Origin: a virus
Lineage: Duplodnaviria > Heunggongvirae > Uroviricota > Caudoviricetes
IMG/VR virus record: IMGVR_UViG_2531839531_000009
DNA length: 55,409 nt
Reading direction: 5' to 3' (one strand)
Part shown: positions 1 through 55,409 of the stretch, in pieces
Numbering within the stretch: position 1 is the stretch's first letter
How the letters are laid out: each line of letters begins with the position of its first letter
Notes under the pieces: model-generated
Database searches by the model: none
What the model was told of the DNA's origin: nothing
Seen by the model: the letters and a program-made list of their open reading frames with translations, nothing else
Program-made: the position numbers and the translations under genes

Positions 1-70
1 TCACAAAAACGTAACCACACTGCCAATAGCCAGAGAAATATAATTTTTTTTGCGATTTTTTAGAACTGAC

Positions 71-130
71 ACAACGTGAAACAACGAGACACCACGACGA
101 ACAACGGCGAACAATCTGGAACAAACTTGA
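71..130. repeat. six direct repeats phased at 10 bp (AC[A/C]A-initiated decamers) upstream of alpA
   Basis: Read directly: acaacgtgaa / acaacgagac / accacgacga / acaacggcga / acaatctgga / acaaacttga in consecutive decamers. Confidence 0.5.
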
Positions 131-410
131 TTAACATCTGACTGACACCCTAAAAAGTTGATTTTCAGTCGTTTTACTGGCTTTTTGTACATTGGCGAAT
201 CACTCTTAAAAACATGTAAAAAAGGCGTAAAAACAGAATTTTATGCCTTTGCACCACAATGAATTAAAAGAGTTTTTATTCTCATTACCACACTTCTGTA
301 AAATGACCGCCGCCAGTGTTTGCCATTCCATAAACACCCTGACACAATCCGACGCACCACAACACAATAGGACACCAAATAACTCTTTAAGAAATATCAA
401 AGGGGGAATT

Positions 411-599
411 GTGTTAAGCACAGATCGCTTTATACGTGAAAAAGAATGTCAGCAACTTACAGGCTTGAGCCGTTCATGTCGGTACCGCCTGGAAAAAACC
501 GGACAATTCCCATCACGGCGTAAGCTCGGCGGTCGTTCCGTTGGCTGGTCTTTATCCGAAGTTCTGGCATGGAAGGAAAGCTGCGAGGCAGTTCACTAA
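411..599 (+). CDS. alpA: AlpA-family HTH transcriptional regulator
   Basis: GTG start inside ORF 243..599; ...LSTDRFIREKECQQLTGLSRSCRYRLEKTGQFPSRRKLGGRSVGWSLSEVLAWK resembles AlpA-type regulators of P4-like and PICI elements. Confidence 0.7.
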   Translation: MLSTDRFIREKECQQLTGLSRSCRYRLEKTGQFPSRRKLGGRSVGWSLSEVLAWKESCEAVH

Positions 600-651
600 T
601 CAGGCTGGCGGCACACAGCCGCCACCCATCCACTAATACAGAGATCTAACC

Positions 652-1842
652 ATGAATACTGGATATTCTCCCGAACAAGGGCGGGGCTTCGTTCGTCCTG
701 AAAAACAGAATCTGCAAAATTTTGCCGAAATTATTCCGGTTATTTCCGGCCTTACTGGCGGGAGTGAAACCAATATTGTTAACGCCAGAGCGTTGCAGAT
801 GTTTGATGATAAAAAGGGAGTAAATTTAACTTACACCCCTGACGGCAATCAGAATATGAGCATTATCTCTGAGTCAGGTTTCTACAAACTAATAAAAACA
901 AAAAGCGCCCCGTTGCCGGAGCGCCTTTGTGAACAATTAACCTACTGCGCAAAAAATGAATCTGAGCAGTGGGATTATATCAACCGTGTGGCGAAGCGCC
1001 ACAATTGCCGGATAACAGGCAAAACAAAGGCCACCCGCAACGGTGGCCCCTCGACACAAGCTACACGTTATCCCCAACGCATGAGCATCACCAACAATGC
1101 CACATTTGCGGCTGGTGGGCAATGTGATCAGTCAGATTTGGTTCGTTCCAAGGTTTGCAACGAGAGCTTTTTCCTGTGCTCTTTAAGGAATTTCTCAAGA
1201 GCAAAAGCACATGGCGCGAATCTTTCTGATTCATGCTCTATCTTTCTGCGCCGTCTTTTCCGTGCCGGTGATAATGTTTTGGTCAATTCTTTATCGGTCA
1301 TTGTGTTGTCCTGCATAGCAATGCGCCGTAATACCTTACACCACGGCGCTGATGGTGATTACTCTGGTTCTTTGGTCTTGCGACGCTGGAGTTCTTCGCG
1401 TGCAACGGTGACAAGCTGCCCGATTTCTTCCGCTGCTTTGATGCCGATTTGTTCGACCTTAGCCAGGGCATCCAGTGACGACACAAGGGGATTTTCTCCG
1501 CTGCCTTCTGCTTGGCGGCGGGCTATTTCTCCGCGCATGGCGGTTACGATAAATCCGGCATTGCTTTCGCCGTCCAGCTTAACGGATTCCATCCCTTGCA
1601 TAACATCTAGTGGGACTCTGACAGTTGTCAGTTGTGATTTTGCGTTTTTGTTAGCCGTTGCCATTTCTGAAACTCCTAATCATCGGTGTGTTTCAGTATA
1701 CACAAAAAAAGAAATACAAAAAGCCTTGACGTGTGTTTCATGCGCTCATAACATGAAACACACCAAAAGAATTGTTGAAATACAAAGAGCAACGCCCCGC
1801 AGTGCCGGAAACACATACGGGGCGTCTAACCACCAACGATAG
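652..1842 (+). CDS. hypothetical protein; 3' extent uncertain
   Basis: 396-codon open frame with no recognisable SD; the C-terminal third is low-complexity and overlaps a well-supported minus-strand gene at 1359..1664. Confidence 0.3.
   Translation: MNTGYSPEQGRGFVRPEKQNLQNFAEIIPVISGLTGGSETNIVNARALQMFDDKKGVNLTYTPDGNQNMSIISESGFYKLIKTKSAPLPERLCEQLTYCAKNESEQWDYINRVAKRHNCRITGKTKATRNGGPSTQATRYPQRMSITNNATFAAGGQCDQSDLVRSKVCNESFFLCSLRNFSRAKAHGANLSDSCSIFLRRLFRAGDNVLVNSLSVIVLSCIAMRRNTLHHGADGDYSGSLVLRRWSSSRATVTSCPISSAALMPICSTLARASSDDTRGFSPLPSAWRRAISPRMAVTINPALLSPSSLTDSIPCITSSGTLTVVSCDFAFLLAVAISETPNHRCVSVYTKKEIQKALTCVSCAHNMKHTKRIVEIQRATPRSAGNTYGASNHQR
1359..1664 (-). CDS. hypothetical small protein
   Basis: 101-aa ORF with protein-like, balanced composition; AGGAG about 9 nt upstream of the ATG on the minus strand. 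Confidence 0.45.
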   Translation of the reverse strand: MATANKNAKSQLTTVRVPLDVMQGMESVKLDGESNAGFIVTAMRGEIARRQAEGSGENPLVSSLDALAKVEQIGIKAAEEIGQLVTVAREELQRRKTKEPE

Positions 1843-1861
1843 CAAGATTATCGAGGCTGCT

Positions 1862-2068
1862 ATGAGAAATCATACCATACACCCGCAAGGGCGGGACTCG
1901 CACAACCTGAATAAATACATCTGGCGTTTTATCGCCCTGAGTACGGCACAACCGCGCGTGATTACCATTGAGGCCACCAGCGAACAGGAAGCCCGTCAGC
2001 AATCACCGGCTGGCTGCGTGATGGTATTCGCCGCCCGTATTCGTCAGGGGGTGCACCATGTGCAATAA
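1862..2068 (+). CDS. small protein, possibly Icd-like
   Basis: Internal ATG of ORF 1772..2068; ...NKYIWRFIALSTAQPRVITIEATSEQEARQQSPAGCVMVFAARIRQ resembles what I recall of Icd-like proteins of P4-type elements; weak. Confidence 0.3.
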   Translation: MRNHTIHPQGRDSHNLNKYIWRFIALSTAQPRVITIEATSEQEARQQSPAGCVMVFAARIRQGVHHVQ

Positions 2069-2282
2069 CACCCGTCCGGACGCAGCCGCCGAAGCAATCA
2101 AAACACTGATTGATATTTCTGTTATCGCGGACAGGGCGCATAAGCACGCTACCAGTGAAACAGAATATGCCGGGGCTTTCGTTCCTCATTCACTGGCTGT
2201 AATGCAACTTAGTGCTGATATGGCACTGAATGAGGCCAGCAAAATTATCATGGCTGATATGGAGGTGGTGAGCCATGAATAA
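2058..2282 (+). CDS. hypothetical protein
   Basis: ORF whose ATG follows a GGGGG run and overlaps the upstream stop; part of a tightly packed + strand operon. Confidence 0.35.
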   Translation: MCNNTRPDAAAEAIKTLIDISVIADRAHKHATSETEYAGAFVPHSLAVMQLSADMALNEASKIIMADMEVVSHE

Positions 2283-2487
2283 TAATGAAGCGCACTTATC
2301 TGTAGTGCTGAATGTGCCGTCAGATTATACGGGGCGCGTACTGGTGTATCTGGAAAAAGGCCGGGTTAAATGCCAGTGCCGTTTAATGGAAAACGAATTT
2401 ATCAGCACTCTTGCGGGATTTTCTGAAATGCTCACTAAATCGGGTGTTAGTGCAGACCAGTTACGCGGGGGCGATTATGCGAAATAA
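2275..2487 (+). CDS. hypothetical protein
   Basis: ORF with GGAGG-like SD (ggaggtggtgagccATG); translationally coupled to neighbours. Confidence 0.35.
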   Translation: MNNNEAHLSVVLNVPSDYTGRVLVYLEKGRVKCQCRLMENEFISTLAGFSEMLTKSGVSADQLRGGDYAK

Positions 2488-2695
2488 ACATGATATTGAA
2501 GACCTGGCATTTGAAGCCCTGCACTCTGCGAAAAAAATCAGGGAAGTCGTCAATATGTGGATGAACAGCCTTAGCACCGATGAATCCGATAGCAGAGAGG
2601 AAATTCTTATTTCTTTGTTGTTAGACCTGGCAAATACACAGGTTTCTCTGACATCTGATATTGAACTCGCCGCTAAAAATCTGCCTCTGGAGTAA
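2477..2695 (+). CDS. hypothetical protein
   Basis: Internal ATG of ORF 2411..2695 preceded by GGGGG (gcgggggcgattATG). Confidence 0.35.
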   Translation: MRNKHDIEDLAFEALHSAKKIREVVNMWMNSLSTDESDSREEILISLLLDLANTQVSLTSDIELAAKNLPLE

Positions 2696-2701
2696 AAAAA
2701 C

Positions 2702-3001
2702 ATGAAACAGAAAAATTCTGGCTTTACTGCCAGTGGTCTCCCTCGGCCTGAAATCCGCCCCGGCGATATTTTCCGGGATAACTACGGTGGCACGGTAACG
2801 ATTAAAAGCGTGGCGGGGCGGTGCGTTACTTACCGCCGTGATGGGTACGGCTATGACTGCGTGATGCCTGCTTATCAGTTCCGGCGTGATTTTTCACTGA
2901 TACAGGCCACACCACGCAAACAGCCCACCAGCAACGCAAAGGCACGGGCAAATATTCAGAAAATGAAAAACATGATTAACGCATTCAGGGGCAAAAAATG
3001 A
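2702..3001 (+). CDS. hypothetical protein
   Basis: 99-aa ORF; its stop overlaps the ATG of the replication gene (ATGA). Confidence 0.4.
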   Translation: MKQKNSGFTASGLPRPEIRPGDIFRDNYGGTVTIKSVAGRCVTYRRDGYGYDCVMPAYQFRRDFSLIQATPRKQPTSNAKARANIQKMKNMINAFRGKK

Positions 3002-4413
3002 AACTGGCACCGAACTTAAAAAAACAGCCACACGACAAAATGACCGAAGTCATTATTTTTGCGGGTAGTGATGCCTGGGCGCACGCGAAACAGTGGCAGG
3101 AACAGGACGGGCGACTTGCTGGTGATAACGTCCCGCCTGTATGGCTGGGAGACAGCCAGCTTGACGAACTGGCAGACCTGAAAATTATCGACGATGGTCG
3201 CTATTGTGTCCGGCTGTACAAGGCAGGCCACATCAAGCCGTCAAATATTAATGCTATCGGGCAAAAGCTGGCGGCGGCAGGTGTACGGGATGCGAATTAT
3301 TACCCTGATGGAATGCACAGCCAGAAGCTGGAGAACTGGCACGACTACCTGCAACGGATCCGCGAACAGGCAGAGCGCGGGGAAATACTTACTGACGAGC
3401 AATACAGCCAGCGAAAAACCACGCTACCAATGAGCATTGGATCTGCAGGGTACGACACACAGCTTGATTATGTCGTTAAGGGCGTGATTCCGGCTAATTC
3501 ATTGTGCAGCACATACGGCGCGAGCGGTTCCTATAAATCGTTCCTCGCGTGTTCCTGGGCGTGTCATGTTGCCACTGGCCGTCACTGGGGAGGCCGCAGG
3601 GTGGCGCATGGTTCGGTGATGTATGTTGTCGGTGAAGGTGGCATTGGTGTCCCCCGCCGTATCAAGGCATGGGAAATCGTTAATGATGAACGGGTGGAAA
3701 ATCTGTACCTGGTAAACCGCCCGATTTTTCCGGCAGTCCCGCTTGATGTTGATGAAATGGTCATCGCTTCCCGCCAGGTTGAACGGGAAACGGGTAAACC
3801 GGTACGCATGATTATTCTTGATACGCTGGCGCGTTGCTTTGGCGGTAATGATGAAAATGACGCGCGGGATATGGGGGCGTTTATCCGTGGATGTGACGAA
3901 CTGAAACGCCGCACAGGGGCCACGGTGCTGGTGGTTCACCATTCCGGCAAGGATGAAACAAAGGGGGCGCGTGGTTCCAGTGCATTTCGTGCATCTCTGG
4001 ACGCTGAATACCGTATTCGCCGTGAAGGTGCAGACAGTGAAGCCCTGGTTATCTCCTGCACAAAAATGAAGGACGCGGAGGAACTGAAAGAGGCCGCATA
4101 CGATTTACGTGTGGTGGAGCTTTTTACCGACACTGACGGGGAGTTAATCACGTCGCTGGTTGTTGTGGATAAGCCGCGCCCACCCGTTGAACTGGAGCGC
4201 ATCGAGGAAGCCGGGAACAAGACGGAGAATCATGCCGCGCTATGGGGCTGTATCCGTTCACGCACACAGCGCGGAGATAAATGCACTATTCCGTTGTTGC
4301 GCGATGATATGAAAAAGCTGGGGTATGAGATGAAACACTTCCGGCGCTGGCTGTACAAGCTGGAAGGTGATGGCGTTATTGCTATTGACGGTGATGACGT
4401 GCGCCCACTGTAA
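2998..4413 (+). CDS. replication protein with RecA-like (RepA/DnaB-type) ATPase domain
   Basis: 471 aa; Walker A-like YGASGSYKS and Walker B-like RMIILDTLAR...VLVVHHSGKD; resembles primase-helicase/Rep proteins of satellites and genomic islands. Confidence 0.75.
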   Translation: MKLAPNLKKQPHDKMTEVIIFAGSDAWAHAKQWQEQDGRLAGDNVPPVWLGDSQLDELADLKIIDDGRYCVRLYKAGHIKPSNINAIGQKLAAAGVRDANYYPDGMHSQKLENWHDYLQRIREQAERGEILTDEQYSQRKTTLPMSIGSAGYDTQLDYVVKGVIPANSLCSTYGASGSYKSFLACSWACHVATGRHWGGRRVAHGSVMYVVGEGGIGVPRRIKAWEIVNDERVENLYLVNRPIFPAVPLDVDEMVIASRQVERETGKPVRMIILDTLARCFGGNDENDARDMGAFIRGCDELKRRTGATVLVVHHSGKDETKGARGSSAFRASLDAEYRIRREGADSEALVISCTKMKDAEELKEAAYDLRVVELFTDTDGELITSLVVVDKPRPPVELERIEEAGNKTENHAALWGCIRSRTQRGDKCTIPLLRDDMKKLGYEMKHFRRWLYKLEGDGVIAIDGDDVRPL

Positions 4414-4607
4414 AAAGTGGGTAGTAAAAGTGGGGAGTGTGGGGAATTTAACAAAATTGAAACGTGATTCCCCACTTTCCCACCTGTATATACCCCAAAA
4501 AGTGGGGAATAAAAAACACATTGAAAAACATCACGTTAGAATCACAAAAAAAAGAAGTGGGGAGACGTTGGGTAATTTCAAAAAGTGGGTAGTAAAAGTG
4601 GGGAGCA
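4411..4607. repeat. iteron array (putative replication origin) just downstream of the replication gene
   Basis: 25-bp direct repeat aaaagtgggtagtaaaagtggggag at 4413..4437 and 4581..4605, plus extra AGTGGGGA cores and one inverted copy (tccccactttccc) between them. Confidence 0.6.
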
Positions 4608-4614
4608 GTGAGGA

Positions 4615-4866
4615 ATGACCAGAAAAACCAGAGATAAGACAGCGCCAAAATATAAAGCGTTAGACATGACAGAGCACGCCTTAAAGGTGGCAATCAGAAC
4701 GATAGACCGCCACGCTGGGGAAGGATACGCGAAAGCACACCCCGAACTGATAAGCGCATTCATGACCACGACGGCGGCAAACTTTGCCACGCTGACAGAA
4801 CGGGAGATTGCCGAAGCGGAACAGGTGACAACCATCAACATTAAAACTGGAGAGCAGACAGCATGA
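4615..4866 (+). CDS. hypothetical protein
   Basis: 83-aa ORF starting just after the iterons; stop overlaps the next start. Confidence 0.4.
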   Translation: MTRKTRDKTAPKYKALDMTEHALKVAIRTIDRHAGEGYAKAHPELISAFMTTTAANFATLTEREIAEAEQVTTINIKTGEQTA

Positions 4867-5219
4867 CAGCACAGATAGCGGCTTACGGGCGGCTGGTGGC
4901 TGACCCGCAGTTAAAGACCACCAGCAAGGGTACACAAATGACGATGGCTAGTATGGCGGTCCCCCTTCCGTGCAGCCAGGCAGATGACGGAACGGCGACG
5001 ATGTGGTTATCCGTCCTGGCGTTTGGCAGACAGGCCGACGCACTGGCAAAACACCACAAAGGCGAACTGGTGAGCGTGGCGGGTAACATGCAGGTAAGGC
5101 AGTGGACAGGCCAGAACGGCGAAACGCGGCAGGGCTGGCAGGTTATCGCAGACAGTGTAATCAGTGCCAGAACGGCGCGACCGGGCGGCAAAAAAAGGTC
5201 AACAGGACCAGGCTACTGA
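4863..5219 (+). CDS. putative single-stranded DNA-binding (SSB-like, OB-fold) protein
   Basis: 118 aa; ...WLSVLAFGRQADALAKHHKGELVSVAGNMQVRQWTGQNGETRQGWQVIADSVI has the pattern of short SSB proteins; by eye only. Confidence 0.5.
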   Translation: MTAQIAAYGRLVADPQLKTTSKGTQMTMASMAVPLPCSQADDGTATMWLSVLAFGRQADALAKHHKGELVSVAGNMQVRQWTGQNGETRQGWQVIADSVISARTARPGGKKRSTGPGY

Positions 5220-5503
5220 CGCACTGAACAGGGCAAAACAACAGTCGGGGAATGATGATCCGTACGGCGATAATATACCGTTTTAAATTCTGCAAATAAA
5301 AAAATGCCGGAAGAAAATAGATTTTCCGGCATGCTACATAAATCCCGACCAAAGGAAGTAAATACATTAACACGAATTATCAGCACTGAAGTTGTCACGG
5401 CAGATTTTATACAACATTGCACTTGGTTGCATGTATTCGCATAGCAAATATCGGTGATAGCATATATCCACAATTATTTTTAATGAATGCAAAGAGGATG
5501 CGT

Positions 5504-6544
5504 ATGGTTGATTTATATTCGCCTGCCCAGCTTGTGCAGGTGGCTAATGCTGAAGATGTGCAAAAAAAATTAAATGCGTTGTTTACCAGTTTGTTTTTCA
5601 CTCGCTCGGTAATGTTTGAATCGAGAGACATTATTCTTGATACGATCGACGATCCAAATATCCCGATCGCGGCGTTTTGCTCTCCTATGGTGGGCAGTAA
5701 GGTTTCACGAGATGAGGGATACGAATCAAAAACAATTCGCCCTGGCTATATGAAACCGAAAAGCAGCATTGATCCAAATAAGTTAGCTGTGCGCCCTGCT
5801 GGTGTGTCACCTGAGCAATACAATGCTTTTGGGGCGCGTAATATTAAAGTTAAACAGGCGATTGTAAATCAGGCTAAAGCTATTCGTGCACGTATTGAAT
5901 GGCTTGCTGTTCAGGCAATCACAACGGGGAAAAATATCATTGAGGGCGATGGTATTGAACGTTATGAGCTGGACTGGAATATAAAACCACAAAATATTAT
6001 CACGCAGTCTGGCGGTGCTGAGTGGTCAGGTAAGGATAAAGAAACTTTTGATCCAAATGATGATATTGAGAGCTACGCAGAATTTAGTGAGGGCGTCACT
6101 AATATCATCATTATGGGCGGTAATGTATGGAAGAAATACCGTTCATTCAGAGCGATAAAAGAGGCTCTGGATACCCGTCGTGGTTCTAATTCCGAACTGG
6201 AAACGGCCCTTAAAGACCTTGGTGATTCGGTGAGTTTTAAAGGGTATATGGGCGATGTTGCGATTGTTGTTTACAGCGGACGTTATACCGACGAGGACGG
6301 AACTGAAAAACATTTCCTTGATCCTGATTTGATGGTGCTTGGCAATACGGCTCTTCAGGGGATTGTCGCCTATGGCGGTATTCAGGATCCGGAGCTAATC
6401 CGAATGGGGCTGACTAAAGCCGAACTTGCACCGAAAAACTATATTGTGCCTGGTGATCCGGCTATTGAGTACGTACAAACGCACTCTGCACCACAGCCAA
6501 TACCGGCCCGCATCAATCGTTTTGTTACCGTTCGCATTGGCTAA
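5504..6544 (+). CDS. major capsid protein, lambda gpE family
   Basis: Translation from ATG 5504 (AGAGGA SD) aligns by eye along its length with lambda gpE, e.g. ITQSGGAEWSGKDKETFDPNDDIESYA and LDTRRGSNSELETALKDLG...YMGDVAIVVYSG. Confidence 0.85.
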   Translation: MVDLYSPAQLVQVANAEDVQKKLNALFTSLFFTRSVMFESRDIILDTIDDPNIPIAAFCSPMVGSKVSRDEGYESKTIRPGYMKPKSSIDPNKLAVRPAGVSPEQYNAFGARNIKVKQAIVNQAKAIRARIEWLAVQAITTGKNIIEGDGIERYELDWNIKPQNIITQSGGAEWSGKDKETFDPNDDIESYAEFSEGVTNIIIMGGNVWKKYRSFRAIKEALDTRRGSNSELETALKDLGDSVSFKGYMGDVAIVVYSGRYTDEDGTEKHFLDPDLMVLGNTALQGIVAYGGIQDPELIRMGLTKAELAPKNYIVPGDPAIEYVQTHSAPQPIPARINRFVTVRIG

Positions 6545-6553
6545 GGGGGAGCA

Positions 6554-6895
6554 ATGGCTACTCATTACACTGAACTCATGTCTGGCACTGAAGCACTGGT
6601 TACTACGCTGGGGATATTTTCAGCCAATAAAGGGGTAATACCTGCGTTTACGCCACTGATGCAGGAAGATGCAACTGGTGCGCTAGTGGTATGGGATGGA
6701 ACGAGCGCAGGCAAAGCGGTTTATGTTTCCGCTGTACAAATCGACACAGCGAAAAAAACACAGGCACAGGTTTATAAGACAGGTGTTTTAAATGTTGATG
6801 CTCTGAACTGGCCTGAGTCTGTAAAAGAACTGTCGGCAAAGGTTGCCGCGTTTGTTGGCTCAGGTATTTCTGTTCAGCCGCTGGCTCGTGTGTAA
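6554..6895 (+). CDS. head decoration protein, lambda gpD family
   Basis: 113 aa; TPLM, LVVWDGT, YKTGVLNVDALNWPE and AFVGSGISV match conserved gpD blocks (TPLM, LVAWDGT, YKSGTFRYEDVLWPE, AFAGTAISI). Confidence 0.75.
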   Translation: MATHYTELMSGTEALVTTLGIFSANKGVIPAFTPLMQEDATGALVVWDGTSAGKAVYVSAVQIDTAKKTQAQVYKTGVLNVDALNWPESVKELSAKVAAFVGSGISVQPLARV

Positions 6896-6906
6896 AGGGG
6901 GATACA

Positions 6907-7290
6907 ATGCAGAATCATTACAATGACCTTAAGCCAATTGCCGAAATGATGTATCCGGATCCAGCAGTAGAGGAATTAAAGGCTATTGCTGACAAAATGC
7001 GTTTAAGTGAACGCCTTGTTGATATGAATCAGGTGATGGAACTTACTACCCTTAGCCGTCGCACATTGCTAAACCTTGAGGCTCGCGGAGAGTTCCCCGA
7101 ACGCGTACAGGTTACGGAAGGGCGTAAGGCCTGGTATTTAAGCGAAGTGATCGACTGGATAAACAATATTCCTCGAGCTTCTGAATATTGCCGCGTACCT
7201 GTCCCAAAAAAGCCAGATGCGGCGCTATGCCTCAAGATTGAGCGTGTACGCCGCAATGCACGGGATGGTCGCTATAAGTTGATTGGTTGA
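6907..7290 (+). CDS. second AlpA/excisionase-like HTH protein
   Basis: 127 aa; ...LSRRTLLNLEARGEFPERVQVTEGRKAWYLSEVIDWI is an AlpA-type helix-turn-helix. Confidence 0.55.
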   Translation: MQNHYNDLKPIAEMMYPDPAVEELKAIADKMRLSERLVDMNQVMELTTLSRRTLLNLEARGEFPERVQVTEGRKAWYLSEVIDWINNIPRASEYCRVPVPKKPDAALCLKIERVRRNARDGRYKLIG

Positions 7291-7345
7291 TGAAATTAGG
7301 GCCCGTTCTGGCTGGCGGGTCCTTTCCGGCGATCCGGTAGGCTAC

Positions 7346-7380
7346 GGGGCGGCGACCTTGCGGATTTTCGCTATTTATGA
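7346..7380. other. lambda-type cohesive-end site (cosN-like)
   Basis: ctacgGGGCGGCGACCTtGCGGaTTTTCGCTATTTATGA matches the lambda left cohesive end GGGCGGCGACCT and the following ~20 nt with two mismatches as recalled; lies ~110 bp upstream of the Nu1-like gene. Confidence 0.6.
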
Positions 7381-7491
7381 GCCTTTTCGGGTTGGTGGTG
7401 GTGGTTTTGTTTTTCGCTCTATCTCTATGAATAAAAAGGGAAAGATAACACCAACACACCAACCTGAAACCTTAACTAAGTGGGGATATTG

Positions 7492-8034
7492 ATGAAATCG
7501 CACCTGATGAACAAAAAAACTATGGCGCAAAGCTGCCGCGTAAGTGCGACAGCGTTCGACAAGTGGGGAGTAACTCCCGTTGAGCGTAAAGGCCGTGAGG
7601 CGTTTTATGATGTTGCTAGCGTGATAGACAATAGGGTTAACAATGCAATTAACCAGCTTACAAACGACAAAGGCGAGATTGATGATGATGAACTTTTACG
7701 CGTAAGAATCAGATTGCTGACAGCACAGGCGGAAGCGCAGGAACTTAAAAACGAGCGCGAACGCGGCGAGGTGATTGATACAAAGTTTTGCATCTACGCG
7801 ATTTCAAAACTAGCGAGTCAGATTTCATCAATCATGGACAGCCTCCCGCTCACAATGCAAAGGCGCTTTCCCGATATAAGGCCGTATATGCTGGATGAAC
7901 TAAAAAGGGAAATAGCCAAAGCATGTAACGCATGTGCAAGACTTGACGAAAACCTGCCACAGATACTGGCTGATTACCTGATGGAAACTACCGGAAGCGC
8001 GCCTGAGAAGTTGCTACAGAACAAAGGCGAGTAA
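7492..8034 (+). CDS. terminase small subunit, lambda Nu1 family
   Basis: Conserved blocks shared with Nu1: LTAQAEAQELKNERERGEVIDTKFC, SIMDSLPLTMQRRFPD; start 7492 (GGGG 6 nt upstream) or 7507. Confidence 0.8.
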   Translation: MKSHLMNKKTMAQSCRVSATAFDKWGVTPVERKGREAFYDVASVIDNRVNNAINQLTNDKGEIDDDELLRVRIRLLTAQAEAQELKNERERGEVIDTKFCIYAISKLASQISSIMDSLPLTMQRRFPDIRPYMLDELKREIAKACNACARLDENLPQILADYLMETTGSAPEKLLQNKGE

Positions 8035-8107
8035 CCGCCGCCCCGTAACGGGCCATAATTCCAGGAAGGACCTGACGACACCAGGCTATCAGAGCGATGG
8101 GGGCACA

Positions 8108-8389
8108 ATGACAGAAGCCGAAATACTGCGATTAATCCGCCGCGTTACCGGAATCAGCCAGCAGGCTGACGAACAGGCCACGCAGCCGGACAGCGTGACC
8201 GCTGAAAATTATGTGCGTGTTGTTGCTGAGGTGATGCGCCGTGACGGTATCGAGCTTAACGGCGTGGATATGCGCAACATACGCACCAGAGTTCTGGAGA
8301 TGTTGTCGTACCGTCGCCGCGTGCAGATGTACCAAGAGAAAGAAAAAATTACTTACCACTGGAAGAAGCCGGAACGGTTACGACGTTAA
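8108..8389 (+). CDS. hypothetical protein
   Basis: 93-aa ORF directly after the small terminase gene; no recognisable family. Confidence 0.4.
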   Translation: MTEAEILRLIRRVTGISQQADEQATQPDSVTAENYVRVVAEVMRRDGIELNGVDMRNIRTRVLEMLSYRRRVQMYQEKEKITYHWKKPERLRR

Positions 8390-8395
8390 CTTGTG

Positions 8396-8430
8396 GTGAC
8401 ATACCGTGACGGAGAGTGACACACAGTGAC
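8396..8430. repeat. four GTGAC motifs at exact 10-bp spacing
   Basis: GTGAC at 8396, 8406, 8416 and 8426, immediately after the last island gene. Confidence 0.5.
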
Positions 8431-9163
8431 AAAAAAGACGGTATTTAAATCGGGTGGTGTTTAATACCCCCAGGGGGATAGAAATCCCTACACCTCATTG
8501 CTTATGGGACCGCCCGCCTACCCTTGTTCACATCGCCACAGGTTCGAAAACTTTTTTTGGGAAGGTGTGCACGGGATTGATAGATGAGGTCTATCTATAA
8601 AAAATCACAAAATCCGCGCCATTGCTGGATCCGCCAAAAATCCCCCACCTTACGGCAGACAAAGAAAACGCGAATTATGGGCCTGTTGCAGAGAAAAAAG
8701 GTCTCACTAGTTTTGCGCACCCTAGCATCGAGGTTCGTCAGCCTCCCATCAGCAACCAGATAACTAATCTCGCTGGTGGGCATGATGCCGATATGGGGAC
8801 TTCCATAACGGTTTATCCGTGATCATCCACCAGCTTCATGGCGGATAGCCGGAAAATGATAACGGTATAGCCCGTCGCTTGTGTCTATTTGTTCCGCATT
8901 GTTGCATACAGTGCACCGAACGGTGTAGTTAATGGTGTAGTTAATTTGCGATTTTTAACGTTATTTGCAGCGATGTTTGTTGGTTAAATTCAATAAGTTA
9001 TGCGCATTTAATTATAAATATCGTGAATGAATAATCATGCATAAGCATTTTGCTTAAAATATCGGCAATATTTGGAACTTATTACTGGAATTTTGGGTAA
9101 TACGTTGTTGGACCGACCCGGTCTGGTTATCATATCGCGCTCTTAATTGCGGGAGGATGTAAC

Positions 9164-9727
9164 ATGAACCTTGACGACAAATCGCTGTTTCTTGACGCCA
9201 TGGAAGATGTCCAGCCGCTGAAACGTGCTACCGATGTCCACTGGCATCCAACGCGTAACCAACGTGCGCCGCAGCGTATCGACACGCTGCAGCTTGATAA
9301 TTTCCTCACCACCGGATTTCTCGACATCATCCCACTAAGTCAGCCGCTGGAGTTTCGGCGGGAAGGGTTGCAACATGGGGTGCTGGATAAGCTGCGCAGT
9401 GGTAAATATCCGCAACAGGCGAGCCTGAATCTTTTGCGCCAGCCGGTGGAAGAGTGCCGCAAAATGATGTTCAGTTTCATTCAACAAGCCATGGCTGATG
9501 GTTTGCGTAACGTGCTGATTATTCATGGCAAAGGACGGGATGATAAATCGCATGCCAATATTGTCCGCAGCTATGTGGCGCGCTGGCTGACCGAATTTGA
9601 TGATGTTCAGGCATATTGCACTGCGCTACCGCATCATGGCGGCAGCGGGGCGTGTTACGTCGCACTACGTAAAACGGCGCAGGCGAAGCAAGAAAACTGG
9701 GAGCGCCACGCTAAGCGCAGTCGTTGA
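9164..9727 (+). CDS. smrA: Smr-domain endonuclease SmrA (YdaL)
   Basis: 187-aa ORF with the Smr-domain motif LIIHGKGRDD...VRSYVARWL; position upstream of dgcM as in K-12. Confidence 0.85.
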   Translation: MNLDDKSLFLDAMEDVQPLKRATDVHWHPTRNQRAPQRIDTLQLDNFLTTGFLDIIPLSQPLEFRREGLQHGVLDKLRSGKYPQQASLNLLRQPVEECRKMMFSFIQQAMADGLRNVLIIHGKGRDDKSHANIVRSYVARWLTEFDDVQAYCTALPHHGGSGACYVALRKTAQAKQENWERHAKRSR

Positions 9728-9747
9728 TCTCGAGACGCATCCGCGGC

Positions 9748-10980
9748 TTATGCCGCCAGCACGCGGTTGCGTCCATCATTTTTCGCCCGATACAAAGCAT
9801 CATCAACGCGTTTAAACAGTTCATCGATGCTTTCATTTCCTTCGTGATGCGCCACACCAATGCTGACGGTAAAGCGTGGTAAGCCCGAAATACTCACTTT
9901 TGCCACGCTTACACGGATAGTTTCAGCCAGCGAAAGCGCGGTATCCAGTGGGGTTCTTGGTAGCAATAAGACAAACTCTTCGCCTCCCCAACGAAACACC
10001 AAATCGCCTTTGCGAGCGCAACTTTCAAGGGTGCGGGCGAGGGCGCATAACACCTCATCACCTTTAGAATGCCCATAGAGATCGTTAATGTGTTTAAAAC
10101 GATCGGTGTCGATGAGCAACAAGCTGTAATCCTGAGCGATGGCGAGATGCTGCATTTGGCCTGGCTCGGTAATGTGATAAAACTGTCGCCGATTCAGTAA
10201 TCCGGTCATCGCGTCATGGTGAGCAGCATGTTCCAGCTGCTCCTCCAGCAGTTTTTGCTCAGTAATATCATGCACAATACATAACATGAGCTTGTCGCCA
10301 TAAATTTCAATCGGCCCGGCATAGGTCTGCACATGACGAGTAGATCCATCCGCCAGTTTATGAACAAAATTCAAAGGTTTATGACCGCCGGGTAAATGCG
10401 AAATTTCATGCATGATAGGCATGACGCGACGCCCGAGCATATTAATTTCCCAGGTATGTTTCTGGCACATCGTTTCATGGTTATAACCATAGAAATTGAG
10501 CGCGGCGAGGTTAGCATCGACGATTTGGCCATCTCGTGAGGGGTCAATCAACAACATTGGTGCAGAGTTAGTCAGAAAAAAGCGCGCATAAAAACCTTGT
10601 TTTTTGCGCTGATAATTTGCCGAGCGACTGGCTTTTAAACCCAGCGTTGCCGGCGCTTCGATACCTTCGAAAATAATCACCGGTTCTGTTTCTGTCAGCT
10701 CTCGCAAAACAAGCCGACAGCTTAATGCTGTTTCCTCTTCTTTACGCTGAACAGTGAGGATTTCGATAATATCGTGTTGGTTTTGCAGATCGGAGAGGTA
10801 TTTCGGCAGTTCTTTTTGTGAGGAGACGGAATAGGGTCCGGTTCGTAGCTGACTAAACGTGAGGTCTTGCATCAACAGTCGCGCCGCGCTATTGGCATAA
10901 ATTAACTGTTCCTCAAAGGGCGAAACAATCCAGACAGGACTGGTGAGTAAGTCCAGGGTATTGAAGTTGTGCGTAATCAT
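9748..10980 (-). CDS. dgcM: diguanylate cyclase DgcM (YdaM), PAS-GGDEF
   Basis: 410 aa from the internal ATG; GGEEF active-site motif (RWGGEEFVLLL) and PAS region; K-12 gene order. Confidence 0.85.
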   Translation of the reverse strand: MITHNFNTLDLLTSPVWIVSPFEEQLIYANSAARLLMQDLTFSQLRTGPYSVSSQKELPKYLSDLQNQHDIIEILTVQRKEEETALSCRLVLRELTETEPVIIFEGIEAPATLGLKASRSANYQRKKQGFYARFFLTNSAPMLLIDPSRDGQIVDANLAALNFYGYNHETMCQKHTWEINMLGRRVMPIMHEISHLPGGHKPLNFVHKLADGSTRHVQTYAGPIEIYGDKLMLCIVHDITEQKLLEEQLEHAAHHDAMTGLLNRRQFYHITEPGQMQHLAIAQDYSLLLIDTDRFKHINDLYGHSKGDEVLCALARTLESCARKGDLVFRWGGEEFVLLLPRTPLDTALSLAETIRVSVAKVSISGLPRFTVSIGVAHHEGNESIDELFKRVDDALYRAKNDGRNRVLAA

Positions 10981-11213
10981 TGAGATCCCGTTATTTTTAT
11001 CAATTTTTGTTGCTATCCGATCGCAAAAAAGCCACGTCATATGATCAGATAATTCTGATAATGATAGACGCTATTTAACACTTCACACGGTTTGTATACG
11101 GAAAAGCATTTTGCTTTTTGTATTCAATTTAGACAGAATTTTATTAATCATTTCAGGGTAATGGGGTGATGAGATGTTGCGTAACAGGGCCAGAAGGCTA
11201 GACTACAAAATAA

Positions 11214-12218
<1,005 letters not shown>

Positions 12219-12264
12219 CAAAAGCAATTTTTCCGGCTGTTTGTATACAAAAACGCCGCAAAGT

Positions 12265-12278
12265 TTGAGCGAAGTCAA
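12265..12278. promoter_or_regulatory. FNR-box-like site upstream of fnrS
   Basis: TTGAG-CGAA-GTCAA resembles the FNR consensus TTGAT-N4-ATCAA and is centred about 42 bp upstream of the predicted fnrS start. Confidence 0.45.
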
Positions 12279-12313
12279 TAAACTCTCTACCCATTCAGGG
12301 CAATATCTCCCTT

Positions 12314-12435
12314 GCAGGTGAATGCAACGTCAAGCGATGGGCGTTGCGCTCCATATTGTCTTACTTCCTTTTTTGAATTACTGCATAGCACAATTGATTC
12401 GTACGACGCCGACTTTGATGAGTCGGCTTTTTTTT
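12314..12435 (+). ncRNA. fnrS: FnrS small RNA
   Basis: gcaggtgaatgcaacgtcaagcgatgggcgttgcgctccatattgtc... ending in hairpin gacgccgactttgatgagtcggc plus T8 matches my recollection of E. coli FnrS; between zntB and dbpA as in K-12. Confidence 0.7.
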
Positions 12436-12695
12436 GCCTGTTATTTATCAGCGTCTACCCTTTAAGAGTCCACCCAATGACCGGAGGGAAATATGACGAC
12501 ACTTATTTATTTGCAAATTCCTGTCCCTGAACCGATTCCTGGCGATCCTGTTCCAGTGCCCGATCCGATCCCTCGCCCGCAACCCATGCCTGACCCACCA
12601 CCTGATGAAGAACCGATTAAATTGTCGCATCGTGAGCGTAGATCTGCGAGGATACGCGCCTGCTAACTTTGCGTCGATGACCACGAGAATAGATT

Positions 12696-14069
12696 GTGAC
12701 CGCTTTTTCTACCCTGAATGTTTTGCCTCCCGCCCAACTCACGAACCTTAATGAGTTGGGTTATTTAACCATGACGCCGGTGCAGGCCGCCGCGCTTCCG
12801 GCGATCCTTGCCGGAAAAGATGTTCGCGTGCAGGCGAAAACCGGCAGCGGCAAAACGGCGGCTTTTGGCCTCGGCTTGTTACAGCAAATTGATGCGTCGC
12901 TATTTCAAACCCAGGCTTTAGTGCTGTGTCCTACGCGTGAACTGGCGGATCAGGTGGCAGGTGAATTGCGTCGGCTGGCGCGTTTTCTGCCAAATACCAA
13001 AATTTTGACGTTGTGCGGTGGTCAACCGTTCGGTATGCAGCGTGATTCGTTGCAACATGCGCCGCATATTATCGTGGCAACGCCGGGTCGTTTGCTGGAT
13101 CACTTGCAAAAAGGCACGGTATCACTGGATGCGCTGAATACTTTGGTGATGGATGAGGCCGACCGCATGCTGGATATGGGATTTAGCGATGCCATTGATG
13201 ATGTCATCCGTTTTGCGCCTGCATCTCGACAGACGCTTCTGTTTTCGGCAACCTGGCCGGAAGCCATCGCCGCAATCAGCGGACGAGTGCAACGCGATCC
13301 TTTGGCGATTGAAATTGACTCAACAGATGCTTTGCCACCCATTGAACAACAATTTTATGAGACATCCAGTAAAGGCAAAATTCCTCTGTTGCAACGGTTA
13401 TTAAGTTTGCATCAGCCATCCTCTTGTGTGGTGTTTTGCAATACCAAAAAAGATTGCCAGGCTGTCTGCGACGCGCTGAATGAAGTAGGGCAAAGTGCAT
13501 TGTCGTTACACGGCGATCTGGAGCAACGCGATCGCGATCAGACCCTGGTACGTTTTGCTAACGGTAGCGCCCGTGTACTGGTTGCGACTGATGTTGCTGC
13601 GCGTGGTCTGGATATTAAATCGCTTGAGCTGGTGGTGAACTTTGAGCTGGCGTGGGACCCTGAAGTTCATGTACATCGCATCGGCCGTACAGCTCGTGCA
13701 GGAAATAGCGGTCTGGCGATCAGTTTCTGTGCTCCGGAAGAAGCACAGCGGGCCAATATCATTTCTGACATGTTGCAGATAAAACTTAACTGGCAAACGC
13801 CGCCAGCTAATAGTTCCATTTTGCCGCTGGAAGCAGAAATGGCAACGTTGTGTATCGATGGCGGGAAAAAAGCCAAAATGCGCCCGGGTGATGTATTAGG
13901 TGCGCTGACAGGAGACATCGGGCTTGATGGCGCAGATATTGGCAAAATCGCCGTGCATCCGGCGCATGTCTATGTCGCGGTGCGTCAGGCTGTTGCTCAT
14001 AAAGCATGGAAACAGTTACAGGGCGGGAAGATTAAAGGAAAAACGTGCCGGGTGCGGTTATTAAAATAA
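12696..14069 (+). CDS. dbpA: ATP-dependent RNA helicase DbpA (DEAD-box)
   Basis: 457 aa, GTG start; motifs AKTGSGKT, PTRELA, DEAD (VMDEADRML), SAT, HRIGRTAR. Confidence 0.9.
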   Translation: MTAFSTLNVLPPAQLTNLNELGYLTMTPVQAAALPAILAGKDVRVQAKTGSGKTAAFGLGLLQQIDASLFQTQALVLCPTRELADQVAGELRRLARFLPNTKILTLCGGQPFGMQRDSLQHAPHIIVATPGRLLDHLQKGTVSLDALNTLVMDEADRMLDMGFSDAIDDVIRFAPASRQTLLFSATWPEAIAAISGRVQRDPLAIEIDSTDALPPIEQQFYETSSKGKIPLLQRLLSLHQPSSCVVFCNTKKDCQAVCDALNEVGQSALSLHGDLEQRDRDQTLVRFANGSARVLVATDVAARGLDIKSLELVVNFELAWDPEVHVHRIGRTARAGNSGLAISFCAPEEAQRANIISDMLQIKLNWQTPPANSSILPLEAEMATLCIDGGKKAKMRPGDVLGALTGDIGLDGADIGKIAVHPAHVYVAVRQAVAHKAWKQLQGGKIKGKTCRVRLLK

Positions 14070-14116
14070 TGAAATGTTGAATTGCCGGGTGCAAGAGTAA
14101 ACATCTTATGCGGGAT

Positions 14117-14190
14117 TGCCGGATGCGACGCTGGCCGCGTCTTATCCGGCCTCCATAAGAGTAGCCCGATACGCTTGCGCATCGGGCGCT
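14117..14190. repeat. REP (repetitive extragenic palindrome) elements
   Basis: tgccggatgcgacgctggccgcgtcttatccggcct followed by gcccgatacgcttgcgcatcgggcgc, classic REP-type palindromes between convergent dbpA and ttcA. Confidence 0.5.
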
Positions 14191-14197
14191 ATCCTGG

Positions 14198-15133
14198 TTA
14201 TTTCACTTCAACCACATTCAGCCGTAACTCATCCAACTGATTTTCATCTTCTTCTGGCTGCCAGCCCGCCGGTTGTAGTGGGATCTCTTCGCGATCAAAC
14301 GCCAGATCACCCCCGTTAACCACTTCAGAACCGTGGGTAATGCCTTTGAAATCGAACAGGTTGGTATCGCACAGATGCGACGGCACCACATTCTGCATCG
14401 CGCTGAACATCGTCTCGATACGCCCTGGATAACGTTTATCCCAGTCACGCAACATGTCAGCAATCACCTGACGTTGCAGGTTAGGCTGTGAACCGCACAG
14501 GTTGCACGGAATAATCGGGAACGCTTTTGCATCGGCAAATCGCTGAATATCTTTCTCGCGGCAGTAGGCCAGCGGACGAATAACGATATGTTTGCCATCA
14601 TCGCTCATCAGTTTCGGAGGCATACCTTTCATCTTGCCGCCGTAGAACATATTTAAGAACAACGTTTGCAGGATATCGTCACGATGGTGACCCAACGCGA
14701 TCTTCGTCGCCCCCAGTTCCGTTGCGGTACGATAAAGGATACCGCGACGAAGGCGAGAACACAGTGAGCAAGTGGTTTTGCCCTCTGGAATCTTCTCTTT
14801 CACGATACCGTAAGTATTCTCTTCAACAATCTTGTACTCAACGCCCAGCTTTTCAAGATACTCGGGCAGAACGTGTTCCGGGAAGCCCGGTTGCTTTTGA
14901 TCGAGGTTAACAGCCACCAGCGAAAAATTGATTGGCGCGCTTTGCTGCAAATTGCGCAGAATCTCCAGCATGGTATAGCTGTCTTTACCCCCGGAGAGGC
15001 AAACCATGATGCGATCGCCTTCTTCAATCATATTGAAGTCAGCAATGGCTTCGCCCACGTTACGACGCAGACGTTTTTGTAATTTGTTCAGGTTGTATTG
15101 TGCTTTCTTTGTAATTTGTTGATTTTCTTGCAT
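14198..15133 (-). CDS. ttcA: tRNA 2-thiocytidine biosynthesis protein TtcA
   Basis: 311 aa; PP-loop SGGKDS and CxxC motifs ([16 protein letters not shown]). Confidence 0.9.
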
Positions 15134-15184
15134 TATTTCAGTTCTCTGGTACTAAATGGGGCATATTGAGGGCAAACTTTGCAA

Positions 15185-16420
15185 CTACGATAACCGTGCA
15201 TTCAACATGGCTACCTGTTCGTCGTTCATGTCATCAATCCACATACCGTAAATTTCATACACCATCTGCGCAGTTTCATGCCCCATTTGGCTGGCTATAA
15301 ATGCCGGGTTCGCTCCTGCCGTCAACAGCCAGCAGGCAAAAGTATGCCGCGTATGGTACGGATTACGGCGGCGAATACCAGCACGTTTTACTGCTGCATT
15401 CCACCTTGCCCCCAAACTGCTTACCGAGTAATAAGGTTTTTGTTTTCCGTTACACACCCTGGGCATGAAAACAAAATGCAGTTTTTGCTTTTCGGTTCTG
15501 CCGTACTCCCGATGATAAAAGGTGATTTCGCTTTTGCGATGATGCCCGGTCAGTTTGTATTGCTCCTTCAGTGCTTCAAGAGCAGGCTGCAGTAGTGTTA
15601 CTGTCCGGATCCCGGCATTTGTTTTTGGGGGACCGAACATATCAAGTATCGTCAGGTTTCTTCTGACATTCACTATTCCCTTTTCGAGATCCACATCCTC
15701 CCACGCCAGAGCTGCCAGTTCCCCGTGACGAAGTCCTGAGTAAACGGCAAATTTCCACAAGTTCTGGCTCTGTCCTTTTTCACTTTCCATTAATGCATTG
15801 AATTCTGTTTTAGATAACGGATCAGGCTTTATTCTGTTTCGCTGTAATTTTTTTACTCCTTCAAATGGTTTGGTTGATATAAATCCCGACTGATACGCAA
15901 AACGTAACAGCGAACAGAGCAGGGCGATATAGTTATCAACTGTGCGTACGGTTCTTCCTTTTTTGTTGGATCTTGGATTATCCAGGTAAAGCGTTTCTCC
16001 ATGCAGCAGTTCATTCCGGTAATTTAAGATATCGCTATAACGAATATGTGATATCGGGGTACTTTCACAAATTATTATTCTGAGTGTTTTTAATTGTGAT
16101 TTCGTTTTCTTCATTGTGTTTGTTGTTAACTCTGTTTCTTTAATTTTTGTCCAGATATCACAAAGCTCCCCGAACGTTTTTATGACTCTCGTTGTCACCA
16201 TTTTTGCCCCAGTGCTGGACTGGGGAAAACGTCTTAAATACTCAAATTCACCGGAGTTTATTTCATGAACTATCAGCGCTCTTAAATTTCCGGCCTTTTT
16301 AATATTACTGTTTGTAATCTCCCAGCCTTTTAATGTTTCCCGACATCGTTTTCCTCGAAACATGAACCAGATGCGAATGTATCTACCTCTAATCTCGACA
16401 CCTGTTGGTAATTTAGACAT
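15185..16420 (-). CDS. intR: tyrosine integrase, Rac-type
   Basis: 411 aa; C-terminal catalytic region with RHTFACWLL and HETAQMVYEIYGMW; adjacent to ttcA as in K-12 Rac. Confidence 0.85.
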   Translation of the reverse strand: MSKLPTGVEIRGRYIRIWFMFRGKRCRETLKGWEITNSNIKKAGNLRALIVHEINSGEFEYLRRFPQSSTGAKMVTTRVIKTFGELCDIWTKIKETELTTNTMKKTKSQLKTLRIIICESTPISHIRYSDILNYRNELLHGETLYLDNPRSNKKGRTVRTVDNYIALLCSLLRFAYQSGFISTKPFEGVKKLQRNRIKPDPLSKTEFNALMESEKGQSQNLWKFAVYSGLRHGELAALAWEDVDLEKGIVNVRRNLTILDMFGPPKTNAGIRTVTLLQPALEALKEQYKLTGHHRKSEITFYHREYGRTEKQKLHFVFMPRVCNGKQKPYYSVSSLGARWNAAVKRAGIRRRNPYHTRHTFACWLLTAGANPAFIASQMGHETAQMVYEIYGMWIDDMNDEQVAMLNARLS

Positions 16421-16421
16421 A

Positions 16422-16637
16422 TCATGATTCTTTGATAAACTGATTTATCTTTGGATAGTTGTACCAGATAATTCCTCGTTTGCTGTCTGGCTTACCTAAA
16501 GGAGATACTCGTTTGAAGTGGAAGCCCTCCACCCAACAGTTCTGGCGGTATGCTTCAATTTGTCTGACCCCCAGACCAGTGCGAAGCATCAGGCCGTATT
16601 CAACCATCCACTCTTCATTAAAGATTACTTGTGCCAT
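16422..16637 (-). CDS. xisR: excisionase-like protein
   Basis: Small ORF immediately upstream of int on the same strand; AGGTGA SD before the internal ATG; start uncertain. Confidence 0.55.
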
Positions 16638-16736
16638 CGCATCACCTCTGGCAGGCGCCAATGTTAGACTGAAATTGACGCCCGATGTTGATTATTAATA
16701 ATCAGCTATGAAGTTTTAATTTGAATACAATGCAAC

Positions 16737-16937
16737 TCACGAGGACTGAAGTTTCTCGCAATTGAAATTAATCAGTTTTACTTTCTGCTCTCTGGAAACT
16801 CCTGCTTCTTTTTTACCTGAGAGCATTTTTTCGCATTCTGATTTCGTTAGTTTAGATTTTGAATATCTTGTCCAGTTAGTAGGAGTGCCACCTTCCTTTT
16901 CAATAGTGGCGGTAATTTTATACATGAACATCTCCAT
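16737..16937 (-). CDS. ydaC: YdaC-like small protein
   Basis: ORF between xis and ralR; start uncertain (ATGs at 16937, 16931, 16925) because the longest frame overlaps ralR. Confidence 0.45.
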   Translation of the reverse strand: MEMFMYKITATIEKEGGTPTNWTRYSKSKLTKSECEKMLSGKKEAGVSREQKVKLINFNCEKLQSS

Positions 16938-17112
16938 TATTATTTCCAGTGGTTCGTTTATTCCATCTTTCGAGTGCTTCTTTTTCACTTCCACCATAAC
17001 CGGTTCGGGATTCGCATGCGTTACACTTCGCTCGGTAATATCCTGAAATGGCTTTCACCGTTACTGATGGACAACCACAAAATGGACATGGTTTGACTTT
17101 TTCATACCGCAT
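16918..17112 (-). CDS. ralR: restriction alleviation protein RalR (Lar)
   Basis: MRYEKVKPCPFCGCPSVTVKAISGYYRAKCNACESRTGYGGSEKEALERWNKRTTG matches Lar as recalled. Confidence 0.65.
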   Translation of the reverse strand: MRYEKVKPCPFCGCPSVTVKAISGYYRAKCNACESRTGYGGSEKEALERWNKRTTGNNNGDVHV

Positions 17113-17175
17113 TGTCTTTTCTCTCATATAATAAAATTTTGTGATGGCGGTGAGGCTACACCGCCAAAGTCAATA

Positions 17176-18279
17176 TTAGGATCCGATATATTCTGGTTTC
17201 ATATCTGTCAGTGTCGTTTTATACGCCTCATATAATTCACCCAGATGTGGTCGAGCAGCATTCAGCGTATTTTCCAGAGCAGTAAATTTTTGTTCTGCTT
17301 CTGGATCACCTGATGAAGGCAGGTCATTTATCATCTTCTCGATACTGGCAATAGCATTGAGACGGTGATGACGCCGAACCACTTTTCCTTTAAGCTCGGC
17401 AAAGAATTCGCCGATCTGGTTTTTCTGATCCTCTATCTCTTGGCGTAATGCAGTGGTTTCCTCAGTCGTGGCCGCGCTTTCGACACGCTGCCGGAATTCA
17501 TCAATCCACGCTTCGTCAATACGCTGTTCGATGGTTTCTGTTCGCTGCTCGCTTACCTCTCTATAATTCTGTACCGGCACAGGATTGATGATTTTTTCCT
17601 GTGGCTCTTCCAGTTCGTCCGGGGTATACACGCCCAGGATGACGTCAGGACAATAAAGGCGAGCCCAGTATTTCAACGCCAGATAGGCGAGCTGTTGTTT
17701 CGGGTTTGAGGTCCATAAAGGAGAATTACGCGTAATCACGCTGGAAAGAAACACCGGTTCTCCCCAGGTAATCTCACTTTCACCGCGAAGAACTGCACCA
17801 ACTCGAACGGATAGACCATACTCATCTTCACTGGTCCAACATGGGATCGTTTCTTTTTTCTCATAGATTCCGCCTCCTTTGGCCGTTTTCTTAACGGTCT
17901 CCACTCGGGCGCGAGAGCATTTCTCCCAGTCTCCCTCGTACTTGTAATGGAAGCGGCCTACAATTGCACTTGAGCTAGAGATCACAGCGTTAACAAGTTG
18001 TGCTTCATAACCCAGAACTCCGTTTACCAGGTGTGTTTTCTGAGCCACAGCGTAGGGGTTCATGCCCCATTGCATGGCTTGCATGATGATTGCCATGCAG
18101 TCGGCAGGTTTTCCGCGAAGGTGATCGGGAACTGTGACGGTGGCCTGTGACATCAACCCGGCTACTTCCTGAAGTTGCGTCAACGCCTGAACGTTAAAAA
18201 TAGTGTTACTGGCAGAAATGGTATTTGGTGTCTGCTCTGTCGTGATGATATTGGTATTTTGCATGGTCAGGTTCTCCAT
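17176..18279 (-). CDS. single-strand annealing recombinase, RecT/Red-beta family, with long C-terminal extension
   Basis: 367 aa; core resembles RecT/Bet (QWGMNPY...GVLGYEAQLVN...NPKQQLAYLALKYWARLY) but differs from K-12 RecT as recalled; about 100 extra C-terminal residues. Confidence 0.6.
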   Translation of the reverse strand: MENLTMQNTNIITTEQTPNTISASNTIFNVQALTQLQEVAGLMSQATVTVPDHLRGKPADCMAIIMQAMQWGMNPYAVAQKTHLVNGVLGYEAQLVNAVISSSSAIVGRFHYKYEGDWEKCSRARVETVKKTAKGGGIYEKKETIPCWTSEDEYGLSVRVGAVLRGESEITWGEPVFLSSVITRNSPLWTSNPKQQLAYLALKYWARLYCPDVILGVYTPDELEEPQEKIINPVPVQNYREVSEQRTETIEQRIDEAWIDEFRQRVESAATTEETTALRQEIEDQKNQIGEFFAELKGKVVRRHHRLNAIASIEKMINDLPSSGDPEAEQKFTALENTLNAARPHLGELYEAYKTTLTDMKPEYIGS

Positions 18280-21200
18280 TAAGCCAGATGCAGTGCTTCA
18301 AGACGACGAAGATCAAAGTCGTTTAATTCGTCGGTATAACTTTCGGTAATCGGTGCTGGCCAGTTGTTTGTCTCTAGGGCTTCGTTTATCTGGCGTAGCG
18401 TCCGGCGATATTCCTGTCGACCAAGTTCCAGGAGTTCCTGCGAGGCTTCCACGACTGCCACCCAGTGATAGCCAACATCTTTGTTGACGAAGATCCAGAA
18501 AAATTTGTCCAGGTTTGCCACATCACAATACATTGCGGCGCTGAGGTGATAATCACGCTCAATAATTTCACGGTGCAGGCGATCTTTAAGTCGTTCCTGC
18601 CGCACATAACCGAGGCTGACTGACTTCACGTCAGCGCAAATGCTTTCGTATGGCAGCCGGATTTCGATATCAGGACGGACCCTGATTTCCAGCCCGGTTT
18701 CTTCATCAAACCCGAAATAGCTGATTTCAGATTTGCGATCCGGGTGGTTGAGTAGCCTTGCTGTATCGGTATTGTTTTGCAGTGCCGCGTGAATATTTTT
18801 TGCCTGTTCATACATATCCGCACTGATAAACGTTTTCCCGGCGTTTTCTTCTTGCTGTCGTTTTTGCCAGTCCTCCAGTGTCACCAGTTCCGGGCGAATT
18901 TTCCGTGCGATTTCGGTTAATTGCTCTTTTGTGCCACTGATGTTGTAAGGCAACGATTTAGCACGTTCTTTTTTTGCCAGTTCTGGATCTACAGTTTCAA
19001 TTTGCTCCAGAAGCTGCTCCCGTGTTCCACTGGTTTTCAGCAGAGGAGGGAGGCTTGCGTTGTATTCTTTAATACAGGCTTTCATTGCTGATGCTGTGTG
19101 TTTTTCCCCCTCAGGAATACGCCGAAATTCCTCCGGAAGCGAACCGTAAAGGATGCCTGTTTCTTCGGTCCCAGCGCTTACCGACAGAGGCTGTATAAGA
19201 GTGCTGTTGTAGCTTTCGATCCACTCTTTCATCTGCTCTGGTGTCATCAGTGATGGCAGACTGGCATTGTATTTTTTAATGATGGTGATCAGTTCGTTAG
19301 AAGTAGTAACCACATATTCAGGAACCGGTACCGGAATGGCATATTCATCAGCGAATTTATCCGTTTCCAGAACGTAGCTGTGAATGATCCGCCCACGCAG
19401 CAATGCATCACTTTCCTCGTTCGGAATAGTCCCGGCAATGTGCCGCCCGTGGTAATACATCAGACTGATGCGGGCATCCTTCAGCATTGTGCTGCTTATT
19501 CCGTTGGCGGAGTGATAAACCTCGTTCGGGAGGTTTTCATAGCGGCCAGGCTCGAAATATGACGGCCACATGATTTCAGTTGCTACATTAGCTGACGCTT
19601 CACCAGTTTCATCACTGCAATCGTGATGCGGATGGTTGCCAGCATTCTCCTTGTGTGGATGTTCAGCGCTTTCCATTTCCTCCGGATCATTTTCCTGAAC
19701 TTCAACCTGATTCTCTTCATCGAATGTTTCCTGGTATGTTGCGTCGCCCATCACCGCACCACAATCAGGGCAGTTGCCGCCGTCGGTCTGACCGCAGGCG
19801 GCGCAGGCTTTTTCCGGCTCCTGTTGCGTTATTGGCTCGGATTGTTTCGTTTCTGGCTCGTTTTGTTGCGCATTTCGGCTGTTTTGTTCCGCTTTCTGGT
19901 CGTTCTGTTCCGTTTCTTGCTGGTTCTGATTCACTGAATCGCGGGTTTCAATCCCCTTCACCCATTTCGGATCGTTCGGGTCGCTAATTCCGTCAACAAA
20001 TTCACCACGTGATGCTGCAAGTAATTTATCGGCATCGACAGGATTTTTTGATGGAATGTTTTTCCGGGCTTCATGGAGTTCTGCCCGCAGTTCCTGATAT
20101 TTCGCATCAACAGAATTTACCTGTGACTGAGCATCCAGCGGCTGCGTGTCCTGATGATGTTCAGTTGCATTCGGTTCCACTGTTTCAGCCGTTGCCTGTT
20201 CATCTGCCATTGCGCCAGATGGTTGTGGCTTTTCTTCATCGTCCTGTTTTCCTTCTTCTGTCACACGCTGCGGCATCGGGGCAGAGGAGCGACCGCAGGC
20301 AATATCCACGATTTCCGGATCAGGGTTGGCATGATCAGTTTCAGTCAGTACTTTGTTCAGATATTCAGTGACGTGCGCGGGGATGACCTCGATCCCAATT
20401 GGTGCTTCTTTCACGGACGCAACCACGGTGGCGCGGGAATAATCCAGCCCGCCAGGCATGGTGATGAATTTGTCGCGGAAAACAGAAAAGGGCGGTTTAT
20501 TTTCAGCGATAATTTCCTCAATGCGTTTAGCGTGTGCCGGATGAAGGTTATAGATGTCCACGTCCATTGAACGGGCCAGTACGCCAGTGGCTACATCGCG
20601 TGCCAGTGACGTCAGATCGTGGACGAAACCTTCGCCGCGATCGGTGAGGTTCCCGCCGCCAGCATTAGCACCGGAAGCCGTGCGAGTGATGCGTGAAACA
20701 CGATTCCCTTTCCTCCATTCTTTTGTCAGAAGACCACGATCAATGTGTTCGGTATCCAGCCAGGCTGAAATGAAATTCTTAAATTCATAGGGCTGATGTT
20801 TTTTCGTGATAGAGAAAACTGCCTTAATTGCATCAGTCAGGCGGAGCAGGGCGGCATTATCCAGAGTTGTCGGTTCTGCCATGCCGCGTATGGCCAACAG
20901 CAGATTCTGGACATAGCTGTTTTCCTGGCCCATCTCAAGAGCAGTAATGTGTTCGCGTTGTTCACGGGTGGCATGATGCAGGTATTTCCGATCCCCGGCC
21001 GCATATGTAAAAATGTGCAGAAGACGCTGTGTGAACCGCAAAGTGGCTACAGAAACTTCGCAATCCTGGCAATCCCCGTGGGCGTCTGCCTGCGCGTTTT
21101 CTTCCTGGCCTCCCGCCAGTTCTTTGGTTTCCTGGGTATTCTCCTGATGGTGAACGTCGTCTGGTGCTGCACCCGGTTTTAGTTCCCAGGTGATGGAGTC

Positions 21201-21446
21201 CTTGCCGAGTTGATAGCGTTCACACCACGTAAAATCGATCTCACCTTCAGGGGGAAGGTCATTAACGACAGGAAAATTAGTTGCAACAGTTTTAAAATAG
21301 TTGCTCAGTTTTTTACCTGACTTAACGATCAGGTAGTCCAGAGTGGCACTGGTCGATTCAAAATCGTCGCTTGCCCACAGGACGACGTCAGGTTCACCGG
21401 ATGATTTTTTCGCTTTCCGTAAAAGGAAGAGTGGTTTTGTGCTCAT
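18279..21446 (-). CDS. recE: exodeoxyribonuclease VIII (RecE family), 1055 aa
   Basis: N-terminal ~450 aa match K-12 RecE as recalled ([26 protein letters not shown]..., [25 protein letters not shown]); acidic Q/E/N-rich region; C-terminal region diverges and holds internal repeats. Confidence 0.8.
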
Positions 21447-21545
21447 TGTTTTTTAACCTCAACTCAGATTAAAATTACTGCGAGTGATGAATAAATGTCC
21501 CAGGTTCTTCACTCAGGCCTGCACACTGTGCAGGCTTTCTTTTTT

Positions 21546-21821
21546 TCAGATTTCACCGTTTAATTTCATTGCGATCAGAGTTGCCAGAAATCCAGCTTTT
21601 TTTTCTGCGGGCAGATTCTTTCCGATGTGAACCAGGCACATTTTTGTGACACCTTCATCAAGTGTTTTAACGTTGCCTGATGGACCGTCGATATCAACCA
21701 CAGTGAAAGGGGTTTCTTTATTTTCTGTTTTAATCACGTAGCCAATGCGCTTTCCTTCCAGATTCACCTCGTGAACAATGTCATCGGTAGTTACAACAGT
21801 GGCTTCATAATTGGTAATCAT
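21546..21821 (-). CDS. racC: RacC-like protein
   Basis: 91 aa from the internal ATG with AGGAG SD; position upstream of recE as in Rac. Confidence 0.5.
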   Translation of the reverse strand: MITNYEATVVTTDDIVHEVNLEGKRIGYVIKTENKETPFTVVDIDGPSGNVKTLDEGVTKMCLVHIGKNLPAEKKAGFLATLIAMKLNGEI

Positions 21822-21895
21822 GTTTTTCTCCTTAATTAAGGTTGAGCGAATCTCTACCATTTCTGGCATAAATTCAGTTTCGAATAGTCAATTAA

Positions 21896-22065
21896 TTAAA
21901 GTTCGTGTGCCATCTGGTCTTTTTCGGCACAGATTTCACTACAATATTTTTTCATTTCCGTCGTTGGTATAACTCCACGCATGAAATGAAGTGGTCTTGT
22001 AATGATTTTGCTTTCTTCAATTTCTTTATTGCAAAGGTGATAAGCACATTTTATTTTCTTAGTCA
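21896..22065 (-). CDS. ydaE: YdaE-like zinc-ribbon protein (56 aa)
   Basis: Minus-strand ORF below the ORF-track size cutoff: [56 protein letters not shown] with two Cys pairs; its start abuts the kilR stop. Confidence 0.5.
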
Positions 22066-22287
22066 TTACCATGACTCCGCCTTTACAGGTAAACCATCAC
22101 GACCGAGGAAGACTTTAATCATGCAGTCAGAAATGCATGTTTTTGTAGTCAGGCTACGAATATAAAGTTTTCGCTTTTTAATATTGTTTGCCGAGGCGAT
22201 ATATGTCCGACCTTCATGAAGAACATAATCGCCAGGGGTCACACACTGACGTGGTATTTCATCAGTTCCGAAGTGATGAGCAATCAT
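22066..22287 (-). CDS. kilR: KilR, prophage FtsZ inhibitor
   Basis: [73 protein letters not shown] matches KilR as recalled. Confidence 0.7.
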
Positions 22288-22695
22288 AATTATCTCCATT
22301 TTTACAAATGAATTTTGTCGATGCGGTGCCTGGTGCCTCCAGGTGACGTTAACCAGTTAACAATTAACGCCGGATAATCCACCCATAACACTGATGCTTT
22401 TAACTGCGCCGCGTGCGCTTAGCCGCATTCACCGCATCACAAAATTCACTTTAAAAAGGGGCGGCAGGGCAGCTACGGAGTAGAACTGATGCCGCCAAAA
22501 ACTAGACACAGCAATGTCGTTATTTACAACCGGAGGCGCACTCCCACCATTTAAATTTAACAGACAAGACCGACTCTTTATGGATACCGGAAATGCGCCT
22601 TCGTATTGTGCCCGGTTTTATTTCACCACCTCCGGGCTTTGGTGGCCTCGGCTATACCCCTACAGCAAGAATATTGAATTAATCCAATAAATGGT

Positions 22696-22848
22696 TTAGC
22701 TGGTATTTTTGGCAAGCCAGCGACGTGCGCCAGCTTCGGTTTTAAACGATTTGCTTTTGGTATACGTCATGGCGGTGAATGTGCCGTCCTGATTGGGAAA
22801 CACGCCACATACCAGAGATTCGTTGTTGCCAAGATCGATAGTATCCAT
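22696..22848 (-). CDS. ydaF: YdaF-like small protein
   Basis: 50-aa ORF from the internal ATG (MDTIDLGNNESLVCGVFPNQDGTFTAMTYTKSKSFKTEAGARRWLAKNTS). Confidence 0.4.
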   Translation of the reverse strand: MDTIDLGNNESLVCGVFPNQDGTFTAMTYTKSKSFKTEAGARRWLAKNTS

Positions 22849-23153
22849 GTTGACCTCATTTCCCCTTAACGCCGGGTGGCGGAACGTTTTATCTACTGCG
22901 CTTTGTATCAATCAACAACTGCCGTCATGTTCGTATGCCTCAGGCTGGCTACTTAGCCCTGTTCAGTGGCTGGATAACTCGAGGTATTGTCCTGCCGTTC
23001 TCTGGTGGGGCGTTGTTTGGATATGCTTATTAAACACAATGTGTTTTCTTATGTCAACACGAAATGTGTTTTATGGTGGGTATCATATGATGATGGTACA
23101 AAAAAGCCCGCTGATAGCGGGCTGATTGGCATATTACTGTGATAGCAAGATCA

Positions 23154-23573
23154 TTACTCCGGTGGGGGATTATCTTTAAGCCTGCCTCTCAAATATTTTT
23201 CTACATACTCATCGATTTCTTTTAGCCGGACTTCAAATAGCTCAATCATTCGTTGTTGTTCTGAGCCCGGTAGCTGGTTAAACAACTCAAGAAGTTTTCG
23301 TTGGGATTCATTTAACCACAATTCAGAAGATTCCTGTTCTCCAAAGAGGAGCTCAGGAGGAGATATGCCAAGTGCCTTTCCCAATACGACAGCGTCATGC
23401 ACTCCAACATTTCTGCTGCCCGCCTCATAGTTACCTATACGCGATTGCGTCCATCCGCAGATTTCAGCAAGTTTTCCTTGAGATAAACCAAGCTTCTGCC
23501 TGCGCTCTTTAAGACGCATTGCAATTTTGTCATTGAGCCTACTAGCGGCAATTTTTTCGTTTTCTTTTTCCAT
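23154..23573 (-). CDS. racR: XRE/cI-type HTH repressor, RacR-like
   Basis: 139 aa with HTH (LGLSQGKLAEICGWTQSRIGNYEAGSR); divergent from the ydaS-like gene. Confidence 0.7.
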   Translation of the reverse strand: MEKENEKIAASRLNDKIAMRLKERRQKLGLSQGKLAEICGWTQSRIGNYEAGSRNVGVHDAVVLGKALGISPPELLFGEQESSELWLNESQRKLLELFNQLPGSEQQRMIELFEVRLKEIDEYVEKYLRGRLKDNPPPE

Positions 23574-23669
23574 TGCATCCTTGTATCACGAATCGTGATT
23601 TACATAAAACACAAAACAGCTTGACCATATAACACAAGATGTGTTTAAAATTGTCATCGGAGGTTTTCA
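23574..23669. promoter_or_regulatory. divergent promoter/operator region between racR and ydaS
   Basis: Perfect 15-bp palindrome ATCACGAATCGTGAT (23585..23599) and inverted repeat AACACAagaTGTGTT (23631..23645). Confidence 0.5.
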
Positions 23670-23912
23670 ATGAACAAAATTTCAACATATCGAAAACAGC
23701 TTGGGCTGTCTCAAAGACAACTTGCTGTTCAGTTAGGGTGGATACAAAGCCGACTGGCAAATTACGAAGCAAATTTTCGTACCCCTGGACTAGAGGAGTG
23801 CAGAAAAATTGTTTCTACCCTTAATCGGCTTGGCGCTCATTGTGGACTTGACGATGTATTCCCCCCAGACGGTAAGCATAGCGAAAACAGCATAGGAGCG
23901 GTTGATTCATGA
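23670..23912 (+). CDS. ydaS: Cro/YdaS-like HTH protein
   Basis: 80 aa with HTH (LGLSQRQLAVQLGWIQSRLANYEAN), transcribed divergently from racR. Confidence 0.65.
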   Translation: MNKISTYRKQLGLSQRQLAVQLGWIQSRLANYEANFRTPGLEECRKIVSTLNRLGAHCGLDDVFPPDGKHSENSIGAVDS

Positions 23913-24331
23913 AAATCAGGCATGAGCACATCGAATCAGTGTTGTTAGCCCTGGCAGCCGAAAAAGGGCAGGCGTGGGTCGCTAACGCAATTACTGAAGA
24001 ATATCTGCGCCAGGGGGGCGGCGAATTGCCCCTTGTACCAGGCAAGGACTGGAACAATCAGCAGAATATCTATCACCGTTGGTTGAAAGGTGAAACGAAA
24101 GCGCAAAGGGAAAAAATTCAGAAACTGATTCCTGCGGTTCTGGCAATTCTTCCGCGCGAGCTGCGTCACCGACTCTGCATCTTCGATACCCTGGAACGCC
24201 GTGCATTACTGGCGGCGCAGGAAGCGTTGAGTACGGTAATTGATGCGCATGATGATGCAGTTCAGGCCGTTTACCGGAAAGCACATTTCAGCGGTGGTGG
24301 TTCGTCCGGCGATTCTGTTGTTGTTCATTAA
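23909..24331 (+). CDS. ydaT: YdaT-like protein
   Basis: 140-aa ORF coupled to ydaS (overlapping stop/start); position as ydaT in Rac. Confidence 0.6.
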   Translation: MKIRHEHIESVLLALAAEKGQAWVANAITEEYLRQGGGELPLVPGKDWNNQQNIYHRWLKGETKAQREKIQKLIPAVLAILPRELRHRLCIFDTLERRALLAAQEALSTVIDAHDDAVQAVYRKAHFSGGGSSGDSVVVH

Positions 24332-24337
24332 GGTGAT

Positions 24338-24640
24338 GTGGTGATGGAAAAATATGAACTGAAAAAATACCGACTTAAAACACTGGAAGGCGAAACATTG
24401 CTTCAGCGTATAGCCCGAAATGTTGCCTGGTATGCCATACGACTCTCTCTGCATCGCCATCTTGTTAACGGGTATCCCTCGTCAACGCTGTTGTTCATCA
24501 ATATCAAAGATAAAGAAAAAGCCGCAGAACACATTCGGTGGATGGAACTGGCGCAGGGACAAGCTCTTGATATTGAGTATGGCGATGAGATCGACTACAG
24601 CAAAGCTCAACCGCTGCGCCACGTAATTTTTAGGGGGTGA
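24338..24640 (+). CDS. hypothetical protein
   Basis: 100-aa ORF; convergent with and abutting the minus-strand ORF 24641..24892. Confidence 0.4.
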   Translation: MVMEKYELKKYRLKTLEGETLLQRIARNVAWYAIRLSLHRHLVNGYPSSTLLFINIKDKEKAAEHIRWMELAQGQALDIEYGDEIDYSKAQPLRHVIFRG

Positions 24641-24892
24641 TTATGACATCTTTTCTTTTAGCTTTTGTAGGACAACGATCGGTTCATCAATTTGGGTTGC
24701 ATCCATTATCAACTCCAGTTTGTGATAAGCCCCGTAATTTAGCTCCTGTGTGTGGAATTCCTGGGCAAGTATTTTTACTCCTCCGCGATTGAGCATTCCT
24801 GAGGTGCTAAAAATTTTTGACTCGGTTCCAGTAATACTGTCCACCCAAAAATTTTGGGGGAATGGAGCAGACTTATCAAATGTAAAAGACAT
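24641..24892 (-). CDS. hypothetical protein (opposite orientation to surrounding operon)
   Basis: 83-aa ORF with AGGAGG SD 6 nt upstream of its ATG; AT-rich. Confidence 0.45.
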   Translation of the reverse strand: MSFTFDKSAPFPQNFWVDSITGTESKIFSTSGMLNRGGVKILAQEFHTQELNYGAYHKLELIMDATQIDEPIVVLQKLKEKMS

Positions 24893-24971
24893 GTCGAACC
24901 TCCTTTGGTTCTGTTGATTGGGGAATCACAGATTATATCCGGAGGAAGGTTCGACACCAGATGAGGCAATT

Positions 24972-26090
24972 ATGGTTAAGGCTAAAAATATGCCAAATCC
25001 CATGCCAAAAACTAAGGCAAACAATGAGCCTTATCGCAAGGTAAAAATAACGATATGGGATGATCCCAAATTTAGGGCGTTATCTCCTCTGCCTCCAAGT
25101 GGACAGAGTTTGTTTATTTATCTGCTGACCAGTCCATTTACCGGGATTATTCCTGGGTTGTTTAAAGCCGGGCGGGCAGCAATGGCTGAAGAGTTGGGGT
25201 GGGATATCGAAGCCTTTAACTTAGCCTTAGGAGAAGTCATGAATCTTGGCATGGTGAAAGCAGATATCAAAGCCAGAGTTTTTTGGCTCCCGAATGCTGC
25301 GAAACACAATCCGCCAAACTCGATAAATGTCATTAAATCCTGGGCAAAGGCATTCGCTTTAATTCCTGATTGCCCTCTCAAATGGGAGGCCAGAGAATCG
25401 CTGAGAGCCGCGTCCTACGGGGTTTCTGAGGCTTTGGGGATGGCATTCGATAAGGCAATCCCTTTGCCTGAGGATAAGCCTAAGGATAAGGCTAACGCTT
25501 TGTCATGCGGTATCCAGATAACAGATAACAGATATATAAACCCCACACATAACGCGCGCGAGAGTGCTCCGGCCAGTGAGGCAAATGGCGTGCCGTTGCA
25601 GACAGCGGAACCTGATTACCTGGAAGGCCTGAGCGAACCCATCGGGAAATTTCCGATGACCGATGGCTGGCATCCGTCGCCGGATTTTCGACGACGGGCG
25701 GCTCTGTGGGGAGTGGCTCTGCCGGAGCCGGAATTTACACCTGCTGAACTTGCCGCCTTCCGGGACTACTGGGCAGCGGAGGGGAAAGTTTTCACGCAGG
25801 TTCAGTGGGAGCAGAAATTCGCCCGTCACGTACATCACGTCAGGGCGCAGGTTAAACCAGTCAGCAAGGGGGTGAGCCATGCAGCAGCACCAGGCGGCAC
25901 CGCATCACGGGCAGTTCAGGAAATTCGGGCAGCACGTGAGCAGTGGGAACGTGAAAACGGATTTATCAGCGACGGAAACGGCGTGGAAGCTGTGGGAACT
26001 CATGGGGGAGGTTTATTCGAACCGCTGGACCCAGAAGAACGGGGCCGCACCTTCGAAGCCCTGGATTGCACAGATTGGTGCGATGACTGA
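24972..26090 (+). CDS. replication initiation protein (O-like/YdaU-like, DnaT-like C-terminal region)
   Basis: Start at internal ATG 24972; C-terminal segment TDGWHPSPDFRRRAALWGVALPEPEFTPAELAAFRDYWAAEG resembles DnaT-type domains; the 3' 212 nt overlap the next gene in another frame. Confidence 0.55.
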   Translation: MVKAKNMPNPMPKTKANNEPYRKVKITIWDDPKFRALSPLPPSGQSLFIYLLTSPFTGIIPGLFKAGRAAMAEELGWDIEAFNLALGEVMNLGMVKADIKARVFWLPNAAKHNPPNSINVIKSWAKAFALIPDCPLKWEARESLRAASYGVSEALGMAFDKAIPLPEDKPKDKANALSCGIQITDNRYINPTHNARESAPASEANGVPLQTAEPDYLEGLSEPIGKFPMTDGWHPSPDFRRRAALWGVALPEPEFTPAELAAFRDYWAAEGKVFTQVQWEQKFARHVHHVRAQVKPVSKGVSHAAAPGGTASRAVQEIRAAREQWERENGFISDGNGVEAVGTHGGGLFEPLDPEERGRTFEALDCTDWCDD

Positions 26091-26544
26091 GCAGCAAATC
26101 CGGCAGGTCTGCTGCCAGTGCATGGACCGCTGCCGGGCGGGTGAAACATGGCCTCCGGACCTGGCTGAGTTTGTGGCGCTGATTTCGGAAAGCGGAGCCA
26201 ATCCATTCGGTCTGACGGTGGATGCCGTGATGGAGGAGTACCGACGCTGGCGCAATGAGTCCTGGCGATACGACGGAAGCGATAAATACCCGTGGACTCA
26301 GCCTGTGCTGTATCACATTTGCCTCGAGATGCGTTCAAAGGGGATTGAGCGTCAGATGACCGAAGGGGAGTTAAAACGACTTGCAGAACGGCAACTGGCG
26401 AAATGGGCAAAGCATGTTGGTGATGGCTTCAGCGTTCCGCCCGTACGGCGGCAACTGGCAGCACCAGAACGCCCGTCGGGACCAACACCAATTGAGTTGC
26501 TGAAACAGGAATATGAACGCCGGAAAGCGGCGGGGTTTGTTTGA
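25879..26544 (+). CDS. replication protein P-like helicase loader
   Basis: AAGGGGG SD before ATG 25879; ...[11 protein letters not shown]...[19 protein letters not shown]...[20 protein letters not shown] parallels lambda P (...PSPGQFVAWC...YPWKSNAHYWLVTNLYQNM...TDAELRRKAADELVHM). Confidence 0.65.
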
Positions 26545-26578
26545 GTTGAGAAGTGATTTTTACCGGGAGGAAATTTTA

Positions 26579-26728
26579 ATGGAGACCGTTTTTGACGCAC
26601 TGAAAGCAATGGGAAAAGCCACGTCGGTAGAGCTGGCTGAGCGACTTGATATCAGTCGTGAAGAAGTACTGAACGAGCTGTGGGAACTGAAAAGGGCTGG
26701 CTTCGTTGATAAAAGCGTATACACCTGA
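26579..26728 (+). CDS. small winged-helix-like protein
   Basis: 49 aa from internal ATG with GGGAGG SD; [43 protein letters not shown]. Confidence 0.35.
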
Positions 26729-26731
26729 CGT

Positions 26732-27340
26732 GTGGCTGATAACAACGTTCAGCAGGAACAGCCAGCGCCAGAAGAACAGCCGGAAGAAACCACCACGGCG
26801 ACAGTAGCGAAAATCTCAAAGTGCGATTTAACCGCAACGATTGAACAACGCGGACCACAAACGGCTGATGAGCTGGCTACATTGTTTGGTACCACATCAC
26901 GCAAAGTGGCTTCAACGCTGGCAATGGCAATCAGCAAAGGTCGTCTGATTCGCGTAAATCAGGGCGGTAAATTTCGTTACTGCATACCGGGCGATAATTT
27001 ACCAGCAGAGCCGAAAGCAGCATCGGTAGCGGAAACTGATGGTAAGGCCTTTCCTCAGCCCGCAGGTGTTGCATTACCAGTACAGGAGGCTGCAACACAG
27101 GAAGATATTAAAACAGAAACGGTGGCGGACATTGTGCAATCGCTGCCATCGTTTACTGAAACGCGAGCGGATGACCTGGTTTTACCATCGCTGCATATGG
27201 CAAACCGCGAACTGCGTCGGGCGAAAAATCATGTCCAGAAGTGGGAGCGAGTCTGCGCCGCGCTGCGGGAGCTGAACAAGCACCGGGATATTGTTCGACA
27301 GATTGTCGATTCCTCCAGTCGTATTGTGTCGGAAAAGTGA
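26732..27340 (+). CDS. hypothetical protein with winged-helix-like segment
   Basis: 202-aa ORF, GTG start; acidic N-terminus then [31 protein letters not shown]. Confidence 0.4.
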
Positions 27341-27355
27341 TTGCCGGAGGCACCT

Positions 27356-27778
27356 ATGGCAAAAGTATTTACACCAGAAGAGCGGGAAAAAATTAAAGGG
27401 CAGGTTGTTGAACTTGTACGTCTGAGCGGTCGCGAGACGTTACGGGCTCTGGAGGCTAAAACCGGTGCATCAAGGTATTACATAAGCACTCTCGCCAGAG
27501 AACTGGTCGCCAGTGGTGATGTTTACAATTCAGGCTACGGATTATTCCCGTCTGAGCAGGCGCGTAAAGACTGGCAAAACGCCCGCAAAAAACTCTCAAG
27601 GGCAAATCTGAAGAAACCATCTGTGGTTGATCCGGATCTTATCTGGTCATTACCAGATGGAGAAATACGCCGCTACAACAGGCGTCTGAACATAATTTGC
27701 CGTGAGTGCCGGAAGAGTGAGGTTATGCAGCGAGTGCTGGCGTTTTATCAGGGGAAATTTCAGGAGGTGATGCTGTGA
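27356..27778 (+). CDS. hypothetical protein
   Basis: ATG preceded by GGAGG; 140 aa. Confidence 0.4.
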   Translation: MAKVFTPEEREKIKGQVVELVRLSGRETLRALEAKTGASRYYISTLARELVASGDVYNSGYGLFPSEQARKDWQNARKKLSRANLKKPSVVDPDLIWSLPDGEIRRYNRRLNIICRECRKSEVMQRVLAFYQGKFQEVML

Positions 27779-28029
27779 GCGAATCAAAATGTCAGGTTAA
27801 TGGCAATCAGATAGAACCGTGTACGGCACTGGCAAAATCCCTTGAGCATGATGCTGAATACACGACGCGAAAAGGTCTGCTGATATACAAAATCTGGAAT
27901 GAGAATTTAACTCGCGACCCTGATTTGGTGATGTTGCGTTCCGGTGAATTTTCTAAATTACCAGTGCGGGTTTCATTTTGTCCGTTCTGTGGTGAAAGTC
28001 TGAAAACGTGGGAGAACAGAAATGAATGA
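27775..28029 (+). CDS. hypothetical zinc-ribbon protein
   Basis: 84 aa with CxxC-like pair (CPFCGESL); overlapping start/stop with neighbours. Confidence 0.4.
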   Translation: MSESKCQVNGNQIEPCTALAKSLEHDAEYTTRKGLLIYKIWNENLTRDPDLVMLRSGEFSKLPVRVSFCPFCGESLKTWENRNE

Positions 28030-28333
28030 AATTAGAGAAATACCAGTAGTACGTGATGAATATGGCTGCTGGACGCATCCTGAATATGAAAAATTCTGTG
28101 ATGGTAGAGAACTTATTTCAACGGAAGAGTTTAACGCCTGGATGGAGGAAAATAATCTTCAATACGTCCTCTGCTTCAGAGATGAAGGATGTGCTGACCT
28201 TGATGCGTGTGATGCTGATATTTCTGCATGGGAACCGGAACGACCAGAGGGCAATGGATGGTTTATTGGTTCAATACATGACACCGAAGATGGCCCGGTT
28301 TGTGTATGGCTGAGAAATAAGGCCGAAGCATAA
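28022..28333 (+). CDS. hypothetical protein
   Basis: 103-aa acidic ORF at the end of the nin-like small-gene run. Confidence 0.4.
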   Translation: MNEIREIPVVRDEYGCWTHPEYEKFCDGRELISTEEFNAWMEENNLQYVLCFRDEGCADLDACDADISAWEPERPEGNGWFIGSIHDTEDGPVCVWLRNKAEA

Positions 28334-28638
28334 AGGCTATAAACCGACTAACAACTAAATACTGAAGATTTAAATCAGAAACGATTTTTATTAAATCCTT
28401 AACCGGAGGGATTCTGCACCCTCAGAACATCAGGAGGCCGACTGAAAGGGCGGAACAGATAATGCTTACGTTGAAACATTTTATCGACATACCAACATGG
28501 TTAGCCGTCATTGCTTTTGTTAAAATACACATCCACTTTTCTGTGCAATGTTTAACCACTGGTCATATCAAATGGCATTCATGCGAACCATGATATAGAA
28601 TCATGGCTTGAGAGAGTCGATGAAAGCGCAACTATGGT

Positions 28639-29211
28639 ATGAGAGACATTGATGTAAGAAAGGCTGTGCATGCCAAGATTCTGAGAGATCATCATAAAGA
28701 TCCTGACACCCTAATCATTGATGAGTTTACGATGAATCTAGGGGCTAGCAGAGCTGATATAGCAGTGATCAATGGGCTTATACATGGTTATGAGTTGAAG
28801 AGCAAGAGTGATAACTTGCTCAGATTACCAGCGCAGGTGCAACATTACTCATCAGTGATGGATAAAGTAACGTTGGTTGTCTCTGATTGCCATCTTTATG
28901 ATGCTTTAAGCATAGTTCCATCATGGTGGGGGATAAAGCAAGTTACGCAAGGTGCACGGCAAGGTATCCATTTAAAAACAATTCGAACTAGCAAGTTGAA
29001 TCCACAAGTGGACAAACTTTCCTTAACAATGCTTCTTTGGAAAGATGAATTGCTTTCCCTATTAAGTGATGTAGGGGAGCTACAGAATTTGAAAAATAAA
29101 CCTAAACGCGTCTTATGGTCAAAACTCGCCAATAGTATGGATGTTGGCGAGCTTCGTGAAGCTGTTCGAGTTAAACTTAAAGCCCGTAAAGAGTGGCGAG
29201 TTGCTCAATAA
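28639..29211 (+). CDS. PD-(D/E)xK nuclease-like protein (resembles proteins I recall annotated as sce7726 family)
   Basis: 190 aa; LIIDEF...RADIAVINGLIHGYELKSKSDN fits a PD-(D/E)xK D...D...E-x-K pattern; AT-rich coding sequence; 3' end overlaps the convergent partner by 35 bp. Confidence 0.6.
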   Translation: MRDIDVRKAVHAKILRDHHKDPDTLIIDEFTMNLGASRADIAVINGLIHGYELKSKSDNLLRLPAQVQHYSSVMDKVTLVVSDCHLYDALSIVPSWWGIKQVTQGARQGIHLKTIRTSKLNPQVDKLSLTMLLWKDELLSLLSDVGELQNLKNKPKRVLWSKLANSMDVGELREAVRVKLKARKEWRVAQ

Positions 29212-30274
29212 CCTTAGTTATGTGATGGTTTTGCCCAATCCTACGCCATACCTCTGGGCTACCAAATTTATAGTTACCAGAGGGATTGGCTTTGTAGGCT
29301 TGATACTCGTTTGCATAATATTCTATGTCTCTATCTCCCGCACAGAATGTAGGCCCTGAATATTCTCGATGAGCAAGAATATCCTCACTATGTTTACCAT
29401 ATTGTTCATAACCAAAGCGATTAGCTACTCTTCCTCGAAATACCCAAAAGTCATTATCTCCAGAGTATCTGACGCTGGCAGATACGCTAGGGAATCGCGT
29501 CGAAAGCCTATTAAAGTCGGGGTGCTGTACTCCATAATCACTATAAATCACATTTCTGGCAAGTTCTTTTCTATTCATTAAACTCTGCCATAAAATCCAC
29601 TCGATTCGAGGTTGAGAATATAGACCAACAGAAATATCACTGAGATCTGTAGGAAATGAACCCCCAGAAATAATCACTTTCCTGTATTCATTGAGGTGCG
29701 CCAGATTGTTTATCAATCCCATTGCCAAAGTATATAGTTCGCCGGAATTAAGTTTATCCTCGGTTAACTCATCTCTTAAGTCAATAATTATATCAAAATT
29801 TGATAAAGGAATTCCCAGATGATTAATGTAATGCGTTATTAATTGTGGGTTAACCAGATCTAACGTAGTTAATCTCAAGCATATTTCATTCTGCATTAAT
29901 TCATCAATCGCTCTTTTATAGTTAGATGGGCGAGTTGGTGAACTGACAGGAATAACTCTTATTCCCATATCTCTAACTTGATTAACCGCATTCATTATAG
30001 GGTAATGATCTTCAGGAGAAATAAAATGCTCTTCAATTAATAATCCATCAATATAAACACCTTGCATATCTGAGCAAGATTTTGAGACTTTCTTTCCGAA
30101 CTCTATAAGAGTCTCGTTATAACTCTTTAAGGCAATACCTGAATCAGGGTCAATTGGCACTGGTTCAATTTCGAGTAATGGCAAAATTTTTGATTTCTTT
30201 TCAATGGATAGCTGCGATAAAGCTGATAACTCAGAACGTTTCGCTTTCAGAATAGGAATATATGAAATTGTCAT
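29177..30274 (-). CDS. hypothetical 365-aa protein (resembles proteins I recall annotated as sce7725/beta family)
   Basis: Long AT-rich ORF convergent with the nuclease-like gene; no motif identifiable by eye. Confidence 0.6.
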   Translation of the reverse strand: MTISYIPILKAKRSELSALSQLSIEKKSKILPLLEIEPVPIDPDSGIALKSYNETLIEFGKKVSKSCSDMQGVYIDGLLIEEHFISPEDHYPIMNAVNQVRDMGIRVIPVSSPTRPSNYKRAIDELMQNEICLRLTTLDLVNPQLITHYINHLGIPLSNFDIIIDLRDELTEDKLNSGELYTLAMGLINNLAHLNEYRKVIISGGSFPTDLSDISVGLYSQPRIEWILWQSLMNRKELARNVIYSDYGVQHPDFNRLSTRFPSVSASVRYSGDNDFWVFRGRVANRFGYEQYGKHSEDILAHREYSGPTFCAGDRDIEYYANEYQAYKANPSGNYKFGSPEVWRRIGQNHHITKVIEQLATLYGL

Positions 30275-30830
30275 GTTAATACCTTATACAGAATCAATTA
30301 ACAATTAATGGTTCTTCGGACATTGAAATTTATATCGCAAAAATTGGCAAACTCTCCTCGACTACTCACTTGTGGGTATCCTGGCGTAAAAGGAATGACT
30401 TGGCAATACCCGGTGTGATCATAAGTCATTGAAAATGATCATTTTTATCAGCCTTTCTTCCATGATGAATGCTAATGCCATTTGATTTGTTGAGGTGAAA
30501 ACTATTAAAAATCAAAACGATGTAATTGAAATGAACGTTCGGTAGCATTCACGCTTTAAATGTTTCTTTTGTGCTGATTGGATGAATTTTGGTCACTTAT
30601 GATGAGAGATGTTGCAGGAAAAGAAGTTGGCATTGATCTATTGGATAGTTAGAATTGCTGCGGGTGCTTGAGGCTATCTGCCTCAGGCATGAACACCAAA
30701 AGGCAGATAGAGAAAAGCCCCAGTTAACATTACGCGTCCTGCAAGACGTTTAACATTAATCTGAGGCCATATCTATGCGACACATAGAGATTAGCCTCTT
30801 ACGGACCGAAAGGTCAAGGAGAAGCAGGCT

Positions 30831-30986
30831 ATGAAGCAGCAAAAGGCGATGCTAATCGCCCTGATCGTCATCTGTTTAACCGTCATAGTGACGGCACTGG
30901 TAACGAGGAAAGACCTCTGCGAGGTACGAATCCGAACCGGCCAGACGGAGGTCGCTGTCTTCACAGCTTACGAACCTGAGGAGTAA
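30831..30986 (+). CDS. hokD: Hok/Gef-family type I toxin (HokD/RelF-like, 51 aa)
   Basis: Unlisted short ORF: MKQQKAMLIALIVICLTVIVTALVTRKDLCEVRIRTGQTEVAVFTAYEPEE; preceded by a short overlapping mok-like frame and followed by hairpins. Confidence 0.75.
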   Translation: MKQQKAMLIALIVICLTVIVTALVTRKDLCEVRIRTGQTEVAVFTAYEPEE

Positions 30987-31055
30987 GAGACCAGGCGAGG
31001 GAGAAATCCCTCGCCACCTCTCATGTGTCAGGCATCCTCAACGCACCCGCACTAA

Positions 31056-31077
31056 ACCCGCTTCGGCGGGTTTTTTG
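31056..31077 (+). terminator. rho-independent terminator after hok
   Basis: CCCGC-TTCG-GCGGG hairpin followed by TTTTTTG. Confidence 0.5.
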
Positions 31078-31261
31078 TTGCGTGCTGAATGCGCAGGGTG
31101 AAAAATAACCATATATTTGATTATATACACAACAAAAAATAAAAGTCATTGTACCTGCACATTAAATAATCAAATATACAGCGTGAAATAAATATTTTTC
31201 AGATTAATATTTTTGTCTCTATGTGGATATAACCGTTTGTACTTATAAACTCGGAGGCATC

Positions 31262-31474
31262 GTGGAAAAAATAAAGAAACTATTTAGTTGCAAATACGCA
31301 GTCATACGTCGTGATGACCTGTCAGTTATAGTCGAAATGGATTACTTCCCTGAACCCCCAAAATCAATGATGTATCGTAATGGTCGAAAGGCAATTTTTT
31401 TACCGATGAGGGTAAGTGACATTATGGGAAATGATAAACTGCTGGATGAATTGCGAGTCAGAGCATCCTGTTAG
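31262..31474 (+). CDS. small protein, Rem-like by position
   Basis: GTG start preceded by CGGAGG within ORF 31223..31474; gene order hok, small gene, DUF1367-like, Q resembles K-12 Qin (hokD, rem, ydfU, quuQ) as recalled. Confidence 0.4.
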   Translation: MEKIKKLFSCKYAVIRRDDLSVIVEMDYFPEPPKSMMYRNGRKAIFLPMRVSDIMGNDKLLDELRVRASC

Positions 31475-31545
31475 TATTGGCATTAATTCTGGTATACTAC
31501 ATAACGGGCTGAACACCCATTCTACTGCGCCAGCGGAGAACTACG

Positions 31546-32145
31546 ATGGCGCATATACAACTGGTCAAACAAACCTCTTCCGGATTACTTCTCCCGGCGA
31601 CGCCGGAGAGTTGCGATTTTTTGCATCAAATCAAAATAGGTGAGTGGATACACGCAGACTTTAAGCGGGTGCGTAACTACGCATTCCACAAGCGTTTTTT
31701 CAAACTCCTGCAACTGGGATTCGATTACTGGACTCCGGTCGGTGGGGCGATCACGCCTCGCGAACGAAAACTGGTATCAGGCTTCGTTGATTACCTGTGC
31801 GAATCAGTAGGTCGGGAACACACTCCAGCCCTGAGTGATGCCGCAGAGCAATACCTTAATACAGTTGCGACATGCAGAACCCGGGATACGGCATTGCTAA
31901 AGTCGTTTGACGCTTTCCGCGAGTGGGTAACCATTCAGGCCGGATTTTACACCGAGCATATTTATCCTGATGGTAGTCGTGGGCGCAGGGCAAAATCTAT
32001 CGCATTTGCGAACATGGACGAAACCGAGTTTCAGCAGGTTTATAAATCTGTACTGAATGTGCTGTGGAACTGGATCCTGTTCCGTAAATTTTCCTCTCCG
32101 GAGGAAGTCGAAAATGTGGCCGCGCAGTTACTGGAGTTTGCGTAA
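31546..32145 (+). CDS. phage protein (YdfU/DUF1367-like)
   Basis: 199-aa ORF upstream of the Q-like gene. Confidence 0.5.
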   Translation: MAHIQLVKQTSSGLLLPATPESCDFLHQIKIGEWIHADFKRVRNYAFHKRFFKLLQLGFDYWTPVGGAITPRERKLVSGFVDYLCESVGREHTPALSDAAEQYLNTVATCRTRDTALLKSFDAFREWVTIQAGFYTEHIYPDGSRGRRAKSIAFANMDETEFQQVYKSVLNVLWNWILFRKFSSPEEVENVAAQLLEFA

Positions 32146-32435
32146 TGGTGGATTTACGTAAAGCGGCGCGGGGGCAGATGTGCACCGTCAGAATTCCTAG
32201 CTACTGCAATCACAATCCCGAAACTTCTGTGCTGGCGCATTACAGGCTGGCGGGGACGTGCGGAACAGCGATAAAGCCACACGATATGCAGGCAGCGATT
32301 GCCTGTAGCTCGTGCCACGATTTAATCGACGGGCGGGTAAAAACCAGCGATTACACCAAAGAAGAATTACGCCTGATGCATGCAGAAGGTGTTTTTCGCA
32401 CACAAGAAATCTGGAGAAAGGAGGGATATTTATGA
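32145..32435 (+). CDS. hypothetical Cys-rich protein
   Basis: 96 aa with several Cys/His (CTVRIPSYCNH...CSSCHD); start overlaps the upstream stop. Confidence 0.45.
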   Translation: MVDLRKAARGQMCTVRIPSYCNHNPETSVLAHYRLAGTCGTAIKPHDMQAAIACSSCHDLIDGRVKTSDYTKEELRLMHAEGVFRTQEIWRKEGYL

Positions 32436-32974
32436 TTTACCCAACGAATACAGGAAAAAGCGGAGAACACCTTCGTCTCACCACGCTGGAAAGTGTCTGG
32501 ATTCAGGGAAAACTGCGCATGTGGGGGCGCTGGTCGTATATTGGCGGCGGTAAGACGGGGAATATGTTCAACCAGTTGTTGGCCTCTAAAAAGCTGACAA
32601 AAACGGCAATTAACGAGGCGCTCCGGAGGATGAAAAAAGCAGGTCTGAACAAGTCTGAACTTGAGGCTTTTTTGCGGGATATGATTAACGGTAAGCAAAA
32701 GAGCTGGCTGGCGCATTGTACTGATGCAGAGGCGTTATGTATTGATCGGGTGATTAGTGAAGTGCTGGCAGAACACCCAGGATTGATTTTTATCCTCCGG
32801 CAACGATATGAAGGGAGGGGGATGACTAAGCGAAAAATGGCTGAATTGCTAAATGATGCACACCCTGAGTGGTGTTTTAGCACATGCGAAAAGCGAATTG
32901 CTAATTGGTTGGCTGTTGCTGAGTATGCGCTGTACGTTCCCATGCGAGAATCATTCGCTCAAAAAATAGCTTGA
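32432..32974 (+). CDS. late-gene antiterminator, Q-like (QuuQ-type)
   Basis: 180 aa from internal ATG with GGAGGG SD; followed by a short hairpin with T-run and then tRNA and lysis genes. Confidence 0.6.
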   Translation: MIYPTNTGKSGEHLRLTTLESVWIQGKLRMWGRWSYIGGGKTGNMFNQLLASKKLTKTAINEALRRMKKAGLNKSELEAFLRDMINGKQKSWLAHCTDAEALCIDRVISEVLAEHPGLIFILRQRYEGRGMTKRKMAELLNDAHPEWCFSTCEKRIANWLAVAEYALYVPMRESFAQKIA

Positions 32975-33059
32975 TTTTTTACGCATAAACTGCTTCAATC
33001 CCGGTATGCTTCGCAAAGCTGTATCGCGAGGCGAATAGCAGTTTTGAACATCTAAAGAC

Positions 33060-33081
33060 CCCGTTTAATGCGGGTTTTTTT
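33060..33081 (+). terminator. candidate tR'-like terminator downstream of Q
   Basis: CCCG-tttaatg-CGGG hairpin followed by T7; short stem, so weak. Confidence 0.35.
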
Positions 33082-33328
33082 ATGCCCAAAAACGAAGTAG
33101 TGCGTTAAAATGTGATGGTCGGGAGTATACAGACTTTTATATAGCACTGCGTAAAAATCAATTTATCCGGGGTAAATGTCAATTTGCTTATAAAAAAACA
33201 AAAAGATAAATTTATAGCAATTGTGTTTCTTTGGGTTGAAAGTTTTAATGTCGTCAGTATTATCTGAAGCGGTTCTGAGGAGGGGGTTTCCATTGCTCGG
33301 CCACGATACTTCCGAGGAACCAATTAAC

Positions 33329-33404
<76 letters not shown>

Positions 33405-33407
33405 TAT

Positions 33408-33482
<75 letters not shown>

Positions 33483-33846
33483 GCAGAGGACGATGCTAGG
33501 CTGTTTCAGGCACTGACACATTATATGTGTGGGATGTTTTACCCTAACTCCTTACCACATCCTGTTCTGTAATGAATATTATTTATTACGGTACCAGTGT
33601 TGTTTTTTTACAATAGTGGAATGGTGCATTACTGGTGGAGATTTGTATTTCCTGGCAGGGCTGGTAATGTATCATTCCGGTGTTGTAAATAACACCCCAG
33701 AGACGTTCCTCAGTGCGAGGGTGGTTGAAAGAGTCGGTTTTGCGGGAAACCACAGCATCCATGCAGGACTGGATGTTTCGGGAGGCCCCGACGTCTCTGG
33801 TCATAATAAAATCATAGTGTTCTCTTCATGCCATTTTATGCCATAG

Positions 33847-33871
33847 ACCGCCACGCCAGGCGGTTTTTTTT
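33847..33871 (+). terminator. rho-independent terminator
   Basis: ACCGCC-acgcca-GGCGGT hairpin followed by T8. Confidence 0.5.
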
Positions 33872-34053
33872 ATTCAGAATTCAGTATTTATGCGGCTCGC
33901 TACGGCGGGCCTTTTTCATATCCGCGCCACGCCCGGCGCATATCAAAAACCACAGAGCCTTTCAGGGGTGAGCTTACGGGATGGTCAGTGTGACTTTCTC
34001 TGTGGGCTGGTCACCCCCGGGCGCAGGCCCACCCACTAAGAGGAAACGTCACG

Positions 34054-34480
34054 ATGTTTGGTATTTTCAAAAAGAAAACCCGCAAGGCCATTACCGAAGT
34101 GAAGAAGATGGAGAACCGTGACGCAGTGGAGGCGACCGTCTGGGGCGCGTACTCCATTGCATACGCTGACGGCACCTGTGACGCGAAAGAAATCGCGGTA
34201 CTGGAAAAAAACCATTGCAGCACTTCCTGTCTTTGCGCCGTTCTCCGGTGAGATTGCACAAATGAGTGCAAATATCCGCGCCCGTTATGAAGCGTCGCCG
34301 CGTTCTGCCAATGCCGAAGCTCTTCGTCAGCTGGCTGATGTTGCCGGTACTGATGATGCAGTTAATGTGCTGTGCCTGTGTCTGGATATCGCTGACCAGG
34401 ACGGTATCGGTCAGGAAGAAGAAGCGCAACTGAAGAAAATTGCGCAGGCGCTGCAGTTGCCGCTGGAGCAGTACCTGTGA
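34054..34480 (+). pseudogene. TerB-like protein gene split by a frameshift at an A7 tract
   Basis: ORFs 34054..34251 and 34118..34480 together read as one TerB-like protein; the frame change maps to gaaaaaaacc (A7 at 34205..34211). Confidence 0.45.
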
Positions 34481-34715
34481 AAAGTGCGCGCCTTGTGCTG
34501 GCTGTCATCCTGTTGTTTCTGGTAGTGGTGGTTGATTTCACCGGACGACTGATGTCGGTGCTGGCAGATGGTGTGCTGGTGGCGATGGCGCTGGTCGTGC
34601 TCCGGCCTTTACTGCGTAAATCTGAATAACATCACACAAAAGGCATCTGCGGATGCCTTTGACGGGGTGTTTTTTACGGGGCGCTGGTGGCCCTTTTTTA
34701 TTTTCAGGAGGAAGT

Positions 34716-35108
34716 ATGTCTGAACCCTTATCCGGTTCCGGCACGGCTGCTGCGCTGGGTGGCGCGACGGTATTCGGGCTGTTTACCGGGATGGATTTCG
34801 GGATTGTGTTTGGCGCGTTCGCCGGGGCGTTATTTGTGGCAACGATGCCGCAGTCACTTTCAGTCTGGCGCGTGGTGGCACATTTTCTGGTGTCGTTTAT
34901 TGTCGGCGTGCTGGGAGCGCGTGTGCTGTCAGCCTGGATTGCATCAAAAACAGGGTATGACGGTACATCAGCAGATGCGCTTTGCGCGGTGCTGGTCTCG
35001 GTTGTGTCGGTGAAGATTCTCTCGTTCATCCACCAGCAGGATATTGCATCGCTGGTGTCCGGTGTGTTCTCCCGCCTGCGGGGTGGAGGAGGCGGCAATG
35101 TTAAGTAA
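34716..35108 (+). CDS. putative holin-like membrane protein
   Basis: ATG with AGGAGG SD; hydrophobic Gly/Ala-rich segments typical of small membrane proteins; directly upstream of the endolysin. Confidence 0.45.
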   Translation: MSEPLSGSGTAAALGGATVFGLFTGMDFGIVFGAFAGALFVATMPQSLSVWRVVAHFLVSFIVGVLGARVLSAWIASKTGYDGTSADALCAVLVSVVSVKILSFIHQQDIASLVSGVFSRLRGGGGGNVK

Positions 35109-35373
35109 CCTTCCCGGATTGCTGAATGTGGTGTTATGCACAGTTATCGTGCTGACGCTCTTTTTTTATCGTCGCCGTGATTCCAGACATAAACCGCTGG
35201 TGTCATGGCTGGCCTGGCTGCTGATGCTGCTGTATGCCTTTGCGCCCCTCAGCTATCTGTGTGGTCGCCCGTTAGCAACGGGCTGGCTGGAAGTGTTTTT
35301 TAACCTGCTGTTCTGCGTGCTGGTGATACGCGCACGCGGGAACGTCACAAAAATCTTTCCATTGTTGAGGTGA
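35098..35373 (+). CDS. small membrane protein (holin/antiholin-like)
   Basis: ATG preceded by GGAGGAGG; predicted transmembrane segments. Confidence 0.4.
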   Translation: MLSNLPGLLNVVLCTVIVLTLFFYRRRDSRHKPLVSWLAWLLMLLYAFAPLSYLCGRPLATGWLEVFFNLLFCVLVIRARGNVTKIFPLLR

Positions 35374-35375
35374 AT

Positions 35376-35753
35376 ATGTCGGGTAAATTCAGATTTAGTC
35401 GTCGCAGCGAAAAGAATCTGGAGGGCGTTAAACCACAGCTGGTTGCTGTCGTTCGCCGTGCGCTGGAGCTGACGGAGGTTGATTTCGGTATTACGGAAGG
35501 GCTGCGCACGAAAGAACGCCAGAAACAGCTGGTCGCGGAAGGGAAAAGCCAGACCATGAACAGCCGCCACCTGACCGGTGATGCGGTGGATGTTGTTGCC
35601 TGGGTTGGCAGCCAGGTGTCATGGGACTGGCCTCTGTACGAGAAAATCGCGCAGGCATTTAAGCAGGCTGCCGCAGAGCTGGGAACTGCCATCGAATGGG
35701 GCGGGGACTGGAAAACACTGAAAGACGGACCTCACTTTCAGTTGAAACGCTGA
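35376..35753 (+). CDS. endolysin, peptidase M15-like
   Basis: 126 aa; GITEGLRTKERQKQLVAEGKS...SRHLTGDAVDVV...GGDW...DGPHFQL matches the M15 hedgehog/DD-peptidase pattern. Confidence 0.65.
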   Translation: MSGKFRFSRRSEKNLEGVKPQLVAVVRRALELTEVDFGITEGLRTKERQKQLVAEGKSQTMNSRHLTGDAVDVVAWVGSQVSWDWPLYEKIAQAFKQAAAELGTAIEWGGDWKTLKDGPHFQLKR

Positions 35754-35767
35754 TAACCAGGTGTGTT

Positions 35768-35950
35768 ATGAGCAGAAAACACTGGACACACAGAATACCG
35801 CGAGTGGCGGCGAAATGGGCACTGGTAGCGATACTGGTGCCTTTTTTATTGGTGGGATGCGTCAGCCTGGATAAGGCGCGCCAGCTTTCCGATACAGCTT
35901 CTCAGGTCTGTGAAATTGTCGACGGTGTTCGGCAGTGTATGCAGAACTGA
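35768..35950 (+). CDS. spanin-like lipoprotein
   Basis: 60 aa; signal peptide with lipobox LLVGC; directly after the endolysin. Confidence 0.45.
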   Translation: MSRKHWTHRIPRVAAKWALVAILVPFLLVGCVSLDKARQLSDTASQVCEIVDGVRQCMQN

Positions 35951-36354
35951 TCGCCTGTAATAGCAGAATATTTTACTGAAAAATGAAGGGTGCGCCAGCG
36001 TCCGGAAAGCATGAAATTCTGCTGCGTGTGCCAATTTTATCTTATTCATCCTAAATCTTGCCGAATCAAGATGAACTTTGATCAACTGCCTGGCGGCAAG
36101 GGGCATTAAAACAGGAGAAAATTATGTGGAAATCTACAGGTGACAAGTTAATCACCGCGTTGATTGACGGCAAGCCACAATACTTACGCATTGAAATGAG
36201 TGGTCAGCATGCTCGTTTGATTCGTGAGTAACAGGCATTACAGCAGCCCTTCAGTGTGAGGGGCTGCGATAATGTCAAAGCTCGTTATCAGCACCCGCCG
36301 CGCACCCAGCGCACTGGCCGATAGCGGGCTTTTTTATTCATAAAGCGAGTCTGT

Positions 36355-37146
36355 ATGAGCGAGAAATTGAAGATTGGCTATCGCCCTTTACAAGAACTGT
36401 CTCCGTATGCACACAACGCCAGGACACACAGCCCTGAGCAGGTGGCACAACTGGTAGAAAGCATTAAGCAATTCGGCTGGACTAATCCGGTGCTGATTGA
36501 TGAAAAGGGCGAAATTATTGCTGGTCACGGTCGCGTTATGGCGGCTGAAGTGCTCAAAATGGATTCCATTCCGGTCATCGTTCTGTCTGGTTTGATGGAT
36601 GATCAGAAAAAGGCGTACCGCCTGGCAGATAATCGCCTGCCGATGAATGCTGGCTGGGATGAAGATCTGTTACGGATGGAGCTGTCGGACCTAATCAATG
36701 CTGATTTTGATGTCTCCCTGACAGGCTTCAGCCCGACAGAAATTGATGAACTGTTGACGGATGTTTTGCCCGGTACAGGAAATGAGGAGGAGCCGTATAC
36801 GACGAAAATTGATACGCCTGTTTATGAGCCGTCGGGCGGTAAACCGGATATCAGTGAACTGTACGACGATACGAAAACTCAGGAGCTGATCAGCCGGATA
36901 CGTTCGGCGTCCCTTGATCCTGATATTGAGAAATTCCTCCTGTGTGCGGCAGAACGTCACACGGTGTTTAATTTCAGCAGAATTGCGGACTATTACGCTC
37001 ACGCCCCCGCTGAAATTCAGTGCCTTTTCGAGGATTCGGCGCTGGTGATCATTGATTATCAGCAGGCTATTGAAAATGGATTTGTCCGGATGACGCAGCG
37101 CATGGTGGAGATCATGCATGGCGGGGAGGAGGAGGAATATGCGTGA
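36355..37146 (+). CDS. ParB N-terminal domain (ParB/Srx-like) protein
   Basis: 263 aa; N-terminal LSPYAHNARTHSPEQVAQLVESIKQFGWTNPVLIDEKGEIIAGHGRVMAA is a ParB-N signature; no methyltransferase motifs. Confidence 0.65.
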   Translation: MSEKLKIGYRPLQELSPYAHNARTHSPEQVAQLVESIKQFGWTNPVLIDEKGEIIAGHGRVMAAEVLKMDSIPVIVLSGLMDDQKKAYRLADNRLPMNAGWDEDLLRMELSDLINADFDVSLTGFSPTEIDELLTDVLPGTGNEEEPYTTKIDTPVYEPSGGKPDISELYDDTKTQELISRIRSASLDPDIEKFLLCAAERHTVFNFSRIADYYAHAPAEIQCLFEDSALVIIDYQQAIENGFVRMTQRMVEIMHGGEEEEYA

Positions 37147-38071
37147 TGATTTTTGCGCCTTTATTCTGACTCACGGGCGACCGGACAAAGTTCTGACTTA
37201 CCGGACGTTGCGTCGTGCTGGCTATACCGGGAAAATTTTTATCGTTGTTGATGATGAAGATAAGACACGGCATCAGTACATAGCTGAATTTGGTGAACAG
37301 GTGCTGGTGTTTTCCAAATCCGATATCGCCAGTCGTTTTGACGAAGCCGATAATTTCGGTGACCGCCGCTCAATTTTTTACGCCCGTAATGCTTGTTTCG
37401 ACCTGGCAAAACTGGTCGGGTGTAAATTCTTCATTCAGCTCGATGATGATTATCACGAGTTCCAGTTTCGGGTGGATCGCAACTATGACCAGGCCTATTT
37501 TCCGATAAGAAAACTGGATGCGATCCTTTCTGAAATGCTGGCGTACTACGAATCAATACCTGCGCTTTCCATCGCTATGTCGCAGGGCGGGGATTTTCTT
37601 GGTGACAATGGCGGCCATGCTTCGTGGGTGAAACGCAAGGCAATGAACAGCTTTATCTGTTCGGTTGATCGACCGTTCTCATTCATGGGACGCATTAACG
37701 AGGATGTGAATACGTACACGAATCTCGGTCGCTGTGGTGAATTGTTTATGACGATCGGTGCTGTCCAGTTAGGGCAGAAACAGACGCAGAAAAACAGCGG
37801 CGGAATGACCGAGCTGTATCTGGATTCCGGAACCTACGTTAAAAGTTTTTACTCCGTCATGTATGCGCCGTCGTGCGTAAAAATCTCACTGATGGGTGCC
37901 AGCCATAAACGCATTCACCATCAGGTCACCTGGAACAACGCTGCAGTAAAAATCCTTCACGAAAAATACAGGAAGAAGACACCCTGCATATCAATGGGGG
38001 TGACAAATGATTCCGTATTCGAAAGTCGAGTCTCTGGCAGCGTGCCGGATGACTGCACAACAAATCGCTGA
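37139..38071 (+). CDS. putative GT-A-like nucleotide-sugar transferase (DxD motif)
   Basis: Strong SD GGGGAGGAGGAGG; N-terminal AFILTHGRPDKV...IFIVVDDEDK and FFIQLDDDY resemble GT-A/GT2 signatures; assignment by eye. Confidence 0.4.
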   Translation: MRDDFCAFILTHGRPDKVLTYRTLRRAGYTGKIFIVVDDEDKTRHQYIAEFGEQVLVFSKSDIASRFDEADNFGDRRSIFYARNACFDLAKLVGCKFFIQLDDDYHEFQFRVDRNYDQAYFPIRKLDAILSEMLAYYESIPALSIAMSQGGDFLGDNGGHASWVKRKAMNSFICSVDRPFSFMGRINEDVNTYTNLGRCGELFMTIGAVQLGQKQTQKNSGGMTELYLDSGTYVKSFYSVMYAPSCVKISLMGASHKRIHHQVTWNNAAVKILHEKYRKKTPCISMGVTNDSVFESRVSGSVPDDCTTNR

Positions 38072-38258
38072 CGTTCTGGATGTTGATCTGAACCGACTGA
38101 AAGAAAATCGGGAAGCAATGACAAATTTTTATGCGTCCATCCGTAAGGGCAGAGCGAAAGGTGAAGCCGAGCTACGGGCGGCATTGTTTAAGCTTGCCAG
38201 AAAAGGGGATGCCTTTGCCCTGCGCGAACTACTCAGGGTGGATAAAAATCAGGATTAA
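38049..38258 (+). CDS. hypothetical small protein
   Basis: Internal ATG of ORF 38007..38258; helical, basic. Confidence 0.35.
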   Translation: MTAQQIADVLDVDLNRLKENREAMTNFYASIRKGRAKGEAELRAALFKLARKGDAFALRELLRVDKNQD

Positions 38259-38261
38259 CTG

Positions 38262-39353
38262 ATGAGCAGACCGGACTGGGGGGCGTTGCAGCAGGAGTAT
38301 ATTGCTGAATACACCCGCTCCGGTATATCTCCGGTGGCATGGTGTGAAGCAAGGGGACTGAATTACGCAACAGCCCGTCGTTACATCAAAAAACCTCCGA
38401 AAAATGCGCAGACAGAAATGCGCAAAACTGCGCAAAAAAGTGCGCAGAAAAAATCTGCGCAGACTGCGCAAAAGCAGAACGGAAAATCTCAGAAAAAAAA
38501 GCCAGTATCCGATGCGTGCCTGAATAAGGGCGACACGGAGGAATTTTCGTTCTGTCCCGATGAATTCGGCATCTCAGAGCAGCAGACGAAATTTGCGATG
38601 CTGGTTGCACAGGGGAGAAAACTCGTTGAGGCATATCGCCTGGCAGGATACGAGTCAGAGGGGAATGCGGCCTACGTCACTGCCAGCCAGCTCCTAAGAA
38701 ATCCTAAGGTTTATCGGGCTATCTCATGGTTCCGCAATCAGTACCAGAAACGCTATACCGCAGACCTAGATTTACTGGTGAGTCAGTTGATGGCCATTGT
38801 CCAGGCCGACCCCAATCAGTTGGCACAATTTCGCCGTGTTAACTGCCGTTATTGCTGGGGCGAGAATCATCTCTACCAGTGGCGTGATATTGCAGAATTC
38901 GATAAGGCAGCAGCACAGGCCTCCAGAGATGGCAAACCCGAGCCGGAATATGGAGGCCTCGGCTTTGTTGATAACGCCATACCCAATCCGGATTGTCCGA
39001 AGTGCTGCGGTGAGGGAACGGGACAGCTTTATATGGCTGATACCACTCTGCTTGATGGGGATGCGCGACAATTATATGCAGGGGCAAAGCTCGGGAAATT
39101 TGGTGTTGAGATCCTGCTGGAGGATAAGGCTGCCGCCCGGCGCGAACTTATCAAGCTGATAATGGCGACGAAAGGAGGTTCTGCTAGTGGTGCAACTGAC
39201 AGTCGCAATGATCTGGAGCTTGAAGGACTGAGACTTCGCAACGAAAAGCTGCGCACTGAGATTGAAAACCTCAAAAAAGGCGTGGGTGGTGAGAATAACG
39301 AAATAATTATCCACAACTCTCTGCCGATGCCGGGAGTGGATAATGTCGATTGA
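38262..39353 (+). CDS. putative terminase small subunit
   Basis: 363 aa with N-terminal HTH (GISPVAWCEARGLNYATARRYIKK) directly upstream of the large terminase; contains a short AQK(S/T)AQK repeat. Confidence 0.55.
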   Translation: MSRPDWGALQQEYIAEYTRSGISPVAWCEARGLNYATARRYIKKPPKNAQTEMRKTAQKSAQKKSAQTAQKQNGKSQKKKPVSDACLNKGDTEEFSFCPDEFGISEQQTKFAMLVAQGRKLVEAYRLAGYESEGNAAYVTASQLLRNPKVYRAISWFRNQYQKRYTADLDLLVSQLMAIVQADPNQLAQFRRVNCRYCWGENHLYQWRDIAEFDKAAAQASRDGKPEPEYGGLGFVDNAIPNPDCPKCCGEGTGQLYMADTTLLDGDARQLYAGAKLGKFGVEILLEDKAAARRELIKLIMATKGGSASGATDSRNDLELEGLRLRNEKLRTEIENLKKGVGGENNEIIIHNSLPMPGVDNVD

Positions 39354-40671
39354 AATCTACCTCCCAAAACCTCATGAGGGGCAAATAGCTGCATGGACGG
39401 CGGCAATAGAGGAACGCTTCCACGCGGTATGCTGTGGTCGTCGCTGGGGTAATACGGTGATGCTGGTGAACATCGCTACCAGTTTCGCGACGCGGAAATT
39501 TGCCGTTCCTACCACCGGGCAGCTTATCGCGGGTAGGGTGGGGATTTTTACCGCACAATACCGACAGTACCAGGAAATCTGGGATGAAATTAGCGCCGTT
39601 CTGCAACCGCTGATCCTCAGTCAGTCAAAAAATGAAAAGCGCATCATTCTCCGGAACGGTGGCCGCATCGACTTTTGGGTAACGGACAATAACAAACTGG
39701 CCGGGCGTGGGCGTAAATATCACGCTGTGCTGATTGATGAGGCCGCATTCACTAAATCGCCGGAAATGCTCGAAGAAATCTGGCCCCGCGCTATACGCCC
39801 GACGCTTGTCGATTACCGCGGCTGTGCGTGGGTATTTTCCACACCAAACGGTATCGACGAGAGCAATTTTTTCTACGCGATATGCCACGATGAATCCCTG
39901 GGATTTGTCATGCACCATGCGCCAACTTCATCGAATCCGTATATTCCGAAAGAAGAACTGGAGGAAACGGAGAAGAAATCCGATCCGCGCGTCTGGCAGC
40001 AGGAATATCTTGCCGAGTTCGTGGACTGGTCCAAAGATGCGTTACTCGATGTCGATAAGCTGCTGGTGGACGGTCAGCCGATTGAGATGCCACCGCATTG
40101 CGACATGATTTTCGCAGTGATGGATACGGCGCTGAAAGGCGGGACCGAAAATGATGGTACTGGCATGGTGTATTTCGCTTATGAGTCAACGTATTCGGAC
40201 GAGCCAAAACTGACGATTATTGACTGGGATGTGACGCAAATTAAAGCGTCATTGCTTCCTGAATATATCCCCGGCGTTTATGACAACCTCGAGCGCCTGG
40301 CGAAATTATGCCGTCCGCGTCTGGGCAGCCAGGGAATTTTTATGGAAGACGCTGCGATGGGGGCAATCCTCAACCAGAAGGCGGAAACCGAAGGTTGGGA
40401 TATGACGCCGATTAAATCGGCACTAACCAGCAAAGGCAAAGACGAACGGGCGGTGATGGCATCCAGCTACCACTATCAGGGGATGTGCAAAATCGTCCGG
40501 GAGGCTTACGACAAGACCGTTTCATTCAAACGCACCACCGCAAACCACCTCATTAAGCAAATAGCCGGGTTCCACCTGGCAGACAAAGACGCACATAAAC
40601 GTGCTGATGACCTTTTCGATTGTTACACCTACGGATTGATTATCGCGCACGGTAATTACGCGGAATTGTAA
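39343..40671 (+). CDS. terminase large subunit
   Basis: 442 aa; Walker A-like CCGRRWGNT, Walker B-like YHAVLIDEAA, C-terminal nuclease-like region. Confidence 0.85.
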   Translation: MSIEIYLPKPHEGQIAAWTAAIEERFHAVCCGRRWGNTVMLVNIATSFATRKFAVPTTGQLIAGRVGIFTAQYRQYQEIWDEISAVLQPLILSQSKNEKRIILRNGGRIDFWVTDNNKLAGRGRKYHAVLIDEAAFTKSPEMLEEIWPRAIRPTLVDYRGCAWVFSTPNGIDESNFFYAICHDESLGFVMHHAPTSSNPYIPKEELEETEKKSDPRVWQQEYLAEFVDWSKDALLDVDKLLVDGQPIEMPPHCDMIFAVMDTALKGGTENDGTGMVYFAYESTYSDEPKLTIIDWDVTQIKASLLPEYIPGVYDNLERLAKLCRPRLGSQGIFMEDAAMGAILNQKAETEGWDMTPIKSALTSKGKDERAVMASSYHYQGMCKIVREAYDKTVSFKRTTANHLIKQIAGFHLADKDAHKRADDLFDCYTYGLIIAHGNYAEL

Positions 40672-40689
40672 AAATCTGGATTTTTTCTG

Positions 40690-42126
40690 ATGGCTGAGAT
40701 CGAGATTTCTGTAAATCTCAGTTCTTCGCTGATGCGCATTCTTGAGGCTGAAGAAATTCAGCCGGGAACCGACATTGGCTATGAACTGTGTAAACTGCTG
40801 TGGCAGTACCACCCGCTGGGCGGGAAACTTGTCGAAAAACCCATACTGATGGCGATGTGTAAGCCGCGCCAGTACAACGTGGAGACAGACCCTGACGAGC
40901 GGGTTGTGCGGCGTTTTCAGGAGGTATGGGAACGTATGAAGGTTAACGAGAAGATTAAAAATCTTTTTTTTCTGTCTCGTTGCTACGGTGCTGCAGCGAT
41001 CGGCGTGGGCACCGACAGTGTTTCATGTCGTGAACCGCTTCCGACGTTCGGACTGACAGAAGAGGATGTGTATATCAACGCGTGGGATCCGTTGAACGCT
41101 TCCGGTTCGATGGTGACTGACCAGAATCCAAACAGTCCGTTTTTCCAGGAAGCCAATAAAAAGCTGAAGATTGGCGGAAAAGACTGGCATCCGTCACGCA
41201 CACTAAAAATCTTCAACGGCACACCGATTTATCTGGAGTTTCAGAGTTCATCGTTCGGATTCACCGGGCGAAGCGTATTTCAGCGCGTTCTTTATTCCCT
41301 GAAATCCTATATCAATACGATGGAGGCGAATGATCTCGTCAGCCAGAAGGCGGGCGTACTGGTAGCTAAAGTTGTGCAGTATGGCTCGAAACTTGACGGG
41401 ATCATGGCTGCCGCCACGGGACGAAAAAGGGAAAACGTCAAAGAGGCAAAAAATAAAGGTGTGCTTAGTATCGGGAAGGATGAGGATGTTACCTCGCTGA
41501 ATCTACAAAACATCGATGGTGCGCTAAACGCTGCACGCGACAATATTATTTCCGATATTGCGTCAGGGAGTGACGTTCCGGCGATCCTCATTAAAGAGGA
41601 AGCCTTTTCGAATGGTTTCGGTGAGGGGACCGAAGATTCGAAAGCCGTCAGCCAGTATATCGATGGTGTACGCCAGCAGATTGAACCTGTGATGGATTAT
41701 TTCGAACGCCTGGTGCAGTACATCGCCTGGAACGAGGAATTTTATCAGTCGCTGAAAAATGATTACCCGGACATCATAACCGACGACTATAAAACCACGT
41801 TTTACCAGTGGCGACGTGAATTTACCGCGACGTGGCAGGAGCTGGTGGAGGAGTCGCCGGACAAACGCCGGGAAAGCGACAGTAAAGTGATTCAACAGGC
41901 GATAGCACTTTTCTCTGCCGTGTCGCCACAGGTTGATCCTGAAAACCGTGCCGCCGTCACTGAATGGCTGGCAAGCCTTGTTAATGCCACGCAAACCTAT
42001 GGCGAAGCTCCACTCATCATTGATGTGGGCGCGCTGGCGAATTATGAACCACCGAAGCAGGAGACGCCTGATGGCAATTTCCAGCCGGGCGGGGAGGAGG
42101 AAGAGACGGATCAGGACGCTGTATGA
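40690..42126 (+). CDS. putative portal protein
   Basis: 478 aa directly after the large terminase; acidic C-terminus. Confidence 0.6.
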   Translation: MAEIEISVNLSSSLMRILEAEEIQPGTDIGYELCKLLWQYHPLGGKLVEKPILMAMCKPRQYNVETDPDERVVRRFQEVWERMKVNEKIKNLFFLSRCYGAAAIGVGTDSVSCREPLPTFGLTEEDVYINAWDPLNASGSMVTDQNPNSPFFQEANKKLKIGGKDWHPSRTLKIFNGTPIYLEFQSSSFGFTGRSVFQRVLYSLKSYINTMEANDLVSQKAGVLVAKVVQYGSKLDGIMAAATGRKRENVKEAKNKGVLSIGKDEDVTSLNLQNIDGALNAARDNIISDIASGSDVPAILIKEEAFSNGFGEGTEDSKAVSQYIDGVRQQIEPVMDYFERLVQYIAWNEEFYQSLKNDYPDIITDDYKTTFYQWRREFTATWQELVEESPDKRRESDSKVIQQAIALFSAVSPQVDPENRAAVTEWLASLVNATQTYGEAPLIIDVGALANYEPPKQETPDGNFQPGGEEEETDQDAV

Positions 42127-42904
42127 GGTTCTGACGGATGCCGTTAACTACTACGTAAATCACGGGTGGGATAGCGAAAAATCATTGCTCGAATGGTGCC
42201 GGAAACTCCGTGTAGCCGCTCAGCGAGAAACCCCTGATGATACCGTAGCCAGAAAACATCTCACCGCTATCTACAGCCGTCTTGTCATCGACGGCGGGGC
42301 ATTACGGGATCAGCCTCCTGACGGCCCTAAAAAAATCACTGTTGAAAAACTGAAACCTGAGTTTCGCAAGGAACTCGACAGGCGAATTTTCGCCAGTGCC
42401 AACCTGATAAAACTCAACCGAGAACAGGCCATCGAGAAAACCATACAGCGTTTTCAGGGGTGGGTTACGTCCATTCCGCCTGACGGGGTGAGCGAAATTG
42501 ATCGCCGGGAAGTGAAGTCCAGTTTTCAGAAGTCCGTGAAGGATATGGATTTTATCAGTCGCCGGGTGGCAATTGACCAGGGGCATAAGCTGGCAAGCAA
42601 CGTTAAGTATCTGCTGGCTGTTCAGAGTGGTGCGATTGCTCTGCGCTGGCATTCGAACTGGCGGCGTCCGGGCTACAAATACCGACAGGACCACAAAGAG
42701 CGCGACGAGAAAATTTATCTCCTCCGCGATTCTTGGGCGCTGGAGCAGGGGCTGATTAAGCCCGTATATGGTTTTTATGACGAAATCACTGCTGCCGGGG
42801 AGGAGGTTTATTGCAGTTGCGATGCACTGCCGATCTACGCCCCTCAGAAACTACCTGACGAATTTTTAACGGAGAAGGGCAAACGTGAGTTTAACCGAGC
42901 TTGA
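42071..42904 (+). CDS. putative head morphogenesis / minor capsid protein
   Basis: Internal ATG of ORF 41933..42904; typical position after the portal. Confidence 0.45.
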   Translation: MAISSRAGRRKRRIRTLYEVLTDAVNYYVNHGWDSEKSLLEWCRKLRVAAQRETPDDTVARKHLTAIYSRLVIDGGALRDQPPDGPKKITVEKLKPEFRKELDRRIFASANLIKLNREQAIEKTIQRFQGWVTSIPPDGVSEIDRREVKSSFQKSVKDMDFISRRVAIDQGHKLASNVKYLLAVQSGAIALRWHSNWRRPGYKYRQDHKERDEKIYLLRDSWALEQGLIKPVYGFYDEITAAGEEVYCSCDALPIYAPQKLPDEFLTEKGKREFNRA

Positions 42905-44207
42905 AGTGGCAGAACGCATCAGGGACGGAACCGTACCGTCTCCGGTGAAATTCTCCAACATGTGGCTGGTGAATTTGCGAATAACCGGAACCGGGCTTGC
43001 CTATCGCGCCGGGCTGAAAGAGCACGTATGGCGTGATCCAAAGCTCTATCTGAACGAGGAGTTTTTAAGGCGATGCAATGGCCTTCCGGTTATCGCAAAC
43101 CATCCTGACGACGCAGTTCTGACGGAGGAGGATTTTAAATCGCGGATCGTCGGCAGTGTCATGCTGCCGTATATCCGGGGTGACGAGGTATGGGCGGTGT
43201 GCCGCGTTTATCTCCAGAGCATTGTTGAAGAAATCACTGAGGGGGATGTTTCGACAAGTCCGTCGGTGGTGTTCAACAGCACATCAGGAAATGTGGAAGT
43301 ACAGGAAGGTGACACCAATTTTTTAATCGAGGGCGTTCCTTTCCTTGTTGATCACATCGCCCTGGTGACGAAAGACCACGGCTCGCTGGGCGTGTGGGAT
43401 AAAGACCGGATCCCCGCAGGGGTTGAAGTGACAAATACAGGTGAAATTGAGATGGAAAAAGAAGAACTCCAGGCCCTGTTACAGGGGGTGGTTAACGATG
43501 CCCTGAGCGGCATTAATCAGAAAATCGATGGAGTAGTCACGCGCATGGACTCACTGGAACAGCGGGACAAAGCGCGGGCGGACGCCGAAGATCAGGCGAA
43601 AAAAGAGGCCGAAGAAAAGGCCAAAGCCGATGAAGCCGCAGAGGAACAGCGTAAAGCTGATAAAGCTGCGGCAAAGGAGGCGGAAGAAAAAGTCAAAGCT
43701 GACGAGGCGGCAGCTAAAGACGCTGAGGAGAAAGCAAAGGCTGATTCCGAAGCGGAAGAACAGCGTAAGGCTGACGAGGAGGCAGAAAAAGAACGCAATG
43801 ACTCTGCCCTGGCAGAAGCACAGGCTAAAGCCGACTCCGCATTCAGTGCCTGCGGTAAAAACGCGCCAGCACCGTTTTCTGGTGAAAATGCGCTGGACTA
43901 CCGCAAGCGTGCGCTAATCGCTATGCAGAAACACTCTCCGGCACATAAGGACGTCAATATTCGCGCGATTGCGGATTCTGCAACGCTGGCTGTGCTTGAG
44001 GACGCAATTTTCAGTGCTGCCCGTCAGTCCATCGAAAAAGAAATGATGAGTACGCAGGGGCAACTGCATAAACGTATCCGCAACGATGAAGCCGGGCGTC
44101 GCATTACTGAATATCAGGGCGATCCGAACGTCTGGCTAAGTGTTTTCAAAATTCCGGGGCGTCGTCTGGCAAAAATTAACACTCAAGGGAGCCTGAACAA
44201 TGGCTGA
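42885..44207 (+). CDS. putative scaffold/protease-like protein with Ala/Glu/Lys-rich coiled-coil repeats
   Basis: 440 aa, GTG start; central KADEAAEEQRKADKAAAKEAEEKVKADEAAAKDAEEKAKADSEAEEQRKADEEAEKE repeat. Confidence 0.5.
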   Translation: MSLTELEVAERIRDGTVPSPVKFSNMWLVNLRITGTGLAYRAGLKEHVWRDPKLYLNEEFLRRCNGLPVIANHPDDAVLTEEDFKSRIVGSVMLPYIRGDEVWAVCRVYLQSIVEEITEGDVSTSPSVVFNSTSGNVEVQEGDTNFLIEGVPFLVDHIALVTKDHGSLGVWDKDRIPAGVEVTNTGEIEMEKEELQALLQGVVNDALSGINQKIDGVVTRMDSLEQRDKARADAEDQAKKEAEEKAKADEAAEEQRKADKAAAKEAEEKVKADEAAAKDAEEKAKADSEAEEQRKADEEAEKERNDSALAEAQAKADSAFSACGKNAPAPFSGENALDYRKRALIAMQKHSPAHKDVNIRAIADSATLAVLEDAIFSAARQSIEKEMMSTQGQLHKRIRNDEAGRRITEYQGDPNVWLSVFKIPGRRLAKINTQGSLNNG

Positions 44208-44817
44208 TATTAACTTTCATCCGTTTAAAAACCGTGGAGCATTTGGTGGCCTTTTTAACGTCGAATCCCGTGGGCTGATGCAGGGGGATGCGCAGGATGA
44301 TCCGGCAATTCGTCTGCAACTTTGCTCCGGTCGACTGGACAGCAAAATCACTGAGCCGGTATGGGGTGGCGTTGGAGTTATGGAGTGCATTGCTCCCGCG
44401 AAAGACAGCGTTAACGGCGCGGTAATTAAGCAGGCTACACAAAACGCATGTAACGCCTTTACGGTCTTTAATCAGGCATTTCATGGCATTACCACGCCGG
44501 ATAATCCGGTGCCGTTATATCTCGCGGGTGGCTTTGTTCACTATTACCGCGTTGGCTCAGGTGCCCGCATTCCTCTCCCTGTCAGTGCAGAAGTTGTTGC
44601 GCTGGCTGATGGTAATAACACCGTTGCTGCCAGTGGTTTTGTGTGGGATCTGACGAAAAACATGGTTGATGTTTATTCGGGATCACCCGGAGCTAATCCG
44701 AAAGTGGATATTAAATTGCTGATGGTTTCAGTTGACGGAAACCTGACGGTGAAAAAAGAGGATGGCGGTAACGTTGTCTGGGAAATCGGCAAGCCGTGCG
44801 GCCTGTTTTTAATTTAA
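44200..44817 (+). CDS. hypothetical head protein
   Basis: 205-aa ORF between scaffold-like and capsid genes. Confidence 0.4.
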   Translation: MADINFHPFKNRGAFGGLFNVESRGLMQGDAQDDPAIRLQLCSGRLDSKITEPVWGGVGVMECIAPAKDSVNGAVIKQATQNACNAFTVFNQAFHGITTPDNPVPLYLAGGFVHYYRVGSGARIPLPVSAEVVALADGNNTVAASGFVWDLTKNMVDVYSGSPGANPKVDIKLLMVSVDGNLTVKKEDGGNVVWEIGKPCGLFLI

Positions 44818-44831
44818 GGGGATATTAATTA

Positions 44832-45860
44832 ATGAGCGCATTTACTCCTGCGACTACTATTGTGTCGCCGTCAATGGTGCTGCCGGAAATGATCGTGCAA
44901 CAGAGCATGGCTTCCGGTGCGTTTGAAGTCCTGGCTGGCGGTGCTCCAGCGGTAAAAATCAGTTCCAGTGATTTGATGGTCTATCAGAAATATTTACGTA
45001 TGACCTCGCAGGCGCAGGTCAGCCAGTCTCTGCCGGGCCAGTTGCCGTCTTCCAGTATTTCTGGCGGCTATGACGGGATGATGACTTACCGAATTTCTTC
45101 CCGCTCGCAATACAGCTATCTCGATACTGATGCAGCAGATCGCTGGGGCTATTCTCTGATTGAAGGCCTGCGCCTGGCTAACCGCCAGGGACACGCTCAA
45201 ATGTTGCGTAATATGCTGCTGTATGGTGTGAATGCAGCTAATAACGAGGGGATCACCAACTCCCCGAACGCAGTGACGCTGAATCTGGGCAACGACAGCA
45301 AAGGGAATGATTCATATACCACTTGGGATTCCGGCGAGATGGCTAAATTTATGCTTGGCCTGATTGCTGACCAGAAAACCCGCATGTTGCTGCTGGGGCA
45401 GCCATTAACGACTGTCATTCTGAGTCCGCAGCGATTCATGAAGGCGCTGGAGTGGACAGGAATTGTTGAGCTGACCAGTTACCAGCGTCCTGGTGGCGGT
45501 ACCGGAACGGTGGGAACGGTGGTTAAAGACGTCGCTGATAAGGCGACAGGCGATGACATCATTTTCTGCCAGGACGACACGCTGATCGGTAAAGGCGCTG
45601 GTGGTAATGATCTGATCATCGTTACGAACCCGACGATTGAGGTGCCGGAAGCGCGTCACGCCATTAACACCAATATCTTCTCCACGCTGGTTCCGAACCA
45701 GCAGGCCGTCAACGTGATGTTCTGCGATATGGCAGCGCCGACGGAGATCCCGTCCCCTATGCCGGATGGCGGCCTGACCACGTTGTATACCATGCGCGCG
45801 ACGCCGGGCTGGAACTTCCGCCCTGAGGGGATCACCCTGTTGTCTGCCAAATACGCATAA
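44832..45860 (+). CDS. putative major capsid protein
   Basis: 342 aa; followed by a strong intrinsic terminator, as is typical for highly expressed capsid genes. Confidence 0.55.
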   Translation: MSAFTPATTIVSPSMVLPEMIVQQSMASGAFEVLAGGAPAVKISSSDLMVYQKYLRMTSQAQVSQSLPGQLPSSSISGGYDGMMTYRISSRSQYSYLDTDAADRWGYSLIEGLRLANRQGHAQMLRNMLLYGVNAANNEGITNSPNAVTLNLGNDSKGNDSYTTWDSGEMAKFMLGLIADQKTRMLLLGQPLTTVILSPQRFMKALEWTGIVELTSYQRPGGGTGTVGTVVKDVADKATGDDIIFCQDDTLIGKGAGGNDLIIVTNPTIEVPEARHAINTNIFSTLVPNQQAVNVMFCDMAAPTEIPSPMPDGGLTTLYTMRATPGWNFRPEGITLLSAKYA

Positions 45861-45878
45861 ACGTTCAATCTGATAACG

Positions 45879-45905
45879 CGGGGAGCTAAATGCTCCCCTT
45901 TTTTG
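45879..45905 (+). terminator. rho-independent terminator after capsid gene
   Basis: GGGGAGC-taaat-GCTCCCC hairpin followed by TTTTTTG. Confidence 0.55.
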
Positions 45906-45917
45906 TGGGAAAAATTT

Positions 45918-46388
45918 ATGAAGCTCTACATCGCTAACTGTTCACGTCAGCCGCACACGTTCAACTACAAACTCCCCGAAAAAACGCAGTCGTTCGGTGT
46001 GACAATTCCGTCCGGACGTCAGCATATGATCGAAAATCAGTCCGATATTATCGACCACATCATCCGACAGCATGAGCCTTACGGATTCCAGCGTTGTGAC
46101 AAGGTGGACAAGAATTTTTCCGGTATCTGCTATTCCATCGATAAACCTGTGAGTGTCGGTCGCATTGAGGATTGCGCGGAGCAGAAAACGGAAAATCTGG
46201 AATCCATGTCAGAGGAAATTCTCGCGGCCAGCGCCGTATCGCTGAATAACGCAGTGGATCAGGCAGTGATTCAGAGCGGCGAAAAACCTCAACCTGGCGG
46301 TATTGAGATGGAAATCACCGGGGAAGCGATCAACACCGAACAGGAAAATCCGCCCAGCACAAAGCGAAATATTAAGGTTAAAAAATAA
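45918..46388 (+). CDS. hypothetical protein
   Basis: Internal ATG of ORF 45903..46388. Confidence 0.4.
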   Translation: MKLYIANCSRQPHTFNYKLPEKTQSFGVTIPSGRQHMIENQSDIIDHIIRQHEPYGFQRCDKVDKNFSGICYSIDKPVSVGRIEDCAEQKTENLESMSEEILAASAVSLNNAVDQAVIQSGEKPQPGGIEMEITGEAINTEQENPPSTKRNIKVKK

Positions 46389-46828
46389 TGACCCTGCGTC
46401 CGTCACTGGAGGGATTTATTCGCTTTGTTCGTGATGACATGAAAGTACCGGTTCACGCTATTGCTGACGATGATCCGACGCTGGAATGTTGCTTTCAGTC
46501 TGCGATGGAGGAAATCCCTCACGATCAGGGGCTGGAGCGTTTACCCATCATCTATGTGCGAACGGTTTATAACGCTGCCGCCTCATTCCTCCTGAATTTC
46601 GCCCCAGGCTCGTGGTTTGCTGACCTGAGAAAAAAACTCAACCTCGGGAAACTGGCTACCGGGCTTGTCAGCGCGGCAGCAGACCAGGGGACATCGGGTT
46701 CGATCACTATCAGCGACGCGCTGAGAAATCTGTCTTTGCTGGATTTGCAGATGTTGCAGGATCCGTATGGACGACAGGTTGTTGCGGTGCTGATGCAGAT
46801 GGGTACGGTATGGGGTTACACGCCATGA
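46388..46828 (+). CDS. hypothetical head-tail joining protein
   Basis: 146-aa ORF in the structural operon. Confidence 0.4.
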   Translation: MTLRPSLEGFIRFVRDDMKVPVHAIADDDPTLECCFQSAMEEIPHDQGLERLPIIYVRTVYNAAASFLLNFAPGSWFADLRKKLNLGKLATGLVSAAADQGTSGSITISDALRNLSLLDLQMLQDPYGRQVVAVLMQMGTVWGYTP

Positions 46829-47265
46829 AACTCTGTTTTGGTGTTGTCGACCAGCCGTATGACTACGGCGACGAACCGGGAAAAACCACGTTTGACGTGG
46901 CCTGTGACCTTGAGGAGCGATACGAAATTTTTACGCACTTCTGGGAAATGCATAAGGACGAGATTATCCAGGAGGCAGGTACTGAACTGGCGTACCAGTG
47001 GGTCAATCGCCTTAAACATAAGGCTCCGCTACCAGGCGAGCATTTTCTGGAAGGGACTGAGAAGATTTTCCATATTTTTCTTGAAACTGAAGAAATGGCC
47101 GGGATGACGATTAACGGAAACCCTGTGCCAACTCAGGCCGCGCTACTGGGCGTTAACTCCAGGCTTAAGGACAAATATACCGGAGAGCGGCGTCCGTCAT
47201 TCATAGACGGCGGCCTGTTTAAGGGCAGCTTTATAGCGTGGATAGATAACAATGCCGAGTCTTGA
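46825..47265 (+). CDS. hypothetical protein
   Basis: ATG overlapping the upstream stop (ATGA); alternative start at 46810. Confidence 0.4.
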   Translation: MKLCFGVVDQPYDYGDEPGKTTFDVACDLEERYEIFTHFWEMHKDEIIQEAGTELAYQWVNRLKHKAPLPGEHFLEGTEKIFHIFLETEEMAGMTINGNPVPTQAALLGVNSRLKDKYTGERRPSFIDGGLFKGSFIAWIDNNAES

Positions 47266-48196
47266 GGAATTAGCCGAACAGCACAGTTCGCAGCTCTCAT
47301 CCGTTCTTAAATCCGCAGTTGAAACCATCTCGTCAGACCAGGAAATCACGTTCAGGCTCTATGTCCGGCAGGTTCTGCCGCTGGATGGTTTTGTCTATTG
47401 GGTTAATGCGGAAATCATCAGTTGCGATGAACTGTGTCGCCTGAATATTGAGTCACCAACTCGTCTGAAAATCAAAGGCAGCCTGCATCGTCAGGTTATT
47501 GCAATTCAGGACGAGTCTGTCTCGAAGGATGTGAACAACATTATTTTCACGCCTGTTCAGCAGGTTGATGATTTTAATGTGGAAAATCCCGATGCGATCT
47601 ATCTCGGTGAGTACGGCGGCGTCCAGTTCGCTTTTTCACGAATGGAGAGCCGTTATCAGCAGTCGGGTATTTTTCATTATCGAGGCATGGCGATTTTACC
47701 AACTATGCGTTCTCAGATTATCGACTGCGAGGAGGATATCAGCGACGAGCAGATCATCTCCAACAGCATCCCGATCTGGCTGCAAATGAAAGATGCCGCG
47801 ACCGTGTATCCGTCTTACCTGGTACCTCAGAACCTTCGCCCTCCGTATATCGCGGTGGATGTTCGCAACAGTATTCCGTTGCAGGTGGCTCCCGTTGTTT
47901 TCGGTGGTGAGCGATTCCAGCTCGTCCAGGATTCGGTTCGCCTGACGCTTTACGGATTCAGCAACAAAATGGCGCTGGATCTTGTCGACTCGGTGGTGAA
48001 CAGGGCGCTGGAGGAGGAAAAGTTTGGTGTAACCAATATTCCGGTGGTTCAGGACGCAAAGTCGGGACAGGTTGAAATCAACGCTCTGGCGAAGAAAAAG
48101 ATTGTCGATTTTGACGTGAATTACTACCAGAGCACCGCTCGGGAAATATCCCGGCAGTTGATTGAAAAAGTTATTTGTAAATATGAGGTTAAATAA
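47252..48196 (+). CDS. hypothetical structural protein
   Basis: 314-aa ORF; stop overlaps the next start. Confidence 0.4.
   Translation: MPSLEELAEQHSSQLSSVLKSAVETISSDQEITFRLYVRQVLPLDGFVYWVNAEIISCDELCRLNIESPTRLKIKGSLHRQVIAIQDESVSKDVNNIIFTPVQQVDDFNVENPDAIYLGEYGGVQFAFSRMESRYQQSGIFHYRGMAILPTMRSQIIDCEEDISDEQIISNSIPIWLQMKDAATVYPSYLVPQNLRPPYIAVDVRNSIPLQVAPVVFGGERFQLVQDSVRLTLYGFSNKMALDLVDSVVNRALEEEKFGVTNIPVVQDAKSGQVEINALAKKKIVDFDVNYYQSTAREISRQLIEKVICKYEVK

Positions 48197-55409: not shown

Follow-up and report, generated by a model that had tools for sequence, protein, structure and literature searches.

A 10.4-kb island at the abgR-smrA site with a complete Nu1-type small-terminase gene, probably a classical Gram-negative PICI

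The left part of the window (the whole stretch of 55,409 nucleotides that was analysed) belongs to a compact element of 10,399 bp, whose genes and sites, as called from the sequence and checked with Pfam and PHROG profiles, are collected in Table 1. The element is bounded by the core ATTAT(T/A)AATATCGTGA, and its right end therefore lies at window position 9026 rather than at 8440, where a preliminary description of this DNA had placed it. Extension upstream located the integrase gene, and comparison with the empty site in K-12 defined both att cores and hence both ends, two steps that the same description had called for. It had also put any integrase outside the window; this holds for the gene as a whole, which lies upstream, but not for its last 13 codons, as the first 43 nucleotides translate to ...HKNVTTLPIAREI*, the C-terminus of the 409-aa integrase WP_001352457.1 (domains Arm-DNA-bind_3 and Phage_integrase; taken from a genome 99.8% identical over the island). 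The attR core matches the published core of EcCIEC2733.1, ACATTATTAATATCGTGA, at lysR-smrA. The tandem repeat inside the right end recurs about 120 bp inside attL and shows no variation among PICIs from three different att sites; it is probably an arm-type site of the integrase. The terminal 93-aa ORF occupies the right end of all compared PICIs.

Table 1. Genes and sites of the island, in window coordinates.
Feature	Position	Strand	Evidence or remark
Integrase 3' end (last 13 codons and stop)	1..43	+	remainder upstream of window
alpA, PICI master activator	411..599	+	PF05930 1.3e-17; phrog_2790; RefSeq CDS WP_001352456.1
Candidate anti-repressor (Ant/Bro-N) remnant	652..1100	+	weak PHROG matches, ~30 residues only, 1e-5
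YlcI/YnfO-family gene, divergent	1359..1664	-	phrog_6522 1e-63; RefSeq annotation
Icd-like / repressor-like gene	1862..2068	+	RefSeq CDS
Three small overlapping ORFs	2058-2282, 2275-2487, 2477-2695	+	RefSeq CDSs
DUF4222 gene, overlaps start of replication gene	2702..3001	+	PF13973 7e-24
RepA-family helicase, AAA_25 (PICI 'pri-rep')	2998..4413	+	PF13481 3e-44; phrog_2850 7e-251
Predicted replication origin	4411..4616	.	at least 7 iterons AAGTGGG(G/T)A, both orientations, flanking an A-rich stretch
Conserved 83-aa ORF	4615..4866	+	phrog_1231, 4e-50; RefSeq CDS
SSB gene, frameshifted here	4863..5286	+	PF00436 8e-17
gpE-family major capsid homologue (PICI 'capsid morphogenesis')	5504..6544	+	PF03864 5e-41
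gpD-family head-decoration homologue	6554..6895	+	PF02924 2e-15
Second AlpA-like / excisionase-like wHTH, 127 aa	6907..7290	+	PF05930 1.4e-8; phrog_2790 2e-48
cos site	7317..7491	+	cosQ-like block, cosN, island-type cosB
cosQ-like block GGGTCCTTTCCGG	7317-7329	+	aligns with lambda and EcCICFT073 cos1
Exact lambda cosN GGGCGGCGACCT, single copy	7347-7358	+	sequence match
Island-type cosB	~7390-7470	+	conserved among TerS-type PICIs
Full-length Nu1-type TerS, 180 aa	7492..8034	+	PF07471 1.3e-23; phrog_57 8e-53
Conserved terminal 93-aa ORF	8108..8389	+	phrog_1561, 5e-56
Tandem (GGTGTAGTTAAT)x2	8921..8946	+	second copy inside attL
attR core ATTATAAATATCGTGA, true right end	9011..9026	+	junction alignment against empty K-12 site

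In the regulatory region, alpA starts at 411, the ORF from 243 being over-extended; the role of AlpA has been demonstrated in EcCICFT073 (PMC6092414). The segment at 652..1100 is probably the remnant of an anti-repressor (Ant/Bro-N) gene in an accessory slot between alpA and ylcI, a slot that holds a BRO-N pseudogene or an Abi gene in related islands. The YlcI/YnfO-family gene keeps its position in EcCICFT073, EcCIDi14, PA45B, IH5 and a helper-embedded island, and is not annotated there in an O157:H7 island. PHROG matches for the genes at 1862..2695 comprised phrog_6196 (6e-46), phrog_5146, phrog_340 and phrog_2196. Further rightward, DUF4222 is kept upstream of pri/rep in all compared PICIs, and EcCIDi14 encodes an identical replication protein (WP_000761761.1); the gene had already been recognized as a RecA-like ATPase, an identity now refined to an AAA_25, RepA-family helicase. 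Seven copies of AAGTGGGKA fall within 4415-4604, whereas chance would place about 0.66 in the entire 55-kb window, and none of 100 shuffles attained the total of 9 that was counted. PICIs characteristically have their origin downstream of pri (PMC6092414; PMC10111431). The SSB frameshift results from a run of A that is one base longer than in EcCIDi14, and RefSeq labels a near-identical copy 'frameshifted'; replication might be impaired in this copy of the island.

The capsid gene, which starts at 5504 and not at 5417, encodes a protein 42% identical to lambda gpE and 55% identical to c1499 of EcCICFT073, and the decoration homologue shows 40% identity to lambda gpD and 54% to c1500. The dN/dS of the capsid gene was 0.03-0.05 within its own allele group and 0.03-0.20 overall, compared with 0.12-0.21 for terS. 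The gpE and gpD homologues are thus genes that PICIs conserve and that strong purifying selection maintains. The earlier idea that capsids might be built partly from the island gpE and gpD finds no support in relatives: in EcCICFT073, deletion or replacement of c1499 or c1500 gave no phenotype, and the packaged DNA was all phage-sized (PMC6092414). The second AlpA-like protein is 35% identical to the island AlpA and unrelated to the 137-aa c1501, which occupies the same slot in EcCICFT073.

At the cos site, lambda, EcCICFT073 cos1 and a CFT073 prophage can all be aligned with the flanking cosQ and cosN blocks, and the cosB is common to five TerS-type islands and unlike those of lambda and of the Rpp-type cos1. 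The adjoining TerS is 37% identical to lambda Nu1, in an alignment spanning 178 of its 180 residues, and 47.6% identical to N15 gp1. Among its alleles, 30 of the 48 variable positions fall in residues 121-180, and residues 1-60 are 92-100% conserved, a comparison of only four distinct sequences. The allele family combining Nu1-type TerS with the island cosB was found in 732 of 5426 complete E. coli genomes. No lambda-type helper terminase was found within the window, and the Rac-site prophage adjoining the island has a TerS of the Terminase_2 type.

Taken as a whole, the locus is a real and intact island of a known satellite type, not a new kind of element. Pfam, PHROG, cos and iteron searches bore out every gene on the preliminary list (AlpA, the small coupled ORFs, the replication ATPase and its iterons, SSB, gpE and gpD homologues, the second AlpA-like gene, cos and Nu1-type TerS). 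Between the island ends, Pfam and PHROG profiles detected no TerL, portal, protease or tail genes, in agreement with the earlier report that TerL, portal and tail genes were absent, and the reading of the element as a compact satellite stands, now with its integrase. What did not survive is the statement that this combination of genes belongs to none of the known families: EcCICFT073 is built in the same way, down to its capsid and decoration genes; the published EcCIDi14 encodes identical Int, AlpA, RepA and TerS proteins; and the att site is that of the published EcCIEC2733.1, so that the searches place the element in a known satellite family. In SatelliteFinder, where the median PICI size is 9.5 kb, the defining components of a PICI are int, alpA, pri-rep, capsid-morphogenesis and terS (PMC10085698); all five core components were found in the island, and none of the forbidden ones was detected with Pfam or PHROG. 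We therefore regard it as very likely that the 10,399-bp element is a classical Gram-negative PICI of the EcCICFT073/EcCIDi14 family, inserted in the abgR(lysR)-smrA site by its own tyrosine integrase, with the life cycle and packaging proposed below.

The lambda-family character of the capsid, decoration, TerS and cos could also suggest that the region is a cryptic remnant, the end of an ordinary lambdoid prophage that has decayed, and not a satellite in its own right. Boundary analysis led us to reject this highly improbable reading, because defined att ends enclose only 10.4 kb and the site is empty in K-12; moreover, the order E, D, cos, terS differs from that of lambda, the best phage match is only 42-48% identical, purifying selection acts strongly on the genes, a replicon with helicase and iterons belongs to the element itself, and the compact architecture recurs at several att sites and in hundreds of genomes. 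Gene content likewise excluded, as having next to no probability, a capsid-forming PICI or a P4-like satellite. Like cf-PICIs, the island does encode a capsid protein and a TerS, but it lacks the TerL, portal, protease, head-tail connector and HNH that define them; it shares an AlpA/Vis-like regulator, an Icd-like gene and a P4-type integrase family member with P4, yet no Sid, Psu, Delta or alpha-primase homologues were detected among its annotated genes and larger ORFs (Pfam/PHROG).

For the classical PICI, a redirected lambda-like cos helper terminase, as suggested earlier, is the natural model, since a lambda-type cos adjoins the island's own Nu1-type TerS. By analogy with the model island, for which this life cycle has been demonstrated, a lambda-like helper phage would switch on alpA, AlpA would turn on the rightward operon, and the island would excise and replicate as a concatemer from its own RepA-helicase and iteron origin. 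A lambda-family TerL may then cut the lambda-type cosQ-cosN of the island, with the N-terminal DNA-binding region of TerS reading the island cosB and its C-terminal third, homologous to the gpA-docking part of lambda Nu1, recruiting the helper TerL. Through this recruitment, helper procapsids would load island DNA instead of phage DNA, and a lambda-sized head would be full at about four island genomes (41.6 kb). EcCICFT073 would differ in that its truncated TerS mimic, Rpp, has to borrow the helper TerS to reach TerL. The searchable literature yielded no experiments on TerS-type E. coli PICIs, this island included, so that its induction, the helper it depends on and the contact between TerS and TerL are all inferred; the fit of the island TerS with any given helper TerL is putative (37-48% identity to phage TerS).

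A variant of this scheme, which we consider doubtful, is that the Nu1-like protein of the PICI acts like an Rpp, forming a heterodimer with the helper TerS through the DNA-binding domains, altering cosB specificity and blocking phage packaging, with the helper TerS still needed. The island TerS fills the rppA slot of EcCICFT073 directly 3' of cos, and it retains the Nu1 DNA-binding-domain sequence pattern in its N-terminal region; Rpp itself is thought to derive from TerS and pairs with it via a DBD-DBD interface (PMC6739421). Against this, no similarity in sequence between the island TerS and RppA or RppC could be detected, and the C-terminal half of the island TerS is complete and contains the homologue of the TerL-docking part, which Rpps lack (PMC9026076); phrog_57 covers residues 5-176 of the island TerS but only 7-47 of RppA. 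The aligned island segment is, in addition, 11 residues shorter within lambda residues ~47-62, just upstream of residues 65-70, the site of Rpp-escape mutations (PMC6739421).

Among the known systems closest to this probable PICI is EcCIDi14 of E. coli clone D i14, a reference PICI (Fillol-Salom et al. 2018, Table S1), to which the DNA is 98.8% identical over 76% of the region; YlcI, the Icd-like protein, cosB and the right-end sequence are identical as well. EcCIDi14 differs in carrying another allele of the capsid/decoration/downstream-gene module (~55% amino-acid identity) and one more ORF, of 68 aa; where this island has the AlpA-like gene, EcCIDi14 has a c1501-type gene for 137 aa, and its insertion site is an IS110 transposase gene, not abgR-smrA. 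EcCIEC2733.1, the reference PICI from which RppC comes, was compared by published data; it shares the lysR/abgR-smrA site and core and has a similar length (10.5 kb), but encodes RppC (153 aa), whereas the window has the 180-aa TerS and no Rpp homologue. The helper-embedded PICI of the 11capE type (PMC10111431) carries the same capsid/decoration/AlpA-like module allele (DNA 94.7% identical), yet lies inside the capsid gene of a lambdoid prophage, with a different integrase and no annotated terS. The cf-PICI EcCIEDL933 comes from the same int/alpA/rep regulatory family and likewise has genes for a capsid protein and TerS; unlike this island, cf-PICIs have TerL, HNH, portal, protease and head-tail connectors and form their own small capsids. 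A functional parallel is offered by the pac-type SaPIs (such as SaPI1 and SaPIbov1), which combine their own TerS and a satellite-specific packaging site with the helper TerL (PMC6092414; preprint 10.1101/2022.09.08.507074); their proteins are unrelated, packaging is headful (pac) rather than cos-type, and a separate Ppi, of which no homologue was seen in this island, blocks the phage TerS.

The model Gram-negative PICI, EcCICFT073, shares the gene order from int to the terminal 93-aa ORF: alpA, ylcI, icd-like, small ORFs, DUF4222, rep, ori and SSB, followed by capsid, decoration (c1499 and c1500 in EcCICFT073; PMC6092414), cos and a packaging-specificity gene. Both combine lambda-type cosQ and cosN with a non-lambda cosB. 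EcCICFT073 differs in its primase-type rather than RepA-helicase-type replication gene, its two cos sites instead of one, its perC, absent from this island, and its att site, ycfD-phoQ; its RppA (144 aa) has a TerS-like DBD only, compared with the complete TerS here, and its transfer is abolished with a helper lacking its own terS. The same architecture as in our island also occurs at roxA-phoQ and cspD-clpS, and the sole under-studied trait is the complete small-terminase gene that stands where the model island has the shorter Rpp protein.

The feature at the left of the window is real, and it is an ordinary classical phage-inducible chromosomal island (PICI) of E. coli, built from modules of published reference islands; it does not define a new satellite class. 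The window is E. coli chromosome, the same 8.4 kb being present in ten complete genomes at 99.7-99.8% identity. In the 99.8%-identical genome NZ_CP106924.1, a 409-aa tyrosine integrase with arm-binding and catalytic domains lies directly upstream, at the element's left end, adjoining abgR and co-oriented with the operon. The preliminary description had left any integrase outside the window, which is correct for nearly all of the gene, although its last 13 codons occupy the first 43 nt. Alignment of both junctions to K-12, where the mcaS-smrA spacer is uninterrupted and represents the empty site, revealed a crossover core of ATTAT(T/A)AATATCGTGA, placed attR at 9011-9026 and gave 10,399 bp between the att cores, with abgR flanking the island upstream and smrA downstream. 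The upstream search for an integrase and att sites and the comparison with an island-free genome, both proposed in that description, therefore yielded both ends, and the right end it had set at 8440 moves to about 9026, the one point on which its observation was inaccurate; with both junctions placed, the region is a complete bounded element and not the edge of a prophage.

A 26-bp direct repeat, CGGTGTAGTTAATGGTGTAGTTAATT, was rejected as the att site because the K-12 alignment places the junction roughly 100 bp outward at both ends. The tandem (GGTGTAGTTAAT)x2 is found at 8921-8946, with a second copy about 120 bp inside attL (6767-6792 of sequence L001), and it sits within the element, away from the junction. 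Together with some 40 bp of conserved sequence upstream, it is invariant in PICIs at the phoQ, clpS and smrA sites, and it is probably an arm-type binding site of the integrase. For EcCIDI14 the 2018 PICI catalogue enters this tandem 26-mer under 'att site core', and it gives yejM islands a similar tandem; the catalogued 26-mer is probably not the crossover site.

Pfam and PHROG scans recovered every gene named in the preliminary description (see table). Between 4415 and 4604 there are seven copies of the iteron AAGTGGGKA; the number expected across the whole window is 0.66. The origin iteron AAGTGGGGA recurs twice more without mismatch, at 7478-7486, in the terS leader and overlapping the likely ribosome-binding site, and at 7561-7569, inside terS; the former may be coincidental, since an island with a different, primase-type replication gene has it too. 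Relative to EcCIDi14, the SSB gene carries one extra A in an A-run at about 5189-5196, a frameshift that puts the conserved acidic C-terminal tip (...DDPYGDNIPF) out of frame, and RefSeq marks the identical lesion in 99.8%-identical genomes. In the small ORF at 2058-2282, an in-frame indel leaves the window copy 12 bp (4 codons) short of its counterpart in NZ_CP106924.1, a genome otherwise 99.8% identical. A 396-aa ORF at 652-1842 was discarded as spurious, as it has no Pfam match, runs antisense to ylcI and holds just a remnant of about 30 residues resembling Ant. This Ant/Bro-N-like remnant (652-1100) lies in an accessory slot between alpA and ylcI (600-1359), which also holds an unannotated 62-aa minus-strand ORF (1128-1316; phrog_21027, 2e-14) and in related islands is occupied by a BRO-N pseudogene or an abortive-infection gene. 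Directly 3' of the stop codon of the 93-aa ORF, GTGAC is repeated four times at a spacing of exactly 10 bp (8396-8430); this array, which may be a phased protein-binding array, is common to EcCIDi14 and absent in the O157, IH5 and CFT073 islands.

Features of the island and of the neighbouring Rac-site prophage, with window positions and basis of assignment
Feature	Position	Basis
alpA, AlpA-type regulator downstream of int	411-599	PF05930, 1.3e-17
YlcI/YnfO gene, divergent	1359-1664	Pfam/PHROG scans
Icd-like gene and three small overlapping ORFs	1862-2695	Pfam/PHROG scans
DUF4222	2702-3001	Pfam/PHROG scans
AAA_25 / RepA-family helicase (primase/replicase component)	2998-4413	Pfam/PHROG scans
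SSB	4863-5286	Pfam/PHROG scans
gpE-family capsid	5504-6544	Pfam/PHROG scans
gpD-family decoration	6554-6895	Pfam/PHROG scans
Second AlpA-like HTH, 127 aa	6907-7290	Pfam/PHROG scans
cos	7317-7491	Exact cosN and aligned flanks
Nu1-family TerS, 180 aa	7492-8034	Pfam/PHROG scans
Conserved 93-aa ORF	8108-8389	Pfam/PHROG scans
Rac-site prophage small terminase, Terminase_2-type	38262-39353	
Rac-site prophage portal, Phage_portal_3	40690-42126	

Classical Gram-negative PICIs, as delimited by Fillol-Salom 2018 and the SatelliteFinder model, measure about 8-12 kb, and the island shows their size, att sites, integrase, AlpA, replicase with iteron origin, capsid gene, and TerS (small terminase) with cos. 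The SatelliteFinder PICI comprises an integrase, an AlpA-type regulator, a primase-replicase, a capsid morphogenesis gene and a small terminase, with a median size of 9.5 kb (PMC10085698); all five components are present here together with none of the excluded structural genes, and 21 of the 29 reference PICIs from Gram-negative hosts carry a capsid gene (PMC10111431). The absence of large terminase (TerL), portal and tail genes, already noted in the preliminary description, was borne out by the ORF list and by Pfam/PHROG scans of annotated genes and larger ORFs, which revealed no TerL, portal, protease, tail or lysis/holin gene between the att sites. A full-length lambdoid prophage is excluded, as the att sites enclose 10.4 kb lacking TerL, portal, tail and lysis genes, and a decayed one is contradicted by the bounded 10.4 kb, the non-lambda gene order, an own replicon, the use of several att sites and purifying selection. 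The element is not a capsid-forming PICI, having no TerL, portal, protease or head-tail connector gene of its own. Nor is it a P4-like satellite: the same scans of annotated genes and larger ORFs showed no sid, psu, delta or alpha-primase, and P4-like satellites share with the island only the Icd-like gene and an AlpA/Vis-like regulator.

The exact lambda cosN, GGGCGGCGACCT, is present in a single copy (7347-7358), and its flanks can be aligned with the cosQ and cosN sequences from three sources: lambda, cos1 of EcCICFT073 and a prophage in CFT073. The adjoining cosB, GGTGGTGGTGGTGGTTTTGTT...ACACCAACCTGAA, is kept across five TerS-type islands and resembles neither lambda cosB nor the cos1 of islands encoding Rpps, the short packaging-redirecting proteins of satellites. 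An Rfam scan of 1-12 kb returned just a spurious miRNA match, well below threshold and overlapping cosB. The capsid-module allele and the terS module meet in a mosaic breakpoint at cosN (about 7300-7360): the sequence to its left groups with IH5 and helper-embedded islands, and that to its right is identical to EcCIDi14.

The protein encoded beyond cosB is a Nu1-type small terminase, scoring 83.8 bits against the Nu1 profile PF07471 (cut-off 30), with residues 6-166 aligning to residues 3-180 of lambda Nu1 at 37% identity; its best phage match is N15 gp1 (47.6% identity). In EcCICFT073, the model PICI, the place downstream of cos1 is taken by rppA (144 aa), whereas the island has its 180-aa TerS there, and this shared position would suit a protein that acts as Rpps do, by pairing with the helper TerS in a heterocomplex. 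Such a mode of action is unlikely. The Rpp family is defined by homology to RppA, RppB or RppC, a length of about 135-153 aa and the lack of the TerL-binding C-terminal part of TerS; the island protein reaches the very end of Nu1 and, judged from its sequence, appears to retain that part. It matches phrog_57 over residues 5-176, compared with only residues 7-47 for RppA, and no likeness to RppA or RppC was detected by BLASTP against RppA, phmmer against the PDB for RppC, or tblastn of RppC against the window, although RppA itself finds RppC (PDB 6HLK) at 5e-31. A phmmer search of the PDB with TerS returned nothing relevant, which is explained by the solved structures being N-terminal TerS fragments and RppC only, and by an island N-terminus too diverged for phmmer. 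The 127-aa AlpA-like protein, considered as a hidden Rpp, has no similarity to RppA.

Residues 1-60 of TerS are 92-100% identical across TerS-type islands, with most of the variation (30 of 48 variable positions) in residues 121-180; dN/dS values of 0.12-0.21 for terS and 0.03-0.20 for the capsid gene indicate purifying selection on both. Of 5426 complete E. coli genomes, 732 (O157:H7 included) carry the terS allele family, counted at a DNA identity of at least 83%, and 97 carry the rppA allele, a count that leaves RppC-type islands aside; the TerS-type packaging module seems to outnumber the RppA type, the one dissected by experiment. The searchable, subscription-free literature mentions this module only as a 'terS homolog', and no experiments on TerS-bearing E. 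coli PICIs were found there.

By analogy with EcCICFT073, in which the sequence from induction to packaging is established and for which alone helper-dependent induction, replication and high-frequency transfer have been demonstrated, a lambdoid helper would induce alpA, AlpA would then activate the rightward operon, and the island would excise, replicate from its own origin as concatemers and enter phage-sized heads. The N-terminal domain of TerS is predicted to bind the island cosB, and its Nu1-like C-terminal third would recruit the helper TerL, which would in turn cut the lambda-type cosN; these roles are suggested by the conserved pairing of cosB with the DNA-binding domain (DBD) and by the variability of the C-terminal third. 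Given the packaging limits of lambda, its head when full would hold four island copies (41.6 kb). On balance, direct recruitment of the helper TerL by the island TerS is probable. More tentatively, and short of what we would call probable, TerS-type PICIs may encode a complete satellite Nu1-type TerS that replaces the helper TerS outright, which would be new for cos satellites; the fixed DBD-cosB pair would confer specificity, the fast-diverging C-terminal tail would dock the TerLs of different lambdoid helpers, and helper capsids may incorporate, or be remodelled by, the gpE/gpD homologues. If so, helper range would be set by the C-terminal tail, and the combination of a conserved DBD-cosB pair with a variable, putatively TerL-docking tail offers a testable hypothesis on helper range.

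The neighbouring Rac-site prophage (about 15185-55409), whose integrase adjoins ttcA and which encodes a recE-like exonuclease VIII, was rejected as the cos helper: its Terminase_2-type TerS and Phage_portal_3 portal are not of the Nu1/gpA type, so it offers no obvious cos helper. ARAGORN placed tRNA-Thr(TGT) and tRNA-Gly(TCC) within this prophage at 33329-33482.

Incorporation of the island gpE and gpD into chimeric capsids finds no support by analogy with relatives, because deleting or replacing the EcCICFT073 gene c1499 or c1500 left interference and transfer unchanged and all packaged DNA was phage-sized. Nevertheless, the strong selection on these genes (dN/dS of 0.03-0.2), despite the lack of a known laboratory phenotype, implies a function that past assays must miss. 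For PICI specialists, residual interest lies in the capsid and decoration genes and in TerS- versus Rpp-type packaging. The capsid/decoration module is a distinct allele, 55% identical to c1499 and 54% to c1500, in which an AlpA-like gene replaces c1501, and it too is common, being present in at least 365 genomes. The same capsid/decoration/AlpA-like allele is carried by a helper-embedded PICI. In sequence L011 (NZ_CP195347.1, 1378-12770), a PICI with this module has inserted into a lambdoid prophage's major capsid gene, an arrangement published as the 'helper-embedded PICI' configuration. The c1501-type 137-aa protein of EcCICFT073 (L003:7084-7497) gives a weak match (1e-8) to the C-terminal, scaffold-like part of the head maturation protease profile phrog_53; the AlpA-like HTH protein in the corresponding slot of the window (6907-7290) is unrelated to it.

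The preliminary description held that the gene set fits neither P4-like satellites nor classical or capsid-forming PICIs, a view it would have given up had searches returned a known satellite family, as they did. EcCIEC2733.1, catalogued at 'lysR-smrA' with att core ACATTATTAATATCGTGA and 10.5 kb (Table S1, Fillol-Salom et al. 2018, PMC6092414), agrees with the island in integration site, att core and size. EcCIDI14 of E. coli clone D i14, listed in the same Table S1 (PMC6092414), shows 98.8% DNA identity over 76% of the region, with identical Int, AlpA, RepA-helicase and TerS proteins, and the gene order of EcCICFT073 equals that of the island, including genes for a putative capsid protein (c1499) and for head decoration (c1500). 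Islands of this architecture also occupy roxA-phoQ in O157:H7 and, in other strains, cspD-clpS. Because published PICIs share the site, proteins and gene order, and because the architecture recurs elsewhere, the earlier view is wrong: the int/alpA/rep/capsid/terS set is of a published PICI kind, matching EcCIDI14, EcCIEC2733.1 and EcCICFT073.

Follow-up and report, generated by a model that had tools for sequence, protein, structure and literature searches.

We describe an array of six head-to-tail 10-bp repeats in the spacer between the integrase gene (int) and alpA of a phage-inducible chromosomal island (PICI). The array is probably an operator to which AlpA, the recombination directionality factor (RDF) and activator encoded by the island itself, binds cooperatively. 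AlpA is the master switch of Gram-negative PICIs, and the array supplies candidate operators for it at base resolution. Because such arrays are also found in the reference island EcCICFT073 and lie within reporters that have already been used, both the switch and the excision complex are directly testable. The results furthermore separate the probable excisionase sites (the ACAA arrays) from the probable integrase arm sites (a doubled GGTGTAGT motif).

The phased array and its host island

The window, by which we mean the whole stretch of DNA analysed (55,409 bp), opens with 700 bases that are 99.9% identical to many E. coli chromosomes. By its gene content the host element is a Gram-negative PICI of about 10.7 kb. 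It shows the PICI layout of int, alpA, a Bro/Icd zone, primase/helicase and capsid/terS genes, with flanking att sites and a size in the range of about 10-15 kb. The integrase carries an Arm-DNA-bind_3 domain (PF13356, E = 2.8e-18) and a Phage_integrase domain. In NC_017652.1 the genes past alpA encode Icd-like proteins, a RepA-family helicase, SSB, a major capsid protein, a decoration protein and a small terminase. A 396-aa ORF that follows alpA at 652-1842 is not annotated by RefSeq, and its 3' part overlaps a minus-strand YlcI/YnfO-family gene (1359-1664). Since relatives have antA/Bro-N genes or pseudogenes at that position, this ORF is probably a decayed Bro-zone gene. The features between int and alpA are the following.

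1-43, plus strand: 3' end of the PICI tyrosine integrase gene; the int coding sequence of NC_017652.1 ends at window position 43 (stop TAA, 41-43)
68-127, plus strand: distal array of six head-to-tail 10-bp units, GACACAACGT GAAACAACGA GACACCACGA CGAACAACGG CGAACAATCT GGAACAAACT
221-250, no strand assigned: A-tract, stem-loop and T-tract between the distal array and the alpA promoter, conserved in the alignment and similar to a bidirectional terminator
320-348, plus strand: candidate alpA promoter from a promoter scan, with -35 TTGCCA (320-325), a 17-bp spacer, -10 CACAAT (343-348) and TG before the -10
341-380, plus strand: proximal, weaker phased array, GACACAATCC GACGCACCAC AACACAATAG GACACCAAAT, overlapping the candidate -10 and the predicted transcript start
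411-599, plus strand: alpA, 62 aa, GTG start; Pfam Phage_AlpA (PF05930), E = 2.7e-18

The original prediction was that six decamers in a row start with AC(A/C)A and keep exactly to a 10-bp period, about 280 bp upstream of alpA. The sequence itself, Tandem Repeats Finder (period-10 arrays at 68-106 and 80-114) and simulations all bear this out. In that register the array runs over 71-130 as ACAACGTGAA ACAACGAGAC ACCACGACGA ACAACGGCGA ACAATCTGGA ACAAACTTGA, with ACAA in five of the six decamers, and its end at 130 lies 280 bp before the alpA GTG at 411. A better register is 68-127, which gives the unit consensus G-n-a-ACAA-y. A second run of six phased AC(A/C)A decamers occurs on neither strand of the window, the next longest being three. 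In simulated windows (first-order Markov) the longest run was two in 282 of 300 and three in the other 18. Runs of at least three phased ACAA are expected 0.003 times per window, compared with two observed, namely the distal array and a second one at the right end of the island.

The distal array lies within a 367-bp non-coding spacer from int to alpA and begins about 25-28 bp past the int stop. It had been suggested that the array would lose its meaning if it were coding in a longer upstream gene, but int stops at position 43. A protein-coding origin was rejected for the spacer as a whole, with no CDS annotated between int and alpA in 14 RefSeq genomes, and a 63-aa minus-strand ORF at 1-192 is ruled out as a gene since homologues differ by 10- and 21-bp indels that would disrupt it. 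We also rejected replication-origin iterons. The array is located 2.9 kb upstream of the RepA-helicase gene (2998-4413) and not beside an initiator, and in EcCICFT073 the PICI ori is downstream of pri-rep (PMC6092414). An Rfam search of positions 1-3000 gave no match.

For the investigation of conservation we collected 82 int-alpA spacers (64 distinct sequences) from complete E. coli genomes, Shigella and IMG/VR proviruses. The set spans at least five integration sites, and some of its spacers are less than 70% identical to that of the window. Two types of island are represented in it, namely classical PICIs and others that form capsids and have genes for portal, protease and large terminase. 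The distal array is found in all 82. Loss of the periodicity in related islands had been named as a reason to abandon the prediction, and we see the opposite: all 25 distinct versions are in strict 10-bp register, with five units in 12 of them, six in another 12 and three in the remaining one. Across 43 distinct units the A-C-A-A positions hold 2.0, 1.7, 1.8 and 1.8 bits of information, while in the flanks G(-3) reaches 1.0 bit, A(-1) 0.65 and Y(+4) 0.4, with lower values at the other positions. The mean pairwise difference is 0.02 in core columns, compared with 0.18 in the other columns of five-unit arrays (Fisher p = 0.014) and 0.34 in those of six-unit arrays (p = 1.4e-7), and over 24 distinct arrays the bases between cores are about ten times more variable than the ACAA cores. 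Copy number shifts by whole 10-bp units alone, as for example between the L006 and L010 loci. Whole-unit changes together with a constraint limited to the core indicate that selection acts on a short core which recurs along a single helix face. The reading of the array as a regulator array, bound cooperatively on one DNA face, thus stands, while the other reading offered with it, integrase arm-type sites, fares worse, as discussed below.

The motif on the att arms and at the candidate alpA promoter

It had been proposed to look for the same array at the other island end or near an integrase gene, and the phased motif is present in both places, in the latter case in related loci. When the window is scanned with a position weight matrix derived from the units, phased pairs or triples turn up at two places alone, the distal array and positions 8876-8905 on the minus strand. 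The features at this right end of the island are as follows.

8876-8905, minus strand: right-arm (attR, P arm) array of three phased units, reading CTTGTgtcta TTTGTtccgc ATTGTtgcat on the plus strand
8921-8946, plus strand: doubled 12-bp motif CGGTGTAGTTAAT GGTGTAGTTAATT (CGGTGTAGTTAATGGTGTAGTTAATT), putative arm-type sites for the integrase on the P arm
9017-9026, no strand assigned: attR crossover or identity block AATATCGTGA, also present in the attL junction of L005, whose island is likewise integrated at abgR-smrA

The window's copy of the island ends near 9026 and is followed by host smrA. The doubled motif (two copies of GGTGTAGTnnnn or of GGTGTAGTTAAT, short form GGTGTAGT) starts 15 bp past the right-arm units. 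An identical 26-mer is found in the L001 locus at 4767-4792, 22 bp upstream of the int ATG, and before it, on the left arm, stand four phased units, CTTGTtccaa CTTGTtccac GTTGTacccc CTTGTgcaat. This left-arm module, with four units 5 bp from the doubled GGTGTAGT motif, is found in all 14 E. coli loci inspected (L001-L014) and in CFT073. The right-arm module is found in each of the five right ends inspected, those of the window and of four other islands.

In an attP reconstructed with window 9017-9026 and L005 388-396 as the core, the ACAA units occupy -142, -132 and -122 on one side of the core centre and +90 to +120 on the other. The doubled motif lies at -99/-87 and +133/+145 and the int ATG at +180. 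The GenBank record of P4 annotates attP arm repeats in which a 12-mer is doubled in tandem on either arm, and one such pair (TTGGGGGCATAA TTGGGGGCATCT) closely precedes the int start. The P4 integrase belongs to the same arm-domain family as the island Int. By this analogy the doubled 12-bp motif probably represents the arm-type sites of Int. Since Int already has its own candidate sites in this P4-like motif, the ACAA arrays are left for a second protein.

Some islands carry a variant of the doubled motif, GGTGTAGTCACT, and the two arms are not always matched. An attempt to tie the doubled motif to integrase type through its TAAT and CACT variants was given up, as the left arm of L002 has CACT but its right arm TAAT. 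The L001 island (NC_017652.1, about 248000-260000, strain clone D i14), which is nearly identical to that of the window (99.9% over the first 700 bp), is located within an IS110-family transposase gene of a CP4-like island, while the window's copy is at abgR-smrA. The junctions of the two have a similar short core (TCGCTGTGA compared with ATCGTGA), which suggests secondary-site integration.

The motif is also found at the candidate alpA promoter. This site at 320-348 is the only conserved sigma-70-like promoter in the int-alpA spacer. Its TTGCCA is invariant, and the 17-bp spacing to (C/A)ACAAT is kept in 14 of 14 loci despite a 10-bp indel. The proximal array over its -10, which the original prediction does not mention, is weaker, with the unit at 341 alone scoring above 9 bits in the window with the array matrix, and among relatives it has gained a whole 10-bp unit in L004 and lost one in L013. 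Going by these motif matches, four arrays occur per island: on the P' arm, in the distal spacer, at the proximal promoter and on the P arm.

The hairpin at 221-250, situated between distal array and promoter, folds as plus-strand RNA with -12.9 kcal/mol (z = -4.0, single-sequence fold), and its stem leads into T6 when read on the minus strand. A T-to-C change in L002 and L005 converts a G-U pair of this hairpin to G-C. Possible functions of the hairpin are to shield alpA from transcription running through from int, or to halt antisense transcription.

AlpA and other candidate binders

The original prediction mentioned AlpA merely as a reagent for footprinting, next to integrase. We consider AlpA the better candidate binder of the two. 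According to its AF2 model (pLDDT 88), AlpA is a winged-helix excisionase-like protein. The best structural match of the model is the GIsul2 excisionase 8C3T (TM 0.84, 38% identity), a PDB entry which also matches AlpA by sequence, and the next structural matches are RdfS, Pukovnik Xis, TorI and BldC. Proteins of this kind attach head-to-tail to direct repeats spaced by one turn, at att sites and promoters alike, as reported for 186 Apl (PMC7498355) and P2 Cox (PMC3936717). RDF-type operators are marked by at least three co-oriented direct repeats one helical turn apart, and here five or six are found in 24 of the 25 distinct arrays. Their short degenerate core is constrained while the flanks are free, in our case apart from G(-3). 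The same motif stands on the att arms adjoining candidate integrase arm-type sites, and the element encodes a small winged-helix excisionase-type protein, here AlpA. At the level of sequence the array therefore has every feature of the Cox, Apl, TorI and Xis operator class, with AlpA as its putative binder.

Published experiments on EcCICFT073 are consistent with this assignment. EcCICFT073, which is integrated between roxA and phoQ in CFT073, has the same int-alpA module with a perfect six-unit spacer array. Its integrase and AlpA are identical to those of L004, and its AlpA differs from that of the window in two residues. In this island AlpA supplied in trans activates a PalpA-lacZ fusion (PMC6092414). 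By primer mapping the insert of this fusion (pJP2038 type) corresponds to window positions 11-469, so that both spacer arrays are inside. AlpA overexpression leads to int-dependent excision with no rise in Pint (PMC6092414), which fits a direct architectural role of AlpA at att. In the searchable open-access literature we found no defined AlpA site in PICIs, no description of these repeats and no definition of the element by which alpA is induced by helper phages.

We suggest the following way in which the operator could work. Each AlpA monomer would read one ACAA(Y) core in the major groove, and six monomers would line up head-to-tail, one per turn on one face of the helix, as a short nucleoprotein filament. 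At both att arms AlpA would use the same motif beside the integrase arm-type sites to direct excision, with the arrays on the two arms shaping the excisive complex. Through the motif in the int-alpA spacer AlpA would also control its own promoter. The six-unit distal array, the strongest cluster in the island, might be a high-avidity nucleation site that is filled first, which would make autoactivation by AlpA cooperative and switch-like. Its role at the alpA promoter could be that of an upstream site for activation or nucleation, or it could act as a buffer and so define the threshold at which positive feedback sets in. The weaker proximal units over the -10 would then fine-tune or cap alpA expression.

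Several observations count against an AlpA operator. Pint-lacZ in EcCICFT073 is unchanged by AlpA (PMC6092414), and the Pint reporter fragment of Fillol-Salom et al. appears to include the P' arm array, although its primers map only approximately, with several mismatches or indels. About 190-250 bp separate the distal array from the candidate -35 downstream of it, and the terminator-like hairpin stands in between, a long way for a simple activator site. A promoter scan and manual inspection found no sigma-70-like promoter directly downstream of the distal array, leaving a simple class I or class II activator geometry unsupported. The proximal units overlap the -10, a position from which repression would normally be predicted, in contrast to the published activation. 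Furthermore, for RDFs an array on one att arm is more usual than on both.

The array might instead be the target of a helper-phage protein, for example the helper's Xis/Cox-type excisionase, which would switch on alpA while AlpA acts elsewhere or additionally. Lambda and phi80 induce alpA promoter fragments of this region in EcCICFT073 (PMC6092414), and Kapi1 induces the alpA promoter fragment of EcCIMP1, partly even in a delta-alpA mutant. There is a precedent in P2 Cox, which activates P4 PLL via at least six cox boxes with 10-11-bp spacing upstream of the promoter (PMC3936717). P4 also has three tandem 10-bp repeats with a TTAAAG cox-box core about 150 bp upstream of vis, and cross-talk between PICI and helper excisionases is on record (PMC11773190). 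The X1 site of lambda Xis, AACACAACAT (L124, 27633-27642, minus strand), scores 6.2 bits with the array matrix, a weak lead that amounts to one weak match. On the other hand, the motif is found at the island's own att arms beside arm-type sites, which points to the island's own directionality factor. AlpA alone, with no helper, activates the fragment and causes excision (PMC6092414), and the same island family is induced by helpers with unrelated excisionases. We therefore consider a helper protein an unlikely owner of the array.

The two readings could also be combined. The array could be an "ignition" site at which the helper's Xis/Cox-type excisionase, produced when the prophage is induced, cross-binds and fires alpA, after which AlpA takes over these sites for positive feedback and excision. 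If true, this cross-recognition of excisionases would be the long-sought induction signal of Gram-negative PICIs and a parallel to P2 Cox on P4 PLL, but we find such a two-step arrangement quite improbable.

Another reading is that the repeats are extra arm-type sites for the N-terminal domain of Int, used in int autoregulation or in a larger intasome. The Arm-DNA-bind_3 domain of Int and the presence of the motif on both att arms, as required of arm-type sites, agree with this, and the lambda sites P'1-P'3 are likewise tandem repeats about one turn apart. The KplE1 integrase autoregulates through its arm sites (PMC2951348). However, the distal array is about 1.4 kb from the crossover in the attL core, past the whole int gene, whereas arm sites would be expected within about 150-200 bp. 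In the island the distinct doubled 12-bp motif fills exactly those positions at which Int arm repeats are annotated in P4, and this holds also for the pair that precedes the int start codon. A core of 4-5 bp with free flanks is typical of excisionase sites and not of 10-12-bp arm sites, and the response of the spacer fragment to AlpA would be left unexplained. For these reasons there is little likelihood that the repeats are integrase arm-type sites. The arrangement of the helper-embedded PICI 11capE (NRG857c), in which alpA abuts int without a spacer and without ACAA arrays, does not discriminate between AlpA and Int.

It is very improbable that the array has no dedicated protein partner and is a DNA bend, a spacer or a decaying duplicate of an att arm kept by linkage alone: its purine-rich phased units could confer some intrinsic curvature, and an 11-mer, TTGCGATTTTT, that is found both next to the right-arm doubled motif and to the left of the distal array hints at an origin by duplication, but a decaying duplicate would not show the constraint seen in the core, gains and losses of units never break the register, and the motif is kept where the spacer is otherwise less than 70% identical.

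Known operators and more distant relatives

The AlpA operator proposed here has its closest parallels in the sites of small excisionases that also act as regulators. P2 Cox, a small winged-helix excisionase and regulator, binds at least six short direct repeats with 10-11-bp spacing at Pc, at attP and upstream of P4 PLL (PMC3936717). Like the cox boxes, the island arrays are found both at att and at a promoter and stand upstream of a satellite gene of the vis/alpA type, P4 vis being an AlpA homologue driven by PLL. The Cox array mediates activation. The differences are that the cox box reads TTAAAGNCA compared with G-n-a-ACAAy in the island, and that the orientation of cox boxes varies within targets whereas all units of the island array are co-oriented. 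In addition, the binder at PLL is the helper's protein, with binding demonstrated, whereas we favour the island's own AlpA as the predicted binder of the array. In P4 (L123) positions 9176-9205 hold three tandem 10-bp "ori type 2 repeats", CTTTAAGTGG in vis orientation, which mirror the position of the PICI array upstream of alpA.

The Apl protein of phage 186 is similar to the proposed AlpA in being one protein with the functions of excisionase and regulator, and its direct repeats, which are of similar sequence, are likewise one turn apart at att and in the promoter region. It has seven sites at pR-pL in addition to those at att and binds head-to-tail (PMC7498355). Its specificity per site is weak and its cooperativity strong, so that at least three adjacent sites are needed (PMC7498355). 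Apl represses two face-to-face promoters and its sites lie between them, whereas AlpA is reported as an activator of its own promoter and in the island some 200 bp separate the array from the candidate promoter downstream.

For TorI, attL contains five sites whose cores are pentamers (GTTCG, GATCG and GTCCG), three of them at a 10-bp period, beside Int arm-type sites and overlapping the int promoter (PMC2951348). Proteins of the TorI and lambda Xis type bind head-to-tail as a microfilament (cited in PMC7498355), and the AlpA model resembles these folds. The TorI sites at KplE1 attL and the lambda Xis sites X1-X1.5-X2 are known at att alone, while the island adds the longer arrays of the int-alpA spacer and has the motif on both arms. 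Helper-embedded PICIs (HE-PICIs) have a doubled TGTATTGC motif in attP at -81/+132 (PMC10111431). The doubled 12-bp motif of the island is at about -88 and +145 from the core, and P4 has its doubled repeats on both arms. These doubled motifs of HE-PICIs and P4 correspond to the neighbours of the ACAA arrays and not to the arrays themselves.

In the array-bearing islands AlpA is nearly identical throughout and the integrases are closely related, while the diverged AlpA relatives examined have different architectures. Scans of GTDB genomes and IMG/VR with an AlpA alignment gave, on the one hand, PICI modules that are near-identical and without exception contain ACAA arrays and, on the other, relatives of about 65% identity in a different setting. 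The latter (L017-L034 and L111-L122, from other Enterobacterales) belong to a different element type that has no int upstream. Here a conserved hairpin, GCCCTCGAAC-n5-CGAACGAGGGC with a T-run, abuts the start codon of the alpA-like gene. It includes two CGAAC repeats 10 bp apart and would sequester a GAGGG ribosome-binding site. Among the PICI spacers, L006-L014 and L016 carry a perfect 16-bp palindrome, CAGTATGCGCATACTG, about 18-33 bp past the int stop, between a T-run and the array. This palindrome is absent from the window's type and could be the site of a dimeric protein.

Follow-up and report, generated by a model that had tools for sequence, protein, structure and literature searches.

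Between a replication ATPase gene and the gene that follows it, the viral DNA analysed here (a stretch of 55,409 nt, hereafter the window) has a gap of 201 bp that is taken up entirely by about ten short repeats resembling AAGTGGGKA, in both orientations. The locus raises the question of what these repeats are for: whether they form a replication origin, serve as binding sites for a transcription regulator or a packaging protein, or have no function at all. A first-pass annotation of the window had favoured the first answer, on the grounds that repeats placed right after the replication gene are the classical layout of an iteron origin.

An iteron array fills the gap behind the rep gene

The genes and sites of the window on which the argument draws are as follows.

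2998–4413, plus strand: rep, encoding a 471-aa initiator-helicase (Pfam AAA_25, E = 3e-44; RefSeq 'helicase RepA family protein')
4225–4410, plus strand: coding region of the C-terminal winged-helix domain (aa 410–471; AlphaFold model), the predicted iteron reader
4615–4866, plus strand: gene for an 83-aa protein (phrog_1231, from PHROG) that follows the array
4863–5219, plus strand: SSB homologue (Pfam/PHROG scan), part of the downstream replication module
7347–7358: exact lambda cosN sequence, GGGCGGCGACCT (sequence match), just upstream of the Nu1-like gene
7480–8034: Phage_Nu1 family gene (Pfam), a Nu1-like terS and candidate Rpp

The array starts at the stop codon of rep (TAA, 4411–4413), and so does lie directly downstream of the ATPase gene as first described; on its right it extends to the ribosome-binding site and start codon (ATG, 4615) of the gene that follows. 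It contains an exact direct repeat, AAAAAGTGGGTAGTAAAAGTGGGGAG, with copies at 4412–4437 and 4580–4605 and two iterons inside each copy. The pair had been reported earlier as a 25-bp repeat with copies about 168 bp apart; the start-to-start distance is indeed 168 bp, but the repeat is 26 bp long. The 9-mer AAGTGGGKA occurs nine times in the window against 0.66 expected, a count reached by none of 100 shuffles. Seven of the exact copies fall within 4415–4604, six on the plus strand and one on the minus strand (4469–4477), and when up to two mismatches are allowed there are 10 sites in 4380–4650, a density 19-fold above that of the rest of the window. The copies outside the array, AAGTGGGGA at 7478 and 7561, are at the start of the Nu1-like gene.

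Three open reading frames overlap the array (4367–4618 and 4464–4592 on the plus strand, 4448–4693 on the minus strand), and the first-pass annotation had counted a location inside a conserved coding region of homologues as evidence against an origin. All annotated relatives have this region between genes, and single-base indels distinguish one relative from another; the repeats are therefore not part of a conserved coding region, and we reject a coding role for the overlapping frames.

The array lies in an island with the gene order of a PICI

A copy of the element identical to that in the window is found in Escherichia coli strain VG12A2, where it forms an island of ~10.2 kb between abgR and smrA. 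The att repeat CGGTGTAGTTAATGGTGTAGTTAATT stands at both ends of this island, ~10.2 kb apart, and a tyrosine integrase is encoded at one end. The window starts just after int, such that the right att repeat, at about 8921–8946, is the only end of the island inside it; the published att sequence, ACATTATTAATATCGTGA, is absent from the window, the left end being outside and the right copy carrying three mismatches. In VG12A2 the genes are ordered integrase, HTH protein (alpA), YlcI, Icd-like protein, small ORFs, DUF4222 protein, RepA helicase, then the gap and the 83-aa ORF, followed by SSB, major capsid protein (capsid E), head decoration protein (D), AlpA-like HTH protein, Nu1-like terS, and a 93-aa ORF. 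Neither the annotation of this copy nor Pfam and PHROG scans identified portal, protease, tail, or lysis genes in the island.

This order matches that of EcCICFT073, the prototype Gram-negative PICI, which is found next to phoQ in CFT073. The sequence marks of a Gram-negative PICI are present: an att-flanked island of ~10 kb with an integrase gene, a unidirectional int-alpA-rep-ori order, and a cos site with a TerS-like gene. Judged by its sequence, the host element is thus an EcCICFT073-type Gram-negative PICI, a phage satellite residing in the E. coli chromosome. Its relatives have been catalogued: among the published PICIs are EcCIEC2733.1, at the lysR(abgR)-smrA site, and EcCIDI14 (Fillol-Salom et al., 2018, ISME J; PMC6092414). 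The EcCIDI14 genome matches the rep-ori region of the window at 97.9% identity and has the same att repeat.

In PICIs, the origin is the region directly 3′ of the initiator gene, where two iteron sets flank an AT-rich region; the rep-ori segment of EcCICFT073 drove plasmid maintenance, and deletion of either rep or ori lowered it (Fillol-Salom et al., 2018; PMC6092414). The array described here occupies the position syntenic to that tested origin. We read 4411–4614 as the vegetative replication origin of an EcCICFT073-type PICI, acting by the mechanism proposed below, and assign this reading a probability of about 0.88. It rests on the repeats, their enrichment, the non-coding status of the region, its position homologous to a tested PICI origin, and the co-variation of iterons with the Rep protein. 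The PICI gene order, the homologous position, and the co-variation likewise bear out the iteron-origin layout that had been suggested at the outset.

Layout of the predicted origin

Within the gap, iterons and AT-rich segments alternate.

4412–4445, plus strand: left outer iteron cluster, made up of repeat copy 1 (iterons 4415–4423 and 4428–4436) and a degenerate third iteron (4437–4445)
4446–4466, no strand: AT-rich spacer, 70–75% A+T, the sequence of which varies among relatives
4469–4508, no strand: core module, with inverted and direct iterons diverging from the conserved CCTGTATATAC (4483–4493)
4469–4477 (exact) and 4477–4485 (degenerate), minus strand: inverted iterons of the core module (motif scan)
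4500–4508, plus strand: direct iteron of the core module (motif scan)
4509–4551, no strand: A-rich stretch, 70–80% A+T, candidate DNA-unwinding element
4555–4614, plus strand: right outer iteron cluster, with iteron 4555–4563, degenerate iteron 4566–4574, repeat copy 2 at 4580–4605 (iterons 4583–4591 and 4596–4604), and degenerate iteron 4606–4614

The inverted copies at 4469–4485, together with the direct copies in the array, confirm that further iteron cores occur in both orientations. Two iteron clusters, with copies in both orientations and AT-rich DNA between them, are the arrangement expected of a PICI or SaPI origin. The right cluster consists of four to five direct iterons across 4555–4614, the last of which, the degenerate copy at 4606–4614, runs into the ribosome-binding site of the gene that follows. 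The core module contains an inverted repeat (I2) of 12 nt that is 100% complementary. A divergent pair of iterons around a TATATA-like core recurs in 60 of 83 related loci, as compared to 1 of 2490 shuffles, and CCTGTATA is invariant across the seven E. coli origins compared below. Over the A-rich stretch (4509–4551), GC content falls to 0.30 in 60-nt windows and A+T ranges from 0.65 to 0.80 in 20-nt windows.

No DnaA boxes, IHF sites (at most one mismatch), or GATC sequences were found in 4400–4630. The single-strand fold of the region is modest (z = −2.5), which is due to the inverted iterons, and a scan of positions 1–9500 returned no Rfam family. One weak Fis-like match was seen when the origin region was scanned for host-factor sites.

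Rep is predicted to carry a winged-helix iteron reader

Rep comprises an N-terminal alpha/beta domain (aa 1–131), a RecA-type ATPase core of the AAA_25/RepA-like kind (aa ~152–390), and a C-terminal winged helix (aa ~410–471). In the AlphaFold model of the full-length protein, confidence is high for the last 62 residues, for the N-terminal domain, and for the greater part of the RecA-like core. Searched with Foldseek, this model gave hints of T7 gp4 and RadA/Rad51 for the core only, the regions between domains being of low confidence; in the PDB, the protein matches RSF1010 RepA (1g8y) at E = 0.004. Pfam found no Rep_3 domain, with the cutoff relaxed to E ≤ 10 for the terminal domains, and no primase catalytic domain is recognizable among the proteins of the island.

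Modelled alone, the C-terminal domain reaches a pLDDT of ~95 and shows three helices and a beta hairpin. Its leading Foldseek matches in the PDB are winged helices: the LexA–DNA complex 3jso, DtxR/IdeR, the winged helices of MCM4 and MCM8, and the N-terminal domain of DnaD (probability 0.9–0.99, rmsd 2–3 Å over 60–70 residues). At 0.1 or higher, the E-values of these matches are weak, which is common in fold searches with such small domains. Helix 3 is the usual recognition helix of winged-helix domains, and H447 (codon CAC, 4336–4338) is located at the N-terminal end of helix 3 in the predicted domain. The first 131 residues of Rep are 63% identical to those of the EcCICFT073 initiator, Pri-Rep; this domain is common to two proteins whose iterons differ and is therefore not the origin-specific reader. 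By prediction, then, Rep is a helicase with an iteron-reading winged-helix domain at its C-terminus.

Iterons and Rep change together

Seven E. coli islands whose initiators are of the RepA type keep the layout of the gap and diverge in its spacers. All iterons of an origin change together, from GTGGGG to GTGAGG/GTGAGA or to GTGAGT. One of these islands, L006, encodes a Rep that resembles that of L005 over aa 1–400 and that of L007 in the last 60 aa, and its iterons are of the L007 type. A cross-genus scan of one genome per species added 80 further loci, from Citrobacter, Xenorhabdus, Pantoea, Kosakonia, Pectobacterium, Serratia, Morganella, Dickeya, and two marine gammaproteobacteria. AAGTG-N-GG iterons occur within 260 bp past the rep stop codon in nearly all of these 80, and in about 80 related loci the array is directly 3′ of the initiator gene. 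The homologues number roughly 2,900 in all.

Such a distribution bears on the idea that the repeats are non-functional, either as slippage or duplication debris or as a decayed remnant hitch-hiking with the 3′ end of rep. The island is chromosomal, and the annotation of the VG12A2 copy marks ssb as frameshifted, so some decay is possible. Debris would not be expected, however, to keep its layout from E. coli to Xenorhabdus, Pectobacterium, Morganella, and marine gammaproteobacteria, to conserve iterons as spacers diverge, or to carry the same variant base in all copies of a locus, and we consider this explanation very unlikely.

A specific correspondence between protein and DNA emerges from the 68 loci scored, in Enterobacterales and beyond. 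The residue that precedes F in the motif K-x-F-x-R-W-L of the Rep C-terminus (position 447 in the window's Rep) tracks the fourth base of the iteron core: His goes with G in 10 of 11 loci, Lys with G in 28 of 28 (iterons GTGGGGG), Asn with A in 21 of 21, and Ser with C in 8 of 8. Grouped by iteron class, H or K is found with GTGGGG, N with GTGAGG, and S with GTGCGG, and mismatched combinations are absent from the ~70 loci; Gly at position 447 is found with GTGCG iterons. Neighbour joining of the ATPase core gives a tree with at least nine changes of the residue, at least eight of the base, and nine of the combined character, from which it follows that residue and base changes coincide. In the closest natural comparison, the Rep of P0030/L089 equals that of the window over the last 77 aa except for H447N, and its origin has seven to eight AAGTGAGG iterons.

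The main caveat is linkage. The co-variation could arise in part from recombination of the two as one block, rather than from selection for matching. The codons of the Rep C-terminus lie no more than ~100 bp from the iterons and recombine with them as a block, and hence the lack of mismatches should count for less than its numbers imply. Linkage accounts less readily for the H447N case and for the way in which all copies change in concert. On balance, we think it slightly more probable than an even bet that a one-residue/one-base code (447 His/Lys with G, Asn with A, Ser/Gly with C) sets replicon specificity in RepA-helicase satellite initiators.

The same comparisons weigh on a second explanation, in which the repeats are operators of the ssb-capsid operon, bound by a transcription regulator (Rep in autoregulation, an AlpA-like protein, or the 83-aa protein), and not an origin. 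The array does reach into the ribosome-binding site of the gene downstream, and transcription of the island is unidirectional, which places the region within or between operons. Against this, a scan of 4200–4900 found no sigma-70-like promoter or terminator, and the iterons follow the C-terminal domain of Rep and adjoin rep even when unrelated genes replace the downstream gene, as in L089–L092, where a gene unrelated to the 83-aa ORF follows the array. Since origin activity has been shown for the corresponding region of EcCICFT073 as well, we regard operators as improbable. A regulatory side-role for Rep binding would be compatible with origin function.

Repeated binding sites for the small terminase also make up cosB of lambda, and the two AAGTGGGGA copies at the start of the Nu1-like gene invite a third explanation, that the repeats are packaging-recognition sites (cosB R-like or pac) bound by the Nu1-like small terminase/Rpp. 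An exact lambda cosN is already present at 7347–7358, 2.7 kb from the array, in the layout seen in lambda and EcCICFT073. Moreover, the terS gene of L007 has the 7561 copy at the equivalent codon, even though the origin of L007 has GTGAG iterons; its retention there points to coding constraint without co-variation. As the iterons co-vary with Rep and not with terS, a packaging role seems extremely unlikely.

A further candidate was considered, in which 7478 and 7561 form a second Rep-binding locus comparable to crr of phage P4. We rejected it with one comparator: L007, with its GTGAG origin, has the 7561 copy at the same terS codon and lacks the 7478 copy, which in the window overlaps the ribosome-binding site of the Nu1-like gene. 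A search for a second, distant, co-varying iteron cluster of the crr kind found only these two other copies, neither of which co-varies with the type of origin.

Relation to known replication systems

The nearest characterized relative is EcCICFT073, which is the same type of element with the same gene order, an origin 3′ of the initiator followed by a small ORF and ssb, and short iterons in both orientations. It differs in its 584-aa primase-family Pri-Rep and many copies of TCTACC/GGTAGA iterons at the syntenic position, as opposed to the AAA_25 ATPase with winged helix and the AAGTGGGKA iterons of the window. Beyond the N-terminal 131 aa the two initiators have nothing in common, motor domain and iterons being unrelated. 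In the literature searched, Rep-dependent replication of a rep-ori fragment is documented for EcCICFT073 and the SaPIs, with no functional tests found for the rep-ori type of the window, and the iteron sequence itself returned only primer matches.

SaPI replication origins are reportedly treated by Ubeda et al. The SaPI Reps have been described as self-loading helicases of the AAA+ superfamily-III clade that bind iterons through a C-terminal winged-helix domain, at origins with 6–12 short iterons that flank an AT-rich centre in opposite orientations (Qiao et al., 2022; PMC9371898). The system described here resembles them in that the origin is directly downstream of rep, the initiator is itself the helicase, and a winged helix is the predicted iteron reader. 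It is set apart by its core, which is of the RecA type and has RSF1010 RepA as a relative and T7 gp4 as a weaker one, by iterons of 9–13 bp as opposed to 5–6 bp, and by the lack of sequence homology.

RSF1010 (IncQ) RepA belongs to the same ATPase family (Pfam AAA_25, and the 1g8y match above). In IncQ plasmids, a separate initiator, RepC, binds the iterons and RepA is a helicase only, whereas the helicase of the window carries its own winged helix and an extra N-terminal domain. The alpha protein of P4 combines primase and SF3 helicase with a C-terminal domain that binds short origin repeats, and P4 requires the distant crr cluster; P4 is alike in that it, too, is a phage satellite of E. coli, with an initiator that doubles as the helicase and has a C-terminal domain devoted (here by prediction) to short origin repeats. 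Classical iteron plasmids of the Rep_3/RepA-WH1-WH2 type (pPS10, F, R6K, P1) have initiators that are not helicases, iterons of 17–22 bp, and origins with DnaA boxes and a reliance on host DnaA, DnaB, and DnaC. With these the window shares direct repeats of initiator sites adjoining an AT-rich unwinding element and winged helices as readers of iterons, but it has an AAA_25 ATPase without a Rep_3 domain and an origin without a DnaA box.

Proposed mechanism and significance

These comparisons suggest a course of replication in which a helper phage would induce the island and, after excision, Rep (2998–4413) would bind the AAGTGGGKA iterons via its C-terminal winged helix. The fourth base of the core, GTG-G-GG, would be read by H447, which opens the recognition helix. 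Rep bound to the opposed iterons around the TATATA element (4485–4492) and to the outer tandem iterons may then melt AT-rich DNA (4446–4466 and/or 4509–4551), with the CCTGTATATAC core module (4469–4508) as the proposed first site of melting and loading. There the helicase, a RecA-type hexamer, would load itself in the manner proposed for SaPI Reps, needing neither DnaA nor a dedicated loader, and the amplified island would be packaged through the cos site at 7347. In this scheme we infer the use of the winged helix for binding, the place of melting, loading by the helicase itself, and the dispensability of DnaA.

The island family is already catalogued and this kind of origin was first described in 2018; the finding is correct but ordinary, and apart from the code nothing about the element departs from the published PICI model. 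The one-residue/one-base iteron code, of which no description was found in the literature searched, is possibly the only new point, and it is a prediction. From the co-variation, an H447N swap is predicted to retarget Rep to GTGAGG iterons. The co-variation also bears on how satellite replicons diversify and avoid cross-talk: if the code is true, single substitutions with concerted iteron change would yield mutually orthogonal origins, allowing several related PICIs per cell, and orthogonal replicons would become designable.

The origin belongs to a very common E. coli satellite in a region that annotation pipelines leave blank. A rep-ori-ssb query found at least a partial match in 1872 of 5426 complete E. 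coli genomes (about a third), with at least 80% of the query matched in 546, and up to nine related places per genome.

The N-terminal domain of Rep

Rep, the 471-aa RepA-type initiator-helicase encoded directly upstream of the proposed origin, begins with a distinct domain.

2998-3390: Rep residues 1-131, N-terminal alpha/beta domain

These 131 residues share 63% identity with the N-terminus of the primase-type Pri-Rep of EcCICFT073, an otherwise unrelated protein, and the underlying DNA (2998-3390) is common to many 'DNA primase family' genes of E. coli islands, at 75-94% identity. Because RepA-type and primase-type initiators have this domain in common, the initiators are mosaics; the domain itself probably serves an origin-independent role, for example partner recruitment.

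Iteron-like sequences beyond the main array

In two E. coli islands with related rep genes and iterons (L089 and L090), the core module is present twice, with the extra copy ~270-320 nt past the rep stop codon. It runs from an inverted iteron through GCGTATATATAAGG to a direct AAGTGAGT iteron, and is located 3' of the main array, inside a longer gap that precedes an unrelated gene. The extra module may represent a duplication of the loading site or an auxiliary one.

Two further exact copies of AAGTGGGGA, separated by 83 bp, are found where the Nu1-like gene begins.

7478-7486: extra exact copy of AAGTGGGGA
7561-7569: extra exact copy of AAGTGGGGA

The copy at 7561-7569 is kept at the equal codon position (F-D-K-W-G) in a comparator island (L007) whose origin iterons are of the GTGAG type. 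The match at 7561-7569 therefore looks like coding constraint or coincidence and not like a Rep site.

Probable cos site and att repeats

7347-7358: exact lambda cosN sequence, GGGCGGCGACCT
7480-8034: Nu1-family small-terminase/Rpp-like gene

The exact cosN match lies ~130 bp upstream of the start of the Nu1-family gene, and 7347-7358, within the 7300-7500 region, is the probable cos site of the island. The G/T-rich segment at 7390-7410, together with the DNA up to the Nu1-family gene start, would correspond to cosB.

8921-8946: right-end att repeat of the island, CGGTGTAGTTAATGGTGTAGTTAATT
9009-9026: right-end att repeat of the island, a copy of ACATTATTAATATCGTGA with 3 mismatches

CGGTGTAGTTAATGGTGTAGTTAATT is the att given for EcCIDI14 and ACATTATTAATATCGTGA that given for EcCIEC2733.1 (Fillol-Salom et al., 2018; PMC6092414). 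Since both att pairs flank the identical island copy of strain VG12A2 (L001), the exact crossover site is ambiguous.

Other genes

4863-5219: SSB homologue, 118-aa ORF
652-1842 (+): 396-aa ORF with an ATG start, absent from the RefSeq annotation of the island copy
1359-1664 (-): annotated YlcI/YnfO-family gene, antisense within the 396-aa ORF

The SSB of relatives has 136 aa, as against 118 aa for the ORF in the window, and ssb is annotated in the identical RefSeq copy as a frameshifted, 424-nt pseudogene. The 396-aa ORF has only weak anti-repressor (Ant/Bro-N) similarity, at residues 50-85. At the corresponding position, related islands have fragments of pseudogenes along with a remnant annotated as 'ash family'.

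Follow-up and report, generated by a model that had tools for sequence, protein, structure and literature searches.

The E-then-D pair of lambda-type capsid and decoration genes as the capsid cassette of an EcCICFT073-type PICI satellite in Escherichia coli

Introduction

A gene for a lambda-type major capsid protein followed directly by a gene for a decoration protein, in the reverse of the order found in lambda, raises the question of which kind of element carries such a pair and what the two products would do there. The pair lies in a viral record of 55,409 nucleotides (Caudoviricetes; IMGVR_UViG_2531839531_000009), the whole of which is hereafter called the window. In lambda, gpD is needed to stabilise heads holding near full-length DNA, and binds the N-arm and the E-loop of gpE. 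Among satellites, classical PICIs steal whole capsids, whereas cf-PICIs steal only tails.

Results

Identity of the capsid and decoration genes

The first gene of the pair (E) was assigned to the gpE family by the Pfam profile Phage_cap_E (PF03864), which covered residues 12-343 of 346 (3.6e-41; 141.8 bits, cut-off 22.9), and by PHROGs (phrog_29, major head protein; 1.1e-88). Its product shared 42% identity with lambda gpE over the full length. Sequence matches in the PDB included 3BQW (1.5e-121) and lambda gpE 7VI9 (2e-77), and an AlphaFold (AF2) model (pLDDT 79.8) superposed on 3BQW with a TM score of 0.89 and on lambda gpE 7VI9 and 7SJ5 with scores of 0.84-0.86; by sequence match and model, E keeps the whole HK97 fold and shows neither a large insertion nor a large deletion. 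The ORF begins with an ATG preceded by AAGAGGA. No consensus sigma-70 promoter was found directly upstream of E, the sole feature of promoter or terminator type upstream being a hairpin at 5304-5332 with its T-run on the minus strand. In many relatives an ORF of 68-79 aa abuts the start of E; tblastn detected no counterpart of it in the region 5101-5600 of the window.

The second gene (D) matched the Pfam family HDPD (PF02924; 2.3e-15, 57.2 bits, cut-off 29.1) and head decoration in PHROGs (1.2e-26), with sequence matches to SHP of phage 21 (1TD0; 2.8e-16) and to lambda gpD (1.3e-12) and an identity of about 40% to lambda-like gpD proteins. It carries its own Shine-Dalgarno sequence (GGGGGAG) and starts in frame, 9 nt past the E stop codon. 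Lambda D and E and phage 21 shp belong to the same families and folds (identity about 30-40% for D), and their lengths equal those of the island proteins within 5 residues. RefSeq has the same pair in a genome of 99.8% identity (locus L001), under the names 'major capsid protein' and 'head decoration protein'. The gpE-like and gpD-like assignments made in a preliminary description, from the sequence alone, were borne out by the Pfam, PHROGs and PDB matches, as was the position of both genes upstream of cos with E before D. In lambda, by contrast, D precedes E with a 55-nt spacer and the pair lies downstream of cos, whereas here the spacer measures 9 nt and the pair lies 452 nt upstream of an exact lambda cosN (GGGCGGCGACCT, 7347-7358; 12/12 match, the single exact copy in the window).

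Architecture of the island

The pair is, with near certainty, the capsid cassette of a 10.2-kb PICI satellite of the EcCICFT073 type (10,166 bp), inserted between abgR and smrA in E. coli (Table 1). From left to right, the island holds int, alpA, a RepA helicase gene with iterons, ssb, E, D, an AlpA-like gene, cos, a Nu1-like small terminase gene and attR. The integrase gene lies just left of the window start and was read, together with abgR, in L001, where the att repeats are spaced 10,166 bp apart; their 27-nt core (8920-8946) is identical. The anatomy of PICIs was recognised in four respects: att repeats that delimit an element in the range of ~10-15 kb, with the integrase gene at its left end; AlpA with a co-oriented replication module and origin (DUF4222, RepA helicase, iterons); neither tail or lysis genes nor a complete head set in the ORF list, Pfam or tblastn results; and a means of redirecting helper packaging, namely the exact cosN, a divergent cosB and a small terminase of the Nu1 family. 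The pair had been described as an orphan, but it is one cassette of a complete-looking PICI with int, alpA, replicon, cos, small terminase and att sites.

Table 1. Features of the island within the window (positions are those of the window).
Feature	Position	Strand	Basis and remarks
alpA, PICI regulator	243..599	+	Pfam Phage_AlpA 1.3e-17; 85% identity to EcCICFT073 AlpA
DUF4222 gene	2702-3001		Precedes repA; Pfam DUF4222 6.7e-24
RepA-family helicase, PICI replication protein	2998..4413	+	Pfam AAA_25 3.2e-44; RefSeq 'helicase RepA family protein'
Iterons, probable PICI replication origin	4411..4605		Directly 3' of repA; direct repeats, families D2/D3
ssb, frameshifted	4863..5287	+	Pfam SSB 8.1e-17; RefSeq 'frameshifted'
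E gene	5504..6544	+	gpE-type HK97-fold major capsid protein, 346 aa, satellite clade
D gene	6554..6895	+	gpD/SHP-type head decoration protein, 113 aa, satellite clade
Second AlpA-like helix-turn-helix gene, 127 aa	6907..7290	+	Pfam Phage_AlpA 1.4e-08; phrog_2790 1.8e-48
cos site	7300..7479	+	cosQ/cosN conserved with lambda, then cosB-equivalent region unrelated to lambda cosB
Nu1-family small terminase subunit	7492..8034	+	Pfam Phage_Nu1 1.3e-23; phrog_57 8.2e-53
93-aa ORF, last PICI gene	8108..8389	+	Conserved; phrog_1561 (unknown function)
attR, island right end	8878..8946		69-nt imperfect repeat of attL; direct repeat family D1

For alpA, RefSeq calls a shorter form (411-599). The iterons, whose coordinates are those of L001 minus 6012, consist of direct repeats AAAAAGTGGGTAGTAAAAGTGGGGAG at a distance of 168 bp, between which lies a third, related copy; PICI origins have been placed directly 3' of the replication gene (PMC6092414). 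The ssb ORF ends at 5219, whereas its conserved C-terminal tip (...DDPYGDNIPF) is encoded in the +1 frame up to 5287, with a run of eight A here as against seven in IAI39 and M00057, so that this copy of the island may not be fully functional. The second AlpA-like gene, whose phrog_2790 family is annotated as 'excisionase and transcriptional regulator', is tightly packed behind D, where relatives have a protease or scaffold gene; homologues of it occupy the same slot in loci L004-L007, L020 and L022. Rfam and tRNA scans of the island returned nothing.

Relative to lambda cos, matches were counted at 44/60 positions from -60 to -1 and at 29/35 from +13 to +47, yet at only 54/143 in the cosB region. 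A cosN was found in the same slot in six other loci (L003, L004, L020, L021, L027 and L029). The small terminase gene, with an alternative GTG start at 7480, fills the slot of RppA in EcCICFT073; its product aligns with lambda Nu1 at 37% identity over the full length and shows no similarity to RppA. It is the only homologue of the lambda block Nu1-A-W-B-C-Nu3 in the island: tblastn with two sets of queries, the lambda proteins A, W, B, C, Nu3, FI and FII and the gpC and Nu3-like proteins of satellites, gave no match in the whole window at E<=1e-3, and only noise in the region 1-9000 at E<=1. The portal, protease, scaffold and large terminase homologues sought in this way were absent throughout the window.

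In a prophage at the ttcA/Rac site, extending from ~15.2 kb to at least 52 kb of the window, the small terminase subunit belongs to Terminase_2 and the portal to Phage_portal_3. This prophage was considered as a helper, but it has neither a lambda-type head nor a cos site and is therefore not an evident one.

The E-then-D order marks a satellite clade

The phage order was C-D-E in 11 of 11 phage-type loci and in the seven phage records with coordinates in both the E and D match lists, and E-then-D was never seen in phages. An E-D order in ordinary phages, which the preliminary description had named as the observation that would speak against its reading, was found in none of the phage-type loci and records compared. 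One apparent case, a 470-aa E+D fusion (P0077), was rejected, as it proved to be a frameshift fusion of a lambda D-then-E arrangement. No E or D above 60% identity occurred in 50,697 phage genomes, the best among the matches listed reaching ~42%, and in a search of 5.8 billion proteins the distribution of identities was bimodal. The phylogenies proposed earlier, against lambdoid homologues, placed the satellite clade apart from the phage clade in 100 of 100 bootstraps for each of the two proteins. The E-then-D order marks this monophyletic satellite clade.

The arrangement was kept in 15 E-D pairs of the satellite clade, from 18 loci of many genera, and across at least nine enterobacterial genera, the sample having been drawn by a contig scan with exact peptide patterns (12) and by look-ups of encoding contigs (seven). 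Spacing within the satellite cassettes was 8-14 nt, with own Shine-Dalgarno sequences, as against 55-68 nt between phage D and E. Nearly full-length copies of the present variant were found in 395 of 5,426 complete E. coli genomes (~7%), and related cassettes are spread across Enterobacterales.

Divergence between satellite and phage E, located on the secondary structure of the AF2 model, was concentrated in residues 1-160, which comprise the N-arm, the E-loop and the spine helix, and in the last 25 residues, each of these regions being well conserved inside its own clade, whereas the A-domain (160-320) is common to both. Conservation also extends to 62 positions in common with phage gpE. Values of dN/dS were 0.02-0.13 for E and 0.05-0.19 for D, denoting strong purifying selection, and the identities of E and D were correlated (r=0.91 over 105 pairs), the two genes being co-inherited. 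This co-divergence lends indirect support to a placement of island D as a trimer on the three-fold sites of an expanded gpE lattice. As to the origin of the inverted order, aberrant excision of helper-embedded islands was considered, and no simple order-reversing path was found.

Extensions and mobility of the cassette

In three relatives of the clade, E-D is followed by a full gpC protease gene and/or a Nu3-like gene: the order is E-D-gpC-Nu3-like in L024 and L026, while in L019 gpC is followed by an RppA homologue. In EcCICFT073, c1501 was identified here as Nu3-like. The pair stands without protease or scaffold in the window and in L017. The earlier statement that portal, protease and scaffold genes are missing alongside the pair holds for this window by tblastn, but as regards protease and scaffold it does not extend to L019, L024, L026 and EcCICFT073, whose added gpC protease or Nu3-like scaffold would be sensible only for capsid assembly.

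Positions 4667-7388 of the window were 91% identical in nucleotides to an island of IAI39 that is embedded in a helper, inside a lambdoid E gene, and in which a TIR-domain gene adjoins the same cassette. Islands L006 and L007 are also inserted in helper E genes, that of L017 in a portal gene, and those of L022 and L023 in P2-like prophages, the capsid protein of which belongs to another family; in L019, L020, L024 and L027, islands with the E-D pair occupy the chromosomal fis site. The cassette moves as a unit among islands whose integrases, replicons and cargo are not the same.

Comparison with known satellites

Among the closest described counterparts is EcCICFT073 of E. coli CFT073, the prototype Gram-negative PICI, which shares the general order (int-alpA-...-DUF4222-replication gene-ssb-E-D-X-cos-packaging specificity gene-93-aa ORF) and, within it, the E-then-D order and tight spacing, its capsid gene c1499 corresponding to PDB 3BQW. 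Identities to the island were 87% for int, 85% for AlpA and 86% for the last ORF, but only 55% and 54% for c1499 and c1500 against E and D. Both elements combine a lambda-type cosQ/cosN with a non-lambda cosB (PMC6092414). They differ in the replication protein (a RepA-type helicase here, a primase in EcCICFT073), in the slot behind D (AlpA-like gene and Nu3-like c1501, respectively), in packaging specificity (full-length Nu1-type small terminase and RppA) and in the insertion site (abgR-smrA and roxA-phoQ). The feature was thus known before: the prototype already has the same E-D pair, c1499/c1500, which has been discussed in the literature (PMC6092414).

Helper-embedded PICIs of the 11capE type (PMC10111431) come closer in the cassette itself, the 91%-identical IAI39 block spanning ssb-E-D-AlpA-like-cosQ/N, with protein identities of 98% for E and 96% for D. 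Nevertheless, the IAI39 island has its TIR-domain gene where the window island has the small terminase gene, and the latter is chromosomal and carries an EcCICFT073-type integrase; its flanks, abgR and smrA, are chromosomal genes rather than parts of a prophage gene, and assignment to the helper-embedded PICIs was rejected. The cf-PICI EcCIEDL933 (bioRxiv 10.1101/2022.09.08.507074) likewise has its own capsid protein, a small terminase and an int-alpA-rep left half. Since cf-PICIs encode an HK97-type capsid, protease, portal, head-tail connectors, HNH nuclease and large terminase, and neither Pfam nor tblastn revealed a portal, protease, connector, HNH nuclease or TerL gene in the island, this identity was rejected as well. 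SatelliteFinder counts 'capsid morphogenesis' among its five core components of PICIs, and published trees show an almost perfect separation between capsid genes from PICIs and those from cf-PICIs (PMC10085698). Ccm of SaPIbov5 is also a capsid-protein homologue of a cos-packaged satellite (PMC8569155), but it has no partner decoration protein, and the size and shape redirection demonstrated for it has no parallel in the phenotype of the EcCICFT073 orthologue (PMC6092414).

Discussion

Proposed function of the cassette

Since the island lacks genes for portal, protease, scaffold, large terminase, tail and lysis, it must borrow these from a lambda-like cos helper. What it may supply for itself are the shell and cement proteins of helper-assisted capsids, a proposal for which we consider the balance to be about even. 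Upon induction of the island by the helper, E, D and the downstream AlpA-like gene would be expressed as one tightly packed unit, and island E, by itself or together with helper gpE, would form capsomers on the portal and scaffold/protease of the helper. The island small terminase would bind the island-specific cosB and recruit helper TerL to the lambda-type cosN, after which concatemers of the island would be packaged, and the expanded shell would be cemented by the island's own D trimers, presumably because a shell of 42%-identical E is not recognised by a helper D that is only 30-40% identical. The cassette would in this way lessen dependence on the supply and compatibility of the helper's shell protein.

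In favour of this role we count the PICI anatomy, the same cassette in the same place in EcCICFT073, the separate clade, purifying selection, the co-divergence of E and D, their tight packing, the intact HK97 fold, the clade-specific regions of E, the gpC and Nu3-like extensions, the mobility of the unit and its presence in islands of P2-like prophages. Against it, deletion of c1499 or c1500 in EcCICFT073 left both lambda interference and transfer by the resident prophage unchanged (PMC6092414), and the capsid gene was dispensable for transfer (PMC10111431), although each construct in the former study lacked either c1499 or c1501, according to our reading of its Table 1 and text. Moreover, as the island has no scaffold or protease homologue, its E would have to work with a scaffold and a portal of foreign origin. 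The lack of a sigma-70-like promoter directly upstream of E and the frameshift in ssb also count against the proposal. Of the earlier view of a selected capsid module, the selection and co-inheritance are well founded, while capsid building is our inference and has the silent deletions of the EcCICFT073 orthologues against it.

A more novel reading, possible but in our judgement somewhat doubtful, is that these islands are 'shell-only' capsid-forming satellites, building a shell of their own E and D on a portal that they steal and standing between classical PICIs and cf-PICIs. The relatives may then form a reduction series from E-D-gpC-Nu3-like through E-D-Nu3-like (EcCICFT073 c1501) to E-D alone. 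The silence of the published knockouts may be an artefact of markers placed in c1501 or replacing c1499 and of lambda not being the native helper, and the order E-D-C, as opposed to C-D-E in phages, may reflect a separate origin or regulation of the module.

Alternative explanations

An unlikely alternative is that island E, like Ccm, co-assembles with helper gpE and either forces small heads, with room for one or two genomes of the island and not for that of the helper, or spoils the helper heads; D would stabilise the altered shells, and interference would be the main role. The SaPIbov5 capsid homologue does exactly such redirection (PMC8569155), small heads are made by PmCI172, which belongs to the Gram-negative PICIs and also encodes a capsid homologue (PMC6092414), the clade differences in N-arm, E-loop and spine helix affect the elements that set inter-capsomer contacts, and by our arithmetic (volume scaled as T^1.5) two 10,166-bp units would fill ~97% of a T=4 head. 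With lambda as helper of EcCICFT073, however, all packaged DNA was phage-sized, and interference maps to RppA and was not relieved by deletion of c1499 or c1500 (PMC6092414, PMC6739421); nor does any sequence feature predict the triangulation number.

About as improbable is a cassette that evolved as a spare part in islands lodged in the helper E gene, which it replaced, and that is now a recent passenger without a current role. Such an origin would suit the 91% identity of the 4667-7388 block to the IAI39 island and the insertion of L006 and L007 in helper E genes; a back-up role has been proposed (PMC10111431), and the EcCICFT073 knockouts were silent (PMC6092414). Yet D is kept everywhere, though such insertions leave helper D uninterrupted, and purifying selection acts in chromosomal lineages down to 50% identity (L019, L020, L024, L027 and CFT073). 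The cassette's presence in portal-gene (L017) and P2-like-prophage (L022, L023) islands and the frequency of nearly full-length copies among complete E. coli genomes speak in the same direction.

We regard as quite improbable a non-structural role of E and D as decoys or sensors in phage defence, for instance by titrating a capsid-sensing immunity or a helper assembly factor. Capsid proteins do trigger several defence systems (e.g. PMC12578639) and defence genes are frequent cargo of PICIs, the IAI39 TIR-domain gene adjoining the cassette being one example, but a decoy would need neither a co-evolving cement protein nor the protease and scaffold of the relatives, and conservation covers the whole HK97 fold as well as the 62 positions shared with phage gpE. 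Finally, the idea that the genes are a decaying lambdoid prophage head remnant that happens to adjoin the island, to which their missing usual neighbours and the frameshifted ssb might point, has next to no credibility and was already denied in the preliminary description, being refuted by intact ORFs and a dN/dS of 0.02-0.19, far below 1, by an arrangement conserved in at least nine enterobacterial genera, by the location inside an att-bounded PICI and by the lack of a close relative in any record of the 50,697 phage genomes.

Implications for PICI biology

The E-D pair of EcCICFT073 and the place of a capsid gene among the core PICI components were already known; new here are the order as a clade marker, the strong purifying selection, the co-inheritance of the two genes and the E-D-gpC-Nu3-like extensions in some relatives. 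The island itself is a further mosaic member of the described family, in which a Nu1-type small terminase replaces Rpp. If the genes build or modify a shell, dependence of PICIs on their helpers would be graded (shell, shell and protease, full head) rather than divided into two classes. Such a gradation, if true, would affect the prediction of PICI host range and helper range, as well as the engineering of PICI-based delivery particles.

Identity of the E and D genes and their genomic setting

The gpE-type major capsid gene (E) and the gpD-type decoration gene (D) were both found as intact open reading frames, E first, separated by a 9-nt spacer (see table). E matched the Pfam family Phage_cap_E over nearly its whole length (3.6e-41) and lambda gpE from end to end (42% identity), while D shared approximately 40% identity with lambda-like gpD proteins, and PHROGs assignments agreed with Pfam for both. 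Sequence matches in the PDB were 3BQW, the crystal structure of c1499 (1.5e-121), and lambda gpE (7VI9 and 7SJ5, ~1e-77) for E, and phage 21 SHP and lambda gpD for D. The AlphaFold model of E (pLDDT 79.8) superimposed on 3BQW and on lambda gpE with TM values of 0.89 and 0.86, respectively. The lambda-type pair, with E before D and both upstream of cos, was therefore as originally described, an exact lambda cosN lying 3' of both genes. The E stop and D start codons (6542-6556) are in frame; among database proteins, one of 463 aa (P0005) is an E-D read-through fusion, and another (P0146) is D fused to the small terminase, the AlpA-like gene and cos being deleted.

The preliminary description had called these genes orphans, but they were located inside a phage-inducible chromosomal island (PICI) with integrase, alpA, replicon, cos, small terminase and att repeats. 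The tyrosine integrase was identified in a 99.8%-identical stretch of E. coli MFDS1016424, just left of the window start and adjoining abgR. Within the window there follow alpA, a YlcI/YnfO gene in divergent orientation, an Icd-like gene together with small ORFs, and DUF4222; then a helicase of the RepA family with iterons behind it, an ORF of 83 codons, ssb, the E-D pair and another AlpA-like gene; and, after cos, the small terminase of the Nu1 family and a conserved ORF of 93 codons. The right end is formed by attR, with smrA beyond it. An identical core of 27 nt is present in both att repeats, which are spaced 10,166 bp apart. Identity to lambda cos was complete at cosN (12/12) and high upstream (44/60) and just downstream (29/35), whereas the cosB region was unrelated (54/143 matching). 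This is the anatomy published for Gram-negative PICIs, which carry int, alpA, pri/rep with an origin, a "capsid morphogenesis" gene and a small terminase, without tail or lysis genes, at a median size of 9.5 kb (PMC6092414, PMC10085698). E-D can be identified with near certainty as the capsid cassette of a satellite of the PICI type that depends on a lambda-type cos helper.

Upstream of the pair, ssb carries a frameshift (5185-5287), its A-run being one A longer (A8) than in E. coli IAI39 and M00057 (A7); the conserved tip of the C-terminus (...DDPYGDNIPF) is thereby lost from the product, though the +1 frame still encodes it. Between ssb and E is a perfect 9-bp hairpin (ATGCCGGAA...TTCCGGCAT; 5304-5332) that resembles a terminator but, with its T-run on the minus strand, is wrongly oriented for every gene annotated here. 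A search of the region upstream of E gave no consensus promoter.

Outside the island, the FnrS small RNA (12314-12431) has the same neighbours, zntB and dbpA, as in E. coli K-12, an ordinary chromosomal context. The prophage at the ttcA/Rac site contains no lambda-type head or cos, and is thus not an evident helper for the island.

Coordinates of features in the window and in comparison loci
Feature	Coordinates	Remarks
E, gpE-type capsid ORF	5504-6544	346 codons, intact, good ribosome-binding site
D, decoration ORF	6554-6895	113 codons, Pfam HDPD 2.3e-15
Lambda cosN, exact (GGGCGGCGACCT)	7347-7358	sole exact copy in window
Prophage, ttcA/Rac site	15185 to ~52400	carries intR
recE in prophage	18279-21446	minus strand
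pac-type small terminase in prophage	38262-39353	
Phage_portal_3 portal in prophage	40690-42126	
RalA in prophage	16741-16919	
DicF in prophage	22459-22510	
sok in prophage	30662-30833	
tRNA-Thr and tRNA-Gly in prophage	33329-33482	
gpC-type S49 protease after E-D	L019:10409-11752	
gpC-type S49 protease after E-D	L024:10418-11659	
gpC-type S49 protease after E-D	L026:6252-7544	
Nu3-like gene (putative)	L003:37084-37497	EcCICFT073 c1501
Nu3-like gene (putative)	L024:11652-12083	
Nu3-like gene (putative)	L026:7537-7968	

Gene order, phylogeny and selection

A search of 5.8 billion proteins with E gave a bimodal distribution, one set being 50-99% identical and a lambda-like set at most approximately 45%. 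Genomic contexts were read for 15 satellite-clade E-D pairs (18 loci in all), from Escherichia, Kluyvera, Superficieibacter, Cedecea, Kosakonia, Serratia, Salmonella, Edwardsiella and Lelliottia as well as metagenome and read-archive assemblies, and for 11 phage-type loci. E preceded D, 3' of the int-alpA-replication genes, in every satellite-clade locus read, while the order portal-C-D-E-FI was found in 11/11 phage-type loci, including an Aeromonas phage; D was also upstream of E in seven further phages listed in both the E and the D search of phage genomes. An ordinary phage having E before D beside portal and protease genes, named beforehand as what would refute the reading as a selected minimal module, was not found among these. 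Of 50,697 phage genomes, none had an E or D exceeding 60% identity to that of the window, and neighbour-joining trees, the phylogeny suggested at the outset, separated satellites from phages in 100/100 bootstraps for each protein. Spacers differed as well: E and D were 8-14 nt apart in 14/15 satellite pairs (a 1-nt overlap in the Salmonella island L022), whereas the phage D-E spacer measured 55-68 nt. In Salmonella enterica, the same island with the same E protein occupies two different P2-like prophage sites: in L022 it is surrounded by tail genes, whereas in L023 its neighbours are gpO and the portal gene. These prophages have a capsid protein of another family (Phage_cap_P2), the island cassette being lambda-type.

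Values of dN/dS were 0.02-0.13 for E and 0.05-0.19 for D (Nei-Gojobori, eleven comparisons), and pairwise identities of E and D were correlated (r = 0.91, 105 satellite pairs), which bears out the earlier view of the pair as selected. Between-clade consensus identity of E was 0.25-0.45 in most windows over residues 1-70 and 111-160, and 0.40 at 321-340 (the last window scanned, the final residues being left out), vs. 0.65-0.85 for windows starting at 161-251; the regions divergent between clades were well conserved inside each. On the structural model, the divergent regions are predicted to be the N-arm, the E-loop and the long spine helix (H103-141), and the conserved part the A-domain. In lambda heads, the gpE N-arm and E-loop are bound by gpD, and scaffolds touch the N-terminal region and inner face. 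The pattern would thus fit a shell protein that keeps capsomer formation, with its own cement partner and its own contacts.

Cassettes in related islands

The absence of protease and scaffold genes noted earlier held for the window, where tblastn gave no match to lambda A, W, B, C, Nu3, FI or FII or to satellite-borne protease and scaffold proteins, but not for the clade. A full-length S49 peptidase, 43-50% identical to lambda gpC with the Nu3 region included, follows D in three satellite-clade loci (L019 from Lelliottia, L024/L025 and L026); in L024 and L026 the next gene, of 143 codons, is a homologue of the scaffold region at the C-terminal end of gpC. In EcCICFT073, the prototype Gram-negative PICI, the 137-codon gene after c1500, named c1501 from its position in the numbering, aligned with the C-terminal portion of gpC from the CFT073 prophage (37% over 83 residues, E 8.6e-10). 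It also hit the C-terminal end of the "head maturation protease" family in PHROGs (1e-8), and by these homologies is Nu3-like. The cassette therefore comes in grades: E-D-C-Nu3-like, E-D-Nu3-like, E-D with an AlpA-like gene (the window) and E-D alone (L017). In the islands that have C, it follows E-D, so that the phage order C-D-E is reversed. Similarity among the satellite gpC proteins did not clearly exceed their similarity to phage gpC, and C may therefore have been acquired on more than one occasion.

EcCICFT073, which sits between roxA and phoQ in CFT073, has the same layout as the window island, including the capsid gene followed by the decoration gene. Its c1499 and c1500 are 55% and 54% identical to E and D, respectively, and nearer to them than any phage counterpart, and its integrase, AlpA and last ORF are 85-87% identical to those of the window island. 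The two differ in the slot after D (c1501 vs. an AlpA-like gene) and in that after cos, occupied in EcCICFT073 by RppA and in the window by a full-length Nu1 homologue with no similarity to it. By contrast, the ssb-E-D-AlpA-like-cosQ/N block (4667-7388) is 91% identical to that of an IAI39 island inserted in the E gene of a lambdoid prophage; with its EcCICFT073-like ends, the window island is thus a mosaic. The whole mosaic was found in 20/5,426 complete E. coli genomes, and the E-D variant, nearly full length, in 395. In the helper-embedded IAI39 island, whose E-D-AlpA-like block is nearly identical, the slot of the small terminase gene is filled by a TIR-domain gene on the opposite strand (L028:9473-10615). 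Against M00057, dS over 5504-6895 was 1.30 for E and 0.27 for D, pointing to a recombination breakpoint between or near them.

Published tests and proposed function

Deletion of c1499 or c1500 neither relieved lambda interference nor changed transfer of EcCICFT073 by the resident prophage, no phenotype was found for c1499, and when lambda was the helper only phage-sized DNA was packaged (PMC6092414). Both interference and the specificity of packaging have been mapped to RppA (PMC6739421), and the capsid gene, present in 21/29 reference Gram-negative PICIs, has been called dispensable for transfer (PMC10111431). No later paper resolving the function of the capsid and decoration genes was found in the literature. 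The marked islands were c1501::tetA or c1499::cat (PMC6092414, Table 1 and text). Judging by the main text, the experiments therefore never involved a cassette in which E, D and the Nu3-like gene were intact together.

The most probable mechanism, to which we give about an even chance, is that island-made shell and cement proteins are used on helper portal, scaffold and protease. Upon induction, the island would make its own shell protein and cognate cement protein; its E would assemble, alone or mixed with helper gpE, on the helper portal and scaffold/protease, its Nu1-type small terminase would read the island-specific cosB and bring helper TerL to the shared cosN, and D would lock the filled shell. 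At 10,166 bp each, four units amount to 40.7 kb, or 84% of the lambda genome (48,502 bp), which is expected to fit a lambda-size head under lambda packaging limits; on the assumption that head volume goes as T^1.5, two of them would take up nearly all of a T=4 head. That the element is a "shell-only capsid-forming satellite" is considered unlikely.

The E-D feature is real and selected, and is a member of a described family, its presence being already on record for the prototype. To this are added the disrupted state of the cassettes on which the published negative tests were made, the clade-wide inverted order, a co-evolving E-D pair under purifying selection, the Nu3-like nature of c1501, and a graded cassette with protease and scaffold genes.

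Follow-up and report, generated by a model that had tools for sequence, protein, structure and literature searches.

Phage-inducible chromosomal islands (PICIs) disseminate virulence and defence genes at high frequency. To our knowledge, the Rpp (redirecting phage packaging) proteins provide the only packaging mechanism that has been worked out for Gram-negative cos-type PICIs, and this mechanism needs the TerS of the helper. Rpp proteins are 135–154 aa long and are composed of a winged-helix and a dimerisation domain, without a TerL-binding C-terminal domain. In EcCICFT073, the gene 5' of cos1 is c1501-like and the adaptor gene is rppA (144 aa), whose product has a lambda-type winged-helix, lacks the TerL-binding tail and heterodimerises with the TerS of the helper. 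Swaps of cosB revealed that the RppA–TerS complex recognises the EcCICFT073 cosB (Fillol-Salom 2019, PMC6739421), and the island's transfer was found to require helper terS (PMC6092414). AlpA-mediated induction by the helper was shown for the EcCICFT073 family in the same work (PMC6092414), and the packaging of multimers has been proposed for EcCICFT073.

PICI cos sites that combine a foreign cosB with cosQ and cosN of the lambda type have been published already, and TerS-encoding E. coli PICIs have been catalogued. Two islands, EcCIIHE3034 and EcCI18098, were listed as TerS-encoding PICIs (Fillol-Salom 2018, PMC6092414). Neither of them was transferred after mitomycin C induction of the resident prophages (PMC6092414), and because of these negative tests no helper is known for TerS-type islands. 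In a search of open-access papers and bioRxiv, no description of the cos/cosB of TerS-type islands or of a full-length satellite TerS in a cos system was found beyond the 2018 catalogue.

The strategy of encoding a satellite TerS is familiar from SaPI1 and SaPIbov1, in which such a protein pairs with the large terminase of the helper and redirects packaging to a satellite-specific site, and the island described here is likened to them. The SaPIs differ in that they use pac/headful packaging, that their TerS belongs to an unrelated family and that a separate protein, Ppi, blocks the phage TerS. The present island is a cos system, in which the nicking and termination sites of the helper must be copied too.

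The Island and Its Gene Content

The window, i.e., the whole 55,409-nt stretch of DNA that was analysed, carries a PICI of the EcCICFT073/EcCIIHE3034 family. The island unit is 10,166 bp long, is located between abgR and smrA in E. coli and ends in 26-bp direct repeats. The attR core CGGTGTAGTTAATGGTGTAGTTAATT, found at 8921–8946 of the plus strand as an exact 26-bp direct repeat at a spacing of 10,166 bp, marks the right end of the island. The attL copy lies upstream of the window start, and in the near-identical strain WCHEC020032 the repeats flank the whole segment from int to terS.

The island genes are arranged in the order integrase (just off the window), HTH regulator, Icd-like gene, DUF4222 gene, RepA-type helicase (2998–4413, 471 aa, the largest ORF of the island) and SSB, followed by a group located on the plus strand around the cos site. 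This group starts with the gene of a lambda gpE-like major capsid protein (5504–6544; Pfam Phage_cap_E, 4.8e-41; phrog_29), the counterpart of c1499 of EcCICFT073, and that of a gpD-like head decoration protein (6554–6895; Pfam HDPD, 2.3e-15), the counterpart of c1500. An AlpA-family excisionase/regulator gene (6907–7290; Pfam Phage_AlpA; phrog_2790, 1.8e-48) lies directly 5' of the cos site, which is followed by terS (7492–8034) and by a conserved 93-aa ORF with no function assigned (8108–8389; phrog_1561, 5e-56), the last gene of the island. In EcCICFT073, the capsid, decoration, cos1, adaptor and 93-aa ORF loci come in the same order. The hallmarks of PICIs are present, comprising the att repeats, int, two HTH/AlpA genes, the DUF4222 and RepA helicase genes and SSB, and EcCIIHE3034 has an identical layout. 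Annotation of the near-identical strain marks its ssb as frameshifted. The ORF at 652–1842 was considered as the integrase gene and rejected, as it had no Pfam match and the near-identical genome has no gene annotated there; the true int is situated before the first base of the window.

No gene for a large terminase, portal, protease, tail or lysis function was found in the 10.2-kb island. As the TerL, portal, protease and tail genes are missing, the TerL and the heads of a helper are needed. The preliminary description of this DNA, made from the sequence alone, had deduced packaging by a helper terminase from the presence of a cos site without a cognate large terminase, and the gene content of the island upholds this. 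The neighbouring prophage at the Rac site was rejected as the helper because its small terminase is of the Terminase_2 type and it contains no gpA-like 640-aa ORF.

The cos–terS module (7290–8400, at least 80% coverage) was detected in 715 of the 5,426 complete E. coli genomes, i.e., in about 13%, at several chromosomal integration sites. Its carriers include O157:H7, Nissle 1917 and IHE3034. More than 1,400 E. coli genomes carry the 93-aa ORF, which follows terS in some and rppA in others. The same cos-cosB-terS module is present in EcCIIHE3034 and EcCI18098, with a TerS that is 87% identical to that of the window island and with identical R3-like and R2-like blocks. These two islands differ in their integration between cspD and clpS instead of abgR and smrA, in having a c1501-like gene in place of the AlpA-like gene 5' of cos and in an intact cos2.

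The cosQ–cosN Block and Its Match to Lambda

A near-exact lambda cosN upstream of a Nu1-like gene had been noted in the preliminary description, and the comparison with lambda bore this out, revealing an exact cohesive-end 12-mer and an intact cosQ at the lambda spacing. The 12-mer GGGCGGCGACCT is located at 7347–7358 and occurs only once in the 55-kb window. Together with two flanking bp on each side, it makes up cosN (7345–7360, plus strand), a site defined as 16 bp (PMC9026076); the flanks ACG/..TGCGG differ from those of lambda by 1 nt. The packaging-termination element cosQ, GGGTCCT, was found on the same strand at 7317–7323 and is identical to lambda −30 to −24. In the region 6900–8300, the sequence around cos reads ...GGCGGGTCCTTTCCGGCGATCCGGTAGGCTACG|GGGCGGCGACCTTGCGGATTTTCGCTATTTATGAGCC...

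When the circularised cos junction of lambda (NC_001416) was anchored on GGGCGGCGACCT, lambda −31 to +47 corresponded to 7316–7393 of the window in an ungapped alignment of 78 bp. The lambda-homologous block on the plus strand therefore encompasses cosQ, the spacer, cosN and lambda +13 to +47, and beyond +47 the identity collapsed. Exactly two mismatches, C13T and G18A, were counted over the initial 34 nt of the left end, which is the number given in the preliminary description. The placement of the site called for some correction. The base at 7346, from which the site had been counted, is a G corresponding to the final base of the right end of lambda, while GGGCGGCGACCT begins at 7347. The cos site begins upstream of the interval 7346–7491, with cosQ at 7317.

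The match with the lambda cos is far beyond chance. A 20-mer across cosN gave one match, with one mismatch, and none of 100 shuffles gave any. In blastn against 50,697 phage records, a 251-nt query matched lambda-like cos regions only, with E-values from 8e-20 for other lambda-like phages to 3e-18 for lambda itself, and the match spanned just 7315–7393. An Rfam scan gave no match in the cos region. The cosQ element was kept in all nine aligned E. coli islands and in Enterobacter/Citrobacter-type satellites. Among 97 IMG/VR contigs with the motif, mostly proviral calls from isolate genomes, none ended at cosN, which was sought as a proxy for cleaved ends.

A second, inverted cos is present 3' of terS as a truncated remnant (8036–8072, minus strand), in which a cosQ-like element and the initial 8 nt of the overhang are left. 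It is a 37-nt exact match to the Nissle-type sequence from cosQ to the left half of cosN. EcCICFT073 and Nissle have a complete inverted cos2, whereas that of the window island is truncated. The truncation could indicate that the cos–terS region is a decaying, non-functional fragment captured from a lambda/N15-like prophage, and both the frameshift annotation of ssb in the near-identical strain and the lack of transfer of the tested TerS-type islands would fit such an origin. A relic of this kind is nevertheless considered very improbable: cosQ and cosN are exact matches, their distance from cosB has been kept to the base pair, terS has a dN/dS of 0.17 and the module is carried at many sites by as many as 715 complete genomes.

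Candidate cosB Elements between cosN and terS

Directly to the right of the lambda-like block lies a (GGT)n-rich element, GGTGGTGGTGGTTTTGTT (7394–7411, plus strand, bp 48–65 from the left end), which was assigned as the candidate R3 equivalent on the basis of its conservation and its R3 coordinates and which contains TGGTGGTGG at 7396–7404. It is followed by an A/T-rich spacer (7412–7448, plus strand; 80% A+T at bp 76–90) at the position of the lambda IHF site I1 and by a candidate inverted R2-like element on the minus strand (7449–7469, bp 104–122; CACCAACACACCAACCTGAAA on the plus strand), supported by conservation and by an inverted repeat. Two elements had been named earlier in this interval as possible cosB-like binding sites for TerS, and both are present, GGTTGGTGGTGGTGG from 7390, where 7390–7409 reads GGTTGGTGGTGGTGGTTTTG, and CACCAACACACCAACC at 7449–7464. 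Their R3- and R2-like positions, their invariant blocks and their co-variation with the adaptor gene make them good candidates for cosB elements. One correction concerns the left motif, as the conserved core at the R3 position is TGGTGGTGGTTTTGTT and not the GGTT start, which varies between islands.

The octamer GGTTGGTG has two occurrences in the whole 55 kb, with both strands searched. Both are located in the cosB region in mutually inverted orientation, and with their neighbouring bases they form an inverted repeat of 13 nt (7385–7397 and 7457–7469) with 92% complementarity. Comparative conservation is, however, stronger evidence than the inverted repeat itself. In nine islands that were 83–100% identical over the region, cosQ, cosN, CGCTATTTATGAG, TGGTGGTGGTTTTGTT and ACACCAACCTGAA were invariant, with a variant overhang at cosN in one of the nine. 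The invariant TGGTGGTGGTTTTGTT occupies 7396–7411 (bp 50–65), and the inverted ACACCAACCTGAA occupies 7456–7468 (bp 110–122), near the position of the inverted R2 of lambda. A pattern scan of IMG/VR, made with a pattern that left out the right-hand block, yielded 54 distinct island variants; ACACCAACCTGAA was invariant in them, with variable flanks. The motif CTATCT.TATGAAT in the spacer was conserved across islands as well.

In the Enterobacter/Citrobacter-type satellites, whose TerS is 55% identical, GGTGGTGGTG.TTGTT was kept together with cosQ and cosN at the same coordinates, and the right-hand (R2-like) block was not conserved. The right-hand element may be lineage-specific, or it may serve the expression of terS.

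In lambda, R3 spans bp 50–65, with TerS contacts at 55–63, and in N15, R3 was mapped by linker scanning to bp 48–60, with the cosN–R3 distance being critical (Murialdo & Feiss 2022). From these mapped positions it follows that the conserved block of the island occupies the R3 position. Compared with lambda, in which the order is cosQ-cosN-I2-R3-I1-R2-R1, the island has an identical cosQ and 12-nt overhang and R-like elements at the R3 and inverted-R2 positions. The conserved blocks differ in sequence from the lambda R sites, whose sequence CGTTTCC.TTCT is unrelated to the island elements; R1 and a clear I1 are missing, and the start of terS is at bp 146, compared with bp 191 in lambda. The resemblance to N15 is closer at this point. 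The island sequence GGTGGTGGTGGTT at bp 48–60 resembles the N15 R3, GAGGTTGTTGTTT, a G/T-triplet sequence at the same coordinates, and N15 likewise has a short cosB and a short distance between cosN and the small terminase gene, the product of which, gp1, is the closest phage TerS. N15 differs in having its own TerL and an overhang, GGGCGGCGTCCG, other than that of lambda, and in lacking an inverted R2-like element 5' of gene 1. On sequence grounds, the TerS/cosB pair of the island finds its closest phage model in N15 rather than in lambda.

A scan for the IHF site I1 between the two elements gave a best match to WATCAANNNNTTR with three mismatches, compared with one mismatch for the lambda I1; N15 is without I1 as well (Murialdo & Feiss 2022). 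A search of 7300–8100 for a remote repeat of the R3 motif within terS, comparable to the "rR2" of N15, found none, and a promoter scan of the 7394–7469 region detected no sigma-70-like site.

The main argument for considering 7394–7469 as a putative recognition site, and not merely the promoter or leader of terS, is that cosB varies together with the adaptor gene. The EcCICFT073 cos1 and the Nissle/IHE3034 islands have the same cosQ, cosN, segment at bp 13–35 and flanking genes, with a different cosB and a different adaptor. As in the window island, the EcCICFT073 cosQ and cosN are at the lambda-like spacing, a non-lambda cosB begins near +48 and TerL is missing; the helpers of EcCICFT073 are lambda-like, and such helpers are presumed for the window island too. 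Its cosB, ...GAAGGTGACACCACCACCACTTG, has the core ACCACCACC at bp 55–63, whereas the window island carries the complementary repeat GGTGGTGGT at bp 48–59 in the opposite orientation. Since cosB changes with the adaptor (terS or rppA) and cosQ and cosN stay fixed, it appears that cosQ and cosN track the helper TerL and that cosB tracks the adaptor.

The same co-variation, together with the co-conservation of cosB and terS across hundreds of genomes, argues against a purely passive site, i.e., one used directly by the TerS and TerL of a helper, for example an N15-like one, with the island terS being dispensable and having another role, such as interference, or none. Such direct use could be imagined from the resemblance between the R3 block of the island and that of N15, from the packaging specificity that N15 and lambda share (Murialdo & Feiss 2022) and from the L013 island, which has the N15-identical core GGTTGTTGTTTAAT and no terS or rpp adaptor ORF. 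In the window island, however, the R3 core differs from that of N15 at several positions of the mapped site, and terS is intact and under selection. A passive cos is accordingly regarded as improbable.

The terS Gene Encodes a Complete Small Terminase

The terS gene (7492–8034, plus strand) encodes a full-length small terminase of the Nu1 family, 180 aa in length, with a DNA-binding domain of the N15 type. The product matched Pfam Phage_Nu1 (PF07471) with 83.9 bits, compared with a cutoff of 30, over profile positions 35–162 of 164, and phrog_57 over residues 1–172 (E 1.3e-52). The identity was 47.6% with N15 gp1 over 92% of the length and 36.5% with lambda Nu1 (tblastn, coverage 89–92%). The similarity was distributed unevenly along the protein. 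In the DNA-binding domain it reached 55% with N15 gp1 and 34% with lambda Nu1, and this domain shares with N15 a shorter architecture and the AFDKWG segment, presumed to be the recognition helix. The oligomerisation core (residues 72–127) was 55% identical to N15 gp1, 57% to lambda Nu1 and 48% to CFT073 phage 4, and the putatively TerL-binding C-terminal part (residues 128–168) was 32% identical to N15 gp1 and 37% to lambda Nu1. The C-terminal segment was the least conserved one, with 32–39% identity to phage TerS proteins and 24% to that of a distant satellite, and no near-identical C-terminus was found among the phages in the database, so the match of this divergent C-terminus to any given TerL is putative. 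Relative to the Nissle/IHE3034 allele, terS had a dN/dS of 0.17, and of 0.19 in the C-terminal 40 codons, showing that the gene, including its C-terminal tail, is under purifying selection.

The island TerS aligned with the DNA-binding domains of N15 and lambda, and a winged-helix fold is predicted from this homology. The AlphaFold2 model built from a 21-sequence alignment had a pLDDT of 57 and a pTM of 0.29 and was too poor for a fold search; its helix-helix-strand-strand-helix secondary structure is compatible with a winged helix, at the low confidence of this model. A sequence search of the PDB (phmmer, E up to 0.01, then 10) gave no Nu1 or Rpp match and returned just a spurious ankyrin-repeat one.

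The gene is located directly 3' of cos1, as is rppA in EcCICFT073. No gene for a cognate large terminase is adjacent to it, which makes the product a satellite TerS. The assignment of this protein as an Rpp is rejected, as it has 180 aa and homology to phage TerS proteins up to the C-terminus, compared with 135–154 aa for Rpp. RppA of EcCICFT073 is only about 16% identical to it, ends about 45 residues earlier, has a DNA-binding domain of the lambda type and matches phrog_57 over residues 7–47 only. These differences indicate that the island protein is a complete TerS and not an Rpp.

A complete TerS could act in the manner of an Rpp all the same. It would then hetero-oligomerise with the helper TerS into a mixed complex reading the island cosB; the helper TerS would supply or share the binding of TerL and would be needed for transfer, and the main effect would be a dominant-negative one on the packaging of the helper. 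The oligomerisation core, being the part most similar to phage TerS proteins (57% lambda, 48% CFT073 phage 4), would allow for such a mixed complex, terS occupies the slot of rppA beside the same cos1, and the transfer of EcCICFT073 needs helper terS (PMC6092414). We consider this mode of action unlikely. The homology of the island TerS continues through the C-terminus, whereas Rpp has no TerL-binding tail, and the selection seen in the tail (dN/dS 0.19) would be superfluous if the helper TerS bound TerL. The low identity with RppA, about 16%, and the N15-type instead of lambda-type DNA-binding domain argue in the same direction.

Proposed Route of Packaging

The best explanation of the data, and in our opinion the probable one, is that the locus is a PICI cos at which the island TerS reads its own cosB and recruits the TerL of a lambda-like helper to cosN and cosQ. 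A lambda-like helper would induce the island, which would then excise and replicate. The cosQ and cosN sites with their spacing would have been kept lambda-like so that a gpA-type TerL of the helper could nick and terminate there, and cosB would have been replaced by island elements, namely the (GGT)n-rich R3 equivalent at bp 48–65 and its inverted partner at bp 104–122. The winged-helix N-terminal domain of TerS would bind the R3-like block and probably also, in islands of the E. coli lineage, the inverted partner. TerS would oligomerise through its conserved core, and its C-terminal domain would place the helper TerL at the lambda-identical cosN.

Cleavage of the concatemer at cos would follow, and packaging would proceed rightward through terS and round the unit to end at a cosQ–cosN site when the head is full. 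Four tandem units of 10.17 kb each would give 40.7 kb, which is within the packageable range of lambda, and could be packaged into heads built by the helper. The DNA of the helper would be disfavoured, as its cosB would not be read by the island TerS. Several observations count against this explanation: the negative transfer tests of TerS-type islands, the divergent C-terminus of TerS, the lack of a convincing IHF site in the scan and the loss of the right-hand block in distant satellites.

A Possible Exchangeable Specificity Cassette

A complete island-encoded TerS, with a cosB to match it beside a copied cosN and cosQ, suggests a second route of packaging. As a broader and more tentative proposal, which we hold with some reservation, cos-type E. 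coli satellites may carry an exchangeable specificity cassette beside a fixed cosQ–cosN, and the terS form of this cassette may make a chimeric holoterminase directly with the helper TerL, which would package the island and at once starve the helper of TerL. In relatives, such a cassette would be bounded by the inverted cos copies. It would come in at least three forms: rpp with an (ACC)3 cosB, full-length terS with a (GGT)3 cosB, as in the window, and an N15-identical R3 with no adaptor.

If true, the terS cassette would represent the first counterpart, in a cos system, of the TerS strategy of the SaPIs, with no helper TerS needed. The second route of packaging, if confirmed, would explain the mobilisation of abundant islands for which no helper is known. 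It would further offer a natural series of specificity pairs of TerS and cosB (those of lambda, N15, Rpp-type and TerS-type), with which recognition by terminase could be dissected while cosN stays constant, and orthogonal cos/TerS parts for engineered transducing particles.

As to possible helpers, satellites that encode a 55%-identical TerS and share the RepA-capsid-decoration-AlpA-cos-terS module were found in gene E of lambda-like prophages. They recall the helper-embedded PICIs of the 11capE type (PMC10111431; bioRxiv 10.1101/2022.07.18.500453), which reside in their helper, unlike the chromosomal island of the window; 11capE was described as being without terS, whereas the window island has this gene. 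The prophages of the helper-embedded relatives carry FI, FII, Z and U genes, and the insertion in gene E points to lambda-like phages as the probable helpers.

Inverted cos sites and the adaptor gene

The terS stop codon of the window island directly adjoins a truncated, inverted cos2 (8036-8072, minus strand). Over 37 nt, this remnant exactly matches the Nissle/CFT073-type sequence from cosQ to the left half of cosN; it reads GGTCCTTCCTGGAATTATGGCCCGTTACG followed by GGGCGGCG and ends after nucleotide 8 of the overhang. In contrast, the inverted cos2 is complete in EcCICFT073, a related PICI carrying rppA in the slot of terS, and in the TerS-type island of E. coli Nissle 1917, so that in these islands the terS/rpp gene is located between inverted cos copies. 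Relative to both of them, the right half of cos2 was lost from the window island via a deletion of ~180 bp. In the related island of E. coli JNEC-KY203 (L013 2440-3010), cos1 and the inverted cos2 were both present with no terS/rpp ORF between them, and the sequence at the R3 position, GGTTGTTGTTTAAT, was identical to the R3 core of phage N15.

Comparison of cosB and cosN variants

The Rpp-type cosB core in cos1 of EcCICFT073 (L014 2540-2660) was identified as ACCACCACC (bp 55-63). At an almost identical position, the TerS-type core (window 7394-7404) consists of the complementary repeat GGTGGTGGT, the 11-nt core TGGTGGTGGTG being common to both types in opposite orientation. This could be explained by a flipped binding geometry or by chance within a triplet repeat.

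One TerS-type island, that of E. coli UID2309220041 (L011 655-670), had the variant 12-nt overhang GGGCGTCAGGCG, and the overhang of the lambda-like phage PhiR46_1 (L116 930-945) was GGGCGGAAGGCG. Both end with AGGCG, whereas the lambda overhang ends with CGACCT. The ending common to island and phage hints that satellite cosN variants track those of their helpers.

Satellites with terS inside lambda-like prophages

The RepA-capsid-decoration-AlpA-cos-terS module of the window island was shared by satellites in Logan/JGI contigs (L016-L018, TerS P0105), which additionally carry FRG and DUF3892 cargo. Each insertion lies within the major capsid gene of a lambda-like prophage; downstream of it, a truncated Phage_cap_E gene precedes FI, FII, Z and U. 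These satellites are helper-embedded PICIs that do have terS.

Other features of the island and the neighbouring prophage

The island integrase is located upstream of the window start. The ssb ORF (4863-5219) encodes 118 aa in comparison with 136-140 aa for SSB of relatives, and its counterpart carries a frameshift according to the annotation of strain WCHEC020032 (99.8% identical). A 396-aa ORF (652-1842, plus strand) is probably not a gene. It lacks Pfam hits and overlaps YlcI/YnfO, which is annotated on the opposite strand.

The Rac-site prophage, adjoining ttcA (15185-55409), encodes RalA sRNA (16741-16919), a RecE-like exonuclease VIII (18279-21446), DicF (22459-22510), sok (30662-30833), two tRNAs (33329-33479) and a Terminase_2-type small terminase (38262-39353). 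Its gene for a TET-associated glycosyltransferase (37118-38071) suggests DNA hypermodification.

Follow-up and report, generated by a model that had tools for sequence, protein, structure and literature searches.

Work on PICIs and other satellites has so far centred on the proteins that redirect capsid size and packaging and on the mimicry of cos and pac sites. Plasmid iteron arrays that lie outside the origin and titrate the initiator are known from P1 incA and F incC, and the satellite P4 requires crr, which carries the same iterons as P4 ori. Plating of phages with lambda-type replication is reported to be prevented by plasmids that carry a portion of the lambda replication region with some of ori-lambda, which is defined by its iterons (PMC3349717). 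The prototype PICI of the layout considered here is EcCICFT073 (PMC6092414; PMC6739421) and its cosB is recognised by an RppA-TerS complex (Fillol-Salom et al., 2019; PMC6739421). Here we describe a short phased array of GTGAC repeats in the 3' region of an island of this family, found in a 55,409-bp stretch of DNA (the window).

The array is carried by a ca. 10.3-kb EcCICFT073-family PICI inserted between abgR and smrA. Island genes were assigned from the annotation of the E. coli MFDS1016424 record, which is identical to the window, together with Pfam and PHROG scans. The island encodes, in order, an integrase, AlpA, YlcI/YnfO-like, Icd-like and DUF4222 proteins, a RepA-type helicase, a frameshifted SSB, a lambda gpE-like major capsid protein, a gpD-like decoration protein, a second AlpA-like protein, a Nu1-family small terminase and a 93-aa hypothetical protein. 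This is the family layout of int-alpA-...-DUF4222-rep-ori-SSB-capsid(gpE-like)-decoration(gpD-like)-packaging redirector-cos within about 10 kb and with an own att site, and the order agrees gene by gene with EcCICFT073, which we located in the CFT073 genome with a published primer. In contrast to EcCICFT073, the island carries a full-length lambda Nu1-family TerS (7492-8034, plus strand) in the place of RppA as well as an added HK97-type cos. A PDB sequence search with this TerS returned no informative match. Ori-like iterons of the island's own (AAAAAGTGGGTAGTAAAAGTGGGGAG; AAAGTGGGG type) are found at 4412-4605, directly after repA. The last gene (8108-8389, plus strand; phrog_1561) is the constant upstream neighbor of the array. 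Its 93-aa product belongs to no Pfam family and has about 1,000 homologues, those listed being from E. coli or Shigella and called 'hypothetical' where named. The AF2 model is a three-helix structure (pLDDT 71) without a Foldseek match in the PDB at E < 1 and without any match to a DNA-binding fold. As a binder of the array the 93-aa protein was dropped because it occurs equally in islands with and without the array.

The array consists of four GTGAC cores that follow one another at intervals of exactly 10 bp, starting at 8396, 8406, 8416 and 8426 on the plus strand as originally predicted. The cores occupy 8396-8400, 8406-8410, 8416-8420 and 8426-8430, the units read GTGACATACC, GTGACGGAGA, GTGACACACA and GTGAC, and the sequence from 8391 to 8450 is cttgtgGTGACataccGTGACggagaGTGACacacaGTGACaaaaaagacggtatttaaat. 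The conserved 3' flank at 8431-8450 (plus strand; AAAAAAGACGGTATTTAAAT) contains an A-tract and GACGGT, and this combination lies directly 3' of the array in every related island. The window contains 83 GTGAC sites where shuffles predict 85.6, so that the pentamer as such is not enriched, but no other 5-mer in the 55,409 bp recurs fourfold with a constant period between 7 and 15 bp, and no 5-mer phased in this way arose in 60 first-order Markov simulations. It is consequently the phased arrangement and not the frequency of GTGAC that makes the array exceptional. No ORF of 40 aa or more covers the array on the minus strand. An Rfam scan of 7200-9200 found nothing at the array and only sub-threshold miRNA-like matches on the cosB inverted repeat described below.

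The original prediction placed the array just past the last island ORF and at the right edge of the island. It does lie directly behind that ORF, starting 7 nt past the TAA stop codon (8387-8389), but not at the very edge: the island's right boundary, the attR core AATATCGTGA identified by junction comparison at 9017-9026, is 596 bp away, and an HK97-type cos block followed by arm-type repeats occupies the space between. The comparison with an island-free strain that had been suggested as a check was carried out with K-12. The empty site between abgR/mcaS and smrA (...attattaatatcgtgaatgaataatc...) contains no array, and related islands carry the array at other sites, for example beside proX (L003). 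The array is therefore part of the element.

Related islands indicate that the cores and their helical phase are under selection. Loci were gathered through the 93-aa protein and DNA patterns, and all 39 A-tract-followed GTGAC arrays found in such islands in IMG/VR represent one homologous element. The ancestral array had five units, GTGACATACC, GTGACGGAGA, GTGACAACCA, GTGACACAC[A/C] or GTGACACGCC, and GTGAC followed by AAAAA(A)GACGGT. The window retains U1, U2, U4 and U5 while U3 (GTGACAACCA) is absent. Relatives carry 4-5 units, and three independent changes in copy number can be recognised: loss of U3 in the window, loss of U4 in L332 and replacement of U1 by an insertion in many islands. 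Every one of them involves whole 10-bp units and keeps the register. The island beside proX has four GTGAC cores at 10-bp spacing with different spacers. Across about 40 islands, variation affects 1 of 25 core positions, in the outermost unit, compared with 7 of 20 positions in the spacers (Fisher p = 0.0096). The cores of a single array are all the same (100% identity), whereas its spacers (ATACC, GGAGA, AACCA in U3, and ACACA) share about 40% identity. Invariant cores, variable spacers and copy changes by whole units together argue that selection maintains the five core bases and the helical phase.

The array is an optional component of these islands. It is present in 30 and absent from 34 of the 64 islands that have the 93-aa gene and enough downstream sequence. 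Among 46 islands with long flanks, its presence is unrelated to integrase type, AlpA, TerS, the capsid/decoration pair or the subtype of the 93-aa protein, nor does it depend on an island being capsid-forming, with TerL and portal genes of its own (12/22 vs 11/24). Only Rep subtype is partially associated with the array (15/20 vs 5/18, p = 0.008), which may reflect lineage. The region 3' of the genes in relatives is a mosaic of short cassettes, many of them palindrome-centred, bounded by copies of ...CGGTAACT..., and within it the array and the HK97-type cos occur independently, L314 having only the cos and L034, L051, L073 and L177 only the array. The commonest form of the array is found in 156 of 5426 complete E. 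coli genomes. EcCICFT073 itself has no array. Its c1504-07::cat derivative, which served as a transferable marked island (PMC6092414; PMC6739421), lacks cos2, the 93-aa gene and the whole mosaic region, as judged from the Table S5 primers (PMC6739421). Since the array comes and goes and an island with this deletion was still used as transferable, the 3' region is accessory, and the core functions of the island family do not require the array.

This pattern of gain and loss raises the question of whether a 10-bp sequence was once duplicated in tandem and left the array as a relic without function, in the manner of a decaying minisatellite carried along by the mosaic 3' region. Homology of all island arrays to one element, found only in E. 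coli/Shigella islands among the matches examined, a VNTR-like copy number of 4-5 and the absence of the array from half of the related islands without visible consequence would be compatible with such an origin, as would the prototype, whose whole 3' region can be deleted without abolishing transfer. The units are, however, not mutual copies, their spacers being poorly alike next to fully identical cores, and the substitutions between islands fall in spacers and not in cores. Neutral decay would not spare precisely five core positions together with the register. In a simple tandem repeat (minisatellite) the units would be copies including their spacers, which they are not here. We thus regard a relic as decidedly improbable, and the comparison of related islands identifies the array as a genuine cis-element, conserved and under selection, in a satellite family already known.

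A recombination arm site, one of the functions originally proposed for the array, is rejected by comparative data. Phased direct repeats close to the int-distal att site are typical of RDFs of the Xis/Cox/TorI type and the island encodes two AlpA-family proteins, so that a binding site for the integrase or for an excisionase (RDF) acting in excision and integration might have been expected in this part of the island. Both island ends were searched for the GTGAC array motif, which is absent at either. They instead share another composite. At the right arm (8879-8945, plus strand) it consists of TTGTGTC, TTGTTCC and TTGTTGC at 10-bp phase (8879-8905) followed by two copies of GGTGTAGTTAAT (8922-8945), and the same composite (TTGTNNC x3 + GGTGTAGTTAAT x2) lies at the left end between attL and int (2814-2880 in L001), with matching distances from the att core at both ends. 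These composites are likely the integrase/RDF arm sites. In addition, the distance from the array to the att core differs from 596 bp in relatives, islands with integrases 83-100% identical to that of this island occur both with and without the array, and L073 keeps the array despite a different right end with GCGGGTTAT repeats. The array consequently has neither the fixed core distance nor the co-inheritance with integrase type of an arm-type or RDF site, and we consider such a role highly improbable. An array related to the composite of the two ends, GA[A/C]ACAAC x6, is located between int and alpA at 68-128.

The surroundings of the array are rich in cos sequences. A lambda-type cos at 7317-7464 (plus strand), directly upstream of the Nu1-family TerS gene, comprises a cosQ-like GGGTCCTTTCC (7317-7327), an exact lambda cosN GGGCGGCGACCT (7347-7358) and, in the position of lambda cosB, a candidate cosB inverted repeat formed by GGTTGGTGGTGGTGG (7390-7404) and CACCAACACACCAACC (7449-7464) that contains no GTGAC. 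A truncated, inverted copy on the minus strand at 8036-8072, made up of cosQ and the first 8 nt of cosN, is identifiable as a remnant of EcCICFT073 'cos2'. The HK97-type cos block (8467-8561, plus strand) is a separate cassette that starts 37 bp downstream of the array. It is homologous to the intergenic region between the HNH and TerS genes of the Hendrixvirinae phages mEp235, Fraca, vB_EcoM-606R7 and PhiR49_2, which encode a Terminase_4 TerS, an HK97-like TerL and an HNH protein, and it runs in phage orientation. Its conserved core GGACCGCCCGCCT...CACATCGCCACAGGTTCGAAAACTTTTTTT spans 8507-8558 and includes, on the far side from the array, the A/T tract GAAAACTTTTTTT (8546-8558). The Fraca genome ends, considered as physical cos ends, turned out to be assembly redundancy.

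This neighborhood makes a packaging function, also among the original proposals, worth considering, with the array providing cosB-like TerS sites that help a helper's TerS or the island's Nu1-like TerS at a nearby cos. The array is situated about 360 bp past the TerS gene and shortly before the HK97-type block, in a region that collects cos sites, EcCICFT073-family islands use island-specific cosB sequences (PMC6739421), and the A-tract 3' of the array recalls small-terminase sites, which often include bent DNA. The lambda-type cosN has its own candidate cosB before the TerS gene, however. A lambda-type cosB would be expected between cosN and TerS or rpp, within about 150 bp of the nick, while the array is found 1,038 bp past cosN. 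HK97 TerS needs only a single 15-bp A-tract site located 15-29 bp downstream of the cut (PMC11331095). Since this site falls within the conserved block on the side opposite the array, which is upstream of the block, the array is not the HK97-type TerS recognition site. The distance between array and block varies, from 37 bp here to about 143 bp in L003, the two occur without one another in the islands listed above, and upstream of the block in phages that share it there is no GTGAC array. Among islands encoding the same TerS (99% or 86% identical) some have the array and others lack it, and capsid-forming islands that bring their own TerL are likewise of both kinds.

The published EcCICFT073 cosB is an element of comparable setting, sharing with the array the island family, the gene layout and the character of an island-specific cis-site near cos, and the cosB of EcCICFT073 cos1 even contains GTGAAGGTGACACCACCACC (PMC6739421). 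In contrast to the array, that cosB lies between cosN and rppA. Its equivalent here is the GGTGG/CCACC inverted repeat at 7390-7464, and the array lies about 1 kb beyond this repeat, past the TerS and 93-aa genes, and is absent from EcCICFT073. The proposed packaging site thus finds no support as a core element, given the island's own cosB and the independence of array and cos blocks. We found nothing in favor of a helper-specific accessory role, and overall a contribution to packaging appears unlikely.

In the viral contigs examined, GTGAC arrays with 10-bp spacing are predominantly iterons within phage replication initiator genes. The pattern GTGAC(N5)x4 was searched in IMG/VR and yielded at least 120 loci. 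Raw pattern matches included simple tandem repeats in high-GC taxa and were filtered. Among these matches as listed, the array falls wholly within an ORF of at least 100 aa in 90 loci, always on the strand opposite to the ORF (90:0). In an all-against-all phmmer comparison, 52 of 63 dereplicated array-bearing ORFs form one connected family. Its members match PHROG 'replication initiation protein' families, a DnaT-like C-terminal domain or, weakly, Phage_rep_org_N, and their genes are followed by DnaB-like helicase genes. Iterons inside the initiator gene correspond to the arrangement known from lambda O. In the E. coli phage vB_EcoS-640R1, 4 + 5 GTCAC repeats spaced 10-11 bp apart are found in the gene for 'DNA replication protein O' (URC10041.1), with an A-rich repeat tract behind them. 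Of 5426 complete E. coli genomes, 1821 (34%) have DNA for the N-terminal domain of the initiator, and one matched chromosomal initiator locus is annotated by RefSeq as 'phage replisome organizer'. The GTGAC/10-bp signature is that of a single initiator superfamily, and this superfamily is common in E. coli.

We propose, with a probability of roughly 35%, that the array is iteron-like and would be bound in trans by a phage replisome-organizer initiator, a reading that draws on the analogy with phage origins. Four to five identical 5-bp cores one helical turn apart would offer the same face of the DNA to a head-to-tail, cooperative binder. As the most likely ligand, a phage would supply in trans the 'replisome organizer' initiator of many E. 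coli lambdoid prophages, which would bind through its winged-helix N-terminal domain. In these phages the origin lies within the initiator gene and is made up of GTGAC/GTCAC iterons spaced 10-11 bp apart. Once induced and amplified, the island might recruit the initiator and use the array as a helper-driven auxiliary origin, or the array might titrate the initiator, an alternative that resembles plasmid iteron 'inc' arrays and the ori-lambda iteron plasmids that block lambda replication. Binding of this array by an initiator, and the consequences for either partner, are what we infer from several observations that favor this reading in combination: selection on core and phase, the ori-iteron signature, the commonness of the ligand, neighboring cos sites that mimic those of helpers, an ori-like flank and the precedent for titration.

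The locus has the form of an iteron array, with four direct repeats here and 4-5 in relatives, an unchanging GTGAC core, a spacing within the 10-11-bp range and variable spacers. Like the phage ori iterons of lambda (O/ori-lambda), SPP1-type 'replisome organizer' systems and vB_EcoS-640R1, which comprise 4-6 identical cores at 10-11 bp with free spacers, it is flanked by an A-rich sequence, and its core is identical to the GTGAC/GTCAC of the GTGAC-iteron family. The 3' flank also resembles the sequence after the iterons of lambda ori. The sequence following the last O iteron (ACACAAAAGACACTATTAC...) finds its single best match in the window, 18/25, at the 3' edge of the array, which is weak evidence since the similarity was noticed before testing (local-alignment null 1.3%).

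Several features set the array apart from a phage origin. In phages the array is inside the initiator gene beside a helicase or helicase-loader gene, whereas here it is intergenic without a cis-encoded initiator, and no initiator homologue was found in the island or the 55-kb window. In phage orientation the A-rich strand of the A/T tract comes after GTCAC, while in the island it follows GTGAC, so that the cores are flipped relative to the A-rich flank. Spacers of phage iterons are A-poor, with an A preceding the core in 0 of 225 units compared with 2 of 4 cores in the A-rich spacers of the island array. This difference may reflect coding constraints on the phage side. A long AT-rich unwinding element beside the array is absent, the surroundings having a GC content of 43-45% with only about 20 bp of AT-rich sequence. 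The array is also not the island's own origin, which has a different motif and lies 3.8 kb away. That the island has its own replicon with AAAGTGGGG-type iterons after rep weakens the initiator reading, as does the fact that the link to initiators rests on a 5-bp core and that other winged-helix proteins use 10-bp direct repeats too. The array being organised as an iteron array but lacking the hallmarks of an origin, binding or titration is easier to defend than origin firing. Of the roles in the original prediction, the replication accessory site survives best, on the strength of the analogy to iterons of phage origins, though less readily in the sense of an origin proper.

The array may instead bind another DNA-binding protein of the island, the host or a helper, for example an OmpR/PhoB-like or Xis/Cox-like winged-helix protein, and have no replication role. 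Many winged-helix proteins typically bind direct repeats set at helical phase, as exemplified by the OmpR F1-F3 sites, the P2 Cox boxes and the lambda Xis sites. A head-to-tail filament at the end of the late operon could then work as a roadblock to transcription, in regulation or as an architectural element. The array is indeed placed between the last stop codon of the operon and, in type-B relatives, a hairpin with a T-run about 60 bp downstream (ATGACGTggccaACGTCATTTTTT), and because no island gene is strictly linked to the array an outside trans factor is needed on any reading. On the other hand, a second GTGAC pair elsewhere in the island, for example at a promoter, was not found, and a promoter and terminator scan of 7900-9150 in this window gave no signal overlapping the array. 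No candidate protein emerges, the neighboring 93-aa protein included, and phage initiators are the sole family tied by sequence data to GTGAC/10-bp arrays. We view a different ligand of this kind as only slightly less probable than the initiator, and the same applies to the roadblock, regulatory or architectural functions it would bring.

With initiator binding as the preferred reading, the array can be placed among known iteron clusters. As in P1 incA, F incC and the ori-lambda plasmids, a set of iterons is located apart from a functional origin and would bind an initiator in trans. In contrast to P1 incA and F incC, where initiator and array are on one replicon, the putative target here is the initiator of a foreign phage, and the ori-lambda plasmids are laboratory-made constructs (PMC3349717). 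The array resembles P4 crr in being a second cluster of direct repeats kilobases from the satellite's ori, but differs from it in that its motif is not that of the island's own ori iterons and that it is optional. A conserved, selected and protein-free cis-array with a helper-type origin signature is not described in the PICI and satellite literature that we searched, and an iteron-like array outside any initiator gene, in a satellite, would on present comparisons be new.

More speculatively, E. coli satellites might keep their non-coding 3' region as a library of helper cis-sites that includes, besides lambda-type and HK97-type cos sites and in some islands, origin iterons for the GTGAC-type replisome organizer, the commonest alternative among lambdoid replication initiators. 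If so, an amplified satellite would be replicated by the initiator of the induced phage, or would soak up that initiator and throttle phage replication, and the array would constitute a DNA-only module for hijacking or interference that needs no satellite protein. Should the array bind a phage initiator, initiator capture would join the means by which satellites exploit and restrain phages, and a simple DNA-only determinant of helper range or phage interference would be at hand. A direct test is possible with an array of 35 bp and a candidate ligand encoded in a third of complete E. coli genomes, and natural islands with and without the array but with otherwise identical modules provide ready controls. 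If the ligand is something else, the array would still be a clean, putative phased binding array from which that ligand could be fished.

Some further observations concern the distribution of iterons and cos types. The phage mEp235, which shares the HK97-type cos block, uses a different O-type initiator with other iterons, a mismatch that says little because phage modules are mosaic. vB_EcoS-640R1 has both a GTGAC-type initiator and the shared cos-type region, as a single case. A 14-kb high-coverage Scandinavium contig, probably a multicopy replicon, carries GTGACC x5, an A-run and an AT-rich stretch in this order, a layout that recalls the array with its ori-like flank, beside a primase-like Rep that is unrelated to both island Rep types. 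In related islands, the region corresponding to that of the array also contains palindromic modules of the form CCTC-N5-GAGG. These resemble lambda O iterons and could be the equivalent for O-type initiators.

The PICI of the window contains two types of cos site, which suggests that lambda-type terminases as well as HNH-dependent terminases of the HK97 type can package the island. The lambda-type cos (7317-7464) consists of an exact lambda cosN, GGGCGGCGACCT, a cosQ-like element and a candidate cosB formed by the inverted repeat GGTTGGTGGTGGTGG / CACCAACACACCAACC, and is directly followed by a full-length Nu1-family TerS gene (7492-8034). In the prototype island EcCICFT073 this position is held by RppA; TerS here takes the place of Rpp inside one island family. 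Abutting the TerS stop codon on the minus strand is a truncated, inverted lambda-type cos comprising cosQ and 8 nt of cosN (8036-8072), a leftover of EcCICFT073 cos2. The CFT073 copy (L363, about 9225-9295) is likewise inverted but complete. The second cos (8467-8561), of a type other than lambda, was recognized by its close homology to the HNH-to-TerS intergenic region of the HK97-like phages mEp235, Fraca, vB_EcoM-606R7 and PhiR49_2. Both cos types are found adjacent to each other in a related island (L314).

In related islands the non-coding DNA following the 93-aa gene, the last gene of the island, is a mosaic of ca. 50-60-bp cassettes (L254, L258, L284, L297, L307, L326, L329 and L363). 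All of these cassettes start with a common ..CGGTAACT..TTGAT.. stretch and each contains a different perfect palindrome (CCTCAATTTGAGG, CCCCCATTGGGGG, GCGCAAAATTGCGC, CTACGAAATTTTCGTAG, TGCAGATCTGCA or CCACCATTGGTGG), some of which resemble the lambda O iterons (CCTC-N5-GAGG). The palindromes may be REP-like elements, recombination scars or protein sites. A different island occupies the identical abgR-smrA site in E. coli STEC005 (L002, 2533-2860) and encodes a homologue of the 93-aa protein that is only 59 aa long and is followed by other short, TAAGCCTAC-like repeats; GTGAC repeats were not found after this homologue. Only the last ca. 240 bp, from about window position 8784 to the att core, are common to the two islands. 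Within the 93-aa gene itself, the 21-nt stretch TGAGGTGATGCGCCGTGACGG (8227-8247) is 76% identical to units 1-2 of the GTGAC array, TGTGGTGACATACCGTGACGG (8392-8412), a resemblance that could be due to chance or represent a vestige of the array's origin.

Other repeats of the island are located at its ends and next to its replication gene. A composite of three TTGTNNC motifs in 10-bp phase and two copies of GGTGTAGTTAAT is common to both ends (right copy, window 8879-8945; left copy, L001 2814-2880, the locus carrying the left end), and the interval from int to alpA contains six GA[A/C]ACAAC units spaced 10-11 bp apart (68-128). Both sets are likely binding sites for integrase (arm-type), RDF or AlpA. 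Immediately 3' of the RepA gene, three direct copies and one inverted copy of the iteron AAAAAGTGGGTAGTAAAAGTGGGGAG (4412-4605) form the probable origin of the island itself. The SSB gene of the island (window 4863-5219; L001 8964-9387) is frameshifted in this strain according to RefSeq annotation.

Phage replication initiators of one large superfamily have GTCAC repeats with 10-11-bp spacing as their iterons, which are located within the initiator's own gene, translate as ..NVT..CH..SH.. linkers and are usually followed by short purine-rich repeats. Such initiators were found in IMG/VR loci L011-L130 among the matches listed (e.g. L011, L018, L025 and L065) and in L364 (2635-2940), and the E. 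coli version, scored by DNA for its N-terminal domain, occurs in 34% of the complete genomes of this species. In one IMG/VR phage group (L012, L023, L044, L046 and L080) the GTGAC core occurs in another context, where simple tandem (GTGACAAACG)n repeats that vary in copy number lie between the apparent terminase and portal genes.
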